In this document: in pieces, positions 1-64,000 of the stretch
Numbering within the stretch: position 1 is the stretch's first letter
Layout: each line of letters begins with the position of its first letter
Virus record (IMG/VR): IMGVR_UViG_3300018430_001101
Span: 1 to 64,000 of that record
Direction: 5' to 3' (one strand)
Source of the DNA: a virus
DNA: 64,000 nucleotides
Made by a program: the position numbers and the translations under genes
Notes under the pieces: generated by a model
Told to the model about the DNA's origin: nothing
The model's input: only the letters and a program-made list of their open reading frames with translations
Databases searched by the model: none

Positions 1-1210
1 CCGTCCACGCGCTGGGTGCCGATGAAGCCGACCTGGTCGTTCACCGCGTACAGCTCGTTCAGGCGGCGCATGGTGCGGTTGGTGCGGTCCGCGATCCAGT
101 AGTAGGAGAAGTCGCCGAACAGGATGACCTTCTTGTTGGCGTCCCTTGTGGCATCCCCCTCGATGGCCGGCATGTAGGTGCTGGTGTAGATGGGGTGGCC
201 GAGGATCGTGTCGGGCTTGCCGACCTCAAGGCCGGGCTTCCAGATGTAGTTGTCGTTCTTGTCCTTGATCAGCATCAGCTGCAGGAGCGCGGTCTCGTTG
301 CACAGGAACTTCGCCTTCCCACGGTAAGGGGCCTTAAGCGCGTAGAACAGCTTGTAGATGTCGTCGAAGGAGATGGTGCCGCTGTTTGCCGTCTTCACGG
401 AAGGCGTGGACAGGGTGGTCAGGATGCCGGTAGGCTCGGAAGGGGTAGTCGCGGGGTTCGCGGACACGCCCTTGCCGTTGATGAACGCGTCTTCCTCGGC
501 GTTGCCGAAGCGGACGCCGAAGCGCCTCGCGATGTGCGCGCCGATGTCGAAGGCGGAGTCGTTGAGCAGCTCGTTGGACACGCGGATCAGGCACCCCAGC
601 TTGAACGCGGACAACGTCTGGACGCTGAACGTCAGGTCGGACTCGCTGATGGCGTTCCCTTCCTCCACCCACGTCGCCTTGCCGTTGTCAGCCGCGATGG
701 GGATGGTGCGGGTGCCGCTGTTGGTGCGGATGACGTGCGCGAGGCCGCGGAAGACGTTGTTCTCCTCCAGCGCCTCCAGGAGCTGGCGGTGGAACTCGTC
801 AGGCACGGTGTAGCCGCCTGCGGTGTCCTCGCCAACGGACAGCGCGTTGCGGACTTCGAGGGAGACATTGCCGCGCATGTTGTCCCAGAAGGCGCGGCTG
901 TACTCGGCAGTCGCGGTGGGCGCAGTGCGCTCCTGGCCTCCCCTGGCGCCCATCATGCCTGCGGCATCGCCCACGGGGCTGTTCTGGACGGGGGCGGAAG
1001 TCGCCGCGGAGAGCTTCGCGTCCATGTCGGCCTGCTCCTCAAGCCGGGCGATCTCGTCGCCGAGGGCCCTCACGTCGGCGATCATCCTGTCGTACTGCTC
1101 GACCGCGGATGCTTCCACGAGGCCGTTGGAATCGCGGTGCTCCTCCAGGAAGGCCTTCGTCTGCTCCCAGAGCTGGTTCCTCTTGCTGCGCAGTTCCATG
1201 ATCTTGGTCA
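1..1210 (-). CDS. Major capsid protein, HK97 family (start ATG at 1210; C-terminus runs off window start)
   Basis: Manual translation of minus strand from 1210: MTKIMELRSKRNQLWEQTKAFLEE...GGYTVPDEFHRQLLEALEEN...; N-terminal coiled-coil delta-domain-like region and conserved GGY.VP motif typical of HK97-fold capsids; position after protease/portal. Not in ORF track because truncated. Confidence 0.8.
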
Positions 1211-1379
1211 TAGAATCCTCTTTCTCCGGCAAAAGCGTGCCGGACGCATGGTGATGTTTATTATTCTTTTGAAGCTATGCCCCTGTTCTTCTTTCCCGCT
1301 GCTCTTCACACATCTGTGAGACCGTGGATGGGAGGGGAAGGAAGGGAATCCAGGGCATAAAAAACAGCCCGAGCCCTGC

Positions 1380-2537
1380 TCACTTGAGCAGGTCGAGCTG
1401 GTTTTTCAGGATCTCGAACGGCATAGCGCCGTCCTGTGTCTTTCCGTCAAGGCCGATCACAGGAGGTATGTCTGCCAGGGGTACCTCCGCCGGTGTGTCT
1501 GCCGGGACATCCACCAGGGCTTCCACAGCCTGGGTGTCCACGGCTTCCTGCATCACTCCGTCTGCTGCCTCTGTATCCACAGTGCGGGCATCATCAGATG
1601 CGGCATCAGTGGAGCTTTCCACAGGCGTGTCTCCCACAGGCGTGTCTTCCACGGGGGAATCCGCCGGAGCGTCTCCCACAGGTTCAGCCGCCGGTGGCTG
1701 TGCCGCTGTTATCTGTGTTTCTGCTTCCGCCGTATCGGTAAAGCATCCCAGGCGGTTCAGGATGGTCTCACACATGATCCTTGTGGAAAAGAGCGAGGGC
1801 TCCGTTTCCCACAAGTCGGCGGATCCGGAAGCCAGGCTGATGCCCTTCTTCTTTTTGCTGCCGCCGTCATCCTTGCCGTTATCACTACCATCCTTGCCGC
1901 CGCCCTCTCCGTCTCCGTCTTTCTCAGGAGTCTCGGATCCGTCAGAACCTGTTCCAACTCCATCTTCCTGGTCTTCGTCAGGAGGATCAGGTTTCTTCCA
2001 CTCAAAAAGGATCTCGTCGGCAAAGCCGTACTCGACCGCCTTCTTTGCGTTCATCCAGGTCTCGTTCTCCATGAGCCTGGAGATCCGGTTCCTGGACAGC
2101 CCTGTCTTCGCGGCGTAGGCGTTGATGATCGACTGCTTGACCTCGTTCAGGGTCGTGATTGCCTTCTCCATGTCCTTCGCGTTGCCCATGGCGATGGTCA
2201 TGGGGTCGTGGATCATGATGACCGCCGTGGGAGAAACCTGCACTGTGTCCCCCGACATGGCGACGACGGAAGCCGCCGATGCCGCGATGGACGCGATCCT
2301 CACGGTGACATTGCCGGGATAGTCCCGGATCATCGTGTAGATCTCCGCGGCGGCGAACACATTGCCCCCGGGGGAATTGATCCACAGCGTGATGTCGCCT
2401 TCCTCCGCATACAGGTCGTCGCGGAATGCCCTGGGCGTCACCTCGTCACCCCAGAATGATTCCGAGTCAATCGGGCCTTCAAGGCGGAGCACCCTGCCGC
2501 CGTCCTCGTCCCTGATCCAGTTCCAGAACTTCTTCAT
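1380..2537 (-). CDS. ClpP-family (S14) prohead protease with long acidic/Pro-Thr-rich C-terminal extension (possible scaffold-like fusion)
   Basis: N-terminal ~190 aa shows ClpP-like motifs (INSPGGNVFAAAEIY, SIAASAASVVAMSGD, MIHDP); gene order portal-protease-capsid; 4-nt overlap with portal stop. Confidence 0.8.
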   Translation of the reverse strand: MKKFWNWIRDEDGGRVLRLEGPIDSESFWGDEVTPRAFRDDLYAEEGDITLWINSPGGNVFAAAEIYTMIRDYPGNVTVRIASIAASAASVVAMSGDTVQVSPTAVIMIHDPMTIAMGNAKDMEKAITTLNEVKQSIINAYAAKTGLSRNRISRLMENETWMNAKKAVEYGFADEILFEWKKPDPPDEDQEDGVGTGSDGSETPEKDGDGEGGGKDGSDNGKDDGGSKKKKGISLASGSADLWETEPSLFSTRIMCETILNRLGCFTDTAEAETQITAAQPPAAEPVGDAPADSPVEDTPVGDTPVESSTDAASDDARTVDTEAADGVMQEAVDTQAVEALVDVPADTPAEVPLADIPPVIGLDGKTQDGAMPFEILKNQLDLLK

Positions 2538-4132
2538 TCCTTCCTCGCTTTCCGGGGCTTCGTGCCCCGACTGCCGGCCTTCCGGCCCTTGCCGCTCCCG
2601 GCATCTTCCTTGCTGCTGCCCCCGTCTTCTCCGTCCTCTTCTTCAGCCTCCCCTCCTCCCTTCTCCGTCTGCTCTTCCTGACCCTCTTCCGGCTCACCTT
2701 CGGCTTTCTCCCTCTCCGCCACGGCATTGGCCCCGTAGGCGGATCCGGCATCCTTGAGCTTGACGTAGCTGCCGTTGAGATAGTAGTCATCCCCGCCTTC
2801 CTCTGCCGGTATCGGGTCGAGGTCTTCGAGCCTGCGGATGTCGTTGGGGCTCATGAAGCCGTTGGAGAACGCGACCGCGTAGCCGTCCATGCGGCTCTTG
2901 TAGTCGCCGCGCATCAGGCCGTCCACGTTGAACTTCGGGAAGTACTCGTCCTGCTCCTCCTCCACGAGGACGTCCTTGATAATGGCCTGCTCGATCCTGG
3001 TAAGCCAGGGCATCAGGGTGTGCATCACGAAGTCGATGGACTGGTGCTCTATGTTGTTGAAGGTCGCGCGTTTCAGGTCCTGCACCATATGAGGAGGCAC
3101 CCGGAAGATCCTGCAGATCTCCTCCACGCCGAACTCCCTCGTGGAAAGGAACTGCGAGTCCTCCGGCGGCAGGGAGATCGGCTTGTACGACATCCCCTCC
3201 TCTAAAACTGCCACCTTGTGGGCATTGTTCACACCGCCGTATGTGTCCATCCAGTTCTCCCGGATCCGCTCCGGGTTTTTAAGGACGTTCGGGTGCTCCA
3301 GGACGCCGACCGGCTGTGCACCGTTCTTAAAGAACGAAGACCCGTACTTCTCCACGGCGAGCATCGTCCCCAGGGAATTCTTCATCATGGCGATGGGACT
3401 GAAGCCTACAAGGCCGTTGAAGCCGAGGCCGGGAATGTGGAGGATCTCCTCCCTCCGGAAGATGATCTCCTTGTTCGTCTCCCCGGGCACCTCGTTCGTG
3501 TAGGCACGGTAGATGTAGTAGAGGTTCCCCGCGTCATCGCGGTCGATGTCCACGTTCTCGGGCAGGAGCGGGTACAGCCCCAGGACGCCGTTCTTCCCGT
3601 CCCTCACGATCTGCGCATAGGCGTTCCCCCACAGGAGGAGGTGCGTCATCATCGCCTCCCGGAAGGAGAAGCTCGTCATCTCCGGGTTGGGCTGCCGGTG
3701 GAGGATCTTGTACAGCGGGTGGTCCACTGCCATCTCCTTGCCCCTGCTTGTACCGGTTCCTCCGTGGTTCCTGCCACCGCTCTCGCCTCCCTTGCCGCCC
3801 TTACCGTCCCTGCCGCCGGAGCTGCCGGAGCTGGTGGAGCTGCCAGAGCCGCCGTCCGTGTACCTGTACAGGTGGAAGGGGAGCGCAGCCACGGACTCCG
3901 CGAGGAGCCGCACGCAGGCGTACACGGTGGAGATCTGGAGCGCCGCCTTCTCGTCCACGTTCTCGCCGCTCTGCGCCCTGCCGAAGGTAAAGATCGTACC
4001 CGAGTCGCGCACATCATCGTAAAAGTCCGGGATGTTTCCGATGCTCCCGTAGCCGTTCTTCGTGAACCTCCACAGCCCCGCCCCCGGCTCGTCCCTGGGC
4101 CTCCCAAAGCCCAGCCATTCAATGAATCCCAT
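2534..4132 (-). CDS. Phage portal protein (HK97-type)
   Basis: 532-aa ORF directly downstream of terminase large subunit; portal-like conserved core; contains Gly/Ser-rich insertion (GGSGSSTSSGSSGGRDGKGGKGGESGG). Confidence 0.8.
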   Translation of the reverse strand: MGFIEWLGFGRPRDEPGAGLWRFTKNGYGSIGNIPDFYDDVRDSGTIFTFGRAQSGENVDEKAALQISTVYACVRLLAESVAALPFHLYRYTDGGSGSSTSSGSSGGRDGKGGKGGESGGRNHGGTGTSRGKEMAVDHPLYKILHRQPNPEMTSFSFREAMMTHLLLWGNAYAQIVRDGKNGVLGLYPLLPENVDIDRDDAGNLYYIYRAYTNEVPGETNKEIIFRREEILHIPGLGFNGLVGFSPIAMMKNSLGTMLAVEKYGSSFFKNGAQPVGVLEHPNVLKNPERIRENWMDTYGGVNNAHKVAVLEEGMSYKPISLPPEDSQFLSTREFGVEEICRIFRVPPHMVQDLKRATFNNIEHQSIDFVMHTLMPWLTRIEQAIIKDVLVEEEQDEYFPKFNVDGLMRGDYKSRMDGYAVAFSNGFMSPNDIRRLEDLDPIPAEEGGDDYYLNGSYVKLKDAGSAYGANAVAEREKAEGEPEEGQEEQTEKGGGEAEEEDGEDGGSSKEDAGSGKGRKAGSRGTKPRKARKE

Positions 4133-4193
4133 GGTCCGTCACCTCCTGTTGTTCCTGTTACTCCTGCTGTTCCTGTTGTTCCTGTTACTCCTG

Positions 4194-4463
4194 TTATTCC
4201 TGCTCCCCGTAGTCTCCGGTATCTACAACATCCCCGGCATCCGTTCCTGCCGGGACAGTCTGCGTTTCAAACTCCCTCGCCACTATGCGGGCAAGCACCC
4301 TGCGGATCTGCCCTGCGTCTTCCACAGTGGCCGTCCCGTTCAGGATGACATCCCGGAAGACTGTGAGCAGCTCCCTCTTCTGCGGGTTCGTGAGTTCCTT
4401 TTTCTTCAGATCCACCAGTTCCATCTCCATTCCCTCCGATCTGCAGCCTCTGTCGTTGCCCAC
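4194..4463 (-). CDS. Hypothetical protein
   Basis: 89-aa ORF between terminase and portal, coding-like composition; no recognised family. Confidence 0.35.
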   Translation of the reverse strand: MGNDRGCRSEGMEMELVDLKKKELTNPQKRELLTVFRDVILNGTATVEDAGQIRRVLARIVAREFETQTVPAGTDAGDVVDTGDYGEQE

Positions 4464-4469
4464 AGCTGT

Positions 4470-4685
4470 TTACTTCACTCCGATCAGGCTCCTGAACACT
4501 GACTCATACTGCCTCTTCGTCAAGAACAGCATCTTCGGATGGTACGCCTCCCGTGCGTGCTCCCGGATTACCTTGTCCACTTCCTCCGGGGCAAAGTCGC
4601 GTCTGTCGTAGAGCGCGACCTTCTCCGTTACGGGGCCGTCCCCGTACTGCTCCGTGTATTCCGTCTTGAAGATTTGGTGCTTCAT
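4470..4685 (-). CDS. Hypothetical small protein (internal ATG start MKHQIFKTEY...)
   Basis: ORF 4470..4826 overlaps terminase 3' end; internal Met at 4685 gives non-overlapping 71-aa product. Confidence 0.35.
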   Translation of the reverse strand: MKHQIFKTEYTEQYGDGPVTEKVALYDRRDFAPEEVDKVIREHAREAYHPKMLFLTKRQYESVFRSLIGVK

Positions 4686-4765
4686 AGTTCCTGTCCCTCC
4701 CTTTTCCCTCCCCACTTTGTAAAGTGGTATTCCTGTGGCGTGTCCAACTACCGCAGCCGGATTGG

Positions 4766-7486
4766 TCAGAACACATACAGCCCGCGTTCGTCGTACACGC
4801 TGCCCTGCTGTTCGTGCCTGACGCACCGGTCGAGGGCCATGATTGCGGCGACCACGCCGTCGATCTTTCCATTGCTGCGCTTCTTTGTGGGCTTTATATT
4901 GCCCGCCGGATCAACATCGATGACAACATTGCCACACATCCATCTGAATACCGGGTTTCCCCCATGCAGGATGTTTCCCTTCATCATCTGCTCATAGAAC
5001 TCTTTGGATGGCGCACTCATGCTGGAATAGCCCTGTCCGAAAGGGACGACAGTCATTCCCATCTCAGTCAGCCGCTCTACAAGCATGTTGGATCCCCACC
5101 TGTCAAACGCGATCTCGCAGATGTGGTACGACTGCGACATCTCCCCGATTGCCTTCTCGATATAGGCATAGTCGATAACGTTGCCCGGAGTGGAGTCCAG
5201 ATACCCCCTTGCCTTCCAGGCATCATACGGATACCCTGTCTGCCTGACCCTCCGGGGGATCGTTTCCTCCGGCACCCAGAACCGGAATAGGAGGATGTAT
5301 TTCTCGTTTTCCGTCCTGGGTGGGAACATCAGCGCCATTGCTGTAATGTCCTCTGAACTTGACAGGTCCAGGCCAGCGTAACAATCCCTCCCATAAAGCG
5401 AGGGCATGTCGATTGGCTCATCCCCTTTCGCCACAATGGAATCCGGGATCCACGCAACAGAACTCCCGACCCATTGGTTCAGCCGCAGCCATCTGAAAGT
5501 GACTTCATCAGCTGGATTCTGCAGGGCTTCATTAAAGGCATCACGCATGCGGTCGATCTTGACGGTGTATCCAAGCGACGGGTTGACTTTGTACCAGTTG
5601 CGCTCATCAGTCCAGTCCTCGTCCATGTCGAGGCTGTAGACCACCGGGTAAAATGACGGGTCAGACCTTTTACCGGCAAGTATGTCCTTCGCCTTGGTGT
5701 GCAGCTCATAACCTATTGAATCCCGGTTATTCCCCGCTGTCGTTATGATGAATGCCAGCGGGTTGCGGCGGGCATCGGACGCCCCTTTCGTCAGGACGTC
5801 GTATAATTCCCTGTTGGGCAAGGCGTGTATTTCATCAAAGACAAGCCCTGATACATTCAGCCCGTGCTTTGTGTTGTGCGTAATAAGCCCGTCCGTGCAG
5901 TGCGTCTGGAACCTCTCCATTTCAAATGAGATGGTCTTCCTCATTCCTGCCGGTTCCGCTTTCCAGACCTTGTCTGACTCGGACGCCCGCTGCAGGCATC
6001 TGATTTCCCGTCCGGCAAGCTTTTCCAGCCTTCTGCGCTTTGATGGCTGCACCATGTATGGGGATAGTGCCTCCCACAGTTTTCTCAGCTGGGGAATTCC
6101 GGACACTGTCACCTTGAATTCTGACCTTGTCGAAGCATTGATCCCAAGGCGGGCCAGGAGCACCCGAACCTGTTCTATCGCATCCGCGCTGACAGAGCAG
6201 ATGAACGCCTGCCCTTTCCCTTTCGGATCCTGTTTCGTAACGCACCCGTCCGTATCCATGTATCCGGCGAGGAATGCGGACCACGCCTCGCGCCCTCCCC
6301 GCAGCACTGCGTCAGGAACTGTTTTTGTATAGCATTTGGAATCCTGGCCGAAGTGCTCCCTGATCCATTCCCGCCCAGGGCTCTTCCGCCTTTTTCCAAC
6401 GCCCATCACAAGATGCTCGACTGGATCCTGGTACAGGTCCTTCCCCTCCTGCTTCTGCCTCGTTGAGTAAACGGATTTCATGCCGCTTCCGATGCTTTCG
6501 AAGAAATGGGAGAGCTTGTCAATTACTTCCCTGTCCGGATTGATGAACCTGAAATGCGTGCAGTCCCCGTCTCCCATCCACGCGCCGAGCGCCCACGCTT
6601 CCAGAGGGCTGATGACGTCTTCCGGCGGCTTCCACCCTGTAGGCCAGCCAAGGCTGACGGCAAGGCGGTCATTCACATGCAGGAAGGATGCCTGCTCCCA
6701 GTCGTACACATGCGTCAGATCCTGCATCCGCCTCCCTGGCTCCATACGGTAGAAGGGATGGTTTGCGGAAACCGTGGTCTTCCTGCCGTGATGGGTCGTT
6801 ATCTCTATGGTTTCAGACGGTTCCTCTTCCCTGGCTGAAATGATTCTGTCAAATACCGGGGCAAGGCCGTCAAAAGAAAGAACCACGTCCCCTGGTTTCA
6901 CTTCATCGGCCCTTCGGAGCGTCCCGTCCTCCATCTGCATAAGGGTCTCCGGCGTGACGCACCCCACCTCTGCGGACAGCACCTGGTAGAACCCGGCATT
7001 GCTGTAGTTCACGAGCCTCTTTGTTGCCGCCATGATCTTCGAGCGTTTAAGCAGCGCAGGGTTCAGTTCCACCATCCGCTTCGCAGTGTCAAACACGATG
7101 GACGCCTGGGACCGGTCTGAGGCCGCGCCGTACACTTCGGCAGAAGGCTCATTATCTGCGTACAGGAGGTACAGCGCGATGGCTGCAGCAAGCTCCGACT
7201 TCCCGACCTTCTTACATATCTCCACAAATGCCGTGCGGAACTGCCTTGTACCGTCCTCTTTCACGACGCCTATGACATCCCTGACCAGCCTTTCCTGCCA
7301 CGGGAGGAGCCAGAACCGCTTCCCGGCCCACTCCCCTTTTGTATGGCAGAGCATCTCTATGAACTTCACTGCCCTGTCGGCTTTCTCTTTGTCATAATGC
7401 GACGTCGGGAGCATGAACCGTGTCGGCTCATAGTTCTCCAGTTTTGGGTATCCCTCCGGCCTCGTTTCCGGCTGCCTTCCTGCCAT
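4766..7486 (-). CDS. terL: Terminase large subunit, interrupted by a LAGLIDADG intein
   Basis: Walker A-like KKVGKSEL, then intein, then Walker B LVFDEIHAL; C-terminal nuclease domain; adjacent to P27-type small subunit and portal. Confidence 0.9.
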   Translation of the reverse strand: MAGRQPETRPEGYPKLENYEPTRFMLPTSHYDKEKADRAVKFIEMLCHTKGEWAGKRFWLLPWQERLVRDVIGVVKEDGTRQFRTAFVEICKKVGKSELAAAIALYLLYADNEPSAEVYGAASDRSQASIVFDTAKRMVELNPALLKRSKIMAATKRLVNYSNAGFYQVLSAEVGCVTPETLMQMEDGTLRRADEVKPGDVVLSFDGLAPVFDRIISAREEEPSETIEITTHHGRKTTVSANHPFYRMEPGRRMQDLTHVYDWEQASFLHVNDRLAVSLGWPTGWKPPEDVISPLEAWALGAWMGDGDCTHFRFINPDREVIDKLSHFFESIGSGMKSVYSTRQKQEGKDLYQDPVEHLVMGVGKRRKSPGREWIREHFGQDSKCYTKTVPDAVLRGGREAWSAFLAGYMDTDGCVTKQDPKGKGQAFICSVSADAIEQVRVLLARLGINASTRSEFKVTVSGIPQLRKLWEALSPYMVQPSKRRRLEKLAGREIRCLQRASESDKVWKAEPAGMRKTISFEMERFQTHCTDGLITHNTKHGLNVSGLVFDEIHALPNRELYDVLTKGASDARRNPLAFIITTAGNNRDSIGYELHTKAKDILAGKRSDPSFYPVVYSLDMDEDWTDERNWYKVNPSLGYTVKIDRMRDAFNEALQNPADEVTFRWLRLNQWVGSSVAWIPDSIVAKGDEPIDMPSLYGRDCYAGLDLSSSEDITAMALMFPPRTENEKYILLFRFWVPEETIPRRVRQTGYPYDAWKARGYLDSTPGNVIDYAYIEKAIGEMSQSYHICEIAFDRWGSNMLVERLTEMGMTVVPFGQGYSSMSAPSKEFYEQMMKGNILHGGNPVFRWMCGNVVIDVDPAGNIKPTKKRSNGKIDGVVAAIMALDRCVRHEQQGSVYDERGLYVF
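5873..6961 (-). mobile_element. Intein (363 aa) in TerL with LAGLIDADG homing-endonuclease motifs
   Basis: Starts with Cys directly after FYQVLSAEVG (CVTPETLMQMEDG..., codon 6959-6961 verified); ends ...GLITHN followed by Thr +1 (Asn codon 5873-5875 verified). Two LAGLIDADG motifs (AWALGAWMGDGDC, AFLAGYMDTDGCV). Inserted between Walker A and Walker B of the ATPase. Confidence 0.8.
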
Positions 7487-7561
7487 GTGCTCCTCCTGCC
7501 CCGTTCAATAGTCCTGCCAATGCCTGCCTGGTTCAGTGCTGCGCTGCCGGAGGTGGCTCCT

Positions 7562-8026
7562 TTAATCTCCCAGCAGCTCGTCCATCTCGTCCGTATGCCC
7601 GCCGTTCCCCTCGGCGATGATCCGGCTCCTGGCGGAGGGGGTGAGCCCCATCTGCTCCGCGCATCGGGTCATCAGCCTCGCGTAGTTCTGCGCGATGGCG
7701 ACCTGCGGGAACTGCTGCGGGTACCTTGACGGGGTCATGTAAAAGAGGCCCCGCTCGGACAGGAAGTCCTCTGCCTGCTTCCACCTTGCGTAGGCGAGGC
7801 AGTAGGTGGCAAACACGCCCATGTCCAGTTCCGTGAGGACGCCCAGGGCTTCGAGCTTTTTCGAGAGCCTTCGCCATTCCTTCTTTCCCTCGGCGGGCAG
7901 CCACTTCGGGCACGGCGGCGCTTTCCTTACCGGCATCGGCTCCGCCCTGTTCAGCTCCCGCTTGCCGGGGTTCCCTTCAAGTACCTTGATCGCCGTCGGC
8001 GTCGGCTTCCTCCCCCTCTGCGCCAT
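7562..8026 (-). CDS. terS: Terminase small subunit, P27 family
   Basis: N-terminus MAQRGRKPTPTAIKVLEGNPGKRELN matches P27-family signature (GRKP.P...K.L.GNPGKR); SD GAGGAGG upstream; immediately upstream of terL. Confidence 0.8.
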   Translation of the reverse strand: MAQRGRKPTPTAIKVLEGNPGKRELNRAEPMPVRKAPPCPKWLPAEGKKEWRRLSKKLEALGVLTELDMGVFATYCLAYARWKQAEDFLSERGLFYMTPSRYPQQFPQVAIAQNYARLMTRCAEQMGLTPSARSRIIAEGNGGHTDEMDELLGD

Positions 8027-8216
8027 TCCCTTACCTCCTCAATCTGTGCCGCTGTGTCTCCCACAGGCTCCGTGTTTATTCCTGCCAGCCCCTCTGCCGT
8101 CCTGCTGCAGGTCATCTGCATCAAAAAAGGACCTGCGGCTGTTGCCGTAGATCCTCTGCTGTGTGTTTATCTTCTTTTCCCGGATGCCCGTGCCGTCGGC
8201 CTTCGTGGCCTGCTGC

Positions 8217-8375
8217 TCACACGAAGGGCAGCTCGTCAAGCTCCTCGTCCCATTCTTCCGGAAGTTCAGGATGTTCCGATTTCTCCGGTTCCCAGTCCTC
8301 CGGCGGCTCCGGCTCCCAGAACCTGCTGGGAAGCTCGCTCCTCACCGGTACAAGCTCTTTTCTCTGTTCTGCCAT
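8217..8375 (-). CDS. Hypothetical small acidic protein
   Basis: 52-aa product from internal ATG preceded by AGAGGAGGA SD; Trp/Glu/Pro-rich. Confidence 0.3.
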   Translation of the reverse strand: MAEQRKELVPVRSELPSRFWEPEPPEDWEPEKSEHPELPEEWDEELDELPFV

Positions 8376-8527
8376 CTCTTTGTCCTCCTCTGTTTTCTTC
8401 TGCTGTTGTTTCGGTTGCTGTGTCTGTATCTGCCTTGCCCTTGCTGTCCTGGTCCGGAAGGAGCGGCCCTTAAAACCGCCCCGTACTCTTTTGCCTCTGG
8501 CACCCTGCCCCATGCTGGCGGAATTTT

Positions 8528-8851
8528 TTAAATCCTGAAGGTGTAGGTGAGGTCCATCGCCTGCAGTTCCTTAAGCAGCTCCGCGCCACGCCTGATCTCG
8601 TCCGCCGTCCTGAGCAGTTCCTCGGCCGAAGGGCTGCCGCCCATCTTCCGGACGCTTGCCGCGACGTTCAGTTTTTCCTCGATGCGGCCTTCCCGCCAAT
8701 CGGTGTTCTCCGTGGCCTCGGTAGTAATGGTGAAGTTCATCTCATCGCTCAGGATCTCCGGGAATCCGCTCCATCCGGCCGCCTTGCCAGTCTCGAATCC
8801 GTGCCGCTCCGCTGCCTTTCTGACCGCTTCCCTTGCCTCTGTCCTTGTCAT
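8528..8851 (-). CDS. Hypothetical protein
   Basis: ATG at 8851 preceded by AAGGAGGG SD, downstream of promoter repeat copy A; the ORF-track N-terminal extension is translation of the repeat itself. Confidence 0.5.
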   Translation of the reverse strand: MTRTEAREAVRKAAERHGFETGKAAGWSGFPEILSDEMNFTITTEATENTDWREGRIEEKLNVAASVRKMGGSPSAEELLRTADEIRRGAELLKELQAMDLTYTFRI

Positions 8852-8936
8852 GTCCTTGCCCTCCTTTTGTTTTTTCATGCCCTGTGGTTGTTTCTGCTCG
8901 GTGGTCTTTCGCCGCTCCGGGGCTTTTGCTTTTTCC

Positions 8937-9013
8937 CCTTTCGGTATGTGCATATTAGCGTCATGTGGGGAGAATAGCCACGCCTGTGGGGAAAATAGAT
9001 CCCACAAAGATTG
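8937..9013 (-). promoter_or_regulatory. Conserved promoter repeat, copy A
   Basis: Consensus (transcript sense) TCTTTGTGnAATGTATTTTGCCCnCAGGCG-TGGATA-[12 variable nt]-GACGC-TAATAT-GCACATACCGAAAGG; -35-like hexamer, 17-nt spacer, -10 TAATAT. Confidence 0.65.
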
Positions 9014-9211
9014 AAAGCCACATCGCGCCTGCTTCTGGTGGTTGTGCACAGTCTGTGGATGTCGCACGGAGGACAAAGGAAAGCGGCTGCGCCTCCCCTT
9101 TCCGGGCCTATCAGCCGGTTTCCTTCACCCTCTGTGTTTCCTGCGGCGTTCCTGTACCGTCCCTGCGCTTTTTTTCGCCTGTTCCTTCCTCCGGTGACTG
9201 GAAGAACTGCC

Positions 9212-9526
9212 TCACTGGAAGTTGCCCCTGTAGATGTCGTAGGCGGCGAGGAACTTGGTGCGCCAGTCCCTGTTCTGCGTCTCAAGCCCGTAAGCTATGG
9301 CGTTCGCCATCCAGTACTCCATCCATCTCTTTGCCTCTTCTTCCGTACAGGACATCGTAAGCTCGATGAAGGTTTCTTTGCAGTCAGTGTAGTCTCCGCT
9401 CTGCCGCAGTGTTTTCTCCTTGTCGTGGTAGTCGATCAGGAAGGCAAGCATCCTGATGTCGTATGCCCCCGCTTTCGCCTTCGCAGTGAAGTCTGCGTCA
9501 AACCTCGTGAATTCGTATGCGTTCAT
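9212..9526 (-). CDS. Hypothetical protein
   Basis: 104-aa product MNAYEFTRFDADF...; start chosen at ATG after basic antisense-like N-extension. Confidence 0.45.
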   Translation of the reverse strand: MNAYEFTRFDADFTAKAKAGAYDIRMLAFLIDYHDKEKTLRQSGDYTDCKETFIELTMSCTEEEAKRWMEYWMANAIAYGLETQNRDWRTKFLAAYDIYRGNFQ

Positions 9527-9594
9527 TTCTTTCCTTTCCCAGCCTTTGCTGTGTGCTTTGTTTCTGCGGTTCTGCCCTGGTCTCCGTACCCTGC

Positions 9595-9885
9595 TCAACC
9601 CTGCGTCATCGCCCACATTGCGGCGCTTCCGTCGTCCTCGAATTCGACCGCGCTTGCTGCCCTCAGCCCGATGGTGCCTTCGCAGGTGTGGTCTTCGGTC
9701 AGGAATTCGTAGGCGGCCCCGAAGTAGCAGGGCTTTCCTTTCCCGCTGTAGTAATGCCCCGCGAGGATCACCCTGTCCCCGAAGGTCAGCACCTTTGACC
9801 ACCTGGTTTCCAGGTCTTCCGGCGTTGTGGGGTTCGGCAGCCTGTAGGTCCTCATTGCTTCTTTGATCGTCATCGTTTTTTCCAT
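9595..9885 (-). CDS. Hypothetical protein
   Basis: Start MEKTMTIKEAMRTYR at 9885 downstream of repeat copy B; upstream ORF-track extension is repeat-derived. Confidence 0.5.
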   Translation of the reverse strand: MEKTMTIKEAMRTYRLPNPTTPEDLETRWSKVLTFGDRVILAGHYYSGKGKPCYFGAAYEFLTEDHTCEGTIGLRAASAVEFEDDGSAAMWAMTQG

Positions 9886-9940
9886 CCTTTCCGCTTCCGC
9901 TGTGTTCCGCTTCCGCTGTGCTTTGTTTTCCTCTGTCTTC

Positions 9941-10016
9941 CCTTTCGGTATGTGCATATTAGCGTCATGTCCGCTGGATAGCCACGCCCTGCGGCAAAAT
10001 AAACTGCACAATCTTT
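9941..10016 (-). promoter_or_regulatory. Conserved promoter repeat, copy B
   Basis: CCTTTCGGTATGTGCATATTAGCGTCATG...GCCACGCCCTGCGGCAAAATAAACTGCACAATCTTTC on plus strand. Confidence 0.65.
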
Positions 10017-10128
10017 CAGGGCTGGATCTGGTGGTTCTGCACAGTCTGCGGATGCCCCGCGCAGGGCATAGAGAAACCGGCTGTGCACCCCCTTCAGAAG
10101 GTGCAGGCCGGTTCCCGGTGGTTTCCCT

Positions 10129-10332
10129 TTACTTCCCCATCCGCTCCCTGATGGCGTCCGCAAGTTCCGAGGCTTTCTGCAGGAGCTTCCTGATCTCCTC
10201 CGCTGCCTCGATGTCCTCCTCCCCGGCCCCGCTGAGGTCGTAGAAGACCTGGTGCAGCTTGTAGTCAAGCTCCGCTGCCGCCGTAAGCGCCTCGTCGCAA
10301 AGTCCGTACATCCTGGTTTCGTTTGCTGTCAT
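10129..10332 (-). CDS. Hypothetical small acidic protein
   Basis: 67-aa ORF downstream of repeat copy C. Confidence 0.45.
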   Translation of the reverse strand: MTANETRMYGLCDEALTAAAELDYKLHQVFYDLSGAGEEDIEAAEEIRKLLQKASELADAIRERMGK

Positions 10333-10422
10333 GGCTTTATCCTCCTCTGTTCTGGTGCCTGCTGTTTTGCTGTTCTGCTGTCCTGTTGTGTTCCCCCTCC
10401 GGGGCCTGCCGCAGGGCTTTTT

Positions 10423-10498
10423 CCTTGCGGTATGTGCATATTAGCGTCTGCGGGCGGCATTATCAACGCCTTGTTGAAAAATACATTGCACAAAGACC
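10423..10498 (-). promoter_or_regulatory. Conserved promoter repeat, copy C (best -35: TTGATA)
   Basis: Same consensus; -35 TTGATA, 17-nt spacer, -10 TAATAT. Confidence 0.65.
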
Positions 10499-10569
10499 GG
10501 AGGCCGTATTTGTGCAGTTATGACGATGGATGTCCACAAGCCACTGTCAGTTCAGAAGCCACTGTCAGT

Positions 10570-11121
10570 TCAGAAGCCGAAGTCGGCCAGATGGAACGGA
10601 TGCTTCCTGGGCAGCGGCTCGTGGCCGGCGGCGCGGCAAATCCCTGCGGCCTCATCGTCCGGGAGGATCCGCAGGACCTTCATGCTCCCCGCGATCACCC
10701 ATTTCCCGAGCATCTGCGGGCTGGTCTTATACCGGTAGAAGCCGCCCACGGGGATGTGTCCCAGCATCGCTTCCGACGGATGGAAAACACCGTCGCGCAT
10801 CCCGTTCCGGTCCGCCTCCGGCTGGTAGTCCACGGCGTCGGAATACTCGCACTCGCACCATGCCTCGTCATCATGCATGTAGCGGATCCTGCCGCCTTCC
10901 CGGATCCCGATGTGTATGGCAAGCGGGATGTCCGAGAGGTGCCAGCCGGAGCGGAACGCAAGTGGGCCGAGCTTCGACTTCACTTTGCCGGACGGCAGGC
11001 GCGGGCCTTCCTCGGCGGGGAGCCAGACCCCCATGGGGACCGGCCTGTCGGCGAGGACGTACAGCGGGAAGAGCCTGCCCGGATGCTTCTTCTTCAGTTT
11101 GAACAGCTTGTATCCGACCAT
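10570..11121 (-). CDS. Hypothetical protein (183 aa)
   Basis: Internal ATG at 11121 preceded by GGAAGGAGGA SD; Trp/Cys/His-containing globular-looking sequence; no family recognised. Confidence 0.5.
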   Translation of the reverse strand: MVGYKLFKLKKKHPGRLFPLYVLADRPVPMGVWLPAEEGPRLPSGKVKSKLGPLAFRSGWHLSDIPLAIHIGIREGGRIRYMHDDEAWCECEYSDAVDYQPEADRNGMRDGVFHPSEAMLGHIPVGGFYRYKTSPQMLGKWVIAGSMKVLRILPDDEAAGICRAAGHEPLPRKHPFHLADFGF

Positions 11122-11145
11122 CCCGTCCTCCTTCCGTGCCTCCGC

Positions 11146-11185
11146 GCCTCTGCGTCTCTGCGTCTCTGCGTCTTCGCGTCTCCGG
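11146..11185. repeat. Short tandem repeat (GCGTCTCT-like octamer x4-5) in 5' leader of 10570..11121
   Basis: Plus strand cctctgcgtctctgcgtctctgcgtcttcgcgtctcc. Confidence 0.5.
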
Positions 11186-11366
11186 TCCTCCGGTTCACCG
11201 GCTTCCGCAATTTCCCTGCCTCCCGGCCTGCCATCCACACGTGATGTGGCGGCTGCGTCCCACTAAAAAGGGAGCCTCCGAAGAAGCTCCCCGCTGTGTG
11301 CTGCATCTGCTGCCGCCCGTTCCATGTGTCCCTCTGCCCGGTGCCGTTCCTCTATCCTGTCCTGCC

Positions 11367-11777
11367 TCAGTTCACTTTGAACCGGAGTCCGCGGACCGTC
11401 TCCTCTTCCTCCGTGCCCCAGCGCCTTTCGATTCGGGTAAAGGCGCAGGCTCCTTCGAGCGTGCAGCCTTCCGCGATGAAGCTGTGGATGTTCCCCATGA
11501 CTGCCGTGCTCTGATTGCTGTAGATGAACTCGGTGATGCCCGCCCTGCGGAGGGTGCCGATGAAGTCCGCGACCTCCCTGTCCCAGAGGAAGTCGTTCAT
11601 CTCGAAGTCCGCGTTCCCTTTCTCAAGGCTGTATTCGTAGGCCCTGTAGGCTTTGTAGGCTCCGCTGCTGATGGGGTCCTCCATGGCTTCCTTCTCGGCG
11701 TACCAGGCTTTCAGCTCCTCGCTGTCCCATCCAAATTCCTCAATGATGCCTGCTTCTTCGCTTCGTGCTCTCCGCAC
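11367..11777 (-). CDS. Hypothetical protein (start uncertain)
   Basis: 136-aa ORF; overlaps upstream small ORF in another frame. Confidence 0.4.
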   Translation of the reverse strand: MRRARSEEAGIIEEFGWDSEELKAWYAEKEAMEDPISSGAYKAYRAYEYSLEKGNADFEMNDFLWDREVADFIGTLRRAGITEFIYSNQSTAVMGNIHSFIAEGCTLEGACAFTRIERRWGTEEEETVRGLRFKVN

Positions 11778-11885
11778 CTTCTGCCATGTTCGTACCCGGC
11801 CCGCTCAATTTCCGCGAAGTGCCCGTTGTCAGTGAAGTTCCTGTCCTGCGCTGCGTTCTGCTCCAGTGTCCTGATGTTCCTCATT
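11711..11885 (-). CDS. Hypothetical small protein (MRNIRTLEQNAAQDRNF...)
   Basis: ATG at 11885 with AGGAGG SD 7 nt upstream; first gene after repeat copy D; overlaps next ORF by 67 nt in different frame. Confidence 0.35.
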
Positions 11886-11976
11886 GTCTCTGCCTCCTCT
11901 TTCCGCCGGTCCCTCCCGGTCGCTTTGCTTTGCTTTGTTCTGCCTTGCTGAGTTCCTCTGCCGCAGGGGCTTTTCC

Positions 11977-12053
11977 CCTTTCGGTATGTGCATATTAGCG
12001 TCACACGGCAGTTATATCCACGCCTGTGGGCAAAATACATTTCACAAAGATTC
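11977..12053 (-). promoter_or_regulatory. Conserved promoter repeat, copy D
   Basis: Plus strand CCTTTCGGTATGTGCATATTAGCGTCACACGGCAGTTATATCCACGCCTGTGGGCAAAATACATTTCACAAAGATT. Confidence 0.65.
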
Positions 12054-12356
12054 GGCCTGATCCAGGGGCTGGTTTTGTGTATATTATGGCGGCCGGCAGG
12101 TGCGTCCTGAAGCCTCGTACAGCCCCTGTATCGCGCCGGGAGGCACATCCGCACCAACTGTCCATCTGCAGCCGCAGGACGCGGCACGGTCTGAATCCGA
12201 GGCACTGGGGCGCGTCCTGGGCGGCACATCTGGTCTGAGGTTCCCACGGTGTGGATGGCTTCCGCAGTGTGGATGGCTTCTGCATCAAGGACAGTTTCCA
12301 CAGCGGAAGAACCCGGAAAGAAGGAGGGGTTTTTTACCCCTCCTCCTCATTTCCGC

Positions 12357-12677
12357 TCACCTGTCGAGGATCATGTCGATCATCTGCGCGCTGCCGCAGT
12401 CAACATGCCCGTCATGCCATATGGCAATCCGGAGGTCGGCATCGATGTCCGGCAGGAAAAGCTCGTAGGTGACTGCCTCTGCTCCGCAGCGGATGCAGTC
12501 GTCCACCCTGCCGTAATACCAGAAGCTGTTCAGCTCCGTGAGCGTGCCGTCAGGCCTCCGGACCTTTGCGCCATGCCTGCGGAGGCGCTCGATGTGGAGC
12601 TGGTTTGTATCCATCTCCGGGGTGCCGGTGGTTCCGGCCGTCATGCCTGTTCCGTTTTCTGTGTTCATGTTCGTCAT
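12357..12677 (-). CDS. Hypothetical protein
   Basis: 106-aa ORF; AGGAGG upstream; second gene of unit E. Confidence 0.45.
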   Translation of the reverse strand: MTNMNTENGTGMTAGTTGTPEMDTNQLHIERLRRHGAKVRRPDGTLTELNSFWYYGRVDDCIRCGAEAVTYELFLPDIDADLRIAIWHDGHVDCGSAQMIDMILDR

Positions 12678-12696
12678 GGCTACATCCTCCTTTGCC

Positions 12697-12879
12697 TCAG
12701 CAGAATTCTATGGTCAGCATCCCGTCCCTTCCGAGGAAGAAGTCGTTCTGCACCAGCGGATCCTCAAAGAAGGTTTCCTTCGCTTCTTCCGTCATCCTCC
12801 TGAGCCTGTCCTCGCCTACCAGCTCTTTTACCGCCTTGCGGGTGGTTTTCTTTCCGTCCAGGTAAAACCTTGTTTTCAT
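12697..12879 (-). CDS. Hypothetical small protein
   Basis: 60-aa ORF directly downstream of repeat copy E, SD GGAAGGGAG. Confidence 0.4.
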   Translation of the reverse strand: MKTRFYLDGKKTTRKAVKELVGEDRLRRMTEEAKETFFEDPLVQNDFFLGRDGMLTIEFC

Positions 12880-12951
12880 GCCTGCTCCCTTCCTGCGCTT
12901 TTTCTTCCTGCGCCGTGTGCCTCTGTCCGGTTCCCCTCGCCGGTTCCTTCC

Positions 12952-13027
12952 CTCAAGGTATGTGCATATTAGCGTCGGTGGGCTGTATTATCCACGCCTG
13001 CGGGCAAAATACATTCCACAAAGATGG
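12952..13027 (-). promoter_or_regulatory. Conserved promoter repeat, copy E
   Basis: Plus strand CTCAAGGTATGTGCATATTAGCGTCGGTGGGCTGTATTATCCACGCCTGCGGGCAAAATACATTCCACAAAGATGG. Confidence 0.65.
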
Positions 13028-13135
13028 GGCGGCATTGGTGCCTGGATTCTGGCAGATATACACACTGGATCTGCGGCATCCGGAGGGCTCCGGGATGGCG
13101 TAATGTACACAAAAGCCGGGGCGTCAGGAGCGGGA

Positions 13136-13210
13136 AAGTTTGTGTACATTACTTTCGCGCAGGGCGTGGATATATCCCCGGCGTGACGCTAATATGCACA
13201 CAACAAAAGG
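13136..13210 (+). promoter_or_regulatory. Conserved promoter repeat, copy F (inverted, drives plus-strand gene)
   Basis: AAAGTTTGTGTACATTACTTTCGCGCAGGGCGTGGATATATCCCCGGCGTGACGCTAATATGCACACAACAAAAGG; -35 TGGATA 13167-13172, 17-nt spacer, -10 TAATAT 13190-13195. Confidence 0.65.
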
Positions 13211-13262
13211 AAAACACACCGGCCGCAGGGCCGGGACGCACGCCGCACAGGAGGGAAAAGCC

Positions 13263-13565
13263 ATGACAGTAGCCACCACAACAGCAACAGCCACCACAGC
13301 GAGGAAGCCTTACACAGAGGTCGAGGCGCTCATCGAGAAGGAGATCGAAAAGGAAAGCGAACTTTACGACCTTGACATTTACGACATCAACGACATCCGC
13401 CTGGAAATCTACAGAGCGAACGGCTGGAGCTACGACCCCTGGCCGGAAGGAGAAGAAGAAGAGGACGAGGAAGACGTCTTCGACCCGGATGAAGAACCCT
13501 GGTTCCACCGGGACCCCTACTACGAATACACCGAGCGGGGCCTGAGCTTCTGGGATTTCGTCTGA
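13263..13565 (+). CDS. Hypothetical acidic protein (only plus-strand gene in this half)
   Basis: ATG at 13263 preceded by GGAGGGAAAAGCC; 100 aa, Asp/Glu/Trp/Tyr-rich. Confidence 0.5.
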   Translation: MTVATTTATATTARKPYTEVEALIEKEIEKESELYDLDIYDINDIRLEIYRANGWSYDPWPEGEEEEDEEDVFDPDEEPWFHRDPYYEYTERGLSFWDFV

Positions 13566-13741
13566 ACCGCCCGCAGGGTGCTCCTTCTGGGGGCCTCCTG
13601 CCCACAGTGATCTCCTGCCCCACACGGTGGCCTCCTGCCCCACAAGGCTTGCCCAGTCCAGGCACGGCATCTGCCGGGCCTGCTCCCTCCGTAGCTTTTC
13701 ATGCGGCGTGCATACCGCCGGATAAAGTGCCGGTTCCAGCC

Positions 13742-13813
13742 GGAATCTTTGTGTACTTTATGCCGGCGGTTTTTGTTGCTATACGTTGCGCCTGACGGTA
13801 ACATGTCCATAAG
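13742..13813 (+). promoter_or_regulatory. Degenerate eighth copy of promoter repeat (copy H), plus strand, no obvious downstream gene
   Basis: GGAATCTTTGTGTACTTTATGCCGGCGGTTTTTGTTGCTATACGTTGCGCCTGACGGTAACATG: -35 TTGCTA 13776-13781, 17-nt spacer, -10 TAACAT 13799-13804 (same -10 variant as copy G). Confidence 0.45.
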
Positions 13814-13963
13814 ATGAGGAGGGGACGTTTTTTACAAAAGGCCCCCTTTGCCAGCCGGAAGCTTCGTAGTTCCCGAGGCTCCCGGCCGGCTTTTTCTCTT
13901 TATGCACGCAGGTTCCCGTCATCCTGCCGGCTTTCGTTTCACTCTCCGGTACAGGGTAGCGCG

Positions 13964-14383
13964 TCAGGAAGTCCGGAAGACCTCCTTCGGGGGCTCGCCG
14001 CTCCCGATCCTGAACCGCAGCAGCTTCCCGCTGAGAGTCCTCGCGAACATTTCCGGGTACCGGAACATCCCCCTGAACTTCTCCACAAGATCGTCCGGCA
14101 GGTCCGCAAAATTGTCACGGCTGAGCCCGCAGACAAAGAACGTCCCGCAGACGATGTCGTAATCGCCCAGCATCCGGTTCGGCTGGGAGCCTTTCAGCTT
14201 TGCTTCGTCGTCACAGACCAGCGCCGCGTATTCAGGCCACGGATAGACTGCCTGCAGCGTCCCCCCGACGATTTCCTGCATGGCTCTGAGCGTATGCGGG
14301 ACCACCCGAAGCTCCGGCTCCTTCATCGGCTCGACCACGAGGATGCGGATGGTTTCCACGTTTTCCTTCTTCACTGCGGCCAT
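13964..14383 (-). CDS. DUF3846-like protein
   Basis: MAAVKKENVETIRILVVEPMKEP...LRAMQEIVGGTLQAVYPW...ALVCDDEAKL..PNRML resembles the DUF3846 family pattern (from memory); SD AGGAGGGAGG. Confidence 0.6.
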   Translation of the reverse strand: MAAVKKENVETIRILVVEPMKEPELRVVPHTLRAMQEIVGGTLQAVYPWPEYAALVCDDEAKLKGSQPNRMLGDYDIVCGTFFVCGLSRDNFADLPDDLVEKFRGMFRYPEMFARTLSGKLLRFRIGSGEPPKEVFRTS

Positions 14384-14862
14384 CTCCCGCCTCCCTCCTG
14401 CGGCACCCTGACCGCCGCCCATTCCATCAGCGGGAGCTTCCTTTTGATGAAGCCGCTGTCCTCGAGTGCCTCAATCTGGCCGCACCGGCCGCAGACCATG
14501 ATGTCCAGCCTCCGGGAAAGCGCGTGCGCATACAGCTTCCCCGGCATCTGTACCCCGCACCTGGGGCATCTCGCCCCGTCGTGCTGTGCGGCGGCATACC
14601 GCAGGAGCGTCGCCTTCGCCTCTTCCTCCGTGCGGATCTTGTGGCAGGTATCCGCTCCCCATGCCACGCTTAAGCTGCTCCCCGTGTCCCAGTGGCAGCA
14701 GATGGATCCTGCATCGTCAACCCCCGTGCACACTCCCTGCGTGCCGGGTGGGATGTGTGTATAAGGATCATCCATATGGTCGAGGACGATCCTGCACCCC
14801 TTCGGGTATTCCCTCCGCAGACGTTCCACCGTGCCCCTGTCCGGAAAGTTCATTATGCCCAT
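14371..14862 (-). CDS. DUF4314-like domain protein with C-terminal CxxC...CxxC zinc ribbon
   Basis: RLRREYPKGCRIVLDHMDDPYTHIPPGTQGVCTGVDDAGSICCHWDTGSSLSV resembles DUF4314; CPRCG...CGRCG; SD GGAAGGAGG before ATG 14862. Confidence 0.55.
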   Translation of the reverse strand: MGIMNFPDRGTVERLRREYPKGCRIVLDHMDDPYTHIPPGTQGVCTGVDDAGSICCHWDTGSSLSVAWGADTCHKIRTEEEAKATLLRYAAAQHDGARCPRCGVQMPGKLYAHALSRRLDIMVCGRCGQIEALEDSGFIKRKLPLMEWAAVRVPQEGGGRWPQ

Positions 14863-14910
14863 TTGTGCCTCCTTCCTGCGTTTCCCTCGCCGCCTGTTCA
14901 CCCGGCTCCA

Positions 14911-15408
14911 TCACTGCCCGTCCTTCCGGCTCCTTTTAAGCGCGTCCTCCAGCACATGCATCGGCAGGCCGAGGTCCCTGTAAGCCCTCTCGATGATCCC
15001 GTAGTAGAGCGGGGAAGGCTCCCGGAGGCCGCCTTTGAAGTTCATGACGTATGCCATCCCTTCGCCCTGCAGCTCGTTCCCGTCCTCATCCCACACGGAG
15101 AACCTGACGTCCTCCTTCCGGTAAAGCTCCGGGTAGCCCTCGTAGCGGTCGAGCGCCTTCTCGTCCGATGCGGAGACCGCCCACACAAGGACCGGGGTGC
15201 TCTTCTTCTCATCTTCCCGGATGTTGGCGTACTCCTTAAACTCCAGCTCCCACCCATGGAGGATGCCGGCCCCGACCACCTCCGCGTCAGGGCAGCGCCT
15301 CTCCATCATGCCGGTGTCCAGGTTGCTGCCGTACGCGACGTATACCTTCTTCGTGCCGATCCGTTTCAGGATCTCCTTCGTATTAAGCTTCATGTTCTGC
15401 TTCTTCAT
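14911..15408 (-). CDS. Gamma-glutamyl cyclotransferase-like (GGCT/AIG2 fold) protein 1
   Basis: N-terminal VYVAYGSNL (YGSNL signature) and LDRYEGYPELYRKEDV (catalytic Glu context) of GGCT/AIG2-like family. Confidence 0.7.
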   Translation of the reverse strand: MKKQNMKLNTKEILKRIGTKKVYVAYGSNLDTGMMERRCPDAEVVGAGILHGWELEFKEYANIREDEKKSTPVLVWAVSASDEKALDRYEGYPELYRKEDVRFSVWDEDGNELQGEGMAYVMNFKGGLREPSPLYYGIIERAYRDLGLPMHVLEDALKRSRKDGQ

Positions 15409-15506
15409 TCCCGTTCCTTTCTGCCGCCCAGCGGCCTCCGTTTTTTTTCCACGGTTTTAGTGGTTTTAAGGGTTTTTAGCTGTTGTGGTGTTCCGCGGGC
15501 TCCCAC

Positions 15507-16061
15507 TCACCTGCCATCGGTTCCTGCCTCGTAATCCGCCAGCCACGCATCCGCAGCCGCATACCCGATGCTGTCCTCGAGGGCTCTGTGGAGAGGTCCT
15601 TTTTCAAATCCCCACCGTCCATAGCCTCCGTCAAGGAGCCGGTAGTACTCTGCGGAAGGCGCTCCGAGGGGCCTGTCCTCGCGGAGGATGTACGCGATGC
15701 ACTTCCTGGGCTTTTTCAAAGTCCTGCCCGAAAGGCCCTTCACCTTCAGCAGGAACTCCCTCTTGTAGTACCATTGCGGGCATCCCTCATAATAGTCGAG
15801 CCTCGCCTCGTCGCTCTCCGTCATGCGGTAGATGGCGAGCGGGACCCGGCTGTTGGCGTCCTGCTCGATGGTGGCGTAGAACCCGGAGGCGCTCCTTTTG
15901 AACAGGAGCCTCCATCCTTCGAGCACGGCCGTGCCGATGGGCTTCGAGCGCGGGCACCTCGCTTTCATCCTCTCCAGGTCCAGGTTGCTGCCGTATGCCG
16001 CGTAGAAGACCTCCCCGTTCCCGCCGTTCCAAAACCTCATGTTCTTCCAGATGCCGTCCAT
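15507..16061 (-). CDS. Gamma-glutamyl cyclotransferase-like (GGCT/AIG2 fold) protein 2
   Basis: VFYAAYGSNLDLERM and RLDYYEGCPQWYYKREF; start at ATG 16061 preceded by GAGGAGG. Confidence 0.65.
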   Translation of the reverse strand: MDGIWKNMRFWNGGNGEVFYAAYGSNLDLERMKARCPRSKPIGTAVLEGWRLLFKRSASGFYATIEQDANSRVPLAIYRMTESDEARLDYYEGCPQWYYKREFLLKVKGLSGRTLKKPRKCIAYILREDRPLGAPSAEYYRLLDGGYGRWGFEKGPLHRALEDSIGYAAADAWLADYEAGTDGR

Positions 16062-16183
16062 CGCCTTGTCCTCCTCTGCCACGCCGTTGTCCGCAGTTTC
16101 CGTTCCTTTGAAATCCGTCTGCCTCCCATCCCTTCCCCGCCGGCACGTCCTCCGGCGGGGCTTCCCTTCTGCCTGCCCTGCGC

Positions 16184-17119
16184 TCAGACTCCGTGCCGCC
16201 ATGCGCTGCTCCCCTCGAAGTTCCTCAGGAAGTATTCCCTCGCTGTCTTGAATTCGTCCCCGATGAATCCGAGGCGGAGCATGAAGCATCTGAACCCGTA
16301 GGTCTCGTTGTCGCGCTGGCCCTTTTTAGGGCTTGCGTACCTGACCTCCTTGGCAAGCTCGCTGAGCGCGAGGCAGAGCTGGATCATGGCCCGCAGCTGC
16401 CCGGCATGAAGGCCGCCTTTTCTGCCGTTCCCTGCAGAGTCAAAGTTAAAACAGCGGAATTCGATTGTGTGGAACCTCGTGAAGTAGCTGTGCAGGTTGC
16501 ACATCCTGTACCGCGTCTGTGAGTAATGGCCGTTCTCGACCGGGCCGTTGTACCAGCACCTTGCAAGGGCCGCCTTCGTCTTCGGCTTCGTCCTGTTAAG
16601 GCGTTCGAGGAAATCCGGGTCGACCGTGCGGCAGTAGTTCTGCTCCCTCGCCCTGCTGACCTCGACCGCTTTCAGGAGCTGGTCTTCATGCGCCGCCATG
16701 AGGTTGACCAGGTTGCGGATCGTGGCAGGCGTATGCCCGTCCCCTCCGATGTGGATGTGAATTCCACACATGTGCTCCTTGTCGCTTTTCCCTCCCGCGT
16801 GCCTGATCTGGCGGATCAGCTCCTGCAGGGTTTCCATGTCCGCGTACCGGAGGACCGGCGTCACAAGTTCGCAGCGTTCCTCGTCCCTGTCCGCCCGGAT
16901 GCTCGAATCCCTCTGGAACTTCCATTCGCGGCCCTGCGCGTCCCATGCGCTCCAGGTCTGGTAGCCGTTGGCGTGTGCCGTGTATTCGTACCTGCCGGTT
17001 CCGAAGTACCCTGCGGCCGTCTTTGCCGCGTCCCTCCGGGTGATCCCGTACATCTCGATCTCCGTGCCGAATGTCTGCTGCTTCATGTTCCCGATCTGCT
17101 TCGCTGTCTTCTCTGTCAT
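16184..17119 (-). CDS. Glutamine-synthetase-like amidoligase (Amidoligase_2 / YbdK-GCS2-related carboxylate-amine ligase family)
   Basis: N-terminal TFGTEIEMYG (G.E.E strand characteristic of GS/GCS2-type ligases), MCGIHIHIGGDGH, Arg-rich C-terminal half; 311 aa; AAAGGAG SD; first gene after repeat copy G. Confidence 0.6.
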   Translation of the reverse strand: MTEKTAKQIGNMKQQTFGTEIEMYGITRRDAAKTAAGYFGTGRYEYTAHANGYQTWSAWDAQGREWKFQRDSSIRADRDEERCELVTPVLRYADMETLQELIRQIRHAGGKSDKEHMCGIHIHIGGDGHTPATIRNLVNLMAAHEDQLLKAVEVSRAREQNYCRTVDPDFLERLNRTKPKTKAALARCWYNGPVENGHYSQTRYRMCNLHSYFTRFHTIEFRCFNFDSAGNGRKGGLHAGQLRAMIQLCLALSELAKEVRYASPKKGQRDNETYGFRCFMLRLGFIGDEFKTAREYFLRNFEGSSAWRHGV

Positions 17120-17173
17120 GGCCTGGCTCCTTTCAAATCCCCGCTCCCGGCGGGCGGCTTTTTTTGCTTTTCC

Positions 17174-17250
17174 CCTTTCGGTATGTGCATGTTACCGTCA
17201 GGTGGGGCAGGAGCCAAGTCATAGTTTGAACATATATTTCACAAATATCT
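17174..17250 (-). promoter_or_regulatory. Conserved promoter repeat, copy G (drives amidoligase operon)
   Basis: Plus strand CCTTTCGGTATGTGCATGTTACCGTCAGGTGGGGCAGGAGCCAAGTCATAGTTTGAACATATATTTCACAAATATCTG; -10 variant TAACAT. Confidence 0.6.
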
Positions 17251-17422
17251 GTGTTTTGTGACGCCATGTATTTGTGCAGTTTATGGCGGTTTTTCCGGGG
17301 ATCTGTTGATAGTTTTCCGGCAGTCCGGGCTTGTTTTTTCGGCGGTTCCGGCCGCCTTTCTCCCACAGTGTCCGTGGCGGCATCGTTAATTAGTTGTCAA
17401 TCCCCGGCGATGGGCGCAATGG

Positions 17423-18514
17423 TCACACTGCCGGAGCCTCAGCATTCTCTGCCGTGTCAGTGGTGCCTTCGGTTTCTGTGGCTTCCACAGCGTCTTCGGC
17501 AGGAGCGGATCCGAAAGCATCTGCTGCGGCCGCGGCCCTCGCCGCCAGCCTCTTCTGCTTCGCTTTCTCGGCATCCTCCGGAGTTCGGAACGCGCTGTGC
17601 CCTGCAAGGGGATCCAGCAGGATCCTGCGCGCTTCCCTGTATTCCCCTCCGCCCATGCCGATGCGTACCATCCACACCCGGAAGGAGTACTTCTCGTTCG
17701 TGTCATCCACGGCCTTGGCAGCGATCCGTTTCTGCCGCAGGGCTGCCGAGTTGATCCTCTCCGCAAGCTGCATGAAGGCCTTCGTCTTTTCCGGCTCATC
17801 CGCCTGCGGGAATCCCGTGAAGATGACTTTCTCAGGTGTCAGCACGAGGCCGGTCATGGAAGGCCCGCCGGTGCTGTCCTCATACATCCCGACTGCCCTG
17901 CGGAAGTCCTCTGCGGTGTAGAGATCCCCGGCTTCATCCAGGGCTTTCAGGAGGCCCGCGTTGATGCCGAAATGACCGCCCGTTGACCTGGTAAGGAGCT
18001 TCCCCCTGCTGTAGATGGTGTTCACGAGGTTCCGCAGGGTCTGTGCGTTGTGGCTGCCCGCAGGCAGGCTGATTGCAAGGTCGTAGATGGCATTGTAGTC
18101 ATAAGGCTGTTCTTCCATGCGGTCCTCTACCTTCCCTGACGCACCTTCGCCCTCTTCGGTTTCTGCTTCCACGGCGGGTTCACCTTCCGGGACGGCCTCT
18201 TCTTCCACAGTAGTCTGCTCCTCTGCCTCAGTGGTCTGGTCTTCTGTGGTCTGCTTCTTTGACTCTGCGGCGTGTGCCTCAGTCGCCGGCGTCTCTCCGG
18301 CTTCGATCAGTCCTTCGTCGATCAGCGTCTGGAGGATCTGCCAGTCCGCTTTGTCCTCTTCGGCCGTGAGCCTGCCGTCCATCTCGATGGCGTAGTCCCC
18401 GACCAGGTAGGCGCACCTCGGGACGTATGTGTAAACCGCCTTTGTCCCTGTCAGTTCCTCCAGCCGCTTCTTTACGGCTTTCCTGTCATCCACTTTCTTT
18501 CTGAATTCCAGCAT
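17423..18514 (-). CDS. Hypothetical protein (363 aa) with acidic linker
   Basis: ATG 18514 after AAAGGAGACG SD; no family recognised. Confidence 0.45.
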   Translation of the reverse strand: MLEFRKKVDDRKAVKKRLEELTGTKAVYTYVPRCAYLVGDYAIEMDGRLTAEEDKADWQILQTLIDEGLIEAGETPATEAHAAESKKQTTEDQTTEAEEQTTVEEEAVPEGEPAVEAETEEGEGASGKVEDRMEEQPYDYNAIYDLAISLPAGSHNAQTLRNLVNTIYSRGKLLTRSTGGHFGINAGLLKALDEAGDLYTAEDFRRAVGMYEDSTGGPSMTGLVLTPEKVIFTGFPQADEPEKTKAFMQLAERINSAALRQKRIAAKAVDDTNEKYSFRVWMVRIGMGGGEYREARRILLDPLAGHSAFRTPEDAEKAKQKRLAARAAAAADAFGSAPAEDAVEATETEGTTDTAENAEAPAV

Positions 18515-18798
18515 GTTCGTCTCCTTTCTTTCTGCGCTGCCTGCCGGACATCCCCGGTGCCGCCGGGAACCTTCCATCCCCGGTGCCGGCCTTCCGCAGG
18601 CGCTTGTCTTTGGGTAGTGTATTAATCACTCTGAACCACCGTATTATCAAGCGGAAAATGTGGGATTCTGCGCAGGTTCGGGATGTTCTGCGTAATGCAC
18701 AAAATAGTCCAGCACAGACTGGCAGATAGTCACAGTCTTTGAACCACAACGTCGCTATCGTCACAGCCTGTGCCGGATGGAGCCGGAGCGCCGCACGG

Positions 18799-21700
18799 TC
18801 AGACGGCACCTTTTCCCGCTGCCCAGGCGATCCCTGAAAGCACGAAATAAACTATAGGCAAAGAAATCCCGTTGCCCCATAACTTGTACTCGGCGGCATC
18901 CGTGTGGGGATCGGCGAGCCATTTGCGGAGCTGCTTCTCCGTCTTCGGCTTCTTCCCGTTCATGGCGTTCCACGCGTCCCACACTCCCTTCCAGAACGCC
19001 ATTTCCTCCGGCGACGGATCCGGGTCTGCAAGGCCCGCGCACCACCAGTCCGGGAAGCCCTGGAGCCTCGCGCATTCGACCGGGGTGAGCCTGCGGACGA
19101 TGTACATGGGCTCCTCGTTCGGCATGTCGTTCAGGATCGGCGGGTCCTTGTAGTCCGTCGCCACAAGGGTGTTCGCCTGCTCCTTCGCGGGGTGCATGAA
19201 GAAGGAATTCTTGGATGTTGAGTAATGGCTGGCATCCTCCAGGGGTGCCGCCACGCAGTGCCGGTCCGCGGTATTGAGGGTGAACGCGACTTCCTCGTTG
19301 ATGCCGCTTCCCTGCGGGCCGTTCTTTTCCTTCCTCCCAACCATGGAACCCTGCAGCGAATAGGCAGGTTCCGCGGATTCAGCCGGTTCCACAGGCTCCA
19401 CAGGCGCGACGATGCAGATGCCCCCCTGGTTGCAGCAGGGATTACCTCCGCCCTGGTCAAGGGTCCGGCTCGTCTCCGCCTCGTAGAATCCTGCCTTCGG
19501 GTTGTCCGAAAGCATGGAGTGGGAACTCTTGCTGCACACGCCGAATGCCACCGGCTGGAACAGCGTCTGGTCATTGTGGGTGCCAAGTGTAGCAGATTTA
19601 TTGACCTGCCGGATCGGGCCTTTCCCTCCTCCGGGGCAGCCTCCACGGATCTTAAGGGTCACAGGCTCCGGCTCTGCCACAAGCGGCTGCGTGTTCCCGC
19701 CGGTTCCGTAGCGTGCAGTGACCGTGGGGCTGTCCTCCAGGGGGCCGTCATAGCGGCAGTCCTGCGGATGGTTGTCAAAGAGCATTGCCGCCGGGACTAC
19801 GCCCGCCCTCAGCGTAGGGGAGACTTCTTCCCCGTAGCCGATGCTCCGCGCCTTCGCGCTGTGTTCCGTGGAAAAGCCCGCTGCCTGGAGTACCTGTTCA
19901 CCGGATCCTTCAGCCAAAGCGTCGGGCGGAACCGCCGCAGGATGCAGGACGGCAGGGTGGTTGCCGTGGTCCTGCGCGACCAGGGTGCCCGCATGCCCCT
20001 CCGTGACGGTGATCCCGCTGCTCCCCTGGGGGTTCACGCACACTTCGGTCACACGGGATCCGCCTCCTGAACCGCCTGCGCTTACTCCACTTCCAGCGTC
20101 AGGCCGCCCGCCTGCCTCTCCAGCGCCTTTTTCAGCACCTCCGGCAGCTCCTTCCCACGCGCGGAAGCCCTGCGGAGTATACCCAGACACGCCTTCGGAC
20201 TCAAATAGTACTTCCGGGGCACTTCCTCCAGCAAAATCTGCGACAAGGTAGATCCTTGCGCGGCGCTGGGGGCAGGACCAGTATTGAGTGTCGAGAGTCC
20301 TGTAAGCCACGCTCCATCCGTCTCCCAGGTATACGTCCGCTTTAGGCCATCTGTAATTCTCAGGCGGAGGCACCTCGGCTCCTTCCTCCCTGACGCCGAT
20401 GACGGCTTCGAGGACGGCCTTGAAGTCCCTTCCCCCATTGGAGGAGAGGGCCCCAGTAACGTTTTCCCACACGCAGTATCTTGGGTATCTGCCATTTGTC
20501 GCCTCCCTCATTTCCCTGATGATCCGGATCGCCTCGAAGAACAGGTTTGACCTCTGTCCTTCATGGATGCCGGCCCGTTTGCCTGCTATGGAAAGATCCT
20601 GACAATTGTGCACTGTGATCCCGTCTGCAATATAGCTGTTATCCTCTTCTACTGTCAGGTTGTACACAAGCTTCGTATGATGTGTCGGGATCACTTTTCT
20701 CACCCGATACCATCCGTGCAGGTCGTCGGTAAGGTGGACCCGCTTCCCATTCCGTGTGATTTTTACTTCATAGCAGTCGTTCTGGTTGACCAGCCGTCCT
20801 TCTATTACCCCGGTTTTTCTGACATTATAGAGATAGACAGTTGTCGAATACCCCTGCACTTCCGCAAGAAGCCGGATGCTCTCGGCAAGCTTTTTGCTGA
20901 CCGTGCTGATCCTCCATGTTGTCTCTTTGCCCTTTACCTTGGACCCGTCAGAATCAATTAAACCGTTTAACAATGCCTGCCTGTATCCTTCCTGCATGCC
21001 GAAAACCCATCCCGGCATGGTTTTGCCGATTGCGTAACGACCGAAGTTATCCGTAAGCCATCCGCTCAGCACCTGGGAAACAAAAGAAAAACGCACGACA
21101 CCTCTGTCATGCGCAACGCAATATCTATCTGATATTTTCCCGACTATGCTTTTCAGTTCGTCTTCCTTATCTTCGGAATCACAGATGAAAACCTTCCCGT
21201 AAGTTTCTCCTTCCGGCCTGTTGCTTCTCTGTCCATTACATACCCACCCATCCCCGAGCCAGCGTCCCACAAAATAGAAGAAGTCTTCAGACAACGTCGG
21301 CATAGCCTTCTGCCTCCATGATCCTGAATACACTGGTGACGCAATCGGAAGACCCTCTACGGCATTGGGGACTCCCCAAAAACCACCTTCCATTTCTCCT
21401 GCAGGTATCCAGTTCCTCTCATCTGTCAGAATCAGTTGGTTTCCTCTTTTCCCGTTTCCAAGAGATGGGTAGTATTTTTTTACTCCGCAAGAATATATAG
21501 GATGGTTTGGCGTGCACTCCAAGCCATAGTGATTGCCTTTCAGTATCACGGTCTCTCCAGGCTTTGCGCCTGACGCAGTAACCTTCTTCCATCTGCCCTT
21601 ATGTGTGAGAACCTTTGTTCCGACTCCTATCTTCTCTATTGGAACATATCCCTCTTCTGTCAGCACCAGCGTCCCTGCCGGGAAGCAAGGCGAGCCAAAT

Positions 21701-21915
21701 GTTATGATGTCCACAGGCTCCAGTTCGGATCCTTTGAGCTTCGAAACATCCCCATAGTGCTTCACCTGCGGCAGCCGCCTGTGGGTGACCAGGATTGGGA
21801 ACGGCTCGATCTCGCTGGAAAAAACCGGCCTAATCCCGGCAAGGATGCCGCCTAAAGGAAAACCCCCGGAGCCGTCAAACAGGCTGCCGAGGGTCAGTGT
21901 TTTCTTTTCTGCCAT
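18799..21915 (-). CDS. DNA (cytosine-5)-methyltransferase with long variable region, interrupted by a LAGLIDADG intein
   Basis: Motif I LFDGSGG, motif IV split as GSP|intein|CQDLSIAGKRAG, ENV motif YCVWENV, C-terminal RRLTPVECARLQGFPDWW and GNGISLPIV. Confidence 0.9.
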   Translation of the reverse strand: MAEKKTLTLGSLFDGSGGFPLGGILAGIRPVFSSEIEPFPILVTHRRLPQVKHYGDVSKLKGSELEPVDIITFGSPCFPAGTLVLTEEGYVPIEKIGVGTKVLTHKGRWKKVTASGAKPGETVILKGNHYGLECTPNHPIYSCGVKKYYPSLGNGKRGNQLILTDERNWIPAGEMEGGFWGVPNAVEGLPIASPVYSGSWRQKAMPTLSEDFFYFVGRWLGDGWVCNGQRSNRPEGETYGKVFICDSEDKEDELKSIVGKISDRYCVAHDRGVVRFSFVSQVLSGWLTDNFGRYAIGKTMPGWVFGMQEGYRQALLNGLIDSDGSKVKGKETTWRISTVSKKLAESIRLLAEVQGYSTTVYLYNVRKTGVIEGRLVNQNDCYEVKITRNGKRVHLTDDLHGWYRVRKVIPTHHTKLVYNLTVEEDNSYIADGITVHNCQDLSIAGKRAGIHEGQRSNLFFEAIRIIREMREATNGRYPRYCVWENVTGALSSNGGRDFKAVLEAVIGVREEGAEVPPPENYRWPKADVYLGDGWSVAYRTLDTQYWSCPQRRARIYLVADFAGGSAPEVLFESEGVSGYTPQGFRAWEGAAGGAEKGAGEAGGRPDAGSGVSAGGSGGGSRVTEVCVNPQGSSGITVTEGHAGTLVAQDHGNHPAVLHPAAVPPDALAEGSGEQVLQAAGFSTEHSAKARSIGYGEEVSPTLRAGVVPAAMLFDNHPQDCRYDGPLEDSPTVTARYGTGGNTQPLVAEPEPVTLKIRGGCPGGGKGPIRQVNKSATLGTHNDQTLFQPVAFGVCSKSSHSMLSDNPKAGFYEAETSRTLDQGGGNPCCNQGGICIVAPVEPVEPAESAEPAYSLQGSMVGRKEKNGPQGSGINEEVAFTLNTADRHCVAAPLEDASHYSTSKNSFFMHPAKEQANTLVATDYKDPPILNDMPNEEPMYIVRRLTPVECARLQGFPDWWCAGLADPDPSPEEMAFWKGVWDAWNAMNGKKPKTEKQLRKWLADPHTDAAEYKLWGNGISLPIVYFVLSGIAWAAGKGAV
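20605..21687 (-). mobile_element. Intein (361 aa) in C5-MTase with LAGLIDADG motifs
   Basis: Begins CFPAGTLVLTEEG after ITFGSP; ends GITVHN followed by Cys that is the catalytic Cys of PCQ motif (junction verified at 20605-20607 = AAT Asn, then TGT). LAGLIDADG motifs FVGRWLGDGW and LLNGLIDSDGS. Confidence 0.8.
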
Positions 21916-21951
21916 TATACATTTCTCCTTCGCCGCGCAGGCCTGCCCGCC

Positions 21952-22658
21952 TCACACATACTCGACGCACCTGTCCGACTTCTGGAATACCCAGAAATAT
22001 GAATGGAACTTCCTCGCGTGCTCCTGGTTCTTCCTCTGCCAGTCCGCGACCAGGCGGTTCTTTGCAAGCAGGATGAACAGGTCCTTCGGGTAGAATCCCG
22101 CCTCCACTGCCTGTTCCATCACGAACACATGGGAGAAGTACTGCTTCCCGCTGCTCACCTTGTCCTGGCATTTGAAGATCAGGATGCCGCCGGGTCCAGC
22201 ACCCGGTATGCTTCCCGGATGGCGTCCCTGTACATCCTGTGCAGGCTCTTTTCATCCGGGTACACGCCGAAGCGCCGGTTGATCCGGTTGCTGCCGGTCC
22301 GGCCTCCTCCTTCCAGGCAATGGCCTTCAGCCATCCCCTGTCCTTCCGGCAAGGGCTGGCAGGCTTCCAGCGACGGGCCCTTCGCCGCGAGGAACGGCGG
22401 GTCGAGCATCATGCACGCTATGCTCCGGTCTGCAAGCGGGAGGTGCCGCGCGTCCGCCCTTGCGACGCCCCCAGCCTGCGGCCTTATGTCGAAACACAGT
22501 GCGGGGCGCCCTATGCCGGTGCCATCGTAAAAGGCTCCCGTGCTGAAGGTCGGGTCGCAATCAATCCTCCCTCCGGGCACATGGAGCCTTATGATGTCCT
22601 TTATGATCTGCGCCTGGTCATAGCCGGTGCTCTTTACCAGGCCGCGTGTTTCCGTCAC
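21952..22658 (-). pseudogene. Frameshifted, C-terminally truncated N6/N4-type DNA methyltransferase remnant
   Basis: ORF 22179..22658 has motif IV context ADARHLPLADRSIACMMLDPPF and ...REAYRVLDPAAS*; the continuation GGILIFKCQD...GFYPKDLFILLAKN (catalytic-region motifs) is in the -1 frame (ORF 21952..22158). No HPT.KP / DPF.GSGTT C-terminal block before the C5-MTase start at 21915. Confidence 0.5.
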
Positions 22659-23575
22659 TCCGGCTCCCGGGCCTCCGCCGTACCCACGTTGCCAGACACA
22701 TCCCCGGTGTCCCCGAGAAAGCCGCCCGCATCAAAGAGGGGAATGGCGCCTCCTGTGATGGCGGGGAGCTTCCCGTCCCATGCGGATGCCTTTTTCATCT
22801 CGATCAGCTCCGGCGTCAGGCTCTCGCGGATGAGCCTGTTCGCTTCTGACTCCGCTTCCGCTGCGATGCGGGTCTGCTCGGCCTTCCCCTCGGCTTCGAG
22901 GATCCTGACCTGCTTCTTCGCCTCCGCGTCGGCGACCTTCGTCTCGTTCTCGATCTTCGCCTTTGCCTGCTCCTGGGCGGCGATGGACTTTGCCTGGATC
23001 GCGTCGTTGTACTTTTCGTCGAAGTCCATGTCGGGGATCGTCACCTTGCAGACGCGCACGGTCTCTTCCCCATACTTCCCGTCAAGTGAGGCGGCGAGCT
23101 TCTCCTGGACGAGCGGCTCGATCTTCGAGCGGTCGGTCACGTCCTTCGGGGAAAGCTCCACCATGGCGGACTTGACGGACGAGCCGACGAGCGGCTCCGT
23201 GATCAGGTGGTTCCTGTAGTCCGCCACGTTGGCGAATATCCACACTGAACGCTCCGGCAGGATCTGGTAGGTCACCGTCACGCCTTCCGCGTAGACCGGG
23301 GTCTTGTCGTCGGTCTCGCCCCAGATCTGGCCCTTCACGGTGAAGTCCTGCTGCTTGTTGTTCACGCGGCTCACGTCCTCCACGAAAGGCGCCGTGATGA
23401 TCAGCTGCCCGCTCTGGACGGGCTTCTCATCAATCTGGCCGCATTTCGTGCGGACCCCGGTGTACCCCGTCGGGATGATGTGTACGTTGAAGGCCGCGAA
23501 CAGCACGATGAGCACTGCCGCGGCCAGGATGATCAGGTTTTTAAACTGCCTTGCTGTCTTTGCGATCTTCTTCAT
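22655..23575 (-). CDS. SPFH/band-7 (prohibitin/HflC-like) membrane protein
   Basis: N-terminal TM helix LIILAAAVLIVLFAAF, SPFH-like core, long Ala/Glu/Lys coiled-coil tail. Confidence 0.7.
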   Translation of the reverse strand: MKKIAKTARQFKNLIILAAAVLIVLFAAFNVHIIPTGYTGVRTKCGQIDEKPVQSGQLIITAPFVEDVSRVNNKQQDFTVKGQIWGETDDKTPVYAEGVTVTYQILPERSVWIFANVADYRNHLITEPLVGSSVKSAMVELSPKDVTDRSKIEPLVQEKLAASLDGKYGEETVRVCKVTIPDMDFDEKYNDAIQAKSIAAQEQAKAKIENETKVADAEAKKQVRILEAEGKAEQTRIAAEAESEANRLIRESLTPELIEMKKASAWDGKLPAITGGAIPLFDAGGFLGDTGDVSGNVGTAEAREPE

Positions 23576-23688
23576 ATGGTGTTTATCTCCTCTTGTACAC
23601 TTCACGTCCTTGCATTCATGTCCACTGGATTCCGGTCATACCGGCGTCTGTCACGCTGTCCCATGCTTTCCACGCTGTCCCGGAAGTA

Positions 23689-24966
23689 TCAGCCCGCCTC
23701 CGGCTCGAAGGACGCCACCTCGTCGAACATCAGCTTCTGCCCATCGCGGATGACATAGACGTCGTCGTATTTGCCCCCGTTGTTCTCTATGGCGCGTTTG
23801 ACGATCACGTCCACGAACTTCGGATCAAGCTCGATGCCCCTGCAGACGCGGTCCGTCTCCATGCAGGCGATGAGCGTGGAGCCGCTGCCGAGGAAGGGGT
23901 CGAGGACGATCCCGTTCGTCATGGTGCTGTTTTTGATGGGGTAGCCCATGAGCATCACCGGCTTCATCGTGGGATGCTCTTTGGATGACCTGGGCTTGTC
24001 GTATTCCCACACGGTCGTCTGCTTCCTGTCCGAATACCACTGGTGCCTGCCGCCCTTCTTCCAGCCGAAAAGGCAGGGCTCATGGATCCACTGGTAGGGC
24101 GACCTCCCCAGGACGAGGGAGTTCTTCTTCCATATGCAGCATCCCGAAAGGTAGAACCCGGCCTCTTTGAACGCCTTCCGGAAGTTCAGCCCCTCGGTGT
24201 CCGCGTGCCAGACATAGATGCTCCCGTCATCCGCAAGGTTCTCATGCATGCAGCGGTAAGCGGCAAGGAGGAAGCTGTAAAAATCAGAATCGGGCATGTT
24301 GTCGTTCATGATCTTCCCTGCCGTCTCTTCGACGTCTACATTGTACGGAGGGTCCGTAAGCACGAGGTTTGCCTTCTGCCCGTCCATGAGCCGTCCATAT
24401 GTCTCCGGCCTGGTGGCATCTCCGCAGATGACGCGGTGCTTCCCGATCACCCACAGGTCGCCCTCCCTCGAAAACGCCGGCTGCTTCAGCTCCGATTCCA
24501 CGTCGAAGCCGTCTTCCTTCACGTCCTTGTCGTAGATGTTGGAAAAGAGCGTCTCGATCTCCGCCTTCTCGAATCCCGTGAGGTCCGTGTCGAACTCCAG
24601 CCCCTCCAGGTCTTTCAAAAGGTCTGCCAGCAGTTCCTCGTCCCACTGGCCCGTGATCTTGTTGAGCGCGATGTTCAGCGCCTTCTCGCGGGTCTTGTCC
24701 ACGTCGACCACGGCGCAGGGGACTTCTGTGTAGCCGAGTTCGACCGCCACAGACAATCTCTGGTGGCCCCCCACGATTGTCATGTCGGCGTTGACCACGA
24801 GGGGGTCCGCAAAACCGAACTCCTCGATGCTCTTTTTTATCTTCTCGTACTCTTTGTCGCCGGGCTTCAGCTTCTTGCGCGGGTTGTATTCCGCAGGCTT
24901 AAGCACCGACACGGGCAGGACTTTCAGATCTGCCGTCTTAGTTGCTGCCATCTTAGTTACTGCCAT
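23689..24966 (-). CDS. ParB-like nuclease domain fused to beta-class N6/N4 DNA methyltransferase
   Basis: N-terminal ParB-like segment (LKPAEYNPRK); MTase motifs LVLTDPPYNV, IWKKN, HPTMKP, LDPFLGSGST; AAGGAGGAG SD before ATG 24966. Confidence 0.85.
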   Translation of the reverse strand: MAVTKMAATKTADLKVLPVSVLKPAEYNPRKKLKPGDKEYEKIKKSIEEFGFADPLVVNADMTIVGGHQRLSVAVELGYTEVPCAVVDVDKTREKALNIALNKITGQWDEELLADLLKDLEGLEFDTDLTGFEKAEIETLFSNIYDKDVKEDGFDVESELKQPAFSREGDLWVIGKHRVICGDATRPETYGRLMDGQKANLVLTDPPYNVDVEETAGKIMNDNMPDSDFYSFLLAAYRCMHENLADDGSIYVWHADTEGLNFRKAFKEAGFYLSGCCIWKKNSLVLGRSPYQWIHEPCLFGWKKGGRHQWYSDRKQTTVWEYDKPRSSKEHPTMKPVMLMGYPIKNSTMTNGIVLDPFLGSGSTLIACMETDRVCRGIELDPKFVDVIVKRAIENNGGKYDDVYVIRDGQKLMFDEVASFEPEAG

Positions 24967-25318
24967 CCATCTCCTCCTTTGGCTGTCCATCATCCAGCGG
25001 GTGTGCTTCCCGCAGTTCCATTGCCCGGGCGCGGTTTTTCACCCGTTCCCACTGCATCCTTCGGAGCGTCCGTTCAGGAAGGCGCTTCTTCCTGTGCCTT
25101 TCGGCAAGCAGGGACTGCGCCCGGATCCTCCTGCGCAGTTCAGGATCCGTCACGGAAACAACATGCCTCCGGCCGCAGTAAGGGCAGGCGAAGTATGTGT
25201 ATTCCAGGGCGTCCTCCCTGAGCACCTCAGGCTCCGGCTCAAATGCGCACCCGCAGCCGTCACATCTCACGTTTCTGGCATTCCTGGCATCCCCGACATT
25301 ACCGCCATCCATCTTCAT
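24953..25318 (-). CDS. Zinc-ribbon protein (hypothetical)
   Basis: CDGCGC...CPYCG pairs; start chosen at internal ATG. Confidence 0.4.
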   Translation of the reverse strand: MKMDGGNVGDARNARNVRCDGCGCAFEPEPEVLREDALEYTYFACPYCGRRHVVSVTDPELRRRIRAQSLLAERHRKKRLPERTLRRMQWERVKNRARAMELREAHPLDDGQPKEEMDGSN

Positions 25319-25347
25319 TCCTCCCCTGCCAGACAGGCTGCCGCCAT

Positions 25348-26322
25348 TCACAGGTCCACGTTTTCCGAAATGCAGCAGGCCATGCCGTGCGCATTGCAGA
25401 ATGCCCTGATCCTGAGCTTCAGCACGTTGTCCTTCGTGTATTCCAGGAGGAACCCGCCCATGCCGTGGCTCACGCACCTCTTCATGTGGGACTGATACCA
25501 TTCGGACTGCTTCTTCTCCTGATTTCCGAACTTCCCGGTGCCTTTGTAGCTGGTGATGAGGGAGAAGACTTCCTCCTGGGTAACGCCGTCCACGCACCCG
25601 CAGGAACCGCTGCCGCCTTCTTCCACGATGAACGCGCCAGTAAAGCCCGCCGCCTTCGCTTTTGACAGCATCTTTTCAGCATTTCCCCTCACTGAGAAGG
25701 CTCCTGCCTGGACCCGGTAAACGCCGGCAGCCTGGAGGACCACGGCATTGATCCCTCCTGCCTCAGCTTCCTTCTGCCTGCGTTTTGCGTTCCCTTCCAC
25801 GCTGAAGGCGCCGAGCTGGACCTTGTACAGGGCCTTTCCTCCGTCATTGTCCATGAGCTTTCCGAGGAAGGAACTCCCGCCGTTCACCATGACATAGCCT
25901 CCGAGGGCTTTGATCCTGCCCAGGACGGACTTCACCGCGTTGTACATCGCGGAGGAAGGGTACTCCTCATAAACATCGAGGTTGTCGATCCACCAGCCGT
26001 CGAATCCCTGGGCTTTGACAGCCCTCGCCCTGTCCACGCACCAGTCTCTCGCGGCGGCCTTCCTGAGGTCCAGGTACCTTTCATGGGGCCAGTCATCAAG
26101 CTTTTTCAGGCAGTACGGCTTCAGGGCTTTGTAATACTCCCTCTCGTCAGACACGGATCCGCAGGAAAGGTATCCGAGCACGGTGTATCCCGATGCCTTC
26201 AGCGCTGCCACCTCCGCCTTCGTGTAATCCTCCGGCTCGATGGCAAGGAGCGTCCTGCCCTGCGCTTTCCCGAGTTTTGCTGCCGACACCTTCGTCGTCA
26301 GCGATACGATATACTTGTCCAT
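25348..26322 (-). CDS. Putative glycoside hydrolase (GH114-like TIM-barrel) with two SPOR domains
   Basis: N-terminal domain with GFDGWWIDNLDVYEEY (GH114-like motif, from memory); two SPOR-like repeats (YKVQLGAFSVEGNAKRR..., YRVQAGAFSVRGNAEKMLSKAKAAGF). Confidence 0.55.
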   Translation of the reverse strand: MDKYIVSLTTKVSAAKLGKAQGRTLLAIEPEDYTKAEVAALKASGYTVLGYLSCGSVSDEREYYKALKPYCLKKLDDWPHERYLDLRKAAARDWCVDRARAVKAQGFDGWWIDNLDVYEEYPSSAMYNAVKSVLGRIKALGGYVMVNGGSSFLGKLMDNDGGKALYKVQLGAFSVEGNAKRRQKEAEAGGINAVVLQAAGVYRVQAGAFSVRGNAEKMLSKAKAAGFTGAFIVEEGGSGSCGCVDGVTQEEVFSLITSYKGTGKFGNQEKKQSEWYQSHMKRCVSHGMGGFLLEYTKDNVLKLRIRAFCNAHGMACCISENVDL

Positions 26323-26377
26323 TTGAACCTCCTCTGCCCGGTTTCTATCCTGTGTTCCACTCCCGTCCGGCATCCGC

Positions 26378-26614
26378 CTAACAGATCCCTGCATTGCTTA
26401 ACACCTGCAAGGGCGGTACCCGGAGAGAAATACCGGGATCTGTCCCATATATCCCAGGGGATTCAGGAACCAGTGAAACATAGTCCGCAGTAATCCCGTA
26501 TTTCAGGAGGATATAAAGCAGTACTGCTACGCATGCGGCCAATATGATCAGCGCAAATATTGAAATGCCAGTGAGGACACAGCATTCTGCTTCGAAGGCA
26601 GCTGCCGGACTCAT
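26378..26614 (-). CDS. Small membrane protein (one TM; holin-like candidate)
   Basis: ISIFALIILAACVAVLLYILL hydrophobic helix. Confidence 0.35.
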   Translation of the reverse strand: MSPAAAFEAECCVLTGISIFALIILAACVAVLLYILLKYGITADYVSLVPESPGIYGTDPGISLRVPPLQVLSNAGIC

Positions 26615-26704
26615 TTTCCAAGTCCTTTCGCCCGTCCTTATGATTGATCCCCTGCTTCTGCACATGCCGCACCTCCTTCACATCCGCCCTTCTGCTGATG
26701 ATCT

Positions 26705-28432
26705 TCACTTCCTGAACGTCCTGCTCAGGTTCCCTTTGCTACAGGACAGCTTCATCGTCCCAGGCAGGCAGTCGATGTAAACATCCCCGTTTTCGTGGTT
26801 CCTTGCGACCACGGCTCCCACGGCTTCGAGGCGTTTCCTCGTAGTCCCGCGCCCGGACCGCTCCGCATGGTGGTAATTGCTGAAGGCCACACGAGGCCTG
26901 ACGGCCCTGCAGATGGTCTCGTTGCACGCATTCGCATCACCATGCCACTGGCACTTCATGATGTCCGCCTTAAGATCCTTCAAGCTCTTCACGAGGAGGT
27001 TATTCCCCTCGTTCTGCAAATCGCCAGCGGAGTGGTACACCCACCCGTTGAGCGTCACGCGCAGCACCACTGACTCGTTGTTGATGAAGTGATGGCTGTC
27101 GTGTTCCTTCAAAGAGGCGGCAGGGCACTGGTACACACACCTGAAATGCATGTTTCCGATGGAGAACTCCGTCCCCGCCTTGACGTAATGCCCGGCCGCC
27201 TTTTTATACTGGCTGCGGAGCGCGTTCCCGTAGGTCTTCTGGTATTTATCCACCTCAGCAGGATCGGGGACATAAATGTCCTTCACCCCGAACTCCCTGA
27301 CCATCGCGCTGGTGCCGCCGTAATGGTCTCCATGGGCGTGGCTGATGATGATGGCATCAAGCTTTCTCACGCCGAGCGCCTTCAGCTTCCTGATGACATT
27401 CGCCGACGACTTGTCCATCGCAGTGTCGATCAGCACCGCATGCTCGACAGTCTTATCATCATCACCGTACTCAATCAGCGCCGTGCAGTCCCCGTACTGG
27501 CTGGATTCACTGCCAGTATCAAAGAAGGCAAGCGCCGCGATCCTGATGCGGTGCGGTACGGCAGGATTCTGGTTATCCACAGTCTCCTGGTTATCCACAG
27601 CCTCCTGCACTGTCGGCGTCCCGGAAGATTCTGCGGGATACTTCGGGCGGATGTACCCGTGGATCGTCCTGCCTGCCCTCACGCGCCGGTGCACCCCGCC
27701 GTCCCGGTACTGGCCGGAAATGTTGTAAGTCCCATCAATGGCAAGCTCCGTGTGGTTGGGCGTCCCGGATCCGTAGAGCACGATGTCGCCGGCCTTGATT
27801 CCAGTGCTCCCGCTGTGCCAGGTGCCGAGCTTCTTCGCGTTGCTTTTCAGGCTTGAGCAGCCCGTGCTCCCGCGCCCGATCAGGTCGATGTAACCTGCCC
27901 GCCAGAAGCAGGAGATGACCGTCTCGGAGCAGAGGGAATCCTTATCCGTCCGCAGGCGGATGCCGCCCACAGCCTTCGCGTATTCGTTGAAATCGGCGAC
28001 GATATCCTTCCTCGCGGTCTTTGAGTCGAGGTATTTCCCCATGCAGCCCAGGACTTTCTGGAATCCCACGGGCTCCGGAGCGGTGCTGGTGGAGCCAGGC
28101 TCCACAGACGAACCGGTTCCTGAGGACGCGTTGGTTCCCGCAGATGAAGCCGGCACTGCGGAAGCCACAGCCGCCTTCATAATCTTCGCATTCGGGAATC
28201 CCGCCGCCCGGACCTGCTCCAGGCGCTTCTTCGCGTTGGCCCCGTTTGCAAACGCACCGCACTGCACCTTCCAGAAGAGGCCGTCCTTCACGCATGCCAC
28301 GGAGATGTCCTCCTTCAGCTTCCCGGACTTCCTGCGGCTCCTGACCGCCGCTTCCACTGCAGCCTTCATCTTCTGCGCGTTCGATTTAGACAGGTACGCG
28401 CCGACCTGCACCTTATACAGGGTGCTCATGCT
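26705..28432 (-). CDS. Multidomain hydrolase: 2x SPOR + papain-like (NlpC/P60- or CHAP-like) Cys/His domain + C-terminal MBL-fold (ComEC/Rec2-like) metallo-hydrolase domain
   Basis: SPOR repeats LYKVQVGAYLSKSNAQK and FWKVQCGAFANGANAKKRLEQVRAAGF; Cys (SLCSETVISCFWRAGY) and His (GTPNHTELAIDG) pair; MBL motif DAIIISHAHGDHYGG plus downstream His/Asp residues. Confidence 0.6.
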   Translation of the reverse strand, partial: SMSTLYKVQVGAYLSKSNAQKMKAAVEAAVRSRRKSGKLKEDISVACVKDGLFWKVQCGAFANGANAKKRLEQVRAAGFPNAKIMKAAVASAVPASSAGTNASSGTGSSVEPGSTSTAPEPVGFQKVLGCMGKYLDSKTARKDIVADFNEYAKAVGGIRLRTDKDSLCSETVISCFWRAGYIDLIGRGSTGCSSLKSNAKKLGTWHSGSTGIKAGDIVLYGSGTPNHTELAIDGTYNISGQYRDGGVHRRVRAGRTIHGYIRPKYPAESSGTPTVQEAVDNQETVDNQNPAVPHRIRIAALAFFDTGSESSQYGDCTALIEYGDDDKTVEHAVLIDTAMDKSSANVIRKLKALGVRKLDAIIISHAHGDHYGGTSAMVREFGVKDIYVPDPAEVDKYQKTYGNALRSQYKKAAGHYVKAGTEFSIGNMHFRCVYQCPAASLKEHDSHHFINNESVVLRVTLNGWVYHSAGDLQNEGNNLLVKSLKDLKADIMKCQWHGDANACNETICRAVRPRVAFSNYHHAERSGRGTTRKRLEAVGAVVARNHENGDVYIDCLPGTMKLSCSKGNLSRTFRK

Positions 28433-29925
28433 TTCACCTCCGTACACACGATCACGGCATTGACCTTCTTCTTCCTCGCCCTGGACGCTTCTGCCTGTGC
28501 CTCCGCTGCGTTCCCGAATGCTCCCAGGCGCACCTTCCACAGGCCGCCGTCCTTCACAGCCGATGCGTTGAATCCCGCCATACGCAGCTGTTCCACGCGC
28601 TTGTCCGCGTTCTTCTGCTTTGCAAAAGCACCGAACTGGACGGCATACACAGTTTTGGTCTGTCCTGCTGCACTGGCTCCATCTTCCGCCGCTCCGGAAT
28701 CGGATCCTGATGCACTGGAGGCACTGGATGCTGCGGAACTGGCAGGCGTGGTATGTGCGTACCTGTCGTAGTACGCCTGCCCGAAGGCAGCCCTGCGCTC
28801 CTTCACTTCCTTCCCCTGGTTGGCGGGCTTCTCATAGCCGGTCAGTACCGCGTCGGACGCTTCCCGCACGCTCGTGGCTTTCTCCAGCTTCTCCAGGACT
28901 CCGCTGTAGTTCCCCCGCAGTTCCAGGCACAGGAAGGAGAGCTGCATGTGCATGTCGTCGATGGGCACGGCCTTTCCGCCCGCGTATCCGCCTTTCGCGT
29001 AGTCCAGCAGGGCCTTCTTCCTCGTGTGGAACGTCCACTGGGCGAGGCCGTATCCCGCCCCGTCGTTCACGAAGTTCATATACGAGCCGTTGTCCACAGC
29101 GGCTGTGTATCCCTTGTCAGTCACCCCCAGGCGCTTTTCGAAGACGTTCTGCAGGTTGTTGGGACGCAGGGCGGACTCCGCATAGAGGTTCCCCATGATG
29201 CCGGCAACGGCATAAGGGCCCATCCCTTTCGCGGACAGGAATTCCCAGATGGCCTTCTCCCGGTCCGCTTCCTCGTTGCCAATCAGCGCGGCTGCGGCAG
29301 TGTTCGGTTCTTCCACAGGCCTGTCCGCATCCTCCCCGGCAGATCCTGCTGCAGCAGAACCATCTGGCTCAGCGGACCCGGCAGAACTCTTCGCAAGCTC
29401 CGCGTTCACTGCGTCCGCAAGCTTCCCCATGCGCCCATAGAGCCAGTCTCCCGGACACGATTTATTTGCAAACCACCGGTGGACTGTGAGCACCATCTCG
29501 CCGTCCTTCGGCTGGTAGGCGAGCGCCGTCTTTTTATCCCCGAACCAGATCAGCCGGTCCTTGCCGTACCTCCGGCAGATGTCCGTGCAGAGCGCCACAA
29601 GGGATGCCCACACCCTGCTGTTCATCGTGTACGGGGCCGACGTCCCGCTTGCGCACTCGATGGTGATGGCCCTGTTGTCGTTGTCCGCGGAAGAACTGCA
29701 CCACGACTGGTTCTTCTCGTCCACATACAGCCCGATCTCGCCGTCCGTCCCGATGCCATAGTTGGACGATGCCTGGTAAGAACTGCGGGCAAATAAACTG
29801 CCGCACTGCTTCGCGGTCAGCTGCCCGACCATGCAGTGCGGCGTGATCCGCGTCACCTTATATGCCCTCGCCCCCGAGTGGTTCGGGGAGGGGACTGATA
29901 CTGTTGCCAGCCTGCTGTTGCCCAT
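28426..29925 (-). CDS. Endolysin-like: N-acetylmuramoyl-L-alanine amidase (Amidase_2/PGRP) + phage-tail-lysozyme-like domain + 2x SPOR
   Basis: SPNHSGARAYKVTRITPHCMVGQ (amidase_2), GIMGNLYAESALRPN...GYGLAQWT (lysozyme-like), C-terminal SPOR repeats; GGAGGA SD. Confidence 0.75.
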   Translation of the reverse strand: MGNSRLATVSVPSPNHSGARAYKVTRITPHCMVGQLTAKQCGSLFARSSYQASSNYGIGTDGEIGLYVDEKNQSWCSSSADNDNRAITIECASGTSAPYTMNSRVWASLVALCTDICRRYGKDRLIWFGDKKTALAYQPKDGEMVLTVHRWFANKSCPGDWLYGRMGKLADAVNAELAKSSAGSAEPDGSAAAGSAGEDADRPVEEPNTAAAALIGNEEADREKAIWEFLSAKGMGPYAVAGIMGNLYAESALRPNNLQNVFEKRLGVTDKGYTAAVDNGSYMNFVNDGAGYGLAQWTFHTRKKALLDYAKGGYAGGKAVPIDDMHMQLSFLCLELRGNYSGVLEKLEKATSVREASDAVLTGYEKPANQGKEVKERRAAFGQAYYDRYAHTTPASSAASSASSASGSDSGAAEDGASAAGQTKTVYAVQFGAFAKQKNADKRVEQLRMAGFNASAVKDGGLWKVRLGAFGNAAEAQAEASRARKKKVNAVIVCTEVKA

Positions 29926-30007
29926 GCTTTATCCTCCATCATTCCTTCACTGTCATGCTATTCATCACTTCCAGACCTTCATCATCAGGTTTTCCCACGC
30001 CTGCATG

Positions 30008-30427
30008 TCACCAATCTTCCGCTTCCGCTCCGGCTGGTTCTGTTTTCACCGCCCGCCCTTTGTTGGCGCAGGCATGGGAGCAGTACTTCCGGGTGTATGA
30101 GTATTCCCGGCTTGCGAGGAATTCCTTCCCGCATGTGGGGCAGACGGCGACCCTCGTCGACTTCCAGTTCTCCGGCTTCGGGTGGCTGTGGTGGTAGTCC
30201 ATGCGGCACTTTGCCGAGCAGAACTTCCTCGGCCTCCCGCGCCCGCTTGTCTCGAAGACCTCCCCGCAGACCGGGCAGACCCGCACGAGCGGTCTTGAAA
30301 GGTACTCGTAGCTGTTCCTGCCCGTTGCCTTCATCATGCCGAGGAGCCTCGCCATGTCCTCATTCCTTACATCGGCCAGTCTGTCCGCTTTTGCGTCTGT
30401 TCCCCCTGCAATTCTCACATCGGCCAT
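30008..30427 (-). CDS. Zinc-finger protein (two C4 clusters), hypothetical
   Basis: CPVCG...C..KC and CPTCG...C..AC. Confidence 0.4.
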   Translation of the reverse strand: MADVRIAGGTDAKADRLADVRNEDMARLLGMMKATGRNSYEYLSRPLVRVCPVCGEVFETSGRGRPRKFCSAKCRMDYHHSHPKPENWKSTRVAVCPTCGKEFLASREYSYTRKYCSHACANKGRAVKTEPAGAEAEDW

Positions 30428-31083
30428 GGCCCGTTCCCTCCCCTTCCCCTCTGCCGCCGTGCGGAAGCTTCCACAGCCGCCCGCAGGCCGTCACGCTTTT
30501 TCATCGTTTTTCTCCCTGAAATCCGCATTATTGACTCCATTTCGCGACAGAAGCCGGTCCCGAAAGTTTGCAAATCCCATAATGCACACGAAAATAAGTT
30601 CAAAAACCGTGCCCCATTGAAAAAGGCCGGGATGCATCGCTGCTCCGGCCCTTTCCTTCGGTCCTGTCCTGTTCCCAGCCATTCCTCCGCGTCCTGGAAA
30701 CCATCCCATCCAGGCACAGAGGGCGCAGTTTTATGCGGTTTCCCGCAGTTTCTGCCTTCCTTCGCAAGGGTGCCTGCGGCACCGCCGTCCACAGCGGCGC
30801 CCTTCTGCTTTCCCCATATCGCGTCAAAACCACAGCTCCCATTTCGCGCCGAAAATCCGCAGGTTCTAATTTGCGGAAATATGCGTGAAGGGGGGCGGCG
30901 GTCTGTACGTCTGTTCGGCCGGAAGATATGACGCTGGCCGGAGGGGGCCTACCACATGCGGGTGCGGGAGGGATGCCCGCATACGCCATGCAGGTTCCGG
31001 TTGTGCACAATTGGATTCTGATCTCCTTCAAACACTGCTTTTCCGCTGTTTTCCAAAAAGGCACTTTTGTCGCGACATGGGCA

Positions 31084-31190
31084 TTTACGGCGCATTATGG
31101 AGGGGAATTACGGCGCGAAATGGGGCTGTTTACGGCGCGAAATGAACCGCCCTGAACCTGCATCTTGTGTCTTTCGGACCTGCATCTTGT
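31084..31190. repeat. Direct repeats TTACGGCGC(G/A) x3 and CCTGCATCTTGT x2 in long noncoding gap upstream of antitoxin
   Basis: Seen at 31084-31138 and 31157-31190; candidate operator or divergent promoter region. Confidence 0.4.
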
Positions 31191-31289
31191 ATGCCACTGT
31201 CTGCCTACAAACTCTTCAACTCTCTCCTTGAATCCCCCTCTCCAATCAGGTATAGTTAAACCATCACTGAAGAAAGGAAGGTGCAGGAC

Positions 31290-31523
31290 ATGAGCACTCT
31301 TGAACAGACCGTTTCAATGCTGGAAGCCCTCCCGGAAGAAGACCTGAAAGCCATCCACGATATCACGTATCGTTTTTACATCCACGCCCGCAATCCTTTT
31401 GCTCCCCTGACAAAAAAGCAGATCCTCCAGGATCTTGCAATCTCCAGGGAACAGGCAGCCAACGGGGAGTTCATGGATTTTGATGATGCGATCAGGGAGA
31501 TAAGGGAAAAATATGGTCTCTAA
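31290..31523 (+). CDS. Putative type II antitoxin (partner of ParE/RelE-like toxin)
   Basis: Small acidic protein (C-terminus MDFDDAIREIREKYGL) overlapping downstream toxin gene by 11 nt; SD GGAAGGTG before ATG 31290. Confidence 0.5.
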   Translation: MSTLEQTVSMLEALPEEDLKAIHDITYRFYIHARNPFAPLTKKQILQDLAISREQAANGEFMDFDDAIREIREKYGL

Positions 31524-31839
31524 AGTTGTTATCACCAGGCGCGCCCAGGAGCAGTTGGATGACTACGTCCTGTACGTCCTGCTCGAAAAAGGGAATGCCC
31601 AGGCTGCCGGAAGCATCCTTGATGACGCCGAGCGTACAAAGGCCTCCCTGCTGAATGTTGCGGAAAGCCTCCGCTATTGCGAGGACGAGGATTTAAAGGC
31701 CCTGGGATACAGGAAAATCCTCTTCATGTCCCACGATTACCTGTTCATCTACCGCGTCATTGGATCCACGGCTTACGTTGACGCCACATACCACCAGCTG
31801 CAGGACTATGAAAACCTGTTCAGGACAGAGGTCTTCTGA
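31513..31839 (+). CDS. ParE/RelE-family type II toxin
   Basis: 108 aa, pattern ...LGYRKILFMSHDYLFIYRV... typical of ParE/RelE fold; translational coupling with upstream antitoxin. Confidence 0.6.
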   Translation: MVSKVVITRRAQEQLDDYVLYVLLEKGNAQAAGSILDDAERTKASLLNVAESLRYCEDEDLKALGYRKILFMSHDYLFIYRVIGSTAYVDATYHQLQDYENLFRTEVF

Positions 31840-31895
31840 TTGTTCAGAAGGCCTTTTCCTGTCCCTTCTCCTCCGGATCTGCGTCCTTGCTTTGA

Positions 31896-32129
31896 TCACC
31901 TGTGCATCTCCCTGTGCCGCCTCCTGTCCCACTCCATCGCCGCGAACACGGCAAGGAGAGTGACAAGGAAGACCACGGCGAACAGCGCCGGCACCCAGAA
32001 GGGCGCGAGGACGATGTTCCATCCCCAGCTTACCACGCCGCAGAGCTTGAGGACGACAAAGGCGACGCCGAGCAGTCCCAGGACGCCCACGCCGCCGCTT
32101 GCGCTTACCGTTGTTCTGTTTGCATTCAT
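31896..32129 (-). CDS. Small two-TM membrane protein with charged C-terminus (holin-like candidate)
   Basis: Two hydrophobic helices then DRRRHREMHR. Confidence 0.35.
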   Translation of the reverse strand: MNANRTTVSASGGVGVLGLLGVAFVVLKLCGVVSWGWNIVLAPFWVPALFAVVFLVTLLAVFAAMEWDRRRHREMHR

Positions 32130-32168
32130 CTGGCTTTGTGTCCTCCTCCCTGCTTCCATATGTCTGCG

Positions 32169-32405
32169 TCATGCCTGTACATCCGAAGCACGCATCCACG
32201 CCCTCCTGTTCCAGGCACGCATTGTCTTCCTCTCATGCTCCTGCGCAGTCTCTCCGAGGCCTGAGCTATACTCGATCCTCTCTTTCGAGAACAATGTAAC
32301 CGCCCCACATTCAGGGCACTGGATCTCTGCCCCGTGATTGCTCATAAGGAGCAGCGGAGTGCCACCGCAGAACGGGCACGGCTTTAAGCTGTCTGCTAAA
32401 TCCAT
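32169..32405 (-). CDS. Lar-like restriction-alleviation zinc-finger protein
   Basis: N-terminal CPFCGG ... CPECG pattern of Lar family. Confidence 0.45.
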   Translation of the reverse strand: MDLADSLKPCPFCGGTPLLLMSNHGAEIQCPECGAVTLFSKERIEYSSGLGETAQEHERKTMRAWNRRAWMRASDVQA

Positions 32406-32417
32406 TGCTTCCCTCCA

Positions 32418-35400
32418 TCATCCGGACTGCCCCTTGATATATCCCGCGATCATTCCGATTCCTTCGTACACCTTTGTGCTTTTGTACACCTGTGTTCCTC
32501 CGCCGGAAACCGTACCGCAATCCGTAGATGAAGCCGGGACTTCCACGACCAGGGCGGGTGCCTGCATGATGCCAAGGCTGTCCGCATACATCATGCCGGG
32601 ATCCGTGTCAGCAAAAATGACGCGGTACCTTATCCCCGCTTTGTCCAGCATCTTCTTTGCGGCCTTGCAGTTCGGGCATGTCCTGGTTGCGACGAGCACG
32701 GCTTTCTTCTGGTTCTCCGGGTAGTCCTTATCAGCCGGGATTCCGGCATCCCCGTTTTCCACAGTGGCGTGTCTGTCCGTAGCGGTGTGTCTGTCCACAG
32801 TGGAATTCCCAGCCACTGTTTCGGTCTCAGTCAGGTCTTCCAGGCTGACTTCTCCCCTGACCCTGACCTTAGCCATTACCTTGCCCTTCACCGTCCCCGT
32901 GACAGGCCCATCCAGCCTGTCTTCCGCATAGGTGACGCGCTCCCTGAACTCGGATGCCTTGCCGTCGTTCCAGTTACGGAGCGGCCGGTAGTATCCGGTG
33001 ATCCGGGAGTAGACTTCCGCTTCCCTGCCGCATTCCGGGCAGGTGAAATGCTTCCCGGGTATGTAGCCGTGGATCTCGCATACCGAATATGTCGGCGTCA
33101 GCGTGTAATACGGCAGGCGGAAGTTCTCGGCGATCTTGCGCACCAGGTCGCGCGCGGCCTTCCAGTCCCTCAGCTCCTGCCCGAGGAATCCGTGGAACAC
33201 GGTGCCGGAGGTGTAGAGGACCTGCATGTCGTCCTCCAGCTCCAGCGCGTCAAAGATGTCGTCGGTAAAACCGACCGGAAGGTGGGTGCTGTTCGTGTAG
33301 AACGGTGCTCCTCCATTCTTCTCCGCCGTGATGATGTCCGGGAATTCCTCCACGTCATGCTTCGCGAAGCGGTACGTCGTGGACTCGGCAGGCGTCGCCT
33401 CAAGGTTGTAAAGGTCCCCGTACTGCTCCTGATAGTCGGACAGGCGGTTCCTCATATGGTTCAGGACGTCCAGAGCGAACTGGTGTCCTTCCTTCCCCGT
33501 GATGTCCCCGTCCAGCCAGGTGGCATTCTCGATTGCCTCGTTCATGCCCACGATGCCGATGGTGGAGAAGTGGTTCTCGAAGGAGCCGAGGTACCGCTTC
33601 GTGTACGGGTAGAGGCCGCCTTCCATGAGGCCGGTGATGGTCCTGCGCTTGATCTTGAGCGACCTCGCCGCAAGGTCCATGTAGTGGTCGAGCATCACAT
33701 AGAAGTCTTCCTCGGAGCCTGACAGGTATGCCAGGCGCGGCAGGTTCAGGGTGACCACGCCGACGGAGCCGGTGCTTTCACCGGAGCCGAAGAAGCCGCC
33801 GCCCTTTTTACGCAGCTCGCGCAAGTCGAGGCGGAGGCGGCAGTTGTGGGTGACCAGCCCGCAGGGAAGGGTGAAGTAAGGCTCGCTGTCATCGAGCACT
33901 TCAAAGCAGTATCCGATATGGGAGCCATTTTCCACTTCGGAAATGCTCTGGATCCGGAACCACATGTAGCCGTCTTCTTTCACATACACGTCGCCATAGG
34001 ACTTCTGCCCGTTGTCAACGCTGTATGGCCTGATGGAGTATACAGGATTGTCAGAAAGTGTAGTGGTGCTGTCCCTGTCATCCATTGAAATCCTGGAAGG
34101 GATGCCCATCGACATCAGCATGGCCGCCATGGATTCCACAGCCTTCTTTGATGCCGAGTAGATCCTGTTCTTCGTCCCGCCGTCGGTCCTCCTGTATCCG
34201 TCCAGGATCCCTTCCCGGAATGCCAGGGATTTCCCGATGCACTTGGGGTTCAGTTCCTTGCTGAGGGCCTTGCCTGAGACGTATTCCTCGATCAGCCCCC
34301 TCAGCATCCGCGAGTACACGGTCACGTTGACGCAGTGGTTTTTCAGGTCATTGATTGCCACTTTGCCGCCATACCTCCCCTCAGCCAGCTTGATGATGTC
34401 TGCCATCAGGCCCGCCTTCGATGTACGGTTCAGGGAGAATGTAATTCCGTTAGCTTCCCGCAGGCTTCCATCACCCATGAACGCGCCAACCATCAGGCCA
34501 TCGTCATAGCTAAGCCCGGAACCGTCAAAGGGAACGACGTTGAAGGGAAGGTAATCGCCCGCCGTAAGCTCGTCTGTCCGCTTAATATCATTTCCCAAAA
34601 CAAGGTTTGCGTGGGAAGCGGACAGGACAACTTCATGCCCGTTCACAGTCCTGATCCTGTAAAACCTCTGGTTATCGTACCGATGGATCCTCGCCCTTTT
34701 CGTTTCCCCGTTCAGGATGACCTCATAAGTCTTTTCCCGCCTTCCGTTCCTCTCGCATGCCTTATACAGCGATTCGATGGGGCTGATGTGGAATTCACGT
34801 GCGTAGTCATCCCTGACAAGGACCTTCTCCTTCCCATGGAGCGGGCACATGGCCCTCACATCGGACGGCTTCATGTCGGAGCTGACGTAGTTGGAGTAAT
34901 ACGGCGTGCCGTACTTCGCCGTCATCTCGAACAGGAGCCTGTTGTTTTCCGTATCGCTCCAGTCGAAGTCGTTCGTGATGGAGTAGGTAGGGATCGGGTA
35001 CTGGAAGCCCCGCCCGTTGGCGTCCCCTTCGAGCATAATCTCGATGAACGCCTTATTGACCATGTCCATTTCCTTCTTGCAGTCGCCGTAGGTGAAATCC
35101 ATCTCCTTTCCGCCCACGATGGCGGGGAGGTCTTTCATGTCAGGCGGGCATGTCCAATCCAGCGTCACATTGGTAAACGGGGCCTGGCACTGTCCGGAGA
35201 TAAAAACCTCCCCGTCCGCGCTTCTGAAAACTGCCGTCCCGTTGTCGTCGTTCGGGCACCATACAATGCCCTTGTAGGGGATTTCGGTTCTCGTTGAGGG
35301 CTGGACGTTTTCTGTCTTGCGGATTTTTACGTAATTCGCTTTCCTGGTATGGTGCTTGAAAGAGGTATACCCGGCACGGAGGGCGATATGCTGGAGCGCG

Positions 35401-37013
35401 TCAGCGATATCGTCGTTGTCGTACTGCAGCATGAATTTCTCATCCCTCCCATCGTATCTTGACCAGGCGGCAAGGAATACCTCCGAGCAGTCCGCGCTCA
35501 TCCTCGTAAACTTCGGATGGATGCTCTTTTTCGTTGTACCCACAAGCTCGACGATCGCCCTTGCGCTGTCCCCGTAGAAACTGTACTTGTTCACAGGGCT
35601 TCCGAAGCCGCCAGTGAGTTCCTTCCTGGTGTACTTAAAGCCAAGGATGCCGGAAAGCTCCTCGATTTCTTCATTGCCTTCCCTGTTCGGGGACTTGTAA
35701 ATGCAGACTTTATGCACGCTCCCGCCTCTCATGTCGATACTGCCGTCGGTATATACAATTGCGGCGAAGGCAGCTTCTGCCTCCGTGATGCCCTTTTCCC
35801 TGGCGGTAATGCTGCTGCCATGGAACCTGACAGGAAGGTAATACGGCGTCTTCACGCCGAATATGTCCTCCGAACGGCGGATAACGTACTGGTCAAGGTT
35901 ATGCTTTTTGCAAAGCACCCTGTGGTCCGGGGTAACCGTCTGGCTGTATCCGCGCGCCCTGTACTGATGCAGCACTCCGTTATGTTCCTTTACAACGATC
36001 TCGTTAAGGGGGCACAGCTCAAGGGCGCCATTTTTCCAGGTGTAGATATTCTCCCCCTTCTTAAGGTCGTTGTAATGCTTCCAGCCTTCCTCGGTCAGGA
36101 TTTCAGTTGACGGCGGTACGCACCCCCATCTCGAAGGCGTGTTGACGCCGTAGATGAAGGACTGGATGCACTGCTTCACCTCCTGGTATGTCAGGTGGTC
36201 CGCCCTGACGAACGGGGCGAGGTAAGTGTCGAAGGACGAGAACGCCTGCGCCCCTGCCCACTCGTTCTGGAGGATCCCCAGGAAGTTGACCATCTGGTTG
36301 CAGAGCGTCGACAGGTGCTTTGCCGGGGCGGACGAGATCTTCCCGGGCACGCCGCCAAGCCCCTCCTGGATCAGCTGTTTCAGGCTCCATCCCGCGCAGT
36401 ACGGAGTCAGCATCGACAGGTCGTGCAGGTGGAGGAAGCACTGCCTGTGCGCCTGGGCGATGTCCTCGTCATAGACCTCGGACAGCCAGTAATTCGCCGT
36501 GACCGCCCCTGAGTTCGACAGGATCAGGCCGCCGACGCTCAGAGTGACGGTGGAGTTCTCCTTCACGCGCCAGTCCTTGTTCGCCCCTGTGTACCCCTCG
36601 ATCAGCTTTTTGTAGTCAAGGAGCGTCTTCTTCGCCTGCCGGGTCTTCCCATGCTGGCTGCGGTAGAGGATGTATGCCTTTGCCGTCTCCGGGTATCCCG
36701 ACTTCATCAGGGCCGCCTCGACCCTGTCCTGGATCTCTTCCACAGTGGGGATGGATTCCCGGCTTCCCCTATCAGTTCCTCCTGCAGGCATAGTGTCCAC
36801 AGTGGTTGTATCCGCATCGGGACCTGCAGTACCGTTGCCGCTTCCCTGCATCCCGCTGAGGAGCAGGATCACGATGGCTTCGGAGACGCCCTCCACATGT
36901 TCCGCATCGACCTCTCCCGATGCCCTGAATGCTTTTGCGACGGCATTCTCGATCTTCGACCTGTCAAAGTCCACGACCCTTCCGTCGCGCTTTTTTATCT
37001 TCCTGATGTCCAT
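32418..37013 (-). CDS. nrdD: Anaerobic ribonucleoside-triphosphate reductase (class III, NrdD) with ATP-cone, two LAGLIDADG inteins and C-terminal glutaredoxin/NrdH-like domain
   Basis: ATP-cone MDIRKIKKRDGRVVDFDRSKIENAVAKAF; NrdD core (GVNTPSRWG, CRLRLDLREL); zinc ribbon CEIHGY...CPECG; glycyl-radical motif RITGYYRPL; C-terminal CPNC redoxin domain. ORF-track 5' extension overlaps HNH gene, so start placed at ATG 37013. Confidence 0.85.
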   Translation of the reverse strand: MDIRKIKKRDGRVVDFDRSKIENAVAKAFRASGEVDAEHVEGVSEAIVILLLSGMQGSGNGTAGPDADTTTVDTMPAGGTDRGSRESIPTVEEIQDRVEAALMKSGYPETAKAYILYRSQHGKTRQAKKTLLDYKKLIEGYTGANKDWRVKENSTVTLSVGGLILSNSGAVTANYWLSEVYDEDIAQAHRQCFLHLHDLSMLTPYCAGWSLKQLIQEGLGGVPGKISSAPAKHLSTLCNQMVNFLGILQNEWAGAQAFSSFDTYLAPFVRADHLTYQEVKQCIQSFIYGVNTPSRWGCVPPSTEILTEEGWKHYNDLKKGENIYTWKNGALELCPLNEIVVKEHNGVLHQYRARGYSQTVTPDHRVLCKKHNLDQYVIRRSEDIFGVKTPYYLPVRFHGSSITAREKGITEAEAAFAAIVYTDGSIDMRGGSVHKVCIYKSPNREGNEEIEELSGILGFKYTRKELTGGFGSPVNKYSFYGDSARAIVELVGTTKKSIHPKFTRMSADCSEVFLAAWSRYDGRDEKFMLQYDNDDIADALQHIALRAGYTSFKHHTRKANYVKIRKTENVQPSTRTEIPYKGIVWCPNDDNGTAVFRSADGEVFISGQCQAPFTNVTLDWTCPPDMKDLPAIVGGKEMDFTYGDCKKEMDMVNKAFIEIMLEGDANGRGFQYPIPTYSITNDFDWSDTENNRLLFEMTAKYGTPYYSNYVSSDMKPSDVRAMCPLHGKEKVLVRDDYAREFHISPIESLYKACERNGRREKTYEVILNGETKRARIHRYDNQRFYRIRTVNGHEVVLSASHANLVLGNDIKRTDELTAGDYLPFNVVPFDGSGLSYDDGLMVGAFMGDGSLREANGITFSLNRTSKAGLMADIIKLAEGRYGGKVAINDLKNHCVNVTVYSRMLRGLIEEYVSGKALSKELNPKCIGKSLAFREGILDGYRRTDGGTKNRIYSASKKAVESMAAMLMSMGIPSRISMDDRDSTTTLSDNPVYSIRPYSVDNGQKSYGDVYVKEDGYMWFRIQSISEVENGSHIGYCFEVLDDSEPYFTLPCGLVTHNCRLRLDLRELRKKGGGFFGSGESTGSVGVVTLNLPRLAYLSGSEEDFYVMLDHYMDLAARSLKIKRRTITGLMEGGLYPYTKRYLGSFENHFSTIGIVGMNEAIENATWLDGDITGKEGHQFALDVLNHMRNRLSDYQEQYGDLYNLEATPAESTTYRFAKHDVEEFPDIITAEKNGGAPFYTNSTHLPVGFTDDIFDALELEDDMQVLYTSGTVFHGFLGQELRDWKAARDLVRKIAENFRLPYYTLTPTYSVCEIHGYIPGKHFTCPECGREAEVYSRITGYYRPLRNWNDGKASEFRERVTYAEDRLDGPVTGTVKGKVMAKVRVRGEVSLEDLTETETVAGNSTVDRHTATDRHATVENGDAGIPADKDYPENQKKAVLVATRTCPNCKAAKKMLDKAGIRYRVIFADTDPGMMYADSLGIMQAPALVVEVPASSTDCGTVSGGGTQVYKSTKVYEGIGMIAGYIKGQSG
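32421..32730 (-). other. Glutaredoxin/NrdH-like domain (CPNC active site) fused to C-terminus of NrdD
   Basis: KKAVLVATRTCPNCKAAKKMLDKAGIRYRVI...MQAPALVV after the glycyl-radical motif. Confidence 0.6.
33843..34847 (-). mobile_element. Intein 2 of NrdD (335 aa, LAGLIDADG)
   Basis: Begins CPLHGKEKVLV after DVRAM; ends CGLVTHN followed by CRLRLDL (Asn codon 33843-33845 verified). Motifs LMVGAFMGDGS and EGILDGYRRTDGG. Confidence 0.8.
35190..36122 (-). mobile_element. Intein 1 of NrdD (about 311 aa, LAGLIDADG), atypical C-terminal ...SGQ
   Basis: Begins CVPPSTEILTEEG after NTPSRWG; LAGLIDADG-like AAIVYTDGSID and LAAWSRYDGRD; host sequence resumes CQAPFTNVTLDW. No HN at C-terminus, so boundary approximate. 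Confidence 0.55.
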
Positions 37014-37183
37014 ATCTTCGTCTCCGTTTCTCACTCTGTCCCGCTTCTCCTGCTGCATTTCGCCCGTCCTGCTTCTCCTGCCGCGTTCCATCTGTCCCGC
37101 TTCTTCTGACCGAATCGGATCCGCTCTCACCGCTGCCACGTCGTCGGGATGCAGGTCGCAGGATGCAGGACGCAGCTGGGCCG

Positions 37184-37543
37184 TCAGTACCTGTACACGG
37201 GGTGCATGTCCTGCGCCCCCGTCTTCATGCTGTGGTGGGAATGGCAGAGCGCCTGCCAGTTGCCCTCGTCCCAGAAAAGCTCCGGGTCTCCGCGGTGCGG
37301 CACGATGTGGTCCACGTCGGTCGCCTTCACGTACTGTCCCTGCCGATAGCACTCCACGCACAGCGGATGGGCTTCAAGGTACCGCTTCCTGGCTTTCTGC
37401 CAGCGGCTCCCATAACCCCGCTTAGATGCAGAGCGGTTCTCTTCCGGGTGCAACTGCTTATGTTTCTCACAGTATCTCGTCCCAGCATCTACCAGTTCCG
37501 GGCATCCCTGATGGCGGCAGGGCACTCTCGGTTTCGTAGGCAT
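37184..37543 (-). CDS. HNH endonuclease
   Basis: CxxC pairs plus DVDHIVPHRGDPELFWDEGNWQALCHSHH (HNH motif). Confidence 0.8.
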   Translation of the reverse strand: MPTKPRVPCRHQGCPELVDAGTRYCEKHKQLHPEENRSASKRGYGSRWQKARKRYLEAHPLCVECYRQGQYVKATDVDHIVPHRGDPELFWDEGNWQALCHSHHSMKTGAQDMHPVYRY

Positions 37544-37547
37544 CGTC

Positions 37548-38723
37548 TTACACCTCCCACGGCAGCCCGGCCTTTCCGAAGTGGCCGTAGGCGCTTACCC
37601 TGTTGTAGTCCACGTCCAGAAGTCCCATCTTCTCGATGATGCCCCTCGGTGTAAGGTCGTAAGATCTCCTCACCCAGGCTTCAATCTCATCGGTTCCCAC
37701 AGTTCCCTCGCCTCCCGCGGCTCTCTCGGTCCTCTCGATCCTCTCGATCCCGAATGTGTCCACGCTGATTCCCACGGGCTCCGCCACTCCGATGGCGTAT
37801 GCGAGCTGGACTTCGCACCTGTCGGCGTAACCGGCACGCACGATGTCCTTCGCGATCTTTCTCGCCATGTAAGCCCCGGACCTGTCGACCTTGGAGGGAT
37901 CCTTGCCGCTTAATGCCCCGCCTCCGATGTGTCCCACGCCCCCGTAGGTGTCGCAGGCGAGCTTGCGGCCCGTCACGCCGCAGTCTGCAAAAGGGCCGCC
38001 GATGACGAACCTGCCCGTCGGGTTGACCAGCTTTGCGAAGTCATGGTTTAAACCGTACTCCGATGCCGCCAGCACCATCATGACCTCGATGATGTGGCGG
38101 AAGTCCTCCACTTCCACGTCAGGAGAGTGCTGGACGCTGCACAGAAATGTCGTGATCCTGCCGCTGTCGTAGTCGAAGCTGACCTGTGCTTTCGCATCGG
38201 CACGGAACATCCCGCTCGGATAGCTCTTAAGCATCTGCAGGAACTTCGTAGCAACCGCAAAGGGGACCGGCAGCATCTCCGGCGTCTCGTTTGTCGCGTA
38301 GCCGTACATGATGCCCTGGTCTCCCGCGCCGCCCTTGTCCACGCCGAGGGCGATGTCAGGAGACTGGCGGGTGACGAGGATCCCGATGTCGGAGCCGTTG
38401 ATGCTGTAATCCAGGCTTCCCCGGCCTCCATTATGGCCTCCCGTGCTTCCACCGTATCCAGCTCCCCGGCTGTAGATCCCCCCGAGCCTCTCACGCCCAA
38501 TCCTGTCAAACACTGACTCTACGAGTGACCTGTAGTCCGGCTTGTGCGTGCTCGTCAGCTCCCCGGCGATCGTGATGTGCTCGTCCTTCACGAGGACTTC
38601 CATCGCCACGCGGCTGCTTTTGTCATGCTTCATACAGTCCGTCACGATGGCGTCCGCGATCTGGTCACAGATCTTGTCCGGATGCCCGTCCGATACCTGC
38701 TCACATGTAATGATCCTGCCCAT
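37548..38723 (-). CDS. metK: S-adenosylmethionine synthetase (MetK)
   Basis: SDGHPDKICDQIADAI, GGGAFSGKDP-like and DRSGAYMARKIAKD hallmark motifs; start at ATG 38723 preceded by GAGGAGAGGAGG. Confidence 0.9.
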   Translation of the reverse strand: MGRIITCEQVSDGHPDKICDQIADAIVTDCMKHDKSSRVAMEVLVKDEHITIAGELTSTHKPDYRSLVESVFDRIGRERLGGIYSRGAGYGGSTGGHNGGRGSLDYSINGSDIGILVTRQSPDIALGVDKGGAGDQGIMYGYATNETPEMLPVPFAVATKFLQMLKSYPSGMFRADAKAQVSFDYDSGRITTFLCSVQHSPDVEVEDFRHIIEVMMVLAASEYGLNHDFAKLVNPTGRFVIGGPFADCGVTGRKLACDTYGGVGHIGGGALSGKDPSKVDRSGAYMARKIAKDIVRAGYADRCEVQLAYAIGVAEPVGISVDTFGIERIERTERAAGGEGTVGTDEIEAWVRRSYDLTPRGIIEKMGLLDVDYNRVSAYGHFGKAGLPWEV

Positions 38724-38782
38724 AGGATCCTCCTCTCCTCTGAAGCTTTCCACATATCTGCTTCATCCTGCGGCGCACTGTA

Positions 38783-39037
38783 TTATTCGCTTTCAGCCTC
38801 AGGCCGTTCATCGCTCTCTGCATCCGTACTACGCGCCACTTCCGTTCCGCTGCCCATTTCCGTTCCGCTGCCCACTTCTTCCTCGAACACGACGACTGCC
38901 ATGGGAATCATATCCCTTCTCGTGGACAGTGGATAAATGCTCCCGATGCGCCAGCCCGGATGTGTATCAAGCCATCTGTTAAGATAGTCCTCAAAATCTT
39001 TTCCGGAATTGATGCGTCCTACTTTAACCATCTGCAT
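38783..39037 (-). CDS. Hypothetical protein
   Basis: 84-aa ORF. Confidence 0.35.
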   Translation of the reverse strand: MQMVKVGRINSGKDFEDYLNRWLDTHPGWRIGSIYPLSTRRDMIPMAVVVFEEEVGSGTEMGSGTEVARSTDAESDERPEAESE

Positions 39038-39289
39038 CTGATCTCTCCTCCTTCTCTACGGGCTTCCCAACCACACTGCTGTCCCACCCTGGCTACTGCT
39101 CCTGCACCTGCTGCGCCATTTTCCCCACAGTCTGCTGCTCCTGTGTCTCCCACAGTCTCCCATAGTCTGCCGCTCACAGTTGAACCTATAAAAACAGCTG
39201 CAAACCTGCGGCGCATACATCTGGCACATGTCTCATCCGTATATCCTTCCCACATGCCCTATATATGCCCTATACGCATCCATTTTTTT

Positions 39290-39640
39290 CTTTGTTGCTA
39301 TTTGTTGCTATAAAAAACCTTAAATATCTATAAAGAAAGTAAAAATAGAAAAATAGGGTTTTTGCTTGCCACTTGTCGCAACCAGCAATAATTAACGGTT
39401 TTTCAATTATTATTAAGCGTGTGGAAAACCACCTGTTGGAAACTGTGAGAAACTGTGGAAATTGTCAAACTCCCTTGATTTTACTGCGTTTCACGGCATT
39501 TCACGGCAAATCTGCCCGTCTAATCATCATCTCAAAAGCGCCAAATATAGACGTTATTACGTTTGCCGATGTGTTGCAGGTCTGTTGCTGATATGTTGCC
39601 GGTCTGTTGCCGGTCTGTTGCGGCTTCTGCGCCCTCATGA
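39290..39640. repeat. Putative replication origin: AT-rich stretch plus clustered direct repeats (GAAACTGTG x2, TTTCACGGCA x2, TGTTGC(C/A)GGTC x4-5)
   Basis: Seen at 39421-39510 and 39569-39625, immediately downstream of the primase-helicase gene. Confidence 0.45.
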
Positions 39641-39705
39641 CCGCTTTTGAACGGCCTGAACCAGCCCCTGTCGCCGCTAATTGCCGCCAAAACAGATCCT
39701 CACCA

Positions 39706-42306
39706 TCATTCCAAAAACGGGAATTCACCCTTTTCAGCCAGCAACGCCGCCTTGAGCTGCGCGTCGCTTTCCGGGTCGGTCCCCCTCTCCTGTTTCAGGA
39801 AGCGGCACCCGATGAACATTGGCGTGGCGGACCCGCTCCCGTCGGCAGGGCGCTTCTTCTGGACAGGGAAGAACCTCTGCATGGAGGTCTTGAAATTGGC
39901 CCGGCTCTCAGGCCGGTAATTGTTGTCCTCGCACCACGTGGTATACAGCGTGTATGCGGCGCTCGTCCTGACCTCGTAGGTCTCCCCCTCTTCCATCCAG
40001 GCCTCGACGAACTGCCCGATCCTGTCAGACTCCTCCTGGTAGTCCCTGATGGCGTCGGTCACTGCCTGCGGCTCGGCAAGCTTCTCCTCCCTGAACCTGC
40101 GGTATCCCTCATAGCACCAGTTGAAGATGCCGGACAGGTTATCCGGCCTCGCGAAGAACTTCTTAAGGTCTGTGTCCTGCTCTTCCTCCGGGAAGTGCCT
40201 CTTGAACGGGATGATCTTGAGGCGCTTCGAGTCGAACAGCGTCATGTCCGTCACTGTCGGCCTGTAGTTCGTGTTGATGAAGATCTTGAAGTTCGGGCGG
40301 AAGTCGAAGCTGTTCTCATGCAGGAACCGCGCGTTCAGCGTGTCGTTGCCTGTCATCCTCTTGACGAGAGCCGCGTTGAAGGAGATCCTCTTCTCCGGCT
40401 CCGAAATGTTGACGAACCTCGCCCCGGCAAGCCTTGCGATCTCCTCAGACGGGCCGGACGAGCTGGCATTCCCGAACTTCGCGGACAGCATCTCCGGGTT
40501 CGAAGTCTTCCCGTAGTCGCCCACGATTTTGAGGAACGTCTCCATCGTGGTTCCCTTCCCATTGCGGCTCGTCGCGCCGAACAGGATGAACAGGCATTCC
40601 AGGGACGTATCCCCCGTGAGCGCGTACCCCAGGGCTTTCTGCAGGTACAGCGCGATGTCGGCATTCCCGAGCATGACTTCCTGCACGAACTGCTCCCACC
40701 TGGGGCATGACGCGCCCGGGTCATAATCGATCCCGGAGATCATCGTCAGGAAGTCTGCGGGGTCGTGCCCCCGGAATTCGCCGGTCTCCAGATCCAGCGT
40801 GCCGTTCCGGCAGTTGAACAGGTAGATGCTCCTGTCAAACACCCTGTGGGCGACCGGGTGGACGGACTTCGCGTCTTCGATCATCGTCCTCCGGTTCTTC
40901 CTGAGCTGGAGCTTCTGCACCCTCTTGATGTAACGGTTCCTGACGTCCTCGTCCTTTATCTGCAGCGCGAACATGTACAGGCTGTTCGCCAGCTTCTTTG
41001 CCAGCTCCATGACCGCGAGGCCGCCCTCGTCGGGCCTCCACGCCTTCCCATCATAGACATACCAGATGCCCCGGTCGCGGTCGAACCTGGCGATCGGCTT
41101 GTAATAGTCTGCAAAGGCGTTCCCGATGCCGATCTCGTCCCTCTGGTAGCGCGGGTTCGTGTGCGGCTGCATCTCCTCCAGCGTGAGCTTCACATGGGAT
41201 GTGTCCGGCTCGAAGTCAGGCTTATCGCCCTTCCTGCCCTTCCTCTTCCGGCGGCGCGGGCCTGTGCACGAGCTGTCCGGATCGTCCAAGTCATTGGGAC
41301 CATCGGTGTCATCCAGATCGCCAGCATCGAAGTCATCCGGATCATCAAAGTCATCCGGATCTCCCAGATCAGCAAAGTCTTCCTCAGGGGCGCTCACTTC
41401 TACAGGCAGGTAAATGGTGCTGTTCGTCGCCACGGCATTCCGGATCGTGATCTGGCCGTATGCGGCATCCCCGGCCGAGCGGTCCCACTTGTCGCGCATA
41501 AGGCCGGACGTGCGGAAGATCCTGTCGATCTGCTCAGAGTCATTCCCGCACCAGAACGCCAGCATGGAAACGAATGCCATGTCCGCGTCGGACTGGGAAC
41601 CGTAGAAGCCTTCCCATTTGCCTCCATACAGCGCCTTGAACTTCTCTCCCGAAGCGGACCTTGAAGCGCGCTCAACCACCTGCTCATCCGAAAGATAGGA
41701 ACACGGTTCCACAGTAGTATTGGAGACGCGGGCCTTCCGCTTCATGAACGTGTCCAGGACGGAGCGCAGGGCTTCCATGTCAAGCGGCACGGAACCCGTG
41801 CGGTACACGTCCCCTGTCACCGTGACGAACCGGTTCGTCGTTCCGGGAAGGTATACCTCCATCCCGAGCTTCCGGTTGTTGATGTAATACACGGTCCTGT
41901 CATAGGCGAAGTCCGGGGAGAGCATGAAGAAACCACGAAGGCCCGTGCCGGAGGGGGAACGTTCAAAATAGGCATCTTTGAAGAATCCAAGCACGGAAGC
42001 GGCCACGTCGTTCAGGCTGCCGTCCTCCCGGATGCAGTGGTCGATGTCAATGGCTCCGATCCCTTCCGAGACCCGGAAGCCTATGCCGTCCCAGTCCGGG
42101 TGGCCTTCCGTTCCGCCTAAGGCGTAGGCCTTCATGGCAGTGGCAAAGTCAGAGAAGGTGGACGGTGTGTTCGTCTGCGCCTTGCTGCCTGTCTTCGGGT
42201 TATAGGGGACCTTCGCCATCTTCCCCTGCCGCAGTTCCCTTTTCCACACGCAGAACGACGCGTTCTGCTTCAGCTCCTGCGGTATGTTCACGAAATTCAC
42301 GCCCAT
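39706..42306 (-). CDS. Primase-polymerase / D5-type SF3 helicase (phage/plasmid primase P4 family)
   Basis: N-terminal prim-pol-like region (FCVWKRE), acidic linker, P-loop GATSRNGKGT, 866 aa. Confidence 0.8.
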   Translation of the reverse strand: MGVNFVNIPQELKQNASFCVWKRELRQGKMAKVPYNPKTGSKAQTNTPSTFSDFATAMKAYALGGTEGHPDWDGIGFRVSEGIGAIDIDHCIREDGSLNDVAASVLGFFKDAYFERSPSGTGLRGFFMLSPDFAYDRTVYYINNRKLGMEVYLPGTTNRFVTVTGDVYRTGSVPLDMEALRSVLDTFMKRKARVSNTTVEPCSYLSDEQVVERASRSASGEKFKALYGGKWEGFYGSQSDADMAFVSMLAFWCGNDSEQIDRIFRTSGLMRDKWDRSAGDAAYGQITIRNAVATNSTIYLPVEVSAPEEDFADLGDPDDFDDPDDFDAGDLDDTDGPNDLDDPDSSCTGPRRRKRKGRKGDKPDFEPDTSHVKLTLEEMQPHTNPRYQRDEIGIGNAFADYYKPIARFDRDRGIWYVYDGKAWRPDEGGLAVMELAKKLANSLYMFALQIKDEDVRNRYIKRVQKLQLRKNRRTMIEDAKSVHPVAHRVFDRSIYLFNCRNGTLDLETGEFRGHDPADFLTMISGIDYDPGASCPRWEQFVQEVMLGNADIALYLQKALGYALTGDTSLECLFILFGATSRNGKGTTMETFLKIVGDYGKTSNPEMLSAKFGNASSSGPSEEIARLAGARFVNISEPEKRISFNAALVKRMTGNDTLNARFLHENSFDFRPNFKIFINTNYRPTVTDMTLFDSKRLKIIPFKRHFPEEEQDTDLKKFFARPDNLSGIFNWCYEGYRRFREEKLAEPQAVTDAIRDYQEESDRIGQFVEAWMEEGETYEVRTSAAYTLYTTWCEDNNYRPESRANFKTSMQRFFPVQKKRPADGSGSATPMFIGCRFLKQERGTDPESDAQLKAALLAEKGEFPFLE

Positions 42307-42388
42307 GTGGATGCCCTCCTGTTCTTTCTCTGTCCTGATGCTTCTGTCCTGTCTTATCCTGGCTCTGCTGCTCTACTTCAGTACTTGA

Positions 42389-43111
42389 CTACCGTTCCTG
42401 GGTTTCATCTGTACCTGCATCATTGGAACCGGGGGAAACGTGAGAACCTGCACACCCTGCATACCCTGCGTATCCCGCATACCCCGGATCGCAGATATCG
42501 GCTGGAACCTGGGTGATGGGAACCGGGTCGAAGGGAGCCGGCGTGGAAAACTCCAGATGCCCGGCTACGGCTTCCTCGATTTCCCGGAGCTTCAGCCCGT
42601 CCGTGATGCGGCCCATGTCGCTCACGAGGGCCTGGGGGCTGATCGTCGTGATCTGCTCCGCCATGGTCAGGCCCGGTTTGAACGTCCTGCCCTCGCCCCG
42701 GCCGGTGAGGTCGGCTTCCGTGACCGGCACGTGCGTCGGGAGGTAGTACCTCTTGTGCTTCGTTGTCATCGGCACCACCGTCGCGACTTCGCGCTTCATG
42801 TTCGCTTCCTCATTGGACAGCACCACGACCGGCCTGCAGCCTTCCTCCACGCACGTCCCGGGGTGGAGCCCCAGCTGCGCGAACCAGACATCGCCCCTGT
42901 GGATCTCCCTTGCCGGGAACCTGCGGATCCTGCAGCGCCCTGCCACAATTGTGTCGGGGAGTGCGGTCGGCACCTCCTGATGTCCGGGATAGAAGGTTGT
43001 GTTCCGATGGCCGCTGTGCGCTTTGCCACTGTGCCTGCCGTGGTTGTTTCTACGGTTGCTGCGCTTCCTGGGATTTCTGTTGATCCTGTTATGATGTTCA
43101 AGTCTTCTCAT
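42389..43111 (-). CDS. MazF/PemK-fold endoribonuclease-like protein with basic N-terminal and Gly/Tyr/Ala-rich C-terminal extensions
   Basis: Core IHRGDVWFAQLG...RPVVVLSNEEANMKREVATVVPMTT...LTMAEQITTI matches PemK/MazF pattern; ATG 43111 after AGGAGAG SD. Confidence 0.65.
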   Translation of the reverse strand: MRRLEHHNRINRNPRKRSNRRNNHGRHSGKAHSGHRNTTFYPGHQEVPTALPDTIVAGRCRIRRFPAREIHRGDVWFAQLGLHPGTCVEEGCRPVVVLSNEEANMKREVATVVPMTTKHKRYYLPTHVPVTEADLTGRGEGRTFKPGLTMAEQITTISPQALVSDMGRITDGLKLREIEEAVAGHLEFSTPAPFDPVPITQVPADICDPGYAGYAGYAGCAGSHVSPGSNDAGTDETQER

Positions 43112-43442
43112 CTTCAATCTCTCCTGTGCATATCTGCTGCTCTGTATCCTCCTGCCCCGGCGTCTCAGCTCCTGTCCATCCCGGCATTCCCCCATCCACT
43201 TCACCAGCGGAAGTTAAAGAGGACGCCAGGGCATAAAAAATGCCGGGAGCGGCTTTGGCACCGCCCTCGGCAAATGGAAAAGGAGACTAAGCTATGGACT
43301 TCATCTTTGTGCGTTCCTGCGGAAGCTTTCGTTTGTGTTTCTGTGTTTGTCTTCCGCTTTCGCGCATTGTAATAATAGCACATTTTTTACTACGCTTTTT
43401 GAGCCGAAAAGTATCATCGAAACTGCCAAAAAGTATCATTTC

Positions 43443-43970
43443 TTACGGAACGCACATGAGTTCAGGAACCAAACTGCTTTGCATTCTCAATCTGAATTGA
43501 ATCTCCTCCCTGACAGCTTCTATCCCTTTTCTTTTTATGCGTTTTATTGTGATAATTGAAAGCCCGTATTTTTCCATGGCTTCTTCAAACGACAACTTCT
43601 CAAAGAATAAATCCTTGATGATCTCCCTGTCCCGATCAACTTCTTTCCCAGACAGTCTTTCAGAAAGTGCAACGTCCACGATGCCTTCTAATTCCATGTT
43701 CATAAGATAATCCCGCAGCACCTTTTTATCACGGGCAGACAGGATATCTCCCCGAAGGGCGTGCATAAGCCTTGTGGAAATCTCAACATCTGAAAGCCCG
43801 TTATTGACTCCAAATGTCCTCAACAGTGACGGCCTGTTCTTCTCTATCAATCTGCGTTCACGGATGAACCTGTTATACGAAAAGAGCATTTTCTTTTCTG
43901 CCCCGTCCTGGGACAGGTATTTAATGGTTCCCTCGCTAAACGGAAGATCCAAATAATATCCCCCATTCAT
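43443..43970 (-). CDS. ArpU/sigma-70 region-4-like transcriptional regulator (candidate late-gene activator)
   Basis: C-terminal LSFEEAMEKYGLSIITIKRIKRKGIEAVRE helix-turn-helix resembling sigma region 4 / ArpU family. Confidence 0.55.
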   Translation of the reverse strand: MNGGYYLDLPFSEGTIKYLSQDGAEKKMLFSYNRFIRERRLIEKNRPSLLRTFGVNNGLSDVEISTRLMHALRGDILSARDKKVLRDYLMNMELEGIVDVALSERLSGKEVDRDREIIKDLFFEKLSFEEAMEKYGLSIITIKRIKRKGIEAVREEIQFRLRMQSSLVPELMCVP

Positions 43971-44662
43971 GTACTTTGCCTCCTCTCCCTTTCCATTTCT
44001 GTGTTCAGTTTATGCATCATTCTTGAATCCCCCATTCCTGCATTTAAAAGCCTGATCTGCCCCTCCAATGCCCGAAGCACTTCTTTCCGTATCCCGTTGA
44101 TGTCCCGGTCGTAGATCCTCCCCTTCCCCGGATTGTCCTCCCGGATGCTCCGGTAGGTCCTGCGCTTCACAAAGAGGTTCCTGAAAAACCACCGCTCCTT
44201 TGAGGACATCCTCTCCTGCATCGCGGCTTCCACGATCCCGATCTTCCACTCGGCATACGCCAGCTCCTCCACGTTCCTTGCCGCCTCCCATTCGAGCTGC
44301 TTCTGCCGCTTCTCCACATACCCGGATGCCAGCTTCTCCGCGATCCTCGCCGTCTGGTCGGACTGGTTGCTGGTCTGCACGTGCTCCCCTCCTGATCCCG
44401 GGGTGATGGATAAAAGCTCCTCGATCGCCATGTCCTTTGTGAACACCTGGCGATGTGCGAGGAGCTTCCTGATGTTGTCCCGTGTGGTGATAAGGTTCCC
44501 GTATGTCCTTGCGAGGTGCAGCGCGGCGGCAGGGAAGTCAATAGTCGGGGGCTGTTCCGATCCTTCGGCTGTTCCTGAGTCACTGTAATTGTCCATGATT
44601 CTTTCAGGTGCCATATTGTCTGTATCGCTCATCCTGCCGCCCTCCTTCCCGGCATATTCCAA
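43967..44662 (-). CDS. Putative transcriptional regulator (sigma-like C-terminus), hypothetical
   Basis: 4-nt overlap with downstream ArpU-like gene; C-terminal DINGIRKEVLRAL. Confidence 0.35.
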   Translation of the reverse strand: MEYAGKEGGRMSDTDNMAPERIMDNYSDSGTAEGSEQPPTIDFPAAALHLARTYGNLITTRDNIRKLLAHRQVFTKDMAIEELLSITPGSGGEHVQTSNQSDQTARIAEKLASGYVEKRQKQLEWEAARNVEELAYAEWKIGIVEAAMQERMSSKERWFFRNLFVKRRTYRSIREDNPGKGRIYDRDINGIRKEVLRALEGQIRLLNAGMGDSRMMHKLNTEMERERRQST

Positions 44663-44702
44663 ACTGTGCCCAACACTGCATCCAACGCCGCAGGAAAGCT
44701 GG

Positions 44703-46211
44703 TCACCTCAGCCTCGCCCTGACCGCGGCGATCAGCTTCTCCTGCGTCACGTCCTTGTTTGACAGCGCCGCCAGCACGTCCTCGTCCACCGTATCCTTCG
44801 TGATGATATGGTGGACAGTTACGACCTCGCGCTGCCCCTGCCGCCAGAGCCTGGCATTCGTCTGCTGGTACAGTTCGAGAGACCAGGTAAGACCGAACCA
44901 GATCAGGATGTGCCCGCCGTCCTGGATGTTCAGTCCGTGGCCGGCCGATGCCGGATGTATCAGGGCGATTGGTATGGATCCTCTGTTCCAGTCCTGGATG
45001 TCCTGCGACTCTTTCAAGTCTCTCACTTCCGCCTCGCCGCCGCCAGTGGTTCTGGCAGATCCACTGCCTCCCGTGGTTCTGGCAGATACCGCAGAACTGG
45101 ATCCGACAGACACAGCGTCTCCCGCAGAAACGGCGGAAACGGAAGACCCTGGTACGCAGTACCCGAGGCTCGCCAGCCGTTCGAGGATCCGCATCCTGTC
45201 GTGTTTGAACCAGTATGCGATAAGCACTGGCTGGCCGTTCGCGGCTTCGATAAGATCCTCCAGCATGTCCAGCTTCCGGTCATGGATAAGGCGAGGATTC
45301 TTATTCTCGTCATAGACCGCGCCGTTCGCCATCTGCAGGAGCTTGTTGGAAAGGGATGCCGCGTTCGCCGCGTCGATGTCCTCGTCCTCCAAAGGGATGA
45401 TCAGGTCATCCCTCAGCTGCTCATACAGTTTCTTCTCCTTCTCATCCATGGAAACGGGATGGCTCGCGTAGACGATGTCCGGCATGTGGAGGTAATCCAG
45501 TGCCTTCATCGAGATCGTGATGTCGGAAATGCGGTTATAGATCTGCTCCTCCGCGCCCGGCTTCGGCCTGTACTGGAACACAACCCCCGTCTGCGGGTTC
45601 AGGGAGGCCGCAGTGAAGTACGCCTCCCTGTATCGCCCGATGAACTTGCCCAGCCTCTCTCCGCCGTCGAGGATCCCGATCTCCGCCCACAGGTCCATCA
45701 GCCCGTTGGATGCCGGGGTCCCCGTGAGCCCTACCCAGCGCCGCACGAACGGGCGCACCTTCCGCAGCCACCTGAACCTTTGGCTCTGGTGGTTCTTGAA
45801 GGACGACAGCTCGTCGATCACCACCATGTCGAAAGGCCACCTCATGCCGTTCGACTCGTAATAGTTCACGAGCCACTTCACGTTCTCACGGTTGATCACG
45901 TAGATAAGCGCGCCGTGGTTTACTGCCGCCACCCGCTGCTTCGTATCGCCCACGATGACCGAGATGTCGAGTTCATGCAGGTGATCCCACTTAAGGACCT
46001 CTGCGGGCCATGTGTCCCGGGCCACCCGGAGCGGCGCGATAACCAGGGCTTTTGAAACTTCGAGATCGTCCAGCATCAGGTCGCGCAGTGCGGTCAAGCT
46101 AATAATTGTCTTTCCTCAGCCGAGGCCCATGTCAAGAAACAGGGCGGACACTGGATGCGACTTTATGTAGTCAATGCAGTGCCGCTGATAATCATGCGGC
46201 ATGAACTTCAC
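44703..46211 (-). CDS. SNF2-family helicase; reading frame contains an in-frame TGA (46116-46118) inside the P-loop (DMGLG-TGA-GKTIISL)
   Basis: GTG start at 46211 after AAGGAGGTG; N-terminus MKFMPHDYQ (SNF2 Q-motif); motifs Ia LVIAPLRVARDTW, II VIDELSSF, III LTGTPASN. Confidence 0.7.
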
Positions 46212-46291
46212 CGGGCATCACCTCCTTTCGTTACTTTTACTCATTCTGTTCTCCATCACTTCCCGCCATCAAACGACACCACGGTGATGCA

Positions 46292-47023
46292 TTAAAACGG
46301 CAGGTCATCATTCGGACCATCCGCCCTGAACGGGCAGTAATCGGGGGAACTTATGCCTTCGCCCCAGGGATCGTAATGACGGCCGGCAGCGTGTGGGCAT
46401 CCGTTCGTGCGGCCCGCCTCGCAGGTATCGCAGTAGCAGCCGCCCTCTCCTCTGTCTCCACCATCTTCACCACCGTCTCTGCGATCTTCACCGCCGTCTC
46501 CATCACCAGAGTCATCGTCCAGATCAAAAAACCCCGCCAGGTCGGCAGGGTCAATCGGCTCCAGCGTTTCTCCGTAGTCAGTCAGGTCCATCATGTCATC
46601 CGTCTCCCCGCCATCCGGCATGCCGTGGCTGTCTGTTTTCACGCCTCCACGGGTGTCGTGAGCACGGGATCCGGTTGGCAGCGTGGACGCCTCCAGCTCC
46701 GGCACCTTTGCCCCGATTCCCTCTGGGAACGGCTCCCCGGGATTCCATGTAAGGATCGCCTCGATAGCGGGCCTGATCTGCGTCACCCGGTCGATGCACA
46801 GCACAGGGAAACCCAGTGCCATGAGCTGGAGCCTACGCTTCCTCTGGAGTGGCCGCAGCATCTTCCCGGGCGCTTTAAGCTCGACGAACACAGTCTTAGC
46901 CGGGAAAAACAGGACAAGGCGGTCAGGGAGGCCATTGGCTGTCTGGCTTGTGAGCTTGTATGCCACGCCTCCCGCCTTGCGGACGGCCTTCACGAACTCA
47001 TTCTCAACAACGTATTCCCTCAT
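46292..47023 (-). CDS. VRR-NUC domain nuclease with Asp/Gly-rich tail and Cys cluster
   Basis: VRR-NUC pattern ...GLPDRLVLFFPAKTVFVELKAPGK...; C-terminal CYCDTCEAGRTNGCPH. Confidence 0.7.
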   Translation of the reverse strand: MREYVVENEFVKAVRKAGGVAYKLTSQTANGLPDRLVLFFPAKTVFVELKAPGKMLRPLQRKRRLQLMALGFPVLCIDRVTQIRPAIEAILTWNPGEPFPEGIGAKVPELEASTLPTGSRAHDTRGGVKTDSHGMPDGGETDDMMDLTDYGETLEPIDPADLAGFFDLDDDSGDGDGGEDRRDGGEDGGDRGEGGCYCDTCEAGRTNGCPHAAGRHYDPWGEGISSPDYCPFRADGPNDDLPF

Positions 47024-47310
47024 CCTGCGCCTCCCTCGCTGCCGCTTTCATCGTCTCCGGCCCTCATCCGTTCCATCGCCTCATGCCGCTCAATTATCCG
47101 GATGAGCCGCTTCCTGCGCTGCTCCAATGCTGCAGCTGTGCTCCGCCTATCCTTCCTGTTCTGTCCTTCGTTCCTATCATGTCCGTCCTTCCTGCTCTTC
47201 ATCACGTTTCTGATGGCGTTCATCTCCGTGAAGTTGGCGTATGGCTTATCCCCATACAGCCAGCTGTACCTGCTGTTCCTCCTGGCGACTCTGTTTACTT
47301 CCTTGCTCAC
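47020..47310 (-). CDS. Hypothetical basic protein
   Basis: 96 aa, 4-nt overlap with VRR-NUC start. Confidence 0.35.
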   Translation of the reverse strand: MSKEVNRVARRNSRYSWLYGDKPYANFTEMNAIRNVMKSRKDGHDRNEGQNRKDRRSTAAALEQRRKRLIRIIERHEAMERMRAGDDESGSEGGAG

Positions 47311-47440
47311 GCGCTCTCACCCCGCTTCCATCCGTCCCCTGCGGCAGGGTATTCTCCAGCCTTGGTCGGTCTTACAGCGGCAGCCAATGGCACTGTGGAT
47401 AACCTCCCACGCATTGTTGCCACCAGCCGGAAACCACGGC

Positions 47441-48532
47441 TCACCTGTTCACCTCCCGCCAAATGGCGTCAGGCATGGTCGCGACCTGCCAGCCGATCCC
47501 TTCCAGGACCGTCGCACGGTCATAGGACTCAATATCCTGGGATGCGCGGGTGATTGCATTGGACAGTCCGTATTTACTCAGGTCGCCGCCCTGGATCAGG
47601 TATTTCAGGATGCTGTCCTGCTCCGTCTGGCCAAGCCCGTATTCCTTCCCGGTCAGCTCCACCACGTCCTGCACGCGCCCCGTCATGGGGATCCTGGTGG
47701 ATTCCCTGAGCTTCCCAACGATCTGAGCGAAGCGGCTCTCCTCGATTGCCGCCATAGCCACGTCCCGGAGTTTGAGGAGGAACGCCCTGTCTTCCGCTTC
47801 CCTGGTGGCGTCACTGTAGATCTCCAGGCTTTCCTCGATGGACTTTGCGGCCCGCCCCACGTGCATCTTCCGCTCCCCGAAGTCCTGTACGCACATGCCG
47901 TTCGTGCAGACCAGCCTGTATACCAGCGGCTGCACGGAGACCGCGCCAAGCCCCACTTCAGAGTTTGAGATCATGACGCCTGCCTGCACGATATCCCCGG
48001 GCACGACTTCCATTTCGAGCCGTTTGTTGAGGATCTTCAGATACAGCTTCGAATCAGTTACCTCGGCACTGTGGACTTCATACTGGTCGGATCCTGCGAA
48101 CAGCGGGAGGACCGCCCCCGCGACCTCAAGGTTGTCGATCCTGCGATACCGGTCGGAGAGCAGTGCCCTCGCCGTCTGCCCGCGCTCGTCTGTAAGCGAC
48201 CGCACCATGTAGTTGTTGTCCCGGTCGCCGAACCACGCGTTGACGTTTTCCGCCAGCAGGCCCGGCTTCTCCTTCTGCATCACGTCGTAGTACTTTGCCG
48301 GAATGCCCAGTGCCGTCGCAACCTGCCTGTGGAAAAGCCCCGTCGTATCAAACATCTCCCGGTCGCCAGAGGATGCGTGGCGGACCTCGAACGTCCTGCC
48401 GTCATCCTGCAGGCGCATCCCCGCGCCAGGCGCGATGAAGTCCTTCTTCGCCCTGTTCTGCCTGTCCAGCTCCTGCATCACCTCTGTAAGGCTCCTTCCT
48501 GCCTTCATATGCCTTTTACCTTGTCCTTTCAC
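47441..48532 (-). CDS. DUF932-like phage/plasmid protein
   Basis: 363 aa; resemblance to DUF932 family from memory; position within replication module. Confidence 0.4.
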   Translation of the reverse strand: MKGQGKRHMKAGRSLTEVMQELDRQNRAKKDFIAPGAGMRLQDDGRTFEVRHASSGDREMFDTTGLFHRQVATALGIPAKYYDVMQKEKPGLLAENVNAWFGDRDNNYMVRSLTDERGQTARALLSDRYRRIDNLEVAGAVLPLFAGSDQYEVHSAEVTDSKLYLKILNKRLEMEVVPGDIVQAGVMISNSEVGLGAVSVQPLVYRLVCTNGMCVQDFGERKMHVGRAAKSIEESLEIYSDATREAEDRAFLLKLRDVAMAAIEESRFAQIVGKLRESTRIPMTGRVQDVVELTGKEYGLGQTEQDSILKYLIQGGDLSKYGLSNAITRASQDIESYDRATVLEGIGWQVATMPDAIWREVNR

Positions 48533-48605
48533 TTATACTGCTCTTATCTCTTCTTACTGCTCTGAGCTTCTTGCCGCTGTGCCTCTTACTGCTGTGCCTC
48601 CTGGG

Positions 48606-48944
48606 CTATCCCCGCCCCTGCAGCTTCTTCTCCTGTTTCCTCCTGAGCTTTTTGATCCGCTCCCTGGCCTTCTCCTTCTCAACCCTGACCGTGTTCTCCG
48701 TGACCGCCCGGATGAGGCTGTCCGGGGCGATGTCCGTTAACGCCTCATACCAGTCAGAATAGAAAAAGTCCTCCAGTTTCTCTTTCTCCCAGGAGAGGTG
48801 CCTCCTCGCAGTGCGGGAGGAGGCGTGGAGCATCTTCCTGATGACATCGGAGTAGTCTTCAGCCGCCAGCTGGATGACCGCGCCCGCCAGGAGCAGGTAT
48901 CCCTCGTCTCCGATCTCCGAGAGACGGTTCTGCTCAACTGTCAT
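48606..48944 (-). CDS. Hypothetical protein
   Basis: ORF 48606..49007 with internal start MTVEQNRL. Confidence 0.35.
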   Translation of the reverse strand: MTVEQNRLSEIGDEGYLLLAGAVIQLAAEDYSDVIRKMLHASSRTARRHLSWEKEKLEDFFYSDWYEALTDIAPDSLIRAVTENTVRVEKEKARERIKKLRRKQEKKLQGRG

Positions 48945-49491
48945 CAATACCTCCGTTCGCGTCTTCACCATCCGGCTCGTCCCATTCATCCGTCTTGTCC
49001 CATTCATCTGATTCTCCAGAGATTCCCGGAACGTTTGTACAGATCCTGCCGTTCCTGATCTCCTGCTCTATGTAGGCGAGTTCCTGAAGCTCCTCGATAT
49101 CGCCACTGTGGGCATCAAAAAAGGAATCCTCCGCCTTCCCGGCATCCAGGACTCCTACCTGCTCCAGCGCCGGCCTGTACTTCCTGATCAGGTCGAACCG
49201 TTCCCTATTTACCACCCTCTCCAAAGCATCGATGCGCCCCTTCTCCACATCGGCCTTCTTCCTGTAGAACGGACACGGCCGCGTATAGCCGTATCCGTCC
49301 TCCGCAGGTTCCAGCGCATCGCACAAGCCTCCGGTATTTGCAAAGCATGCGGCCGCCTTACACTTCCGCTGTTCCTTTACTTTCCTTCCCACATCTTTTG
49401 TCCTCCTCGTATGTTGTCCTCTGCCTCCATCTCTGCTGCCTCTGTCGCTTCCACCGCTTTCCCGCACCACACTGTGGAAAACTCCTGACAC
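48934..49491 (-). CDS. Hypothetical Cys-containing protein
   Basis: 185-aa ORF. Confidence 0.35.
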   Translation of the reverse strand: MSGVFHSVVRESGGSDRGSRDGGRGQHTRRTKDVGRKVKEQRKCKAAACFANTGGLCDALEPAEDGYGYTRPCPFYRKKADVEKGRIDALERVVNRERFDLIRKYRPALEQVGVLDAGKAEDSFFDAHSGDIEELQELAYIEQEIRNGRICTNVPGISGESDEWDKTDEWDEPDGEDANGGIDDS

Positions 49492-49551
49492 GCTGTCACA
49501 GCAAGTCCCGCCACAGAGTATGGTGAGAAGAGCGGAGTGCGGAGAGCGTGA

Positions 49552-49905
49552 TCACAGCACATCGTTGCACATCTTCCAGATGCCCTTGCAAGCCTCAAGT
49601 AGCTTCTTCCGGTCCAGCCTGGACGCGGACAGGAGGTTCTCCATCGCCTCCGCTTCCTCCCGGATGTCGCAAAGCAGCCTCCTCTGGTCGTCCTGCCCTT
49701 CTTCCAGCGCCCTCTTGTAATCGTCCCTGTCTTCCTCAAGCTCCTCAATGGCTTCCTCAGCAGTCCGCTGCCAGTAGATCGCATAGTCACCAAATTCATC
49801 CCCGATGTAGTCCCTGACAAGACCAACCAGGTCGCCGAACTCCGTCACAAGGTGTTTCGTGCCGTCCCACGCTTCGAGATACTGGATATCATCCATCTGC
49901 ATCAC
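49552..49905 (-). CDS. Hypothetical acidic protein
   Basis: 117-aa ORF. Confidence 0.4.
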   Translation of the reverse strand: MMQMDDIQYLEAWDGTKHLVTEFGDLVGLVRDYIGDEFGDYAIYWQRTAEEAIEELEEDRDDYKRALEEGQDDQRRLLCDIREEAEAMENLLSASRLDRKKLLEACKGIWKMCNDVL

Positions 49906-50038
49906 CTCCTGTTTTCTCCGCTGCTATACTACTGTGCTCCTCTGCCGAGCATCAACTCCGGCACTGTCATCACTGCTGTCGTCCGTCCCGGCGCATAAAT
50001 ATACGCCTTTTATGCATATGCACAGCCACGCCGGCACC

Positions 50039-52450
50039 TCAGTCTTTGAAATAGTACTTGGGTGCCAGGTAGCCTGCGGCGGCCAATGGCAGCCCCTCTG
50101 CCCATGCCGGATTCTGGCTCATGATCTCGCATACCTCGTCCACCGTGATGCTCCCCACAGGCACTTCGAGGATCACCTCGTCATGCACGTGGGCGACGAT
50201 GGGAAGGCCCGCCTGCTCCATCCTCCACATGGCTTCCGCAAGGATGTCGCGGGCGATTGCCTGCGTTGCATTTTCAACCAACTTCCCAGAGTACGTCTCT
50301 AAACGATCCCACTTGTTCGCCGCATTTACGCCCATGTACGTCAGGCTCATGCGCCCGAACTTGTTAGGCTCCTTCTTGGGAACCATATAAGCAAGGCCCC
50401 TGCCCGACGGCAGTTTCATCCACAGGACTCCCCTGTCCTTTCGGAAGCTGATGCGCCCCACCCGATGCTCCTCTTTATCACCGAGTGCCTGTAGTGCCGC
50501 CCTCTCTACGCCCCACCAGTATTGGACGATATTCGGGTTGGCGCTCCGCCAGTCATCGATCAGCCCCTGCAGCTCTTCTTCCTTCACGCCCATGTCCAAT
50601 GCGCCCATGGATTTCAACGCGCCAACGGATCCGCCGTAACCGCACGCGAGTTCTGCGACCTTCCCACGTTGTCTTAACTCCCCGTTCACTCCGTGCTTGA
50701 CCACGGGCACCCCGAACATCTGCGACGCTGAAGCGCAGTAGATGTCCTCGCCGTTCACGAACGCTTCCAGCCTCCACTGCTCCCCGGCTTCCCAGGCAAG
50801 GACTCTGGCCTCGATGGCGCTGAAATCCGCCACGATGAACTCGCATCCCGGCTTCGGAACCAGCATCGTCCGACACAGCTGTGAGAGGATGTCCGGCGCA
50901 TTCCCGTAGATGGTTTCGACCATCTCGATCTCGCCCATCTTCACTAATTCTCTTGCTTCATCGAGGGTGTTGATCTCGTTCCTTACGAGATTTTGTAATT
51001 GAATATTCCTGCCTGAATTTGAAACGACTCGCCCATTTGCCATGAAACGGTTATGCGGTCCCGCGTTGATGATGTCATACGTCCTCATTTTCTCGTGGTC
51101 ATCTTCCGCAGCTCCTTCTACAGCACCGTCCGCAGTGACTGCTGCCTGGATTCCACCGTGGATGACATTCCCACGCCAGATCCTGCGCCTCATTCTTTTT
51201 GCGTCAACCAGTGTGATTTCTGTACTCTCGTCCACATACACCATGTGGTCTTCGGTAGCCGTGATTCCGTCCCAGGTGATTACATCTTTTTCACCGCTGT
51301 AGAACACGCCTTCGTGGTGCACCCACTCGCAGCCGTCGTACACGGCGTCCGACAGCAGCACATCCTCGATTGGTTTCTCATAGATCGCTCCTTCCGCTGT
51401 CCTGACGAGAACCGGAGTACCCTCTGCAAGACACCACCGCTGTGTCCTGTTCGCCCCGGAGAACTGGAACAGGCCTCTTGCTCTTCCGTCTTTGCATGTG
51501 CATCGCTCCGCCGCCTGGTATTTCTTAACGCTGCTCTTCGCCATCTGTAGTCTCAGCTTCAGCATCTCCAGGGCCTCGGAATCCAGAGATCCCTTCTCCA
51601 GGTTCCGGATCATCGCCGCTACGTCCTTCTTTCCGAGCGTGCCTATCTCTACGCCCCGCTCGTTCAGCCAGGACTTGAGCTGGGACACTGAATTCGGGTT
51701 CTCCAATCCCGTTAATTCGTATGCCCTTTTTGTCATGGCATCGGAAAGCAACAGGTCGCATTCGATGGCCTTCTCCACAAGCTCTGTGTCGATCATGACT
51801 CCCCGGTCATTGATCCGCTGGTCCATGTGGTAAAAGTTCCACTCTGCATCGACCAGAGGGAACCGCTCTATCTTCTTCCTGATATCACGTTCCGTCCTGA
51901 CGTCCTGCCGGCAGTATTCCTTGAACTTCGCCCAGCCTTCCGGGTCATGCTCCGGCAGGTTCCGCGTCCTGCCCCCGTTCGCCTTCGTGGGCTTGCAGGG
52001 GACAGAAAAGTACCGGATCAAAGCTTCGCCTGCCTTGTCCTTCTGCTCTCCTGTCTTCAGCACCGCCGCAGCGTTCTTGAGGGCGAGAGGAAGGGACAGG
52101 GACGCCGCGTGGGCCATCGTGCAGAACCATGAATCCGGTTCCAGCTTCCTGCCAAGGTACTGCGACAGGCATGTCCGCTCGAACTGCGCGTTCCATGCGG
52201 CTTTTTTAACGCCCGGGTCATCCAAGGCATCAAGCACGGGCTGCGGAATCGGCTCACCGCAGGCCATGTCCACGATCTGCACTTCCTCGTCGTCAAACGC
52301 ATAGGCGAGCATCAGGATGTGGAAGTCTCCTTCAACGTAGCGGAACACACCGCATTTCGTCAGGTCGACGTCAGAATACGTTTCCAAGTCCAAGGATAGT
52401 ACGCTGCAATTATCGTCCCCCGCCATATCTTCACCTCCATCATCTTCCAT
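50039..52450 (-). CDS. Family-A DNA polymerase (3'-5' exonuclease + polymerase) interrupted by a mini-intein
   Basis: Exo I LSLDLETYS; polymerase motif A DFSAIEARVLA; motif C HVHDEVILE; O-helix-region RTQRW|intein|SGRNIQLQNL. Confidence 0.9.
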   Translation of the reverse strand: MEDDGGEDMAGDDNCSVLSLDLETYSDVDLTKCGVFRYVEGDFHILMLAYAFDDEEVQIVDMACGEPIPQPVLDALDDPGVKKAAWNAQFERTCLSQYLGRKLEPDSWFCTMAHAASLSLPLALKNAAAVLKTGEQKDKAGEALIRYFSVPCKPTKANGGRTRNLPEHDPEGWAKFKEYCRQDVRTERDIRKKIERFPLVDAEWNFYHMDQRINDRGVMIDTELVEKAIECDLLLSDAMTKRAYELTGLENPNSVSQLKSWLNERGVEIGTLGKKDVAAMIRNLEKGSLDSEALEMLKLRLQMAKSSVKKYQAAERCTCKDGRARGLFQFSGANRTQRWCLAEGTPVLVRTAEGAIYEKPIEDVLLSDAVYDGCEWVHHEGVFYSGEKDVITWDGITATEDHMVYVDESTEITLVDAKRMRRRIWRGNVIHGGIQAAVTADGAVEGAAEDDHEKMRTYDIINAGPHNRFMANGRVVSNSGRNIQLQNLVRNEINTLDEARELVKMGEIEMVETIYGNAPDILSQLCRTMLVPKPGCEFIVADFSAIEARVLAWEAGEQWRLEAFVNGEDIYCASASQMFGVPVVKHGVNGELRQRGKVAELACGYGGSVGALKSMGALDMGVKEEELQGLIDDWRSANPNIVQYWWGVERAALQALGDKEEHRVGRISFRKDRGVLWMKLPSGRGLAYMVPKKEPNKFGRMSLTYMGVNAANKWDRLETYSGKLVENATQAIARDILAEAMWRMEQAGLPIVAHVHDEVILEVPVGSITVDEVCEIMSQNPAWAEGLPLAAAGYLAPKYYFKD
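51017..51433 (-). mobile_element. Mini-intein (139 aa, no endonuclease domain) in PolA
   Basis: Begins CLAEGTPVLVRTAEG; ends ANGRVVSN followed by Ser (Asn codon 51017-51019 verified). Confidence 0.75.
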
Positions 52451-52837
52451 TCACCATCATCTACTTCCACTATAGTTTCCAGCCAGTAGGAGATGCCCAC
52501 AGGAAGCACTGTCCGCACCACTGTGGACACCCCCACTGGTTTATCTGTTTTCTGTTTCTGCTATGTTCTCGTTCCGCTCTCTTTCTGTATCTTCATCTGG
52601 CTATTTCATCTGGCTATGTCAAGTAATATCAGGCACCTCCCGGGCAGCTGGGGATGCCCACAGCCTGTGCTGCATTCACACCACTGTGGACATCCCGGTC
52701 GTAACTATCCCGGCATCCCTGGCACCGGATCCCTCCGGCACCAGTGTTGGCAATATCCCAACATCACTCCGCCGCGATTGCCCCGGCTCCCGTCTGGGCA
52801 TTACCCCGGGGAAACGGATTCCCTGGGATGCTGAGTA

Positions 52838-53443
52838 TCACCCCAGGAAGTCATCGTCCTCACCAAGCAGCTCCTCATCGTCGATCTCATCGAAGTCAGC
52901 TGCCGCGTTTGCCCTGCCGCTGAGCTTCTCGCCGCTCCTGACGAACTGCACGTTCCCGAGCCCTACGGCCACGCCTCTGTTGCCGTTGGCGTTGAAGGGG
53001 TAGAAGTTTACGGACACGTTGCAGTAGTCGCCGGAGCCGCACTCCATGGGATCCAGGATCGGCTGCACCTTCCGGTCGACGATCTGCGGGGCATCCTTGG
53101 ACGTTGCGTTCAGGAAATAGCATCCCTCGTAGTTCTCGTCATCCGGCCGGTCGATGTCGCCGTCGCGGAGGGGGAGCTTCAGGTTGGGAGGGATCTTCCC
53201 GCCCCATTTCTTCTCCTTGCCCTCAGCCTTCGCCGCCTCGATGGCCTTCTGAACCAGCGCGATGGTCTTCTTGTCCGTCTTCCTGATCAGGCAGGAGACG
53301 GAGTACTTCTCCTCACCCCCATTGATGGATTTAGGCGACCAGATGTTGGCGAAGCTGATCCTCACGTTGGGGAGCACGAGCTTGGTGGGTTTGAAATTCT
53401 TGCCTGCGTTACCTGCGTTACTCGCATTACCTGCATTTGCCAT
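52838..53443 (-). CDS. DUF2815-like phage ssDNA-binding protein candidate
   Basis: N-terminus after ATG 53443 (ANAGNASNAGNAGKNFKPTKLVLPNVRISFANIWSP) resembles DUF2815 family (from memory); in replication module; short Ala/Asn/Gly tandem repeat at N-terminus. Confidence 0.5.
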   Translation of the reverse strand: MANAGNASNAGNAGKNFKPTKLVLPNVRISFANIWSPKSINGGEEKYSVSCLIRKTDKKTIALVQKAIEAAKAEGKEKKWGGKIPPNLKLPLRDGDIDRPDDENYEGCYFLNATSKDAPQIVDRKVQPILDPMECGSGDYCNVSVNFYPFNANGNRGVAVGLGNVQFVRSGEKLSGRANAAADFDEIDDEELLGEDDDFLG

Positions 53444-54010
53444 ATGAAGTCCCTTTCTGCGCGGCAGATGCCACGCATTGACCATTAATACCGGTTCTGC
53501 CTGTGAAAGAAACACACATGATTTGCTGCGTAACAGATGCAAGTTGCCGAGGCATCACCGGTAATAAAACCGTGGCTGATAACCGCTATGGAACTTCATG
53601 TGGGCGACCGAACACTTACCATCGGCACCTCCTTAATCCGGTTAAACAGGTCGTCTCCTGGAAACCAGTTGTCTTCTGTGACTGGTTGAATCCCCGAAAC
53701 CGGGATCCACATTACTGTGGATAACCACATATCATTTTTGGATAACTTTTCCCTGTTTGCGGGCAAAATGTGGATAACTGTCACCCGCCATGTGGATAAC
53801 TCAATTCGTGAAAACGTGTCAAAACCTGCTTTAATGGATCACCTACGACGCATATTTATGCATTTCTGGCGTATATTTATGCGTCTCGTTTTCCGCCTCG
53901 TCCACCTCCTCTCCATCCACTTCTTCGCGGTTTACAAGGACATAGGAGAGACCGAAAAGCGGGTGATCGCGGCATCAAAAAAGCGCCGGATTGTTACTCC
54001 AACGCCATGC

Positions 54011-55471
54011 TTACTCCAACGCTTCAAATTCATCAGACACCGTGGAGGACTCCAGCACCACCGCATCCCTCGGATCCGACTCCGGGACGAGAGACAACTT
54101 GCCTGGCGGTTTCAGGACATACTTCCCGAGCACTTCTGCAAACCTCTTCTTTCCCATCATCTTCTCGAACTCGGTCAGACTGATAAGTTCCTTCTTGTAC
54201 ACATCGGTATACCCTGCCTCTGCCGCAGCTTCCACAACACCCTTGATATCGCTGAACACTCGCTTCGACCGGCCCTCGACCACCTTGTACCCCGGCACTT
54301 CCACACCGTGATTGATCGCCTCGTTTGCCACGAACGCAAACACCGAATCAATCCAGGATGCGATCCTGTTCAGCGTGGGCATGACCGCCGCAAGCTCACT
54401 GATCGGGACGAGTCCGGGAGACTTGAAGACCACGGTGCCGGTGTCACAGGAGTAGGGTGCCGTGGCGTCCGTCACTTCACTCTCCGCCGTGTCCACCGCT
54501 TCCTCTGCTACTCCCCCGCCACCTGTGGACAACTTGTCCGCTTCCACAGCTAAGTCCAACTCAGGTTGAAATGGAGAATCATCGAGAATGGGATGGTCGG
54601 GAGTATCATCAAGGTCGATGAACTCCTCCCGCGCCAGAGCCAGTGCCTCGTCAAGGCAGGCTTTGCAAACAGGCTTGGCCTTGCAGAACCGGCACCAGTC
54701 TCCCGGCTTCTGCTCACCTCTGCCTTCATAGGCCATCTGCGCTATCGGCATTATCGACTCCGCCCATGTCATCAGCTCATCCGCTGACATCTCGAACGTA
54801 CTGATGTTCGAAAGTCTCGGCTGCACGATGCTCATCCGCACGACCTCGATGTCGTAGATGAAGCCATAGGCATGGAGCGCGCCGACGGCATAGAGCATCA
54901 TCTGCGGATTGTGGTCGGAAGATACGAAGACGCCCCGGCCTCCTTTAAAATCAATGACATGGAGGAGCCCCCTGCCATCATCTCCGTCATCCCCATCATC
55001 CCCTCCTACTGTCTTGCCAATCAGCACCATGTCTCCCGTGCCGAAGCCGGATGGGACGACATGGCTGTAATCCAGCTTCTCCTCTATGAGGATCAAAGGG
55101 GGAGAGCCGGTTTTCTTCATCTCCTCAATCGTCTCAATCACGAACTGTGCGTAAACGTCCGTGACATCTTCGACCTCATCCGTATAAAACTCTTCGGACT
55201 GTGGCCGCCGCATCCTCTCGTGGAGATAATCATGCCGGATCTTATACTCACACACTTCGTGCATGAAGGTTCCCTCTGCCGCGTAGACGCTCGTCTCGTC
55301 CGGAAACTGGTCGTTGAGCCTTGCAGACGGCGGGCAGTTCAGCCACCGCTTTGCCGCCGACGCAGACAGTAGGGCGTGAGAGCGATGCGCGTGGTCCAAT
55401 ACAGGACTGTCCCGCGCTCCACCTGCTCCGATCCTCCCGTTCTTATTCATAGACATCACCTCCTTGTACAC
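54011..55471 (-). CDS. DUF2800/PD-(D/E)XK (Cas4-like) nuclease with C-terminal Cys cluster
   Basis: N-terminal HAHRSHALLSASAAKRWLNCP; CRFCKAKPVCKAC cluster; long acidic C-terminal region. Confidence 0.6.
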   Translation of the reverse strand: MYKEVMSMNKNGRIGAGGARDSPVLDHAHRSHALLSASAAKRWLNCPPSARLNDQFPDETSVYAAEGTFMHEVCEYKIRHDYLHERMRRPQSEEFYTDEVEDVTDVYAQFVIETIEEMKKTGSPPLILIEEKLDYSHVVPSGFGTGDMVLIGKTVGGDDGDDGDDGRGLLHVIDFKGGRGVFVSSDHNPQMMLYAVGALHAYGFIYDIEVVRMSIVQPRLSNISTFEMSADELMTWAESIMPIAQMAYEGRGEQKPGDWCRFCKAKPVCKACLDEALALAREEFIDLDDTPDHPILDDSPFQPELDLAVEADKLSTGGGGVAEEAVDTAESEVTDATAPYSCDTGTVVFKSPGLVPISELAAVMPTLNRIASWIDSVFAFVANEAINHGVEVPGYKVVEGRSKRVFSDIKGVVEAAAEAGYTDVYKKELISLTEFEKMMGKKRFAEVLGKYVLKPPGKLSLVPESDPRDAVVLESSTVSDEFEALE

Positions 55472-55638
55472 TTCCTTCGTTTTCTCTCGCTTTCCAACTT
55501 CAACGAAGCTGTTTTCTGCCGATTACGATAGGGGGAGTTTACGCTGAATCATCCCCGCCGCCATCAGGGGATCCAAGCCGCCATCGGGGGATACAAGATG
55601 CCACTGTGGGAAACACCGTCACATGACAGCGCGTGTGG

Positions 55639-56490
55639 TCACACCCCCGAGATGTCCGTGAGGAACGCCTCGTAATGCTCCGGCTTCAACTGAGACACCT
55701 TGTCAGCCCTGTACTTCTCCTTCAGCATCTTCTTGATCTTCGCGCTGTTCTTCCGGTCCGCCTTGATTTTCGCTACGATCACTTTCGTGATGTCGTCAGG
55801 GGTGATGGACGTTTCTCCTGCTCCCCCGGCATCATCTTCACCACTGCTACCGTTGTCCAGTGACGCTGTGGAATCCCCATCATCACTGTGGTTATCCACA
55901 GCCTCATCGGCATCTTCGCCAGCCGTAACATCAGAATCCGTGGAAGTCGGTGCCATGGAATTCACCTCGGAAGGATCAGAAGCAGGTACAGCGCCGCCGC
56001 CAGGACCGCCGCCATGATCAGCGTCCAGTCCGGCTGCTGCGGACTCCCCGGTCCTGTCCATGGGAACTTCGCTCCCCTGTCTGCCATTTCCCGATTCTTC
56101 AGCACCCACTGCTCCATCGTTTCCAGCGGTTCCACCATCATCTCCGGTTCCGTCTCCTCCGGGTCTTCCAGGTACTCCGGTTGCGGGGTTCTTGCCCTCA
56201 TCCTTACCATCTGCATCGTCATCAACTCCCTTCTTCGACTTCTTTACAGCATCGGCGCGGCGCACCCGCTCCCTCCGTTCCTGCACTTCCCTCTCCTTAG
56301 CGACCGACCGCTGGGCATCCCCAGCAAGATCAGATTCTGCCAACGTTTCACCTTCTTCCACAGCACCCATGCTGGAAAACAGCTCTGCGAGTCCGTAGAA
56401 CACTGTGGTCATCGAGTGGCTGAACTTCCTGACGTCTACAGCAATTCTGCCGCTGCCGCCACTACCACCCGGCCCCTTCTTCTCACTCAT
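55639..56490 (-). CDS. Hypothetical Asp/Gly-rich protein
   Basis: 283-aa low-complexity ORF with structured C-terminal ~60 aa. Confidence 0.35.
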   Translation of the reverse strand: MSEKKGPGGSGGSGRIAVDVRKFSHSMTTVFYGLAELFSSMGAVEEGETLAESDLAGDAQRSVAKEREVQERRERVRRADAVKKSKKGVDDDADGKDEGKNPATGVPGRPGGDGTGDDGGTAGNDGAVGAEESGNGRQGSEVPMDRTGESAAAGLDADHGGGPGGGAVPASDPSEVNSMAPTSTDSDVTAGEDADEAVDNHSDDGDSTASLDNGSSGEDDAGGAGETSITPDDITKVIVAKIKADRKNSAKIKKMLKEKYRADKVSQLKPEHYEAFLTDISGV

Positions 56491-56557
56491 AATCTCTACC
56501 TCCTGTAGTTCTTTTCCTGCTTCTCATCGTTCACACAACCATGCATCTGCACGTCTC

Positions 56558-57373
56558 TCACACGTGGTGCGCTGCGATCCTTGACTTCGGAGTGGTACGG
56601 ATGAACCTGCATCCCTTGCACCTGTGGGAATCAGTACCGTGAGAATCAGCACTGTGGTCGCCAAGCCCATCAGCAGGCTCTCCCATCTCATCCAGCACCT
56701 CTGCCAGTGCGTCAAGGTAGAGCCTCATGCCCAGGAAGACCTTCTCCACAGTGTGGCGGTCGATTTTCAGGATGTGTGAGATAGCGTCCTTCATGTCCGC
56801 CTGATCAACCTCAACCGAGTGATGCTCCGTCGAGAGGACCGCGGATGTCTTGCTATCTTCCCCTCCGTCATCGGTCCCGTCACCGCTGCAGCCGCCGCCT
56901 TCGCCGGTCTCATCATCATCGGCCACGCCATCATCGGAGTCATAGTAGCCGCCGTCATCCGGGGAGATGCAGTCATCAGGAACGCAGGAGTCATCGCAGA
57001 ACCCGTCCCTCATCCAGGCTGAACTCTCATAATGCTCAGCGTTGTGGATATCGAGATTTGCCTCGCCTATGTTGATCTCACCAATGTTGATCACGATGCC
57101 GGGGATTGTCAGTTCTTCCAGGATTCCGCCGTCCATGGTGTCGTCCACAGTGTCTTCCGCGTTCTCGTTCACAGTGTCTTCCGCAGTCTCGTCGGCAGTG
57201 TTGTCCACGCTGTTTCCTGTGGACTTCTTGTCCTCAGGATCAGGAGAAGGCATGGTTATCGCTTCCTTGTGGCTGTTCTGTACCGTGTGGAGATCGACAT
57301 CGTACTGCTTCTCAGCATCGCGCTTTGCGCATTCAGCTTCGAATCGGCGCATCATTTCTTCTGTTACCTTCAT
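56558..57373 (-). CDS. Hypothetical acidic protein
   Basis: ATG 57373 after GAGGT SD; hexamer tandem repeat lies upstream in noncoding DNA. Confidence 0.4.
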   Translation of the reverse strand: MKVTEEMMRRFEAECAKRDAEKQYDVDLHTVQNSHKEAITMPSPDPEDKKSTGNSVDNTADETAEDTVNENAEDTVDDTMDGGILEELTIPGIVINIGEINIGEANLDIHNAEHYESSAWMRDGFCDDSCVPDDCISPDDGGYYDSDDGVADDDETGEGGGCSGDGTDDGGEDSKTSAVLSTEHHSVEVDQADMKDAISHILKIDRHTVEKVFLGMRLYLDALAEVLDEMGEPADGLGDHSADSHGTDSHRCKGCRFIRTTPKSRIAAHHV

Positions 57374-57395
57374 TCTTCGTACCTCATTTCTTTCT

Positions 57396-57460
57396 GATTT
57401 ATTGCTGTTGCTGTTGTCATTGCTGTTGCTGTTGTCATTGCTGTTGTCATTGTCGTTCCT
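57396..57460. repeat. Hexamer tandem repeat (GTTGCT / GTCATT units)
   Basis: attgctgttgctgttgtcattgctgttgctgttgtcattgctgttgtcattgtcgtt. Confidence 0.5.
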
Positions 57461-58092
57461 ATTTCCACAGCCCCTTCTCTGAAGCCGGGCGGCTGTTGGC
57501 ATCAAAAAAGCTCCGGTGCCGGGTGTTATGCCCTTCACTGAAGCTTATGTTGCTGTAGTTCTTTAGTTCTATAGTTCATCTGTTCCATATTCAGTTGTAA
57601 ACTTGCCGACGACTCTCTCTTCCACAGGCGGGTCGTGGATCCTGTGATCGTTCTCTCTATTCATATCGAATCTCCCCAGATGAGGGCGGCTCATCACCTC
57701 GCCCTCAGGAACTGGCTCTCCAGCCTCGCCTCCTGCTCCTTCACGATGTTCCTCACGGCGTCGCACGGCGTGGGATCCGAAAGACCGCACATGTTCCTGC
57801 GTGCGATCAGCTCCTGTTTCATCCTGCGGTTTTCTCTCTGCCTCTTACGATCCTTCATGATGTTCTATTCCTTTCTCTTACGCTTTCTGTTTCCTGTGAT
57901 CGGTTTCTTGCTTCTCTACCTATTCCCTTGTCTCCCTCTGCTCCTGCCTTTCCGCGCCCCTGTTTCCTGGGATCCCGGGAAAGGGAAAGAGGTGCTCCCC
58001 GGTTTCCCGGGGAAACTCTGCGTTAACGACGACATCCGGTTTTACGGGCAACGACGAGTCCTCATGCGACCAAAGTATTCAGTTTGTTTGGC

Positions 58093-58338
58093 TCACGCCA
58101 TTCCGGCAGCCGTTCGTCTGGGAGTGTGGCCGGAACTGCCTCGTTCTCTCATGACGTTCTGGATCGCCCGGTACGCTGTGTCATCCCTGTAGCCCTCGGG
58201 ATTCAGCCAGGGCTTTTCCACGACCTGTGGCCGGGACTGGCCTGACTGGCAGTTCTGCTCTGTCTTCGTCTTCCGGGGAGCAAGCATCCCCATTTTCTGA
58301 AGCATCTTGACCTGTCTCTGGATCTTCCTGTTTCTCAT
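58093..58338 (-). CDS. Small basic protein, first gene downstream of operator (Cro-like position)
   Basis: ATG 58338 preceded by AAGGAGGGA. Confidence 0.45.
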   Translation of the reverse strand: MRNRKIQRQVKMLQKMGMLAPRKTKTEQNCQSGQSRPQVVEKPWLNPEGYRDDTAYRAIQNVMRERGSSGHTPRRTAAGMA

Positions 58339-58452
58339 TTCGTTGTCCCTCCTTGTGGATGTGTCTGTGGATGATGCGGTTGGTGTTTCGGTTGTATCGG
58401 TTGTCTCCCACTCGGGATGGTTATAGTTTATGCAATTTCATCGCCGAAGAAT

Positions 58453-58500
58453 TAGCGTTAACGACAAGATTTGAATTTGATATTGTCGTTAACGACAATT
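58453..58500. promoter_or_regulatory. Operator: perfect 18-bp palindrome ATTGTCGTTAACGACAAT (58483-58500) plus near-copy (58455-58467); third half-site at 58018-58034
   Basis: Lies between XRE repressor gene stop and next gene start. Confidence 0.6.
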
Positions 58501-58541
58501 CTTTTCTCTTTTTCTGGTGTAAAATGAGGGATTCATCTCTC

Positions 58542-58886
58542 TCACATGATGTCCACCATGGAAGCAAATATCTGGATGAGTTTCTTCTGGTCAGCAAGGG
58601 ACTTCTTTTGAAGCTTCTCGATAATCGGAAGCATCTCAGCGGGGACATCTGAAAACTGATCAAGTTCAGATGGCTGCAGGCTTGCAAGTGAAGTCTTGAG
58701 TGCGGCGGCAATCTTTATCAGCCTGTCTGTCCGCACTGCCCTCTGTCCAGATTCAATTCGTGAAAGCGCAGAGGCATCCATATCAGTACGAACAGCCAGC
58801 TCCGCTGCTGACATCCCCAGCTCTTCGCGTCTTGCTCTGATCCTGTCGCCCATGTCCACAAGGCTCTGGTTGTATTCGACTGCCAC
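58542..58886 (-). CDS. XRE-family HTH transcriptional regulator (repressor candidate)
   Basis: LGMSAAELAVRTDMDASALSRIESGQR HTH_3 pattern. Confidence 0.8.
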   Translation of the reverse strand: MAVEYNQSLVDMGDRIRARREELGMSAAELAVRTDMDASALSRIESGQRAVRTDRLIKIAAALKTSLASLQPSELDQFSDVPAEMLPIIEKLQKKSLADQKKLIQIFASMVDIM

Positions 58887-59804
58887 TGCGCTCTCACCTC
58901 CTTTCTGACGTATTTGGTATGCCCCTCTACATATAGGGCGCTACAGAGCCCGGAATTTTCCTGTTCTGTGAGATTTTTTCTTTGGAACTTGTTTCTTCCC
59001 CTATATACCCCAGATGTCAGGGGTGCGGAGATGACATCTCCGGTGGGATCTCTTTCTCCCCTTCTACTACTCATAAGGGAATCAGGTCGAAGGAAATCTC
59101 TCCCTCTGAAAATTCCTTCAAAAATCTGTTTCAGTTTCCTTCATCTATATTTATGTGAGAAACGCCCCTGATTTAGTCGCAGCATCTCTGCAACACGTGG
59201 AGATTCGCGTAGTTATTCGTTCATTTTTATCCTTATCCTGTCATCCTGTTCGCTCTGACCATTTTTCTGACTTCTTCTTTCTCCTCCAAACTATCCTGTC
59301 TGCCGCCACCTGTGGGCAATTTGATAGTTTCTATCGGAACCCGCTATTGTATTCTGCAAGAAGCCATGGGTGCATGAGTGTGGTTCTTTCTGCTGAGGGA
59401 TCTGTGCGGGGCTGTAATGATCCTCCACACGTGTGGAAAATAAAAAAACCGGGGCAAACAAAAGACATCAACGATAAAGACCATAGCGACAACGGTCTTA
59501 TCCTCGTTCCTTTCTGACATCTTCTGTCTGCTCCGGCTATTCCGGGTGACTCATTCTATCTGTTTTTGCCTATGAATTCACTTACATCTCGGCATGCTGC
59601 TTCACATGCTGTTATGCTCTTTCCGTCTTTCGGCAGATGGTGCATTCATGGCGCGGTGGTCCCCTGTGCTCGGTAGCGCAATTTTCAATTGTACGTGGCG
59701 TTCAGGCCGCCAGCTGCTTCCGTCCTCGTAGTTCCGTACCATGTGTGTCCGAACTATTGATATTTCTCCATACACACCTTCTCACATGGATAACTCCAAG
59801 TGGC

Positions 59805-60056
59805 TCACACGCTATATATCGATATCTTCTCCTTGGGATATACTTCTGCTGTTTTCAAATCTACGACGGATCGATGCCCGCAATTACCGCATTTCAGTTC
59901 CATATGCCCTGACGAAGCATCTTCATAAAGAAACGCGAGAGGCTTCCTGCAAAAAGGGCAACGCGGCTTTCCTTTTAATCTCATGTGGGAAATGCCTTTG
60001 AATATATTAGACCCCGAAGCATTATTCAGCATTATGTTGTAGTCCTCCTCAGTCAA
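59805..60056 (-). CDS. Small zinc-finger protein (CPFC...CGNC), low-GC
   Basis: 83-aa ORF in AT-rich island. Confidence 0.4.
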   Translation of the reverse strand: MTEEDYNIMLNNASGSNIFKGISHMRLKGKPRCPFCRKPLAFLYEDASSGHMELKCGNCGHRSVVDLKTAEVYPKEKISIYSV

Positions 60057-60894
60057 GATATGCTTTAATCATCTCCCTGGTTTCCTTTGCCAGGCGTAGC
60101 TCATCCATGGATTCTTCAATCTGCTGGTATAAAACATTTATTGCAATAAGTATTTGGTCTCTTTTGCCGTACTCCCTCGTACAACATACAGCATGAACTT
60201 CCTTTTGCGTATCAACGTGATATACTTCACAGAACGGTCTGCTATCAGGGCTTGCATCGATACAGTCCATCATATAGACCCTATCCCCTTCATCATTGAT
60301 GTCCGTGTAAAAACACGCCCCTTCAACAGATATCACCTGATTGGGGTAAAATCGTGAACAGTAGCTGTATCTCCTGTTATTCTCCTCAGTGGAACCGCTT
60401 GAATCGCTTTTAATCGAATACAATAAATGTGGCGGCTCCCTGTCTGCTGGCCAATCTGCGAAATCAATATGGTCATCATAGGTTTCTCTTATCCAGATCA
60501 GTTTCCCATTTCTTGTATTACATCTGAGCTTTTTCAAGAACTTCAACAAAGAGTCTTCATCCGGAGACAATTCACGGAACTCACAATACAACAGTTCATC
60601 AACCCCAACCCCAAGCATTTTTGCTGCAGTTACGATAAACTCTACAGAAGGATCGGTTGTGTTGTCTTCCTTCTCGAGCCTTGACAGGTAACCCGCAGCG
60701 TTGCCAGAGGCTCGTTCGATATCCCCCAGCTTCTTATGCTTTATGTCTATCAGTTTTCTTATATTTTTAAAGCACTTACGCTTATCGAATTGCTTCACTG
60801 GTTCTTCTGCTGGATTATAACCTGTATGCCTAAATGCATATTCTGCCGTTGTGTCAGCATGAGGTTGGAATAATCGCTTGCTCCTCCTTCCCAA
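60049..60894 (-). CDS. HTH-domain protein with unknown C-terminal domain (low-GC moron)
   Basis: N-terminal XRE-like HTH (LGDIERASGNAAGYLSRLEKE); 281 aa; GC markedly lower than flanks. Confidence 0.55.
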   Translation of the reverse strand: MGRRSKRLFQPHADTTAEYAFRHTGYNPAEEPVKQFDKRKCFKNIRKLIDIKHKKLGDIERASGNAAGYLSRLEKEDNTTDPSVEFIVTAAKMLGVGVDELLYCEFRELSPDEDSLLKFLKKLRCNTRNGKLIWIRETYDDHIDFADWPADREPPHLLYSIKSDSSGSTEENNRRYSYCSRFYPNQVISVEGACFYTDINDEGDRVYMMDCIDASPDSRPFCEVYHVDTQKEVHAVCCTREYGKRDQILIAINVLYQQIEESMDELRLAKETREMIKAYLD

Positions 60895-61105
60895 GTAGCT
60901 TCACCACCTTCCTACTATTTTACAATCAAATATATCATGGCTTAAGTATATTTACAAGTGCTAAATTATCGTTGCATTATATTTTAATGTTCGAAGAAAT
61001 TTGTAATTTATTACAACAGCAACAACCTTATTCGCATTATTTTCAAAAAACAACCCCCTATCAATCCTATCATGTCCAATTATTATCCAAACATTTGTTT
61101 GCTGA

Positions 61106-61195
61106 TTGCTGTCAGCAAAATCAGTATATCTGAATTTTTAATTGCTGTCAACAGCGAATTTCAATGTTGACAGCAATCAACACCAATGCTATAAT
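61106..61195 (+). promoter_or_regulatory. Consensus sigma-70-type promoter (TTGACA 61167-61172, 17-nt spacer, TATAAT 61190-61195) overlapped by inverted-repeat operators (ATTGCTGTCAACA 61141-61153 / TGTTGACAGCAAT 61165-61177; TTGCTGTCAGCAA 61106-61118)
   Basis: Read directly from sequence; positioned to drive XRE/ImmA operon, divergent from the leftward genes. Confidence 0.65.
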
Positions 61196-61292
61196 CAGGT
61201 ATGGTTGGAAGGCGTATGCTTATGATCAAAGTGATCATGCAAAACTTACACAAGTCTCCTGGAGAAGCCAGGATTAGAAAGAGGTGAAAAGA

Positions 61293-61673
61293 ATGGGTAG
61301 AAATGTCCCTCCTTCCAGATTGGGAGCAGTTGTCCTGGCCAAGCGCAAAAAGCTCGGCCTGTCGCAGCGCCAGCTCGCAGAGCGTGTCGGGCTGAACAAC
61401 GCGACTATATGCAAAGTTGAAAAGGATCCTTCGCTGATCCCGGACACACGCACTCTCCAGCTCCTTGCCGAAGCACTCGAACTCGACTACAACTATCTGC
61501 TTGCATTAAATGAAACCATCCCGGATGACAGGGACATGCGCATCATCGCCCGGGCGAAGAACAACATGTCCCCAGAGGATCAGGAAAAGATGATGTCGCT
61601 TCTGCGCACAACCTTTGACCTCGCCTTCTCTGATGCTGAAAGCGACGGAATCGACGACAGCGATTTCCTGTAA
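61293..61673 (+). CDS. XRE-family HTH transcriptional regulator
   Basis: LGLSQRQLAERVGLNNATICKVEKD; SD AGAGGTG before ATG 61293. Confidence 0.8.
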   Translation: MGRNVPPSRLGAVVLAKRKKLGLSQRQLAERVGLNNATICKVEKDPSLIPDTRTLQLLAEALELDYNYLLALNETIPDDRDMRIIARAKNNMSPEDQEKMMSLLRTTFDLAFSDAESDGIDDSDFL

Positions 61674-61762
61674 TGGGCGAGCAGCTCTGTCGGCCGGCAC
61701 CTGCTATAGCCACGCCTGCAGCGACATGCCTGTGGCTATTCCATAATTGTTCAGCATAATCA

Positions 61763-63679
61763 GTGAAATTTCGTCCGGCGGTACTTCGTGCGGCGATAGA
61801 TTTGGCGGTACATCCTATGATACGTGAAGCAAGTTATTACAGATCCGTCAGGGCGGCACTGAATGTCCTTCGCGAAACCGATGCGGACAGTTTTCCAATA
61901 AACCTTAAACGAGTCCTCCGGTTTAGAAACGTGAAGCTGAAAACATATGAAGAAATCGTCAGTACCGGTAAGTACTCCTTGCAGGACTGCTTCACTTTCT
62001 TTGGCGAGGATGGAGCCGCCATTTTCTACCCTGCCGCCGGAAGGTACGTCATTGCCTACAACAGCCATTCCCGCTCCAGCCATCGCAAGCGTTTTACTAT
62101 CGCACACGAACTGGGGCATATCGTGCTTGGCCATCACAGCGAATATGGCGCGCCAGTGCTAAAGCGGTATTTCATTGAGAAACCGTTGTATGATGTCCTC
62201 GAGGACGAGGCGAACTGCTTTGCCAGAAACCTTCTATCTCCGCCTATGGCTGCCAACAGTCTGCTGCGCCTACACGGCTACACCTTCTCGCAATTTGACA
62301 AGAGAAAAGACAGAAACGTGTGGATTCGGGTGCCTGGCGCCGCCGTGGTAAATGACCCACCGCGAGGACTCTCTGATTCCTTTTTCATTCAGAATGCTTT
62401 CTTCATTACCAATGCGGCCGCTGAGACGAGATGCCACTTCCTCAAATCCGACTTAATGTATACTCCGATGGCTGAAGCAGAATCCCTGCTCAGCCGTTTT
62501 CGTTTCACAAGCAGGTGGCGCTGCAGGGCATGCGGCGCTCCGAAGATCGACGGTGCCTCTTACTGCTACAACTGCGGAGAAGAAGGCAGATTCGGATACT
62601 TCTCGAAGAATCCGGAGCCGGAGAGACCAGTGTTCCTCAGATACATGGGCGGTCAGTTCATCTCCTGCCCCTTCTGTGGAAATGGCAGGATCCCCGCCGG
62701 GTCGTACTTCTGTACCGTGTGCGGACAGCCGGTTTCCAATCCGTGCATGCCTGCCGCCGATGTTACGTCAGGATCGGAAACGTTAGGATCGGATACATCA
62801 TGCGCAGGTATAGCAGCGAGGATGCTTCCCCGTCAGCAGGAGGCCCGTCAGGCTGGTAGCGGCACACAAAGGTTTAGCCGTCAGGCAGGCGGCGTGAACA
62901 GCATCAGCCACGCATACCGCAGCCGTGGACATGTATTCTCATACCTGCAGAGGATTTCCTCTGATGCGTCGATACGCTCTGCAACGCACATGAATCCCGT
63001 CGGAGCGAACTACTGCCTCTCCTGCGGAATGCCCACGCTGTATGGACTGATGTATGCTCACGGTTCCAATCCCGACTGTGAGAATCAAGACCAGCCATCT
63101 GGTCTGTCAGGTTCGTCTGATCACCCCGATGCACCTGATCCGCCGCCTGAATATTTTGAATACGGACGCAGGCTCAGGATTGAATCTGCAATCACCCGTT
63201 CCGCTACATACTCTGCGGTGGCGGAGGACAGCAGGAGCGCTATCACTACAGGAGAAATACCAACTGTGAAATACGGACCGAACATTCCTTACGAAGAACA
63301 ATATGACGAGCGGTTCAATGACCGGGTCTTCAAAGTCACCAAATGCCCGAGGTGTCTTAATGAAGACATTGAGGACGATGCGGCGTTCTGCATCATCTGC
63401 GGGATGAGTCTTTTGAACATGTGCGACGGTTACTATGAATCCGGCATCAGCGGAGATCCCATCCAGCACAGCAACCCCTCAAACGCACGATTCTGCCACA
63501 TCTGCGGGTCTCCCACAGCGTACTCAAGGCTCAAGATCCTGCCGCCTTACAGAGTGGCGTTGGAAAAGATGCGGAAAGAGAAAGAGCAGGAAGACCTGCT
63601 GCGCCGGGAACTTGCCGAAAGGGACATCGATCCTGATCTGTTCTTTGATGATGAACCGTTTGAAGGTAGACCTGAATGA
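61763..63679 (+). CDS. ImmA/IrrE-family metallopeptidase with extended C-terminal region carrying at least five CxxC...CxxC zinc ribbons
   Basis: HEXXH motif FTIAHELGHIVLGHH; zinc ribbons CRACG...CYNCG, CPFCG...CTVCG, CLSCG, CPRCL...CIICG, CHICG. Start may be GTG 61763 or ATG 61814. Confidence 0.75.
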   Translation: MKFRPAVLRAAIDLAVHPMIREASYYRSVRAALNVLRETDADSFPINLKRVLRFRNVKLKTYEEIVSTGKYSLQDCFTFFGEDGAAIFYPAAGRYVIAYNSHSRSSHRKRFTIAHELGHIVLGHHSEYGAPVLKRYFIEKPLYDVLEDEANCFARNLLSPPMAANSLLRLHGYTFSQFDKRKDRNVWIRVPGAAVVNDPPRGLSDSFFIQNAFFITNAAAETRCHFLKSDLMYTPMAEAESLLSRFRFTSRWRCRACGAPKIDGASYCYNCGEEGRFGYFSKNPEPERPVFLRYMGGQFISCPFCGNGRIPAGSYFCTVCGQPVSNPCMPAADVTSGSETLGSDTSCAGIAARMLPRQQEARQAGSGTQRFSRQAGGVNSISHAYRSRGHVFSYLQRISSDASIRSATHMNPVGANYCLSCGMPTLYGLMYAHGSNPDCENQDQPSGLSGSSDHPDAPDPPPEYFEYGRRLRIESAITRSATYSAVAEDSRSAITTGEIPTVKYGPNIPYEEQYDERFNDRVFKVTKCPRCLNEDIEDDAAFCIICGMSLLNMCDGYYESGISGDPIQHSNPSNARFCHICGSPTAYSRLKILPPYRVALEKMRKEKEQEDLLRRELAERDIDPDLFFDDEPFEGRPE

Positions 63680-64000
63680 CGAAGCGCAGAAAAACTGCTA
63701 TCGAATCAATAAAGTGTCCACGCTGTGGCAGGAAGAATGAACTGGGCGGGGATGTTTACGAAAGCCTGGAAGACTACATAGAGATTAACGGATCCGGCTG
63801 TTCGTGCCGCTATTGCCGCGGACCGCTCATCAACATGTGCTCTGATAGCACCTGCAACACTGTGAACCTTCCACAGGCACGATTCTGCAAAAGATGCGGC
63901 AACGAGACTGTGTTCAGACAGAGCGGCGTGTTCGATGAGAAGTTCTGTAAGAAGGTCAAGAAGCTTGTGAAGGAGCGGTATGGGAGTGAACGCGGCAGAA
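63676..64000 (+). CDS. Zinc-ribbon protein (partial, runs off window end)
   Basis: ATGA overlap with ImmA stop; CPRCG...CRYC...CKRCG. Confidence 0.4.
   Translation, partial: MTKRRKTAIESIKCPRCGRKNELGGDVYESLEDYIEINGSGCSCRYCRGPLINMCSDSTCNTVNLPQARFCKRCGNETVFRQSGVFDEKFCKKVKKLVKERYGSERGR

Follow-up and report, generated by a model that had tools for sequence, protein, structure and literature searches.

In a stretch of phage DNA from the IMG/VR record IMGVR_UViG_3300018430_001101 (positions 1 to 64,000, hereafter called the window), one gene encodes a protein that joins a SPOR domain, a cysteine peptidase domain of the NlpC/P60-CHAP type and a hydrolase domain of the metallo-beta-lactamase (MBL) fold (Table 1). 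We consider this protein to be a catalytic module of the lysis cassette acting at the cell wall, with a probability of about 0.8. More tentatively, at something short of even odds, it would be an accessory lysin whose MBL module serves as a putative metallo-phosphoesterase on a wall-linked polymer. The gene is real, and the three domains, all modelled confidently by AF2, lie far beyond chance. The initial annotation had proposed a peptidoglycan-targeted fusion of a Cys/His peptidase with a ComEC-type MBL domain, and this is borne out by an invariant Cys167/His226 pair and a predicted MBL fold.

Table 1. Position of the target gene, its domains and the neighbouring genes in the window
Feature	Position	Strand	Basis
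Target gene: SPOR + NlpC/P60-CHAP peptidase + MBL-fold hydrolase, 574 aa	26705..28429	-	ORF and domain searches
Single SPOR domain, residues 1-88	28166..28429	-	Pfam, 1x60 alignment, AF2
NlpC/P60-CHAP-type cysteine peptidase domain, residues 121-266	27632..28069	-	Homologues and structure
MBL-fold hydrolase domain, residues 292-574, ComEC/Pce clade	26708..27556	-	Pfam, AF2, Foldseek, alignments
GH114-family glycoside hydrolase with inserted SPOR	25348..26394	-	Pfam Glyco_hydro_114 2.3e-17, SPOR 3.4e-13
Small ORF, 95 aa, one long hydrophobic segment, between target and GH114 gene	26378..26665	-	Hydropathy scan
Upstream endolysin, 499 aa: Amidase_2 + Phage_lysozyme2 + SPOR	28426..29925	-	Pfam; phrog_20388 'endolysin' 9.9e-140
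Candidate holin, 77 aa, two transmembrane segments, charged C-terminus	31896..32129	-	Hydropathy scan

The gene and its neighbourhood

The target is a single long reading frame that ends in a stop codon at 26707-26705 and begins with an ATG at 28429, ahead of which stands the ribosome-binding site GGAGGTG. A span of 26705-28432 had been given initially, of which the stop end is right and the start end is 3 nt off. The GTG at 28540, taken as the start in a mechanical ORF list, falls inside the upstream endolysin gene, and the ATG is preferred. Within an ATGA, this start codon shares bases with the stop codon of the endolysin gene, an arrangement consistent with translational coupling of the endolysin and the target protein. 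No signal peptide was found in the target protein, where a beta-strand of the SPOR domain already begins at residue 3. An identical protein (P0001) was read on 6 contigs, and on 3 of them the gene and those around it are seen to follow the same order.

Downstream lies a GH114 glycoside hydrolase gene, for which the gene caller placed the start at 26322 (324 aa). The 95-aa ORF between it and the target has no match in Pfam or PHROG; it is called and conserved in the loci L001 and L002, and might, as a weak candidate, encode a membrane component or a holin-like protein. The candidate holin is found 2 kb upstream of the endolysin and matches a PHROG family of unknown function (phrog_1374, 2.8e-18). 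In PHROG, none of the small membrane ORFs of the window matched an annotated holin family, the only matches being to families of unknown function. The gene cluster is placed between the replication and packaging modules, with packaging ~19 kb away, and not behind the tail genes. Both this location and the lack of an annotated holin in the window speak against the accessory-lysin reading discussed below. Promoter and terminator counts from 23.5 to 32.5 kb were no better than those of shuffled sequence, and a tRNA scan found none.

At the DNA level, the ParB-methyltransferase gene was the only part of the 24-32 kb region with matches among 50,697 phage records, these being to Lachnospiraceae, Coprococcus and Agathobacter phages; the lysis genes had no match at all in these records. 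The putative hosts are gut or rumen Clostridia, a placement taken from MAG labels only.

Domain composition of the target protein

The N-terminal region has a Pfam SPOR match (PF05036) of 37.1 bits with a cut-off of 21. Two tandem SPOR domains had been assumed initially, but only one is present. In the AF2 model, residues 1-88 form one beta-alpha-beta-beta-alpha-beta unit of the RNP-like, ~75-residue SPOR fold (E3-12, H15-35, E45-49, E52-60, H63-75, E82-87; pLDDT 87-96), and residues 2-83 pair end to end with the 79-residue structure of the CwlC SPOR domain (1x60), with an insertion of ~10 residues behind helix 1. The strands YKVQVGAY and WKVQCGAF, which might be taken for the starts of two copies, are an internal pseudo-repeat within the single domain. 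SPOR domains are described in PMC6895207 as recognizing glycan denuded by amidase, and the SPOR domain of the target is a predicted peptidoglycan ("denuded glycan") binding module of this kind.

The middle domain conforms to the fold of the NlpC/P60-CHAP enzymes, papain-like wall peptidases of clan CA. Its identity was drawn from homologues and structure, because Pfam is silent on the target's own sequence, giving no match for this domain even at E<=1. CHAP was found by Pfam in 9 of 20 homologues. A search of the PDB sequences with a profile of the domain returned only insignificant matches (E>=0.47), and the alignment to CwlO still places the Cys and His correctly, with the invariant Cys167 and His226 lining up with those of that enzyme. 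Candidates for the third polar residue are Gln240, which is Asn in most relatives, and Ser238. The lack of a Pfam match and the presence of Gln where relatives have Asn are points against the proposed role.

The remaining half of the protein is an MBL-fold domain. [quoted passage not shown] Structure prediction followed by a Foldseek search had been suggested as a check in the initial annotation, and this recovered the MBL fold: there were 299 PDB matches at E<=1e-3, and 50 of 50 among the matches listed are MBL-fold proteins. The top match is the MBL domain of the competence protein ComEC (9ic4, E 1.7e-15, TM 0.72), and Pce (2bib, 1wra) is matched at E ~1e-13 with a TM of 0.62-0.64 and an identity of ~17%. 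By sequence, ComEC (9vc6, E 3e-13) is nearer than Pce (1e-7). Since ComEC is a DNase, this order counts against a wall polymer as the substrate. The ComEC model TIGR00361 matches only in part, over model positions 462-629 (the MBL part), with 61.2 bits (cut-off 190; E 5.5e-17).

The motif DAIIISHAHGDHYGG, which had been singled out initially, was located at residues 358-372. The five metal motifs of the target are D335; H364-x-H366-x-D368-H369; H446/N450; D470; and H496, within W495-H-G-D498. D335, H364, H366, D368, H369, H446, N450, D470 and H496 are all invariant in an alignment of 40 homologues, and the predicted binuclear-metal ligand set is complete. Since the MBL fold is predicted and the ligand set is whole, neither of the two outcomes named beforehand as contradicting the assignment, a missing MBL fold or gaps in the His/Asp set, was found.

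The fold alone allows several chemistries. Esterases, lactonases, sulfatases and beta-lactamases are all known among the enzymes with this fold, and the MBL module could accordingly cleave a bond in the wall that contains no phosphate, such as an ester (O-acetyl or other), a lactone or a beta-lactam-like amide. Models of B3 beta-lactamases match weakly in the N-terminal part, which points the same way. However, the beta-lactamase scores in NCBIfam are all far under their cut-offs (45.6 vs 100 for bla_class_B_core, 35.6 vs 240 for subclass B3) and cover only the HxHxDH region, so that a beta-lactamase was rejected, and ComEC and Pce, the characterised proteins nearest to the domain, each act as phosphodiesterases. 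We regard a non-phosphate substrate as improbable.

Least probable of all, with only a slight chance, is an Apyc1-like anti-defence role, in which the domain would hydrolyse cyclic nucleotides in the cytoplasm ahead of lysis, or else a binding module that has lost its catalytic activity. The protein would indeed be cytoplasmic until lysis, since it has no signal peptide, and many homologues have weak precomputed matches to PF23023. With 12-18 bits, these matches stay below the cut-off of 50, and an identification as Apyc1 was rejected; its structure 7u2r is matched at E 0.03, compared with 3e-13 for ComEC. A cytoplasmic role is also unlikely because the fusion to a wall-binding domain is obligatory, and the invariant metal ligands argue against a dead module.

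Relatives in uncultured Clostridia phages

Homologues of the target, all from phages of uncultured Clostridia, make up at least 286 clusters at 90% identity. In the representative search, the boundary of the subfamily to which its MBL domain belongs was drawn around 20 representative clusters at E<=1e-30, beyond which there is a gap from 1e-34 to 1e-24. The motif WH[GS]D is present in every member having that region, where generic relatives have HHGS. The subfamily also differs in charge, its MBL domain having a median pI of 8.7 (basic) vs 5.5 (acidic) in generic relatives. A basic domain suits the anionic wall; DNA fits equally, so that charge does not discriminate between the two substrates.

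The domain order of the target was initially called unusual, and it proves to be recurrent: among the best 120 homologous clusters, 14 have the order SPOR-NlpC-MBL. Other architectures among these 120 are SPOR-MBL (54), NlpC-CW_7-MBL (19) and SPOR-MBL-GH114 (16), along with fusions containing GH25. Nearly always in this tally, the MBL protein carries a wall-binding domain. Across the subfamily, the partner domains are all wall-binding or wall-hydrolysing, and none is DNA-binding.

In every relative inspected, the MBL gene or domain is found within a lysis cassette. In addition, 7 of 7 cassettes inspected encode a GH114 glycosidase, either in a neighbouring gene or fused to the MBL protein. The wall-binding type, either SPOR or CW_7, agrees with that of the neighbouring endolysin wherever the endolysin has one. 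For example, L009 encodes, in order and as separate genes, a holin, Amidase_2/SPOR, SPOR/NlpC, SPOR/MBL and GH114/SPOR, and the target protein corresponds to a fusion of two such genes, SPOR-NlpC and SPOR-MBL. The order in L004 is holin, amidase/SPOR, SPOR/MBL and GH114/SPOR, while in L005 an amidase/SPOR gene is followed by a SPOR-MBL-GH114 fusion. In L090, a holin gene is followed by GH25/CHAP/CW_7/MBL, the sole endolysin-like gene called there, and by GH114. In L092 and L007, an MBL protein of the CW_7 type shares the cassette with a GH25 gene, which in L007 itself bears CW_7.

The holin gene is adjacent to or near the MBL gene in L004, L009, L090 and L092. This proximity bears on the alternative that the target is a virion-associated (tail) lysin, used for wall penetration at infection and not for lysis. 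We consider it distinctly improbable, given also the overlap of the target's start with the endolysin stop, the distance to the packaging genes in the window, and the absence of tail or structural domains from the target in Pfam and PHROG.

Wall polymer or DNA as the possible substrate

In line with the modular endolysins of phages of Gram-positive hosts, the target combines a CHAP/NlpC-P60 peptidase with SPOR (CW_7 in relatives), lies beside the endolysin, with the holin adjacent or near in relatives, and has no signal peptide. The part that sets it apart is the MBL module, for which two characterised relatives offer a guide. The MBL domain of ComEC and Pce are each other's closest structural relatives (PMC12455585). 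Pce hydrolyses a teichoic-acid phosphodiester and is composed of an MBL catalytic module and a cell-wall-binding module (PMC4929436).

The MBL domain of ComEC is the closest relative of the target by sequence and structure, and both would have extracytoplasmic centres of the phosphodiesterase type. H364, H366, D368, H369, D470 and H496 of the target map one-to-one on H598, D600, D602, H603, D700 and H726 of ComEC, of which H598, D600, D602, H603 and D700 have been validated by mutation (PMC12455585). The target nevertheless differs in having HxHxDH, as does Pce, in place of the HxDxDH of the M. glycerini ComEC, in carrying an extra EHDxHHF segment and in being basic instead of acidic. It also has neither the competence channel (PF03772) nor the OB fold (DUF4131), and it forms a separate subfamily.

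The main rival to a wall phosphoesterase is a ComEC-like DNase tethered to wall debris. Such an enzyme would degrade host or extracellular DNA at lysis, either lowering viscosity or dissolving a matrix of eDNA and cationic polysaccharide, with GH114 cutting the polysaccharide so that virions escape. The galactosamine-rich exopolysaccharides cleaved by characterised GH114 enzymes include Pel, which binds eDNA. The constancy of GH114 in the cassettes inspected, the basic MBL domain and the closeness to ComEC in all three comparisons (9vc6, 9ic4 and the partial TIGR00361 match) are in keeping with this reading, and for the ComEC domain both endo- and exonuclease activity, dependent on Mn2+, have been demonstrated (PMC12455585). 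However, the two residues proposed as DNA contacts in ComEC, H725 and S728 (PMC12455585), are swapped for Trp and Asp in the target (W495 and D498, HHGS becoming WHGD), and both are invariant in the subfamily alignment. DNA binding by the ComEC MBL domain alone was undetectable, the OB fold being required (PMC12455585), and no subfamily architecture includes a DNA-binding domain. In addition, an active DNase would be expected to build up in the cytoplasm beside replicating phage DNA, because the target has no signal peptide. We judge a DNase to be somewhat less likely than a wall phosphoesterase, and give a slight preference to a wall polymer as the substrate of the MBL module. Among the activities initially suggested (nuclease, lactonase or hydrolase of a wall substituent), the choice narrows to an activity of the phosphoesterase type exerted at the wall, and nothing points to a lactonase.

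Pce (CbpE) of Streptococcus pneumoniae provides the closest parallel for such a wall enzyme. In both proteins, an MBL domain of the same clade is joined to a non-covalent cell-wall-binding module, of a type shared in each system with other enzymes, e.g. amidases. Both have HxHxDH and an Asp two residues past the His of motif V (HHHD in Pce, WHGD in the target). Pce differs in being an enzyme of the host that is secreted, having a signal peptide as well as choline-binding repeats, whereas the target is a phage protein with neither, Pfam finding no choline-binding repeats; the target uses SPOR instead (CW_7 in relatives) and adds the NlpC/P60 peptidase.

A wall phosphoesterase would fit into lysis as follows. 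Once the holin has opened the membrane, the SPOR domain would dock the target on glycan strands from which the amidase has removed the peptides, and the NlpC/P60-CHAP peptidase would cleave stem peptides. Two metal ions in the MBL domain might then activate water for phosphoester hydrolysis in an anionic polymer attached to the wall. The polymer could be a secondary wall polysaccharide that resembles teichoic acid or is linked by phosphodiesters; alternatively, the bond could belong to one of its phosphorylated substituents, as with the phosphorylcholine released by Pce. GH114 may cut the glycan portion of the same polymer, so that the enzymes would jointly strip the non-peptidoglycan layers of the wall and complete lysis and virion release.

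Extended to the subfamily, this suggests an unrecognised class of lysis enzymes in phages of rumen and gut Clostridia, a proposal that we consider possible and put forward with some reserve. Here, an MBL metallo-phosphodiesterase and GH114 would detach or depolymerise a phosphodiester-linked wall glycopolymer. Together with an amidase and an NlpC/P60 endopeptidase, they would make up a group of as many as four enzymes with a shared wall-binding domain, SPOR steering the later enzymes to amidase-stripped glycan. The conservation and repeated fusion of the MBL module as a component of the lysis cassette, in at least 286 clusters, imply a non-peptidoglycan substrate that has to be removed for lysis or escape. 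If glycopolymer removal by MBL and GH114 is true, it would be a Gram-positive counterpart of the principle known from LysB of mycobacteriophages and would supply a new module for engineered lysins. LysB is likewise an extra enzyme, and the shared feature is probably an attack on a non-peptidoglycan wall layer, but it is an alpha/beta-hydrolase esterase with a fold unrelated to that of the MBL domain. Identifying the substrate would shed light on the little-known polymers in the wall or matrix of Lachnospiraceae and other Clostridia (Eubacteriales) from rumen and gut, and widen the functional range of the ComEC/Pce clade; MBL and GH114 would also enlarge the toolbox for anti-biofilm enzymes.

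The surveyed catalogues of endolysins list amidases, peptidases, glycosidases and transglycosylases, with no mention of an MBL-fold module, and we found no description of one in phage lysins in the literature searched, endolysin surveys included. The coupling of an MBL domain to SPOR in a phage had been thought undescribed; within that literature, this holds for the MBL part, while SPOR domains in phage endolysins are already on record (e.g. PMC11674121). MBL genes next to endolysin genes do occur in cultured phages. For example, Clostridium phage c-st has two annotated genes for ComEC-type MBL proteins, CST106 and CST107, directly downstream of the endolysin gene on the same strand, and gp37 of Geobacillus phage GBSV1 is likewise a ComEC-type MBL gene, adjacent to the endolysin gene and convergent with it. 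These proteins have 23-24% identity to the target, carry no SPOR, CW_7 or NlpC and fall outside its subfamily; CST106 has a weak match to Big_5, below the cut-off.

Gene and domain organization of the protein

At this locus the minus strand contains one long ORF with its stop end at 26705. The mechanical ORF list begins it with a GTG at 28540, which was rejected because this codon falls within the upstream gene. On inspection of the sequence, the start is the ATG at 28429, which is preceded on its 5' side by GGAGGTG and overlaps the upstream gene's stop codon in an ATGA. The gene placed by the initial annotation at 26705–28432 is real, with its upper coordinate off by 3 nt. Among the contigs read, six encode a protein identical to its product (P0001), and the neighbors are in unchanged order at the three places shown, which come from JGI and Logan assemblies.

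The anatomy first proposed, SPOR-SPOR-(NlpC/P60 or CHAP-like)-MBL (metallo-beta-lactamase), was largely correct except for the SPOR count. Pfam detects SPOR and Lactamase_B/Lactamase_B_2 in the protein, and an AlphaFold2 model built from a 40-sequence alignment (mean pLDDT 85.7) has three compact domains joined by two disordered Ser/Thr/Pro/Glu-rich linkers, at residues 89–118 and 267–291. There is only one SPOR domain: residues 2–83 align with the entire 79-residue SPOR structure of CwlC (1x60), and the apparent pair is an internal pseudo-repeat. For the peptidase domain of P0001 itself Pfam gave no match; of 20 homologues, nine match CHAP and five match NLPC_P60. Cys167 and His226 are invariant across the family and match the catalytic Cys/His pair of CwlO in the alignment. 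A candidate third catalytic residue would be Gln240 here and, in most relatives, the Asn of "ISGNY". The motif quoted for the MBL domain, DAIIISHAHGDHYGG, is present at residues 358–372. Two objections to an MBL assignment, a missing fold and an incomplete set of metal ligands, were checked and neither holds, since the fold is present and D335, H364, H366, D368, H369, H446, D470 and H496 are invariant in 40 homologues. The protein belongs to the MBL superfamily, the SPOR family and the NlpC/P60-CHAP clan.

Features of the window and domains of P0001
Feature	Position	Strand	Length (aa)	Remarks
Terminase large subunit	4766–7486	-	906	Hint module and LAGLIDADG_3
Amidoligase-family protein	17423–18577	-		phrog_2443, 8.9e-31
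C-5 cytosine DNA methyltransferase	18799–21915	-	1038	interrupted
GH114-SPOR	25348–26394	-		SPOR at residues ~189–256
Holin candidate	26378–26665	-	95	one long hydrophobic segment; no family match
P0001	26705–28429	-	574	SPOR/NlpC/P60-CHAP/MBL
P0001, SPOR	residues 1–88			single; beta-alpha-beta-beta-alpha-beta topology
P0001, NlpC/P60-CHAP peptidase	residues 121–266			pLDDT 94 when modelled alone
P0001, MBL fold	residues 292–574			AlphaFold2 model, Pfam
ParE-toxin-like gene and partner	~31290–31839	+		weak Pfam match
Holin candidate	31896–32129	-	77	two transmembrane segments, charged C-terminus; phrog_1374 (unknown function)
NrdD anaerobic ribonucleotide reductase	32418–37361	-	1647	NRDD match in three stretches
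MazF-like growth-inhibitor domain protein	42389–43204	-		phrog_1936, 3.4e-16
Low-GC end	58000–64000			GC falls from ~0.57 to 0.44–0.49 at 58–62 kb
Only large plus-strand gene	61763–63679	+		metalloprotease and transcription-regulator PHROG matches

A distinct MBL subfamily

A word-indexed search found at least 286 clusters. When the MBL domain alone was used in a full HMMER scan, 20 representative clusters scored at E<=1e-30; after them came a gap from 1e-34 to 1e-24, and then the large body of ordinary ComEC-type and stand-alone MBL proteins. Because of this gap, the domain is assigned to a subfamily of its own, with the signature SH[AG]HGDH / EHDxHHF[VI]NNxS / WH[GS]D, where the generic relatives have HPHxDHIGG / LNNxS / KVGHHGSxTS instead.

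When architectures were tallied by phmmer over the best 120 clusters, without a GH25 probe, the commonest was SPOR-MBL (54), followed by NlpC-CW_7-MBL (19), SPOR-MBL-GH114 (16) and the window type, SPOR-NlpC-MBL (14). About 10 more were CW_7-MBL or "MBL only", including proteins of 800–850 aa with an N-terminal GH25, a domain taken from the precomputed Pfam column and from Pfam on one long homologue (P0100). The rest were GH114-NlpC-CW_7-MBL (3), SPOR-NlpC-MBL-GH114 (2) and NlpC-SPOR-MBL (1). This type of peptidase domain is also found in ordinary lysins of two domains, SPOR-NlpC and NlpC-CW_7. Metagenomes contain the family in abundance, under names that are all generic ("MBL fold metallo-hydrolase", "SPOR domain-containing protein"). 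In reference genomes, close relatives were confined to MAGs from rumen and gut; their labels were Lachnospiraceae, Eubacteriales, Blautia or Butyrivibrio, apart from a few with other labels.

The lysis cassette and its relatives

The large genes of the window are all phage genes and, apart from one near its end, all lie on the minus strand. In the order of transcription, DNA polymerase, helicase, primase and NrdD precede the endolysin and the P0001 gene, which are followed by a 95-aa membrane ORF, GH114-SPOR and a ParB-methyltransferase, with terminase, portal and protease further downstream. The endolysin has Amidase_2, Phage_lysozyme2 and SPOR domains and matches phrog_20388 "endolysin" at 1e-139. 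No annotated holin family was recognized within the window, where the 77- and 95-aa ORFs are the sole holin candidates, and sequence inspection found no signal peptide in any of its three SPOR-bearing enzymes. In GH114-SPOR, the SPOR domain sits in the middle of the catalytic domain, inserted rather than appended.

In all cassettes inspected, the context is uniform, with the MBL module within the lysis cassette. For example, an NCBI MAG labelled Eubacteriales (L009) has a tail gene, a holin (Phage_holin_4_1) and then four consecutive SPOR-tagged enzymes, Amidase_2/SPOR, SPOR/NlpC, SPOR/MBL and GH114/SPOR; P0001 is a fusion of the second and third. Locus L004 has holin, amidase/SPOR, SPOR/MBL and GH114/SPOR, and L005 has amidase/SPOR and a SPOR-MBL-GH114 fusion. 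GH114/CW_7/MBL adjoins GH25/CW_7 in L007. In L090, a holin is followed by GH25/CHAP/CW_7/MBL, the sole endolysin-like gene called there, and GH114, and L092 has GH114, NlpC/CW_7/MBL, a 131-aa ORF, holin_Dp1 and GH25. GH114 accompanies the MBL module, as neighbor or fusion, in all seven cassettes inspected. Wherever the neighboring endolysin carries a wall-binding domain, that of the MBL protein is of the same type: SPOR with SPOR in the window, L004, L005 and L009, and CW_7 with CW_7 in L007. The feature is not unique to this phage and is a conserved part of Clostridia phage lysis cassettes; that P0001 is instead a virion-associated lysin is quite improbable.

A looser form of the endolysin-MBL arrangement is found in cultured phages. 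In Clostridium phage c-st (record 95057–98500), two paralogous MBL genes, CST107 and CST106, directly follow CST108, which is annotated as endolysin, and in Geobacillus phage GBSV1 an MBL-DUF3006 pair abuts the endolysin. CST106 has a weak Big_5 match; CST108 has Pfam Glucosaminidase and SH3_3, although its note says amidase-like.

Possible function of the MBL module

The start of the P0001 gene overlaps the endolysin stop, and its product combines a domain that binds peptidoglycan, a papain-like wall peptidase in which Cys and His are conserved, and an MBL domain with intact metal ligands. The MBL module is likely a functioning catalytic component of the lysis machinery, and an inactive or anti-defence module is highly improbable. 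The ligands align residue for residue with H598, D600, D602, H603 and D700 of the Moorella glycerini ComEC domain, which were validated by mutation (PMC12455585), and H496 aligns with H726.

Homology predicts a binuclear phosphoesterase but does not say which substrate, because the ComEC MBL domain, a two-Mn2+ DNase, and Pce, a two-Zn2+ teichoic-acid phosphorylcholine esterase (PMC4929436), are noted in the ComEC paper (PMC12455585) to be each other's closest structural relatives. The main alternative is a wall-tethered DNase, which might attack, together with GH114, a matrix made up of eDNA and cationic polysaccharide. In its favor, the domain is closer by sequence to ComEC (9vc6, 3e-13) than to Pce (1e-7), and the order by structure is the same. 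Five observations tilt toward a substrate attached to the wall. All partner domains in the subfamily bind or cut the wall and none binds DNA, whereas no DNA affinity could be detected for the ComEC MBL domain by itself, which depends on an OB fold (PMC12455585). In the subfamily alignment, the proposed DNA contacts H725 and S728 of ComEC are replaced by invariant Trp495 and Asp498, and Pce shares the Asp at the S728 position. The HxHxDH motif is that of Pce, where M. glycerini ComEC has HxDxDH. The architecture repeats the logic by which Pce and the pneumococcal amidase share one type of wall-binding module. Finally, an unregulated DNase without a signal peptide would share the cytoplasm with phage DNA while it replicates. 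A wall-polymer phosphoesterase is our tentative reading (probability roughly 0.4); a DNase comes next in probability, and some other hydrolytic chemistry is improbable. The domain is basic (median pI 8.7 against 5.5 in generic relatives), a charge that suits any polyanion and does not discriminate among substrates.

Identity with known families was also considered. ComEC was rejected (no channel domain or OB fold, TIGR00361 score 61 against a cut-off of 190, different signature residues), as were Pce orthology (no choline-binding repeats, ~17% identity) and beta-lactamase and Apyc1, both of which score below their cut-offs.

SPOR domains are described in one report as recognizing glycan strands that amidases have stripped of peptides (PMC6895207), which suggests an order of events for the wall-polymer phosphoesterase. 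The holin would open the membrane and the amidase would denude the glycan; the SPOR-tagged enzymes could then dock, and the peptidase, MBL and GH114 would finish off the peptide cross-links and a non-peptidoglycan glycopolymer. P0001 would work like a modular Gram-positive phage lysin with a Pce-like module added.

SPOR domains are already known in phage endolysins. We found no description in the literature, large endolysin surveys included, of a module with the MBL fold in endolysins or lysis cassettes of phages, although coverage was incomplete and this is absence of evidence. P0001 can be regarded as a modular phage lysin that carries an undescribed catalytic module and has GH114 as a recurring partner, and the MBL protein as an apparently uncharacterized component of Clostridia phage lysis cassettes.

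Other genes in the window

In the terminase large subunit, the Hint module (residues 173–252) and LAGLIDADG_3 (404–456) lie between the ATPase (62–167) and nuclease (608–892) domains, and tblastn against known phage terminases covers 58% in two pieces; the insert is probably an intein carrying a homing endonuclease. NrdD, which probably contains at least one intein, has an Intein_splicing match at 891–1173, an ATP-cone and a C-terminal glutaredoxin/thioredoxin-like domain. The C-5 cytosine DNA methyltransferase, interrupted by Hint_2 (76–117), Hom_end/LAGLIDADG (312–389) and Intein_splicing (128–437), would bring the intein-bearing genes of this phage to three.

On the opposite strand, the contig identical to the window (L001) shows a ParE-toxin-like gene with a small upstream partner, located after the NrdD region and before the lysis genes; the two resemble a toxin-antitoxin pair that was inserted into the phage. 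The MazF-like and amidoligase-family genes are located among replication and late genes. The low-GC end, with its plus-strand gene, may represent the lysogeny or regulatory end of the phage, or else the point where it joins other DNA.

Follow-up and report, generated by a model that had tools for sequence, protein, structure and literature searches.

Class III ribonucleotide reductases (RNRs) are sorted by the residues of their active sites, and the definitions of the subtypes NrdD2 and NrdD3 used here are second-hand, taken from PMC4493059 and PMC4390871. [quoted passage not shown] Both cysteines of the motif are essential in the NrdDs of Thermotoga maritima and Neisseria bacilliformis (PMC4493059), and in the thioredoxin-dependent enzyme of N. 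bacilliformis Glu438 acts as the base (PMC4390871). A fused glutaredoxin is a functional RNR reductant in the NrdB of Facklamia ignava, and a grx::nrdD fusion from a Lachnospiraceae genome was catalogued in the same study in 2018 (PMC6187632). The initial annotation of the phage gene described here knew of no characterised fusion of this kind; for biochemistry this holds, since we found no characterised NrdD-redoxin fusion in the searchable literature, queries with NrdD, Faecalibacterium and glutaredoxin included, but the architecture itself had already been catalogued.

The window, i.e. the whole stretch of DNA that was analysed, comprises 64,000 nucleotides of the IMG/VR virus record IMGVR_UViG_3300018430_001101, and its nrdD reading frame lies on the minus strand (32418..37361; ORF list and translation), as do all features given below. 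The peptides quoted in the initial annotation are present in this frame, to be read on the minus strand. The likely start codon is the ATG at 37013 (MDIRKIKK, followed by the ATP-cone and with GGAG upstream; start-codon analysis), giving a precursor coding sequence at 32418..37013 of 1531 aa plus stop, which is reduced to about 885 aa when two inteins are taken out. The protein matches the class III NrdD family (Pfam PF13597, NRDD, E 1.7e-171), the NF006126 and TIGR02487 models give its post-intein half 488 and 279 bits, a close homologue (P0113) reaches 1112 bits on NCBIfam NF006126 (cutoff 548), and the best PDB matches in a sequence search are solved NrdDs. Its sequence marks the phage protein as the catalytic subunit of a class III RNR, belonging to the NrdDd / PRK08270 clade and having an active site of the NrdD2 type.

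The N-terminal ATP-cone (36648..37013; Pfam PF03477, E 1.6e-20, the match falling into two stretches) is broken by an insertion of ~30 aa (about residues 55-88) that is peculiar to the phage lineage in our alignment A1. Cys206 (TPYCAGW; 36396..36398), the conserved bottom-face reducing cysteine, is equivalent to T. maritima Cys125 in the alignment to 4coi and is invariant in A1. Equally invariant in A1 is Glu1205 (NLEATPAES; E559 in spliced numbering; 33399..33401), the candidate NrdD2-type active-site glutamate, which aligns with T. maritima Glu495, which we take to be the NrdD2 glutamate; the position is occupied by Tyr in the T4 and S. thermophilus NrdDs and by Leu in the P. copri NrdD. The pair of adjacent cysteines that characterises thioredoxin-type NrdDs, and that a thiol reductant as suggested by the initial annotation would call for, is present together with this Glu in every intein-free homologue aligned (23/23, finger loop SMCCRL or AMCCRL), and (S/A)MCCRL was also found in 80/80 genome loci and in the 14/14 viral loci whose loop was scored; in the phage protein itself the pair is split by an intein, its second member, Cys1058 (33840..33842; A1), being the +1 Cys of intein 2. 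Towards the C-terminus, the glycyl-radical motif RITGYYRPL (Gly1340; 32979..33005) aligns to the glycyl loops of the solved NrdDs 4coi, 8p23 and 1h78, and upstream of it lies a zinc-ribbon-like site conserved in A1 (C1312-x2-H1315 ... C1325-P-E-C1328; 33030..33080) that may bind a metal. NrdD1, the formate type with a single-Cys (P)MGCR(S) loop and no Glu, is ruled out, as the loop of the family is (S/A)MCCRL and a Glu stands where T4 has Tyr, and NrdD3, which depends on NrdH and FDR, is ruled out by the presence and invariance of the active-site Glu. The Cys-Cys pair and the Glu, along with the absence of a formate-type loop, support a thiol reductant rather than formate for the phage NrdD family.

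Intein 1 (311 aa, CVPPS...FISGQ; 35190..36122) is an exact insertion relative to 23 homologues at the site SRWG/(T to C)QAPF, the slash marking the junction, and gave no match in a Pfam search. Intein 2 (33843..34847), with a LAGLIDADG-type core, was recognised by Pfam Intein_splicing and delimited by A1; it is 335 aa long if counted from Cys723 and 334 aa long if its first residue is Pro724. It sits in the finger loop at the catalytic Cys-Cys (AM-C/P...VTHN/C-RLRLDL), and Cys723 (34845..34847; A1) either belongs to the MCCRL pair as its first Cys or is residue 1 of the intein. The M-C-P junction recurs in three further proteins (P0001, P0207 and P0271), and a homology search with intein 2 returned two matches only, each of them at this position of NrdD. 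In all four alleles the first Cys is followed by Pro; Block F reads YCFEV and Block G T-H-N, position 12 of Block B has Asn or Gln instead of the Trp of class 3, and the +1 residue is Cys. Class 3 inteins have a non-nucleophilic residue 1 (Pro1 in the prototype), a Block B Trp, a Block F Cys and a Block G Thr, and their +1 residue is usually Ser or Thr (PMC2807308). An intein 2 that started at Pro724 would restore the Cys-Cys pair upon splicing, whereas splicing from Cys1 would leave AMCRL, with one Cys. The presence of two inteins in an nrdD gene, one of them exactly at the catalytic Cys-Cys pair, is more unusual than the redoxin fusion.

The protein continues beyond the glycyl-radical motif for 186 aa, about 90 of them linker and ~96 redoxin domain, where the initial annotation had counted ~100 aa in all; the interval it assigned to the redoxin (32421-32730) does contain the domain and also takes in the end of the linker. 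The domain (KKAVLVATRTCPNC...IKGQSG; 32421..32708) has the thioredoxin fold that had been predicted for it: with Pfam PF00462 (Glutaredoxin; cutoff 22.9 bits) it reaches 25.5-29.1 bits, its sequence matches in the PDB are NrdH-redoxins, if weak ones (E 3e-4 to 6e-3), its AlphaFold2 (AF2) model has a pLDDT of 86.9 and the order beta-alpha-beta-alpha-beta-beta-alpha, and the top Foldseek matches in the PDB are nearly all thioredoxin-fold proteins (Grx, Trx, NrdH, PDI and GST N-domains; probability ~1.0). The redox-active motif CPNC (32667..32678) occurs in 23/24 sequences of A1 and in 74/80 genome loci, and T-CP-C, the cis-Pro position and other core positions are invariant over 22-24 homologues. 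The Ala-Pro of a QAPxL element (32556..32561) occupies the cis-proline position; its Pro is invariant in alignment A2 and, to judge from the fold, is probably in the cis conformation. The beta3-beta4 loop (32475..32543; low pLDDT of 62-67) carries a 16-20-aa insertion with one extra Cys that is peculiar to the phage lineage (A1, A2).

Grx1 and Grx3 are marked by CPYC or CPFC and by the glutathione-binding motifs TVP and GG-x-DD. The phage domain has CPNC, replaces TVP by QAPTL and lacks a GGxDD ahead of the last helix, which rules out a classical glutathione-type glutaredoxin (Grx1/Grx3), and its TIGR02181 score is 22 bits (cutoff 90). An NrdH-redoxin is ruled out as well (TIGR02194, 24.4 bits against 85.75; no C(V/M)QC and no WSGFRP), and so is the YruB family (TIGR02196), though it is the best NCBIfam match of the bacterial homologues (24-34 bits against 88.55). 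Since the scores on the NrdH, YruB and Grx3 models (17-34 bits) lie far under the cutoffs of 85-90, the recycling partner of the domain cannot be deduced from family membership. Free-standing CPNC relatives of 72-79 aa exist, with 38-42% identity, and an exhaustive representative search with the domain returned mostly proteins of 70-160 aa, many of which probably derive from fused genes cut off on short contigs.

The linker between the glycyl motif and the redoxin (90 aa; 32709..32978) begins with ~17 aa of conserved NrdD C-terminus, and the remainder varies in length and sequence and is unconserved in A1; across the loci scored by regular expression, the spacing from the glycyl motif to the CxxC ranges from 45 to 135 aa. 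In the full-length AF2 model the linker has a pLDDT of 25-36 and no secondary structure, the model being itself of low quality (mean pLDDT 56, the input alignment being shallow and made up of close homologues) and yielding no usable docking of the redoxin on the core. The variable length of the linker and its low pLDDT beside a confidently modelled domain support its reading as a tether.

Separate grx genes lie beside nrdD in other phages, and an error of sequencing or assembly, or a missed stop, might in principle have made such a redoxin gene look continuous with nrdD. Such an artefact is scarcely conceivable here, and we reject it: the frame is unbroken from RITGYYRPL through CPNC to the stop codon at 32418-32420, without a frameshift, and the same fusion is carried by an independent, near-identical protein (P0001), by 80/80 of the best species genomes examined and by at least 15 of 22 IMG/VR phage loci. 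The covalent fusion proposed in the initial annotation is therefore genuine, a single open reading frame seen in independent assemblies. The notion of a rare or phage-specific arrangement had to be given up, because the fusion is ordinary in chromosomes of gut Bacillota; it was found in Lachnospiraceae, Oscillospiraceae, Faecalibacterium prausnitzii, Negativicutes and Eggerthellaceae, with proteins 66-74% identical to that of the phage. Many gut Bacillota and some Actinomycetota have NrdD in this fused form as a matter of course, and the phage appears to have taken its nrdD from a host lineage of these groups. The phage gene is a further copy of an abundant architecture known since 2018 and alone adds little; what is new is the scale of the fusion, which major lineages of the human gut and rumen, F. 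prausnitzii included, have as their default anaerobic RNR.

The module is not self-contained as had been supposed, since the 64-kb window lacks both an activase gene and a reductase gene for the redoxin: nrdG was not found in it by tblastn with four NrdG queries (all E > 0.6), the CX3CX2C motif is absent from its plausible ORFs, and neither a thioredoxin-reductase gene nor an FTR/FDR-like gene was found. The lack of nrdG bears on the locus and leaves the family assignment of the protein untouched. Phage MT835493 and bacterial homologues have nrdG next to nrdD, the two bacterial contexts with nrdG showing an ordinary chromosomal nrdG-nrdD pair, and none of the four bacterial contexts examined has a reductase gene beside nrdD. 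Judged by the window, the phage brings in no more than the catalytic subunit and its putative built-in reductant, and would leave activation and electrons to the host.

We think it reasonably probable that the phage has acquired an NrdD2-type enzyme in which the tethered CPNC redoxin serves as a dedicated disulfide reductant, the whole being recycled and activated by the host. Before this enzyme could work, the two inteins would have to leave, and one of them would have to restore the Cys-Cys pair; the glycyl radical would then be generated by the host NrdG. In each turnover the bottom-face Cys206 would form a disulfide with one of the two cysteines of the finger-loop pair MCCRL, with Glu1205 as the base, a role played by formate in NrdD1 enzymes. 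The CPNC dithiol would swing in on its linker and reduce the Cys206 disulfide, either that of its own subunit or that of the other subunit of the dimer, and the oxidised CPNC would be recycled by a host flavoenzyme of the thioredoxin-reductase type or by a ferredoxin-dependent disulfide reductase. Against such a role in turnover stand the interruption of the Cys-Cys pair by intein 2, of which a conventional Cys1 splice leaves a single Cys, and the separate activating role of thioredoxin described for E. coli NrdD (PMC4390871). Moreover, all the evidence comes from one NrdD clade, so the co-occurrence of the redoxin with the CC/Glu active site may reflect phylogenetic inertia.

The position of the redoxin, directly behind the zinc-ribbon and glycyl-radical region, would also fit a function in activation or maintenance, in which it keeps the zinc-ribbon or surface cysteines reduced for NrdG or feeds electrons to the activase, and turnover relies on free thioredoxin or formate; the FTR-like domain carried by NrdG in P0288, P0311 and other phages could likewise point to the activation step. 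We regard this account as unlikely, because the core has the complete residue set for disulfide-based turnover and would need a protein dithiol donor in any case, and because no formate-type NrdD with the fusion turned up among the sequences examined here; besides, roles in activation and in turnover can coexist. We consider it less likely still, and rather improbable, that the domain takes no direct part in the catalytic cycle and acts as a sensor or switch of redox state, for instance by gating activity or intein splicing, or as a redoxin for general purposes that serves other proteins. Such a role would accord with a domain that lies outside every named redoxin family, with the extra Cys in the lineage-specific loop of the phage copy, and with the position of intein 2 between two cysteines, redox-controlled inteins being described in the literature (PMC6195587). 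However, the domain is kept in 80/80 intein-free bacterial genomes, so that its primary role is not the control of inteins, and the strict retention of both CxxC cysteines and of the cis-Pro fits a catalytic dithiol-disulfide exchanger.

The reading of the redoxin as a dedicated reductant gains from the phages in which the parts are arranged differently. In Clostridium phage phiCTP1 a separate 74-aa CPKC glutaredoxin gene overlaps the start of a CC/Glu-type nrdD, which is followed by an nrdG-like gene; the phage contigs L113 and L114 have grx, nrdD and then polA and an FTR-like gene, a called nrdG following nrdD, before polA, only in L114; and the IMG/VR loci L011 and L021 encode triple fusions of NrdD, redoxin and FTR-like domain. 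This fusion and fission of redoxin, NrdD and FTR-like parts supports a functional link between them. In P0288, P0311 and others, the FTR-like domain is joined to NrdG and not to NrdD. The occurrence of ferredoxin:thioredoxin-reductase-like domains on NrdD-redoxin or NrdG in related phages is more unusual than the redoxin fusion, and no further report was found in the literature on FTR, phage and NrdG. Taken together with intein 2, they allow a wider reading to which we give little credence: class III RNRs of gut phages might be wired to low-potential ferredoxin through a mini FTR-like domain (~55 aa, previously undescribed), either free-standing, on NrdG or behind NrdD-redoxin, with the tethered CPNC redoxin last in a chain from ferredoxin via FDR and redoxin to NrdD, and intein 2 might be a class-3-like Pro1 intein whose splicing is gated by thiol redox state, such that the oxygen-sensitive enzyme would mature only under reducing conditions, possibly aided by its own redoxin tail. 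In crystal structures of T. maritima NrdD the finger loop is flipped out of the barrel. A redoxin naturally tethered 1:1 to NrdD would offer a handy system for the question of how a protein dithiol reaches the finger-loop disulfide in thioredoxin-type class III RNRs.

Compared with known systems, the phage module has a split counterpart in the gp45 (glutaredoxin) - gp46 (NrdD) - gp47 (NrdG-like) cluster of phiCTP1, where a CC/Glu-type NrdD has a CPxC redoxin of ~74 aa encoded right next to it; there the redoxin is a separate upstream gene, NrdD lacks the ATP-cone and the activase is present. The NrdD3 of Methanosarcina barkeri (Wei et al. 2015, as cited in PMC9176816 and PMC5704485) has a dedicated NrdH-like redoxin genetically linked to nrdD, and the FTR-like fusions of the related phages recall the chain from ferredoxin via FDR and NrdH to NrdD reported there; M. 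barkeri, however, uses separate proteins, with redoxin and FDR encoded in the operon, and its NrdD3 is without the Glu, whereas the phage family has the Glu and the window contains no FDR-like gene. With the NrdD2 enzymes of N. bacilliformis and T. maritima (Wei et al. 2014, as summarised in PMC4493059 and PMC4390871), the family of the phage protein shares the (S/M)CCR Cys-Cys, the Glu and the bottom-face Cys, and there the reductant is a protein dithiol and not formate; those enzymes differ in using free thioredoxin, in belonging to subclass NrdDh instead of NrdDd and in having no fused domain. The Grx-ATP-cone-NrdB of F. ignava (PMC6187632) likewise has a Grx-fold CxxC domain fused to a part of an RNR, and its role as reductant is proven, yet it is a class I system in which a GrxC-type, glutathione-dependent domain sits at the N-terminus of the radical-generating subunit, whereas in the phage the redoxin forms the C-terminus of the catalytic, glycyl-radical subunit and has no glutathione-type motifs. 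The grx::nrdD of Lachnospiraceae bacterium TWA4 (WP_082039398.1, NrdDd; Rozman Grinberg et al. 2018, PMC6187632, Table S1) is a fusion of the same type, from a family that is the source of many best matches of the phage protein, and, judged from the homologues examined here, the two probably share their architecture. It was a single case from a RefSeq domain search in that study and is here the rule across hundreds of species; beyond this, the phage version has two inteins, insertions in loops and a longer linker.

The nrdD gene lies in one minus-strand ORF (37361 to 32418 in the ORF listing of the window), for which the ATG at 37013 (MDIRKIKKRDGR) is a plausible start, in agreement with the N-termini of homologues and with a GGAG upstream. 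In translation, the glycyl-radical motif RITGYYRPL (32979-33005, minus strand) is followed by CPNC (32667-32678, minus strand) and the stop codon (32418-32420, minus strand). The frame is open throughout, and the fusion of a redoxin to NrdD claimed in the initial annotation was thus borne out. Between RITGYYRPL and the stop there are 186 residues, about double the original estimate: a linker of ~90 aa and a redoxin domain of ~96 aa. The interval first assigned, 32421-32730, spans the redoxin domain and a few last linker residues, the gene being on the minus strand. The Pfam search proposed there found both NRDD (E 1.7e-171) and Glutaredoxin in the precursor, together with ATP-cone and Intein_splicing; PF00462 scored 25.5 bits with the whole protein and 29.1 bits with the tail alone (cutoff 22.9). 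The tail also matches NrdH-redoxins of the PDB by sequence. For the C-terminal 100 residues, AlphaFold2 with a 22-sequence alignment gave a model of mean pLDDT 86.9 and beta-alpha-beta-alpha-beta-beta-alpha order, in which only one lineage-specific loop is uncertain. Nearly all Foldseek matches of this model in the PDB were thioredoxin-fold proteins (probability ~1.0), namely glutaredoxins, thioredoxins, NrdH, PDI and GST N-domains, and a glutaredoxin/ferredoxin-disulfide-reductase fusion was matched as well, confirming that the C-terminal tail carries a genuine redoxin domain.

The domain is a minimal thioredoxin fold, ~77 aa in its bacterial form, and homologue alignments showed T-x-T-C-P-x-C and the Pro of 'APTL' to be invariant. 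Glutathione-dependent glutaredoxins are characterized by CPYC, TVP and GGxDD, and NrdH by CVQC and WSGFRP; the redoxin has none of these motifs, which argues against both assignments. NCBIfam scores for the YruB, NrdH, Grx3 and mycoredoxin families were 17-34 bits against cutoffs of 85-90, and therefore family membership gives nothing firm on the recycling enzyme. Free-standing CPNC proteins of 72-79 aa were found with 38-42% identity to the redoxin. Two insertions are lineage-specific: the beta3-beta4 loop of the redoxin (32475-32543, minus strand) is extended by 16-20 aa that include an additional Cys, and the ATP-cone by ~30 aa (~36750-36850, minus strand). Both are shorter in a near-identical database protein, P0001.

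All 120 best database matches are at least 799 aa long; ~76 have a precomputed PF00462 annotation, and the CPNC domain was present in all 15 of the unannotated matches that were aligned. A survey of one genome per GTDB species gave at least 600 matches, of which the best 80 loci were scored: in each, the match extends through the redoxin domain, and a CxxC redoxin follows the glycyl motif in the same ORF (74 CPNC, 3 CPKC, 3 other). Matches came from Lachnospiraceae, Oscillospiraceae/Ruminococcaceae, Faecalibacterium prausnitzii, Pseudoflavonifractor, Butyrivibrio, Erysipelotrichaceae and Christensenellales, as well as from Negativicutes (Dialister, Phascolarctobacterium), Eggerthellaceae and one spirochaete MAG. 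Four bacterial contexts showed nrdD amid ordinary chromosomal genes (among them glnA, serS, rnf, scpAB, cmk, thiamine genes and transporters), directly after nrdG in two of the four, and no reductase gene adjoined nrdD in any of them. Relatives occur at 22 loci in IMG/VR, at least 15 with the fused redoxin, and in the human-faecal phage MT835493 (GenBank) an NrdD-CPNC fusion of 810 aa comes after an nrdG-like ORF. These frequencies do not support regarding the fusion as rare. Because it is widespread in chromosomal bacterial NrdD, we infer that the phage inherited it from a host-type enzyme and did not invent it. Rozman Grinberg et al. 2018 (PMC6187632), looking through RefSeq for Grx-RNR fusions, listed but did not study a single grx::nrdD fusion, WP_082039398.1 of Lachnospiraceae bacterium TWA4, which belongs to subclass NrdDd. 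No characterised NrdD-redoxin fusion was found in the literature searched, as the initial annotation had surmised, though the type was catalogued in 2018; the phage gene is a phage member of this already catalogued, biochemically uncharacterised kind. The value of the analysis lies mainly in the breadth of the fusion, with side observations on inteins and FTR-like (ferredoxin:thioredoxin reductase-like) domains.

The core of the phage NrdD matches NCBIfam NF006126 / TIGR02487, and its intein-free product (~885 aa) is 66-74% identical to 800-880-aa NrdDs of Lachnospiraceae, Eubacterium and other Eubacteriales. According to PMC4493059, which summarises the subtypes of Wei et al., the thioredoxin type NrdD2, with subclass NrdDd grouped in it, is distinguished by a third Cys together with a Glu; T4 288-MGCR-291 is aligned with T. 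maritima 328-SCCR-331, and both finger-loop Cys are essential in T. maritima and N. bacilliformis NrdD. The Cys pair, when checked, was found as SMCCRL or AMCCRL in every intein-free homologue, and as (V/I)RSMCCRL in all 80 best genome loci; the pair in the window itself is split by an intein. Phage Cys206 aligns with T. maritima Cys125, and Glu1205 (in the invariant LEATPAES) with T. maritima Glu495, which we take to be the equivalent of N. bacilliformis Glu438; this position is Tyr in T4 and S. thermophilus and Leu in P. copri NrdD. Glu438 is described as the proposed base in the thioredoxin-dependent N. bacilliformis enzyme (PMC4390871). On these criteria the fused family appears NrdD2-like; the Cys-Cys finger loop and Glu argue against the formate type NrdD1, and the Glu against the methanogen type NrdD3. 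A thiol-based reductant instead of formate, as first suggested, is reasonable given such residues, its mechanism being a model.

The precursor measures 1531 aa because two inteins are present. Intein 1 (311 aa; 35190-36122, minus strand) is inserted precisely between SRWG and TQAPF; it had no Pfam match, ends in Gly-Gln and not His-Asn, and is followed by Cys at +1 versus Thr in all homologues. Intein 2 (335 aa; 33843-34847, minus strand) interrupts the finger loop exactly at the catalytic Cys-Cys, the precursor reading RAM-C-P-L-H...V-T-H-N-C-R-L versus RSM-C-C-R-L in homologues, and an M-C-P junction is common to the four alleles recovered there (the window and database proteins P0001, P0207 and P0271). 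A Cys1 splice, as in standard inteins, would leave the mature NrdD one Cys, and therefore short of a residue essential in NrdD2. In intein 2, Block F contains a Cys (YCFEV) and Block G reads Thr-His-Asn, residues shared with the prototype class 3 intein of mycobacteriophage Bethlehem DnaB (Pro1, Block F Cys, Block G Thr; PMC2807308), and a Pro follows the first Cys; the prototype, however, has a Block B Trp and usually Ser/Thr at +1, whereas intein 2 has Asn or Gln and a +1 Cys. A candidate Pro1 class-3-like splice restoring MCCRL is more economical than Cys1 splicing. Two further genes are interrupted by inteins: that of the large terminase (4766-7486, minus strand; Hint + LAGLIDADG between the halves of the ATPase domain) and that of a C5 DNA methyltransferase (18799-21915, minus strand; Hint_2, Hom_end, LAGLIDADG, Intein_splicing). 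With the two in nrdD, the phage total is at least four inteins, spread over three genes.

The genome in the window is that of a phage, with genes for a large terminase, a portal, a head protease, a family-A DNA polymerase, a D5-type primase and SPOR-domain endolysins. Directly upstream of nrdD lies a complete gene for MetK (S-adenosylmethionine synthetase; 37548-38753, minus strand); SAM serves both NrdG and the DNA methyltransferases of the phage as co-substrate. Directly downstream is the gene of a 78-aa Lar-family restriction-alleviation protein (32169-32405, minus strand; PF14354, E 6.7e-14). Other minus-strand genes encode a PemK/MazF toxin-domain protein of 271 aa (42389-43204), a sigma-70 region-4 protein (43443-43970), and a 611-aa protein with SPOR and metallo-beta-lactamase domains (26705-28540) adjoining an amidase/lysozyme/SPOR endolysin. 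The NrdG activase gene was not found anywhere in window positions 1-64000, nor was an FTR-like or FDR-like (ferredoxin:disulfide reductase-like) gene, and a self-contained phage module, as first proposed, is not supported; nrdG is next to nrdD in MT835493, phiCTP1 and Oceanotoga phage UFV02.

An NrdD2-type core, a variable linker (45-135 aa from glycyl motif to CxxC across the scored loci) and a CPNC thioredoxin-fold domain form a single polypeptide; a full-length AlphaFold model, poor overall, gave pLDDT 25-36 for the linker and 87-91 for the redoxin. The tethered CPNC dithiol would re-reduce the active-site disulfide after every turnover, and the oxidised form might be recycled by a host reductase of thioredoxin-reductase or ferredoxin-dependent type; glycyl-radical activation would rely on host NrdG, since none is encoded in the window. 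We consider this role as turnover reductant rather likely. Activation or maintenance of NrdD by the redoxin is the main alternative and a less probable one, for which it may be said that thioredoxin activates E. coli NrdD, that the domain comes after the zinc-ribbon region, and that some NrdG-like radical-SAM activases of phages bear a mini FTR-like domain at their C-terminus (P0288, P0299, P0304, P0311, P0347, P0353 and L115 6001-6705).

The turnover role can be compared with modules of other phages. Clostridium phage phiCTP1 (HM159959; L111 2571-5011) has a split version of the fused module, in which gp45 is a 'putative glutaredoxin' of 74 aa with a CPKC motif. Its gene overlaps the beginning of nrdD (gp46; CC/Glu type: SMCCRM, LEASPAE), and NrdG-like gp47 comes next. 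Two IMG/VR loci (L011 and L021, both 2956-5601) encode a triple fusion of NrdD, CPNC redoxin and a ~55-aa FTR-like domain, NDGYCPC-x9-CMC-x11-CHC, the cysteine signature of the FTR catalytic subunit (21.3 bits with PF02943, just under the cutoff of 22). Free-standing mini FTR-like genes (81-85 aa) sit on ~57-59-kb contigs in phage nucleotide-metabolism modules with grx and nrdD; on phage contigs L113 and L114 an FTR-like gene of 83 aa (6001-6252) accompanies grx, nrdD and polA, and L114 alone has an nrdG call in the interval from nrdD to polA. No literature on the phage/NrdG FTR-like mini-domain was found in the library searched. These phage modules lend independent support, at the genome level, to a functional link between redoxin and NrdD. 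In M. barkeri, as cited in PMC9176816 and PMC5704485, electrons pass from ferredoxin via FDR and NrdH to NrdD3; this chain includes an FDR, whereas the window has no such gene, and it is the FTR-like domains of the related phages that recall it.

Follow-up and report, generated by a model that had tools for sequence, protein, structure and literature searches.

A helicase gene in the stretch of viral DNA analysed here (the window, 64,000 nt) is broken within motif I by an in-frame TGA, and its product is probably made by short-range translational bypassing, a "stop-hop" in which the ribosome would pass from a glycine codon in front of the stop to a second glycine codon behind it. Such a short hop between matched codons was missing from the candidates named in an earlier, sequence-only reading of this DNA, and it is the best-supported explanation of the locus. 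We infer the hop and its efficiency from comparative sequence, that is, from the observed anatomy of the site, its recurrence and conservation, and the intact reading frames on both sides of it.

The helicase gene and its six-nucleotide insertion

The GTG start of the gene follows the Shine-Dalgarno (SD) sequence AAGGAGGTG, the GGAGG of which lies 9 nt 5′ of the start, and the same layout is found in allele L001 and in phage Carmen17. The 31 sense codons MKFMPHDYQRHCIDYIKSHPVSALFLDMGLG lead to the TGA, after which the frame reads GKTIISLTALRDLML... through 469 codons to a closing TGA (Table 1). Direct reading of the sequence thus bears out the start and SD proposed earlier, the position of the stop within motif I (Walker A) and the continuation of the frame across it. 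The assignment to the SNF2-type helicases also stands. The Pfam search returned SNF2-rel_dom at E=1.4e-15 (57.6 bits, cut-off 24.9), with DEAD and ResIII also above their cut-offs and Helicase_C, at 21.6 bits, slightly under its cut-off of 23.5; the N-terminal lobe matches and the GxGKT of motif I are those of an SNF2/SF2 helicase, and homologues are annotated as SNF2 or DEAD helicases. Genetic code 4 or 25 is unlikely, as had been argued before, because TGA is a genuine terminator in this genome, ending 35 of the 44 long minus-strand open reading frames (ORFs) of the window, the helicase gene included.

Table 1. Features of the helicase locus in the window
Feature	Position	Strand	Basis or remark
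Shine-Dalgarno sequence of the helicase gene, AAGGAGGTG	46219..46227	-	read directly from sequence
ORF segment 1: GTG (46211-46209) plus 30 codons, ending ...FLDMGLG, N-terminal half of motif I	46119..46211	-	
Context GGC CTC GGC (Gly-Leu-Gly)	46119..46127	-	last GGC (46121-46119) is the proposed take-off codon
In-frame TGA	46116..46118	-	occupies the A site while the P site holds the take-off Gly codon
6-nt insertion TGAGGA (canonical alleles: GGN-AAR-ACN)	46113..46118	-	comparison with canonical L002-L007 and others
Proposed landing codon GGA	46115-46113	-	within the 6-nt insertion
Resume codons AAG ACA, Lys-Thr of the GKT P-loop	46107..46112	-	
ORF segment 2: remainder of SNF2-type helicase, 469 codons plus TGA (44705-44703)	44703..46112	-	Pfam matches
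Upstream neighbour, 243 aa, VRR-NUC-like by eye, without a Pfam match	46292..47023	-	

The earlier description of the lesion as only a stop codon is misleading. Canonical relatives read FLDMGLGKT, whereas the window reads GGC-TGA-GGA-AAG-ACA at the stop; since the relatives do so without the two extra codons TGA GGA, the change is an insertion and not a nonsense substitution. The insertion is real and compatible with viability. GGC TGA GGA is found with 0 mismatches over 490-1600 nt in nine independent assemblies of this phage (samples in ENA, JGI and Logan), recovered by protein look-up from the contigs of these collections; an exact-sequence scan of metagenome_contigs for the site of the window gave 0 matches, and that collection is evidently not exhaustive. 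Carmen17, which is interrupted, was plaque-purified and sequenced at >60x, and PBC1, also interrupted, is a cultured phage. In IMG/VR, at least 119 contigs contain the pattern FLDMGLG plus stop, against about 7 expected by chance on a rough estimate.

Interrupted relatives in phages and prophages of Bacillota

Exactly the same codon is interrupted in 155 distinct helicase alleles from Bacillota phages and prophages. These contain 29 different inserts, with lengths of 1, 4, 5, 6, 7, 8, 9, 10, 11 or 12 nt, and 11 distinct alleles belong to the TGAGGA class, as in the window. Only 45 of the 155 (29%) have an insert that is a multiple of 3; the other 71% break the frame, which is about the chance proportion, indicating no selection for frame. 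In-frame and out-of-frame inserts are freely interchanged among the close relatives of the window. The open segment before the stop has 33 codons in almost all alleles, and in 153 of 155 the insert opens with a stop codon. In the TGGC class (L081, L097) there is no stop in the A site. In L239 (GGT TGA C TGA GGC) and L206 (GGT TGA C TAA GGC) a simple +1 shift is blocked, because stops stand in both the 0 and the +1 frames.

The 3′ boundary of the inserts is equally regular. Every genuine interrupted allele has AAR-ACN/AGY/TCN at most 12 nt from the stop, with a long ORF in that frame. Before Lys-Thr, 108 alleles have a GGN landing triplet and the other 47 have one that agrees with GGY at 2 of 3 positions. 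At the third position of the non-GGN landing triplets, C outnumbers T by 44:1, against a background of 53% for the same synonymous choice (p=1.5e-11, in a test that ignores phylogeny), a bias that anticodon re-pairing would predict and that frameshifting followed by decoding would not. A Gly-to-Gly hop gives back DMGLGKT in every insert class, which lends indirect support to the gap being absent from the protein.

A second class of alleles, with the stop one codon earlier, follows the same rule with leucine (CTN-stop-CTN-GGN-AAR). It is present in the cultured phages PBC1 and S4-5 and in 13 of 13 IMG/VR matches. Of the take-off and landing codons taken together, 26/26 are CTN, whereas only 52% of the Leu codons in those genes are CTN, and the stop comes directly after the take-off codon in all 15 Leu-site alleles. 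The site of PBC1 is CUU UAG CUA, and CUU-UAG-CUA is reportedly the original synthetic stop-hop sequence. Scans for hops at other codons gave 0 matches at the neighbouring Lys codon and 1 ambiguous match at the Met codon; L440 has ATG-TGA-ATG.

Synonymous choice is constrained in the three codons directly 5′ of the stop. Among 146 interrupted alleles the Gly-1 codon is GGC in 139, the Leu codon is TTR in 126 and the take-off codon is GGT in 124, while canonical alleles are mixed at these codons at matched GC3. The window has the minority form GGC CTC GGC, common to L161, L240 and others. The peptide upstream of the stop is the same in canonical alleles. The synonymous constraint is restricted to this GGC-TTR-GGT: per-site information across the interrupted family revealed no synonymous conservation past 9 nt, and neither a stimulatory stem-loop nor a shared SD-like element, long-range or extended. 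The yield of the hop may consequently be low. At the window site itself, the fold around the stop has no significant structure (z=0.25), Rfam gave only noise at E<=10, and ARAGORN found no tRNA gene in the window, hence no suppressor or selenocysteine tRNA.

Several other origins and fates of the inserts were considered. Tandem duplication fits TTAGG/TTAGG in the TAGGA class as well as the favoured codons TTR and GGT, and it could be a partial origin story only; it accounts neither for 95% GGC at Gly-1 nor for the TAGC and TGAC classes. Tandem repeats are a minority among the inserts, and on this ground DNA-level reversion or phase variation was discarded as the main route. As for inteins at the helicase site, each of the top 120 homologues has a length of about 456-472 aa and is free of intein domains, and a GLGK-Cys scan gave one match, merely a GKC P-loop variant.

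Both parts of the interrupted genes are under selection. The downstream ORF is full length in 132 of 138 interrupted relatives, and intact alleles make up 125/130 of the interrupted and 77/79 of the canonical ones (p=0.71), with secondary disruptions in 5 of the 130. The median dN/dS of the downstream helicase is 0.049, a value of strong purifying selection, with dS reaching about 1 and the same insert retained. Short-patch gene conversion that carries the insert into genes which have already diverged would, if it occurs, make this argument weaker. In the homologous 31 upstream codons of relatives pN is much lower than pS, the signature of purifying selection. Whole clades are interrupted yet conserved, for example 23 of 23 alleles in cluster 50. 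The relaxed selection and secondary lesions that distinguish pseudogenes are not features of the interrupted helicases. Motif I is divided between the two halves, and on these comparisons both are functional and would have to be joined.

A proposed hop over the stop and the alternatives to it

In the proposed mechanism, the ribosome would read the 31 codons until peptidyl-tRNA-Gly stands on GGC in the P site, and would pause there because UGA occupies the A site. A fraction of ribosomes would terminate. In the remainder, the peptidyl-tRNA would unpair, the mRNA would slide by 6 nt and the anticodon would re-pair with GGA. Decoding would restart at AAG ACA, giving one glycine from nine nucleotides and a product with canonical DMGLGKT; the expected junction peptide is ...FLDMGLGKTIISL... 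The take-off and landing codons of the window are matched, both encoding glycine, and the slow codon, UGA, lies directly 3′ of the take-off codon. GGC and GGA differ at the wobble position. [quoted passage not shown] Unstimulated short hops in synthetic constructs have been described as low-level. One mechanism, a hop of the peptidyl-tRNA across the gap to a matching codon, fits every class of insert.

The sequence-only reading was right to raise recoding as a candidate, and readthrough is the form of it that it had named. A near-cognate tRNA, such as tRNA-Trp, would decode the UGA, and the predicted product, DMGLG-X-GKT, would have two extra P-loop residues and retain the GxGKT core. The proposal may apply to the window allele taken alone, the insert of which is in frame (as are 45 of the 155 related ones) and uses UGA, the leakiest bacterial stop, and the two Gly codons of which are mismatched at the wobble position. 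It does not hold up as a general mechanism, because 71% of inserts break the frame and 16 of the 45 in-frame ones use TAA, the tightest stop. Programmed readthrough would have the frame conserved in relatives, of which only 29% have multiples of 3; the close relatives of the window swap freely between frames, the in-frame +9 and +12 inserts would put X-K-G, X-P-G or X-R-P-G into the P-loop, and no stimulating structure was found at the window site. We regard readthrough as unlikely. Less likely still is a mixture of "shifty stop" frameshifts (+1 for the +1, +4, +7 and +10 inserts, -1 for +5, +8 and +11) with readthrough of the in-frame inserts, which would lengthen the P-loop by 1-4 residues. 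Frameshifting is known to be promoted by a stop in the A site, prfB being an example, TTG-GGT alleles could conceivably slip by -1 onto GGG, and the -1 route is unblocked by stop codons for the +5 and +8 inserts. However, this account needs three mechanisms at one site, would cost about 47 alleles the invariant Gly of GKT (GLG-S-KT, GLG-D-KT), and leaves unexplained both the 44:1 preference for C in AGC/GAC landing triplets and the CTN-only rule at the Leu site; its +1 route is stopped in L206 and L239, and there is no X_XXY_YYZ heptamer.

It is improbable that the helicase of this phage is simply inactivated, as a pseudogene or a dispensable gene through which nothing reads, even though both annotation pipelines and authors describe genes of this kind as truncated or split, some phages may tolerate helicase loss, and the 5 secondarily disrupted alleles are of the kind that inactivation would leave. 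The 469 codons that remain open past the stop stand against it, as do a dN/dS of about 0.05 on both halves in relatives that have kept the insert through dS of up to about 1, intactness equal to that of canonical alleles, conservation of wholly interrupted clades, and inserts in which K-T always adjoins a Gly-like triplet. Termination at UGA followed by re-initiation, yielding a 31-aa peptide and an N-terminally truncated helicase that possibly cooperate, is very improbable. SD-like AGGA or GAGG is frequent in the inserts and re-initiation would be easy in L440, but the TAGC and TGAC inserts are without SD-like sequence, no start codon is conserved after the insert (third positions past K-T have about 0 bits, and the GTG at the Val codon is not conserved), the product would be without the G or K of the P-loop, and the N-terminal 31 codons remain under selection. 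Two candidates of the earlier reading, a sequencing or assembly error and a very recent private nonsense mutation, have prior plausibility alone in their favour and are extremely improbable: the nine assemblies are identical across up to 1600 nt, the lesion consists of 6 inserted nucleotides, at least 155 other alleles have homologous inserts, and interrupted alleles last through dS of about 1 at a dN/dS of about 0.05. Selenocysteine, which had been suggested as well, would suit an in-frame UGA in a gene of an anaerobe-associated phage, and its probability is nonetheless negligible. The search for a SECIS-like hairpin near the stop found none (z=0.25; Rfam noise only), there is no tRNA-Sec gene in the window, relatives have TAG, TAA or frame-breaking inserts at the same spot, and the comparison with orthologous helicases showed that canonical ones are without any residue at this position.

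Endonuclease association, significance and comparison with known systems

Some interrupted genes adjoin an endonuclease gene. An HNH_3 gene ending at the helicase start is found in 15 of 69 interrupted and 0 of 48 canonical alleles (p=3e-4), an allele-level statistic that ignores phylogeny; counted by clade, which is the only corrected test, the same junction occurs in 8/23 interrupted and 0/25 canonical clades (p=0.0013). In the Carmen17 group, the HNH-positive Carmen17 and S4-5 are interrupted and five HNH-negative relatives are canonical, but PBC1 is interrupted and HNH-negative. The HNH protein of Carmen17 is gp4, and the helicase of Wes44 is canonical. The association is correlative, covers only about one third of interrupted clades and is absent from the window, where no HNH endonuclease gene lies between the 243-aa upstream neighbour and the helicase. 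It is plausible, though short of probable, that the insert is an "immunity indel" destroying the target of an HNH homing endonuclease aimed at P-loop coding DNA. The hop would then make the immunity insertion tolerable to the phage, and the window would represent an endonuclease-less "solo" insert. A lower helicase dosage could be an alternative or additional benefit.

We found no description of the helicase stop-hop locus in the literature searched, and a 2016 review knew of no natural in-frame stop-hop (PMC5009743). More tentatively, we propose a large natural family of 1-12 nt stop-hops in Bacillota phages, located in the P-loop of the SNF2 helicase at its Gly or its Leu codon, the inserts of which would be fast-evolving HNH immunity indels. 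If true, the family would provide the first in-frame stop-hops found in nature and a second natural bypass system for phages, and would extend the logic of T4 gene 60 and MobA to another gene, endonuclease and host phylum. Efficient natural bypassing is known so far almost wholly from T4 gene 60 with its homologues and from a single yeast mitochondrion, and those who study recoding have long expected that shorter counterparts exist in nature. The more than 150 natural variants, differing in gap length, stop, take-off and landing codon, are a ready-made mutational series for hopping; several are in cultured phages (PBC1, Carmen17, S4-5), and Bacillus hosts are tractable. There is also a consequence for annotation. 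Because gene callers and annotators truncate or split interrupted helicases, as in PV036450, MG784342, MF172979 and JQ619704, about one fifth of genomes have a mis-annotated copy of what is a marker gene for the "Heliusvirales", which are widespread in the gut. If the HNH link holds, phages in conflict with homing endonucleases would have hidden the target site within a bypassed insert as a recurrent strategy.

The closest parallel is T4 gene 60, in which a 50-nt insert protects against MobA, an HNH homing endonuclease (bioRxiv 10.1101/2022.08.31.505936). In both systems take-off is at a Gly codon directly before a stop and the same peptidyl-tRNA reads, or in the helicase would read, the landing codon; the insert falls within a conserved region of a phage gene for a DNA-metabolism ATPase, some lineages have an adjoining HNH gene that others have lost while keeping the insert, and there have been multiple independent acquisitions. 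Unlike the 50-nt gap of gene 60, the helicase gaps are 1-12 nt (6 in the window), with no take-off stem-loop, nascent-peptide signal or mini-SD identified. The endonuclease ORF, of the HNH_3 type, does not split the helicase gene and is upstream of the whole of it. The helicase inserts vary greatly, where gene 60 has a single conserved cassette with which they share no sequence homology, and the hosts are Bacillota rather than Gammaproteobacteria. The window has neither a 50-nt gap with its signals nor a linked endonuclease. The likeness to gene 60 and MobA would thus be functional and at the level of the family, and does not amount to membership.

In anatomy, the GGC UGA GGA of the window and the site of PBC1 resemble the synthetic stop-hops made in E. 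coli by Weiss, Atkins, Gesteland and co-workers (reviewed in PMC5009743), likewise without elaborate stimulators; those were engineered and hop at a low level, whereas the helicase arrangement is natural, conserved and recurrent. In the terminase of the Streptomyces phage phiHau3, a UUA-triggered bypass of 10-nt inserts has been proposed, and mass spectrometry in E. coli favours bypass over frameshift (PMC10732093). There too, short frame-breaking inserts occur in an essential phage ATPase gene, and the bypass proposed as their rescue would start from a slow A-site codon. In contrast to the helicase stop, however, the phiHau3 trigger is a rare sense codon tied to the host bldA tRNA; the case is found in a handful of phages, in another gene and at another site, and stem-loop and SD-like stimulators have been proposed for it.

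The +1 "shifty stop" of prfB (RF2) also involves re-pairing of a P-site tRNA with a stop in the A site, and the helicase +1 "T" class (GGG-TAA-G to GGT) would formally be the same event. In prfB, however, the re-pairing is an overlapping +1 event that has an SD-like stimulator 3 nt upstream and serves autoregulation, whereas most helicase alleles would need non-overlapping moves of 4-12 nt. The tolerance of a beneficial disruptive indel through low-level recoding recalls the "savior indel plus compensatory recoding" of the herpesvirus thymidine kinase G-run (PMC5009743). That case differs in being a drug-selected homopolymer frameshift with no matched-codon hop and no endonuclease link. The mitochondrial "byps" of Magnusiomyces capitatus resemble the helicase inserts in being many short non-coding stretches within coding sequences, flanked by the matched take-off and landing codons between which the byps are skipped, and are regarded as mobile. 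The byps are 27-55 nt long with hairpins and occupy many sites in many mitochondrial genes, whereas the helicase inserts are gathered at one hotspot in one motif.

The helicase gene of the window

The sequence-only reading had described an SNF2-type helicase frame interrupted by an in-frame TGA inside the Walker A loop (P-loop, motif I), and this description is borne out by the start, the stop, the 469-codon continuation and Pfam matches to SNF2-rel_dom (E=1.4e-15), DEAD and ResIII, with Helicase_C slightly under the cut-off. Its statement that TGA is a genuine stop for neighbouring genes also holds: 35 of the 44 long minus-strand ORFs in the window, the helicase gene among them, end in TGA.

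Features of the helicase gene and of other genes in the window
Feature	Position	Strand	Description
Helicase start	GTG 46211-46209	minus	AAGGAGGTG upstream at 46227-46219
Segment before stop	from GTG 46211-46209	minus	translation MKFMPHDYQRHCIDYIKSHPVSALFLDMGLG
In-frame TGA	46118-46116	minus	directly after MKFMPHDYQRHCIDYIKSHPVSALFLDMGLG
Segment after stop	same frame, 469 codons to TGA 44705-44703	minus	begins GKTIISLTALRDLML
Low-complexity insertion within helicase	45025-45155	minus	Ser/Ala/Gly/Thr-rich, ~43 aa, PGSSVSAVSAGDAVSVGSSSAVSARTTGGSGSARTTGGGEAEV, SARTTGG repeated
Gene upstream of helicase	46292-47023	minus	N-terminus VRR-NUC-like in look (PDRLVLF...VELK)
ORF with PemK/MazF-like toxin domain	42389-43204	minus	Pfam E=4.7e-15, residues 103-213, after long basic N-terminal extension
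Same-frame adjacent ORF pair	49552-49923/48934-49551	minus	split by one TGA
Same-frame adjacent ORF pair	14911-15456/14371-14910	minus	split by one TGA

The low-complexity insertion is absent from relatives (469 versus ~425 codons after the P-loop) and is present in 9/9 assemblies of the window's phage. The gene upstream of the helicase has no Pfam match, and its product carries a ~130-aa acidic, Gly-rich extension ending in a Cys/His-rich tail; typical homologues are ~95 aa long. The PemK/MazF-like ORF is placed in the phage replication module, between primase/D5-like and sigma70_r4-like genes. The two ORF pairs are probably merely neighbouring genes.

The closest GenBank relatives of the window are gut "Ca. 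Heliusvirales" phages (~66% nucleotide identity). Uninterrupted relatives encode FLDMGLGKT, whereas the window reads GGC TGA GGA AAG ACA, two codons more, and Ruminococcus phage NatCom_38182, annotated with a 31-codon mini-CDS and a longer CDS, reads GGT TGA AAA GGC AAA ACA, three codons more. Both place a Gly codon ahead of the stop and another ahead of Lys-Thr. The comparison with intact relatives thus shows an insertion, not the nonsense substitution that was among the candidates of the sequence-only reading. Its candidates of a sequencing error or a recent mutation fail as well: a look-up with the adjoining 243-aa protein returned ten contigs of the window's phage from ENA, JGI and Logan samples, and the nine that cover the site all read GGC TGA GGA, with no mismatches across 490-1600 nt. 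The exact 42-nt window pattern had no match in metagenome_contigs, though the identical sequence is present on JGI metagenome contigs, so negatives from that scan do not prove absence.

A family of interrupted alleles

In an unbiased homology scan of IMG/VR, nine of 44 loci were interrupted, all nine at exactly the window's codon. The DNA pattern FLDMGLG followed by T-R-R occurs on at least 119 IMG/VR contigs, against ~7 expected by chance (a rough estimate), and in at least 120 stretches of GTDB genomes. Among the matches listed, the true helicase matches in genomes are all from Bacillota (Clostridia, Streptococcus, Negativicutes, Tissierellia and Bacilli); their sources include cultured isolates and one complete chromosome. 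After de-duplication there are at least 155 distinct interrupted alleles with at least 29 different insert sequences. In the 155 listed alleles, inserts are 1 nt (3), 4 (36), 5 (58), 6 (43), 7 (7), 8 (1), 9 (1), 10 (3), 11 (2) or 12 nt (1) long, and just 29% are multiples of three. The first triplet is TAG in 72, TGA in 58, TAA in 23 and TGG in two, and the triplet before AAR-ACN is GGN in 108 and AGC, GAC, CGC or AGT in 47.

Cultured phages belong to the family. The plaque-purified Bacillus phage Carmen17, sequenced at >60x, reads GGT TGA CGT A GGC AAA ACT. Further GenBank cases are Erysipelothrix phage phi1605 and Streptococcus prophage Javan422, whose annotated helicase CDS starts after the interruption. 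The helicases deposited under PV036450, MG784342, MF172979 and JQ619704 (loci L001, L287, L419 and L421) are split (a 31-codon "hypothetical protein" next to a shorter helicase) or truncated (a CDS start at an internal codon), so the deposited proteins lack the P-loop. A contig labelled as a Candidatus Micrarchaeota MAG (L203, JAHKLX010000061.1) carries a typical Bacillota-phage interrupted helicase of the TAGGT class, whose first 25 residues after the P-loop are identical to those of the L107 and L142 alleles; it is probably a mis-binned phage contig. In an uncultured Peptoniphilaceae MAG (L232, CAYSPO010000032.1), 1829 open codons follow a TAGGA-type interruption in the helicase frame, which suggests that the helicase is fused to a very large protein encoded downstream or that a stop is missing. 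In one full-length relative (L418:1420-1446, IMG/VR 3300033072_000170) a long basic insertion follows motif Ia and the P-loop is GLGKC rather than GLGKT, Cys replacing the Walker A Thr/Ser; an intein was rejected here in favour of a P-loop variant.

Judged by their sequences, the interrupted helicase genes are alive. Of 138 interrupted alleles whose gene end falls inside the locus, 132 keep at least 380 codons open downstream, counted in the frame of Lys-Thr. Under a stricter demand on the room left for the gene, the intact counts are 125/130 for interrupted and 77/79 for canonical alleles (p=0.71). Comparison of interrupted alleles with one another gives a median dN/dS of 0.049 for the downstream ORF, with dS up to ~1 and the same insert kept, and in the 31 codons upstream of the stop pN is well under pS. 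Some of this dS could be older than the insertion if short-patch conversion spreads the insert, although there are whole clades in which every allele is interrupted. Parsimony on a neighbour-joining tree (197 unique helicases) requires at least 22 canonical/interrupted changes (~60 with shuffled labels) and at least 50 insert-length changes. Protein identity between canonical and interrupted alleles reaches 95%, and the 30 helicases nearest to that of the window comprise 26 interrupted ones, with 11 different inserts, and four canonical ones.

A candidate hop between matched codons

We consider it rather probable, from the comparison of these alleles, that the ribosome makes a conserved, compensatory or programmed short hop over the 6-nt stop-containing insert in the window's P-loop. 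The peptidyl-tRNA would let go of the codon before the stop (take-off) and re-pair at the matching triplet immediately before Lys-Thr (landing). This one mechanism would cover all insert classes, with DMGLGKT as the predicted product in each. Where landing triplets are not GGN, the third base is C rather than T by 44:1 (p=1.5e-11, kinship ignored), against 53% C in synonymous AGY/GAY codons of the same genes. Two cultured phages, PBC1 (GGT CTT TAG CTA GGG AAG ACA) and S4-5 (GGA CTT TAA ATC CTT GGC AAA ACA), are interrupted one codon earlier, and there the matched codons are Leu. A Leu-stop-Leu-Gly-Lys scan found 13 contigs; all 13 encode true helicases, and the ORFs of complete genes have 423-438 codons. 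The take-off and landing codons, 26 in total, are CTN without exception, against only 52% CTN among Leu codons in those genes. The C-over-T bias, the Leu pairs of PBC1 and S4-5 and the CTN codons specifically favour anticodon re-pairing. A Lys-stop-Lys scan gave no match and a Met-stop-Met scan one, in a different helicase subfamily (L440:4520-4548, IMG/VR 2700989131_000001; GAT ATG TGA ATG GGT TTA GGA AAA ACT); directly ahead of GLGKT, it is compatible with an ATG-to-ATG hop or with termination and re-initiation. Hopping without stimulation is described as low-level in synthetic systems, so the helicase yield by hopping may be small.

Readthrough of UGA, another candidate of the sequence-only reading, may contribute in the window's own in-frame allele (GGC to GGA), but as a general mechanism it is useless for the 71% of listed inserts that break frame, and 16 of the 45 in-frame inserts carry TAA. 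Selenocysteine was rejected on every criterion, with no tRNA gene found in the window, no significant fold in the region (z=0.25) and inserts of relatives starting with TAG or TAA. Overall, the earlier interpretation is partly supported, its observation standing. If each insert class used +1 frameshift, -1 frameshift or readthrough as needed, no stop would stand in the way on the -1 route for +5 inserts. Such a patchwork demands three mechanisms at one site, however, and the predicted P-loops, GLG-S-KT or GLG-D-KT for example, would be missing the invariant glycine, while the +1 route is stop-blocked in two alleles (L239, GGT TGA C TGA GGC; L206, GGT TGA C TAA GGC). The TGGC class (L081 and L097, IMG/VR; GGT TGG C AAG), with a Trp codon in place of the stop, fits none of the explanations considered; its downstream ORF is conserved (dN/dS 0.054 at dS 0.42), and L081 has an HNH gene upstream.

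Codon use around the insert was compared between the interrupted and canonical sets at matched GC3 (0.59 versus 0.60). In 146 interrupted alleles the first Gly of GLG is GGC in 139 (third base C in 95%; position -7 from the stop, window 46125), the Leu is TTR in 126 and the take-off codon is GGT in 124, whereas canonical alleles are mixed at all three; the window has the minority form GGC CTC GGC. The Lys and Thr codons past the landing site lack synonymous constraint in both sets, and per-site information showed no other synonymous conservation within 60 nt either side. The TTR and GGT preferences can be rationalised by weak E-site pairing and wobble take-off, or by an origin in tandem duplication, as in GGC[TTAGG][TTAGG]AAAAC; neither idea accounts for GGC at the first Gly.

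Origin of the insert and known systems

In Carmen17, the nuclease gene and the helicase are separated by an HNH_3 endonuclease gene (Pfam E=5.7e-13), which ends at the helicase start. Homologues occupy that junction in 15/69 interrupted versus 0/48 canonical alleles (p=3e-4, kinship ignored), covering eight insert classes and at least six helicase lineages, and in 8/23 interrupted versus 0/25 canonical clades (p=0.0013). Within clades the HNH gene is patchy and the insert is retained. In the Carmen17/PBC1 group, Carmen17 and S4-5 have the gene and are interrupted, Wes44 (95% similar to Carmen17), BCE1, S4-4, LY1 and LY5 lack it and are canonical, and PBC1 lacks it yet is interrupted. No HNH gene is present in the window, and a search for inteins at the helicase insert site was negative.

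In phage T4, the 50-nt gene 60 insert protects the genome that encodes the endonuclease MobA from cleavage by it; lineages have gained the element repeatedly, and some kept bypass after endonuclease loss (bioRxiv 10.1101/2022.08.31.505936). The HNH distribution mirrors gene 60/MobA, which leads us to propose, tentatively and on a correlative HNH link, that the mini-inserts could be immunity indels against a P-loop-targeting homing endonuclease, tolerable through hopping. The window's insert would then be a "solo" insert. Lower helicase dosage is an alternative or added benefit.

Ribosomes stalled at UGA hop to codons matching the P-site anticodon (PMC6815119), and a 10-nt, UUA-triggered bypass has been proposed for the phiHau3 terminase (PMC10732093). 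The existence of short natural counterparts to gene 60 has "long been presumed" according to a review, which adds that no natural case of in-frame stop hopping is known (PMC5009743). The Heliusvirales paper treats the helicase as a marker gene and mentions no stop, recoding or HNH, and our literature search found no description of the helicase P-loop interruption locus. The helicase insert is no member of the gene 60 cassette family, being without homology, the 50-nt gap and the stem-loop; what it would share with gene 60 is a working like translational bypassing.
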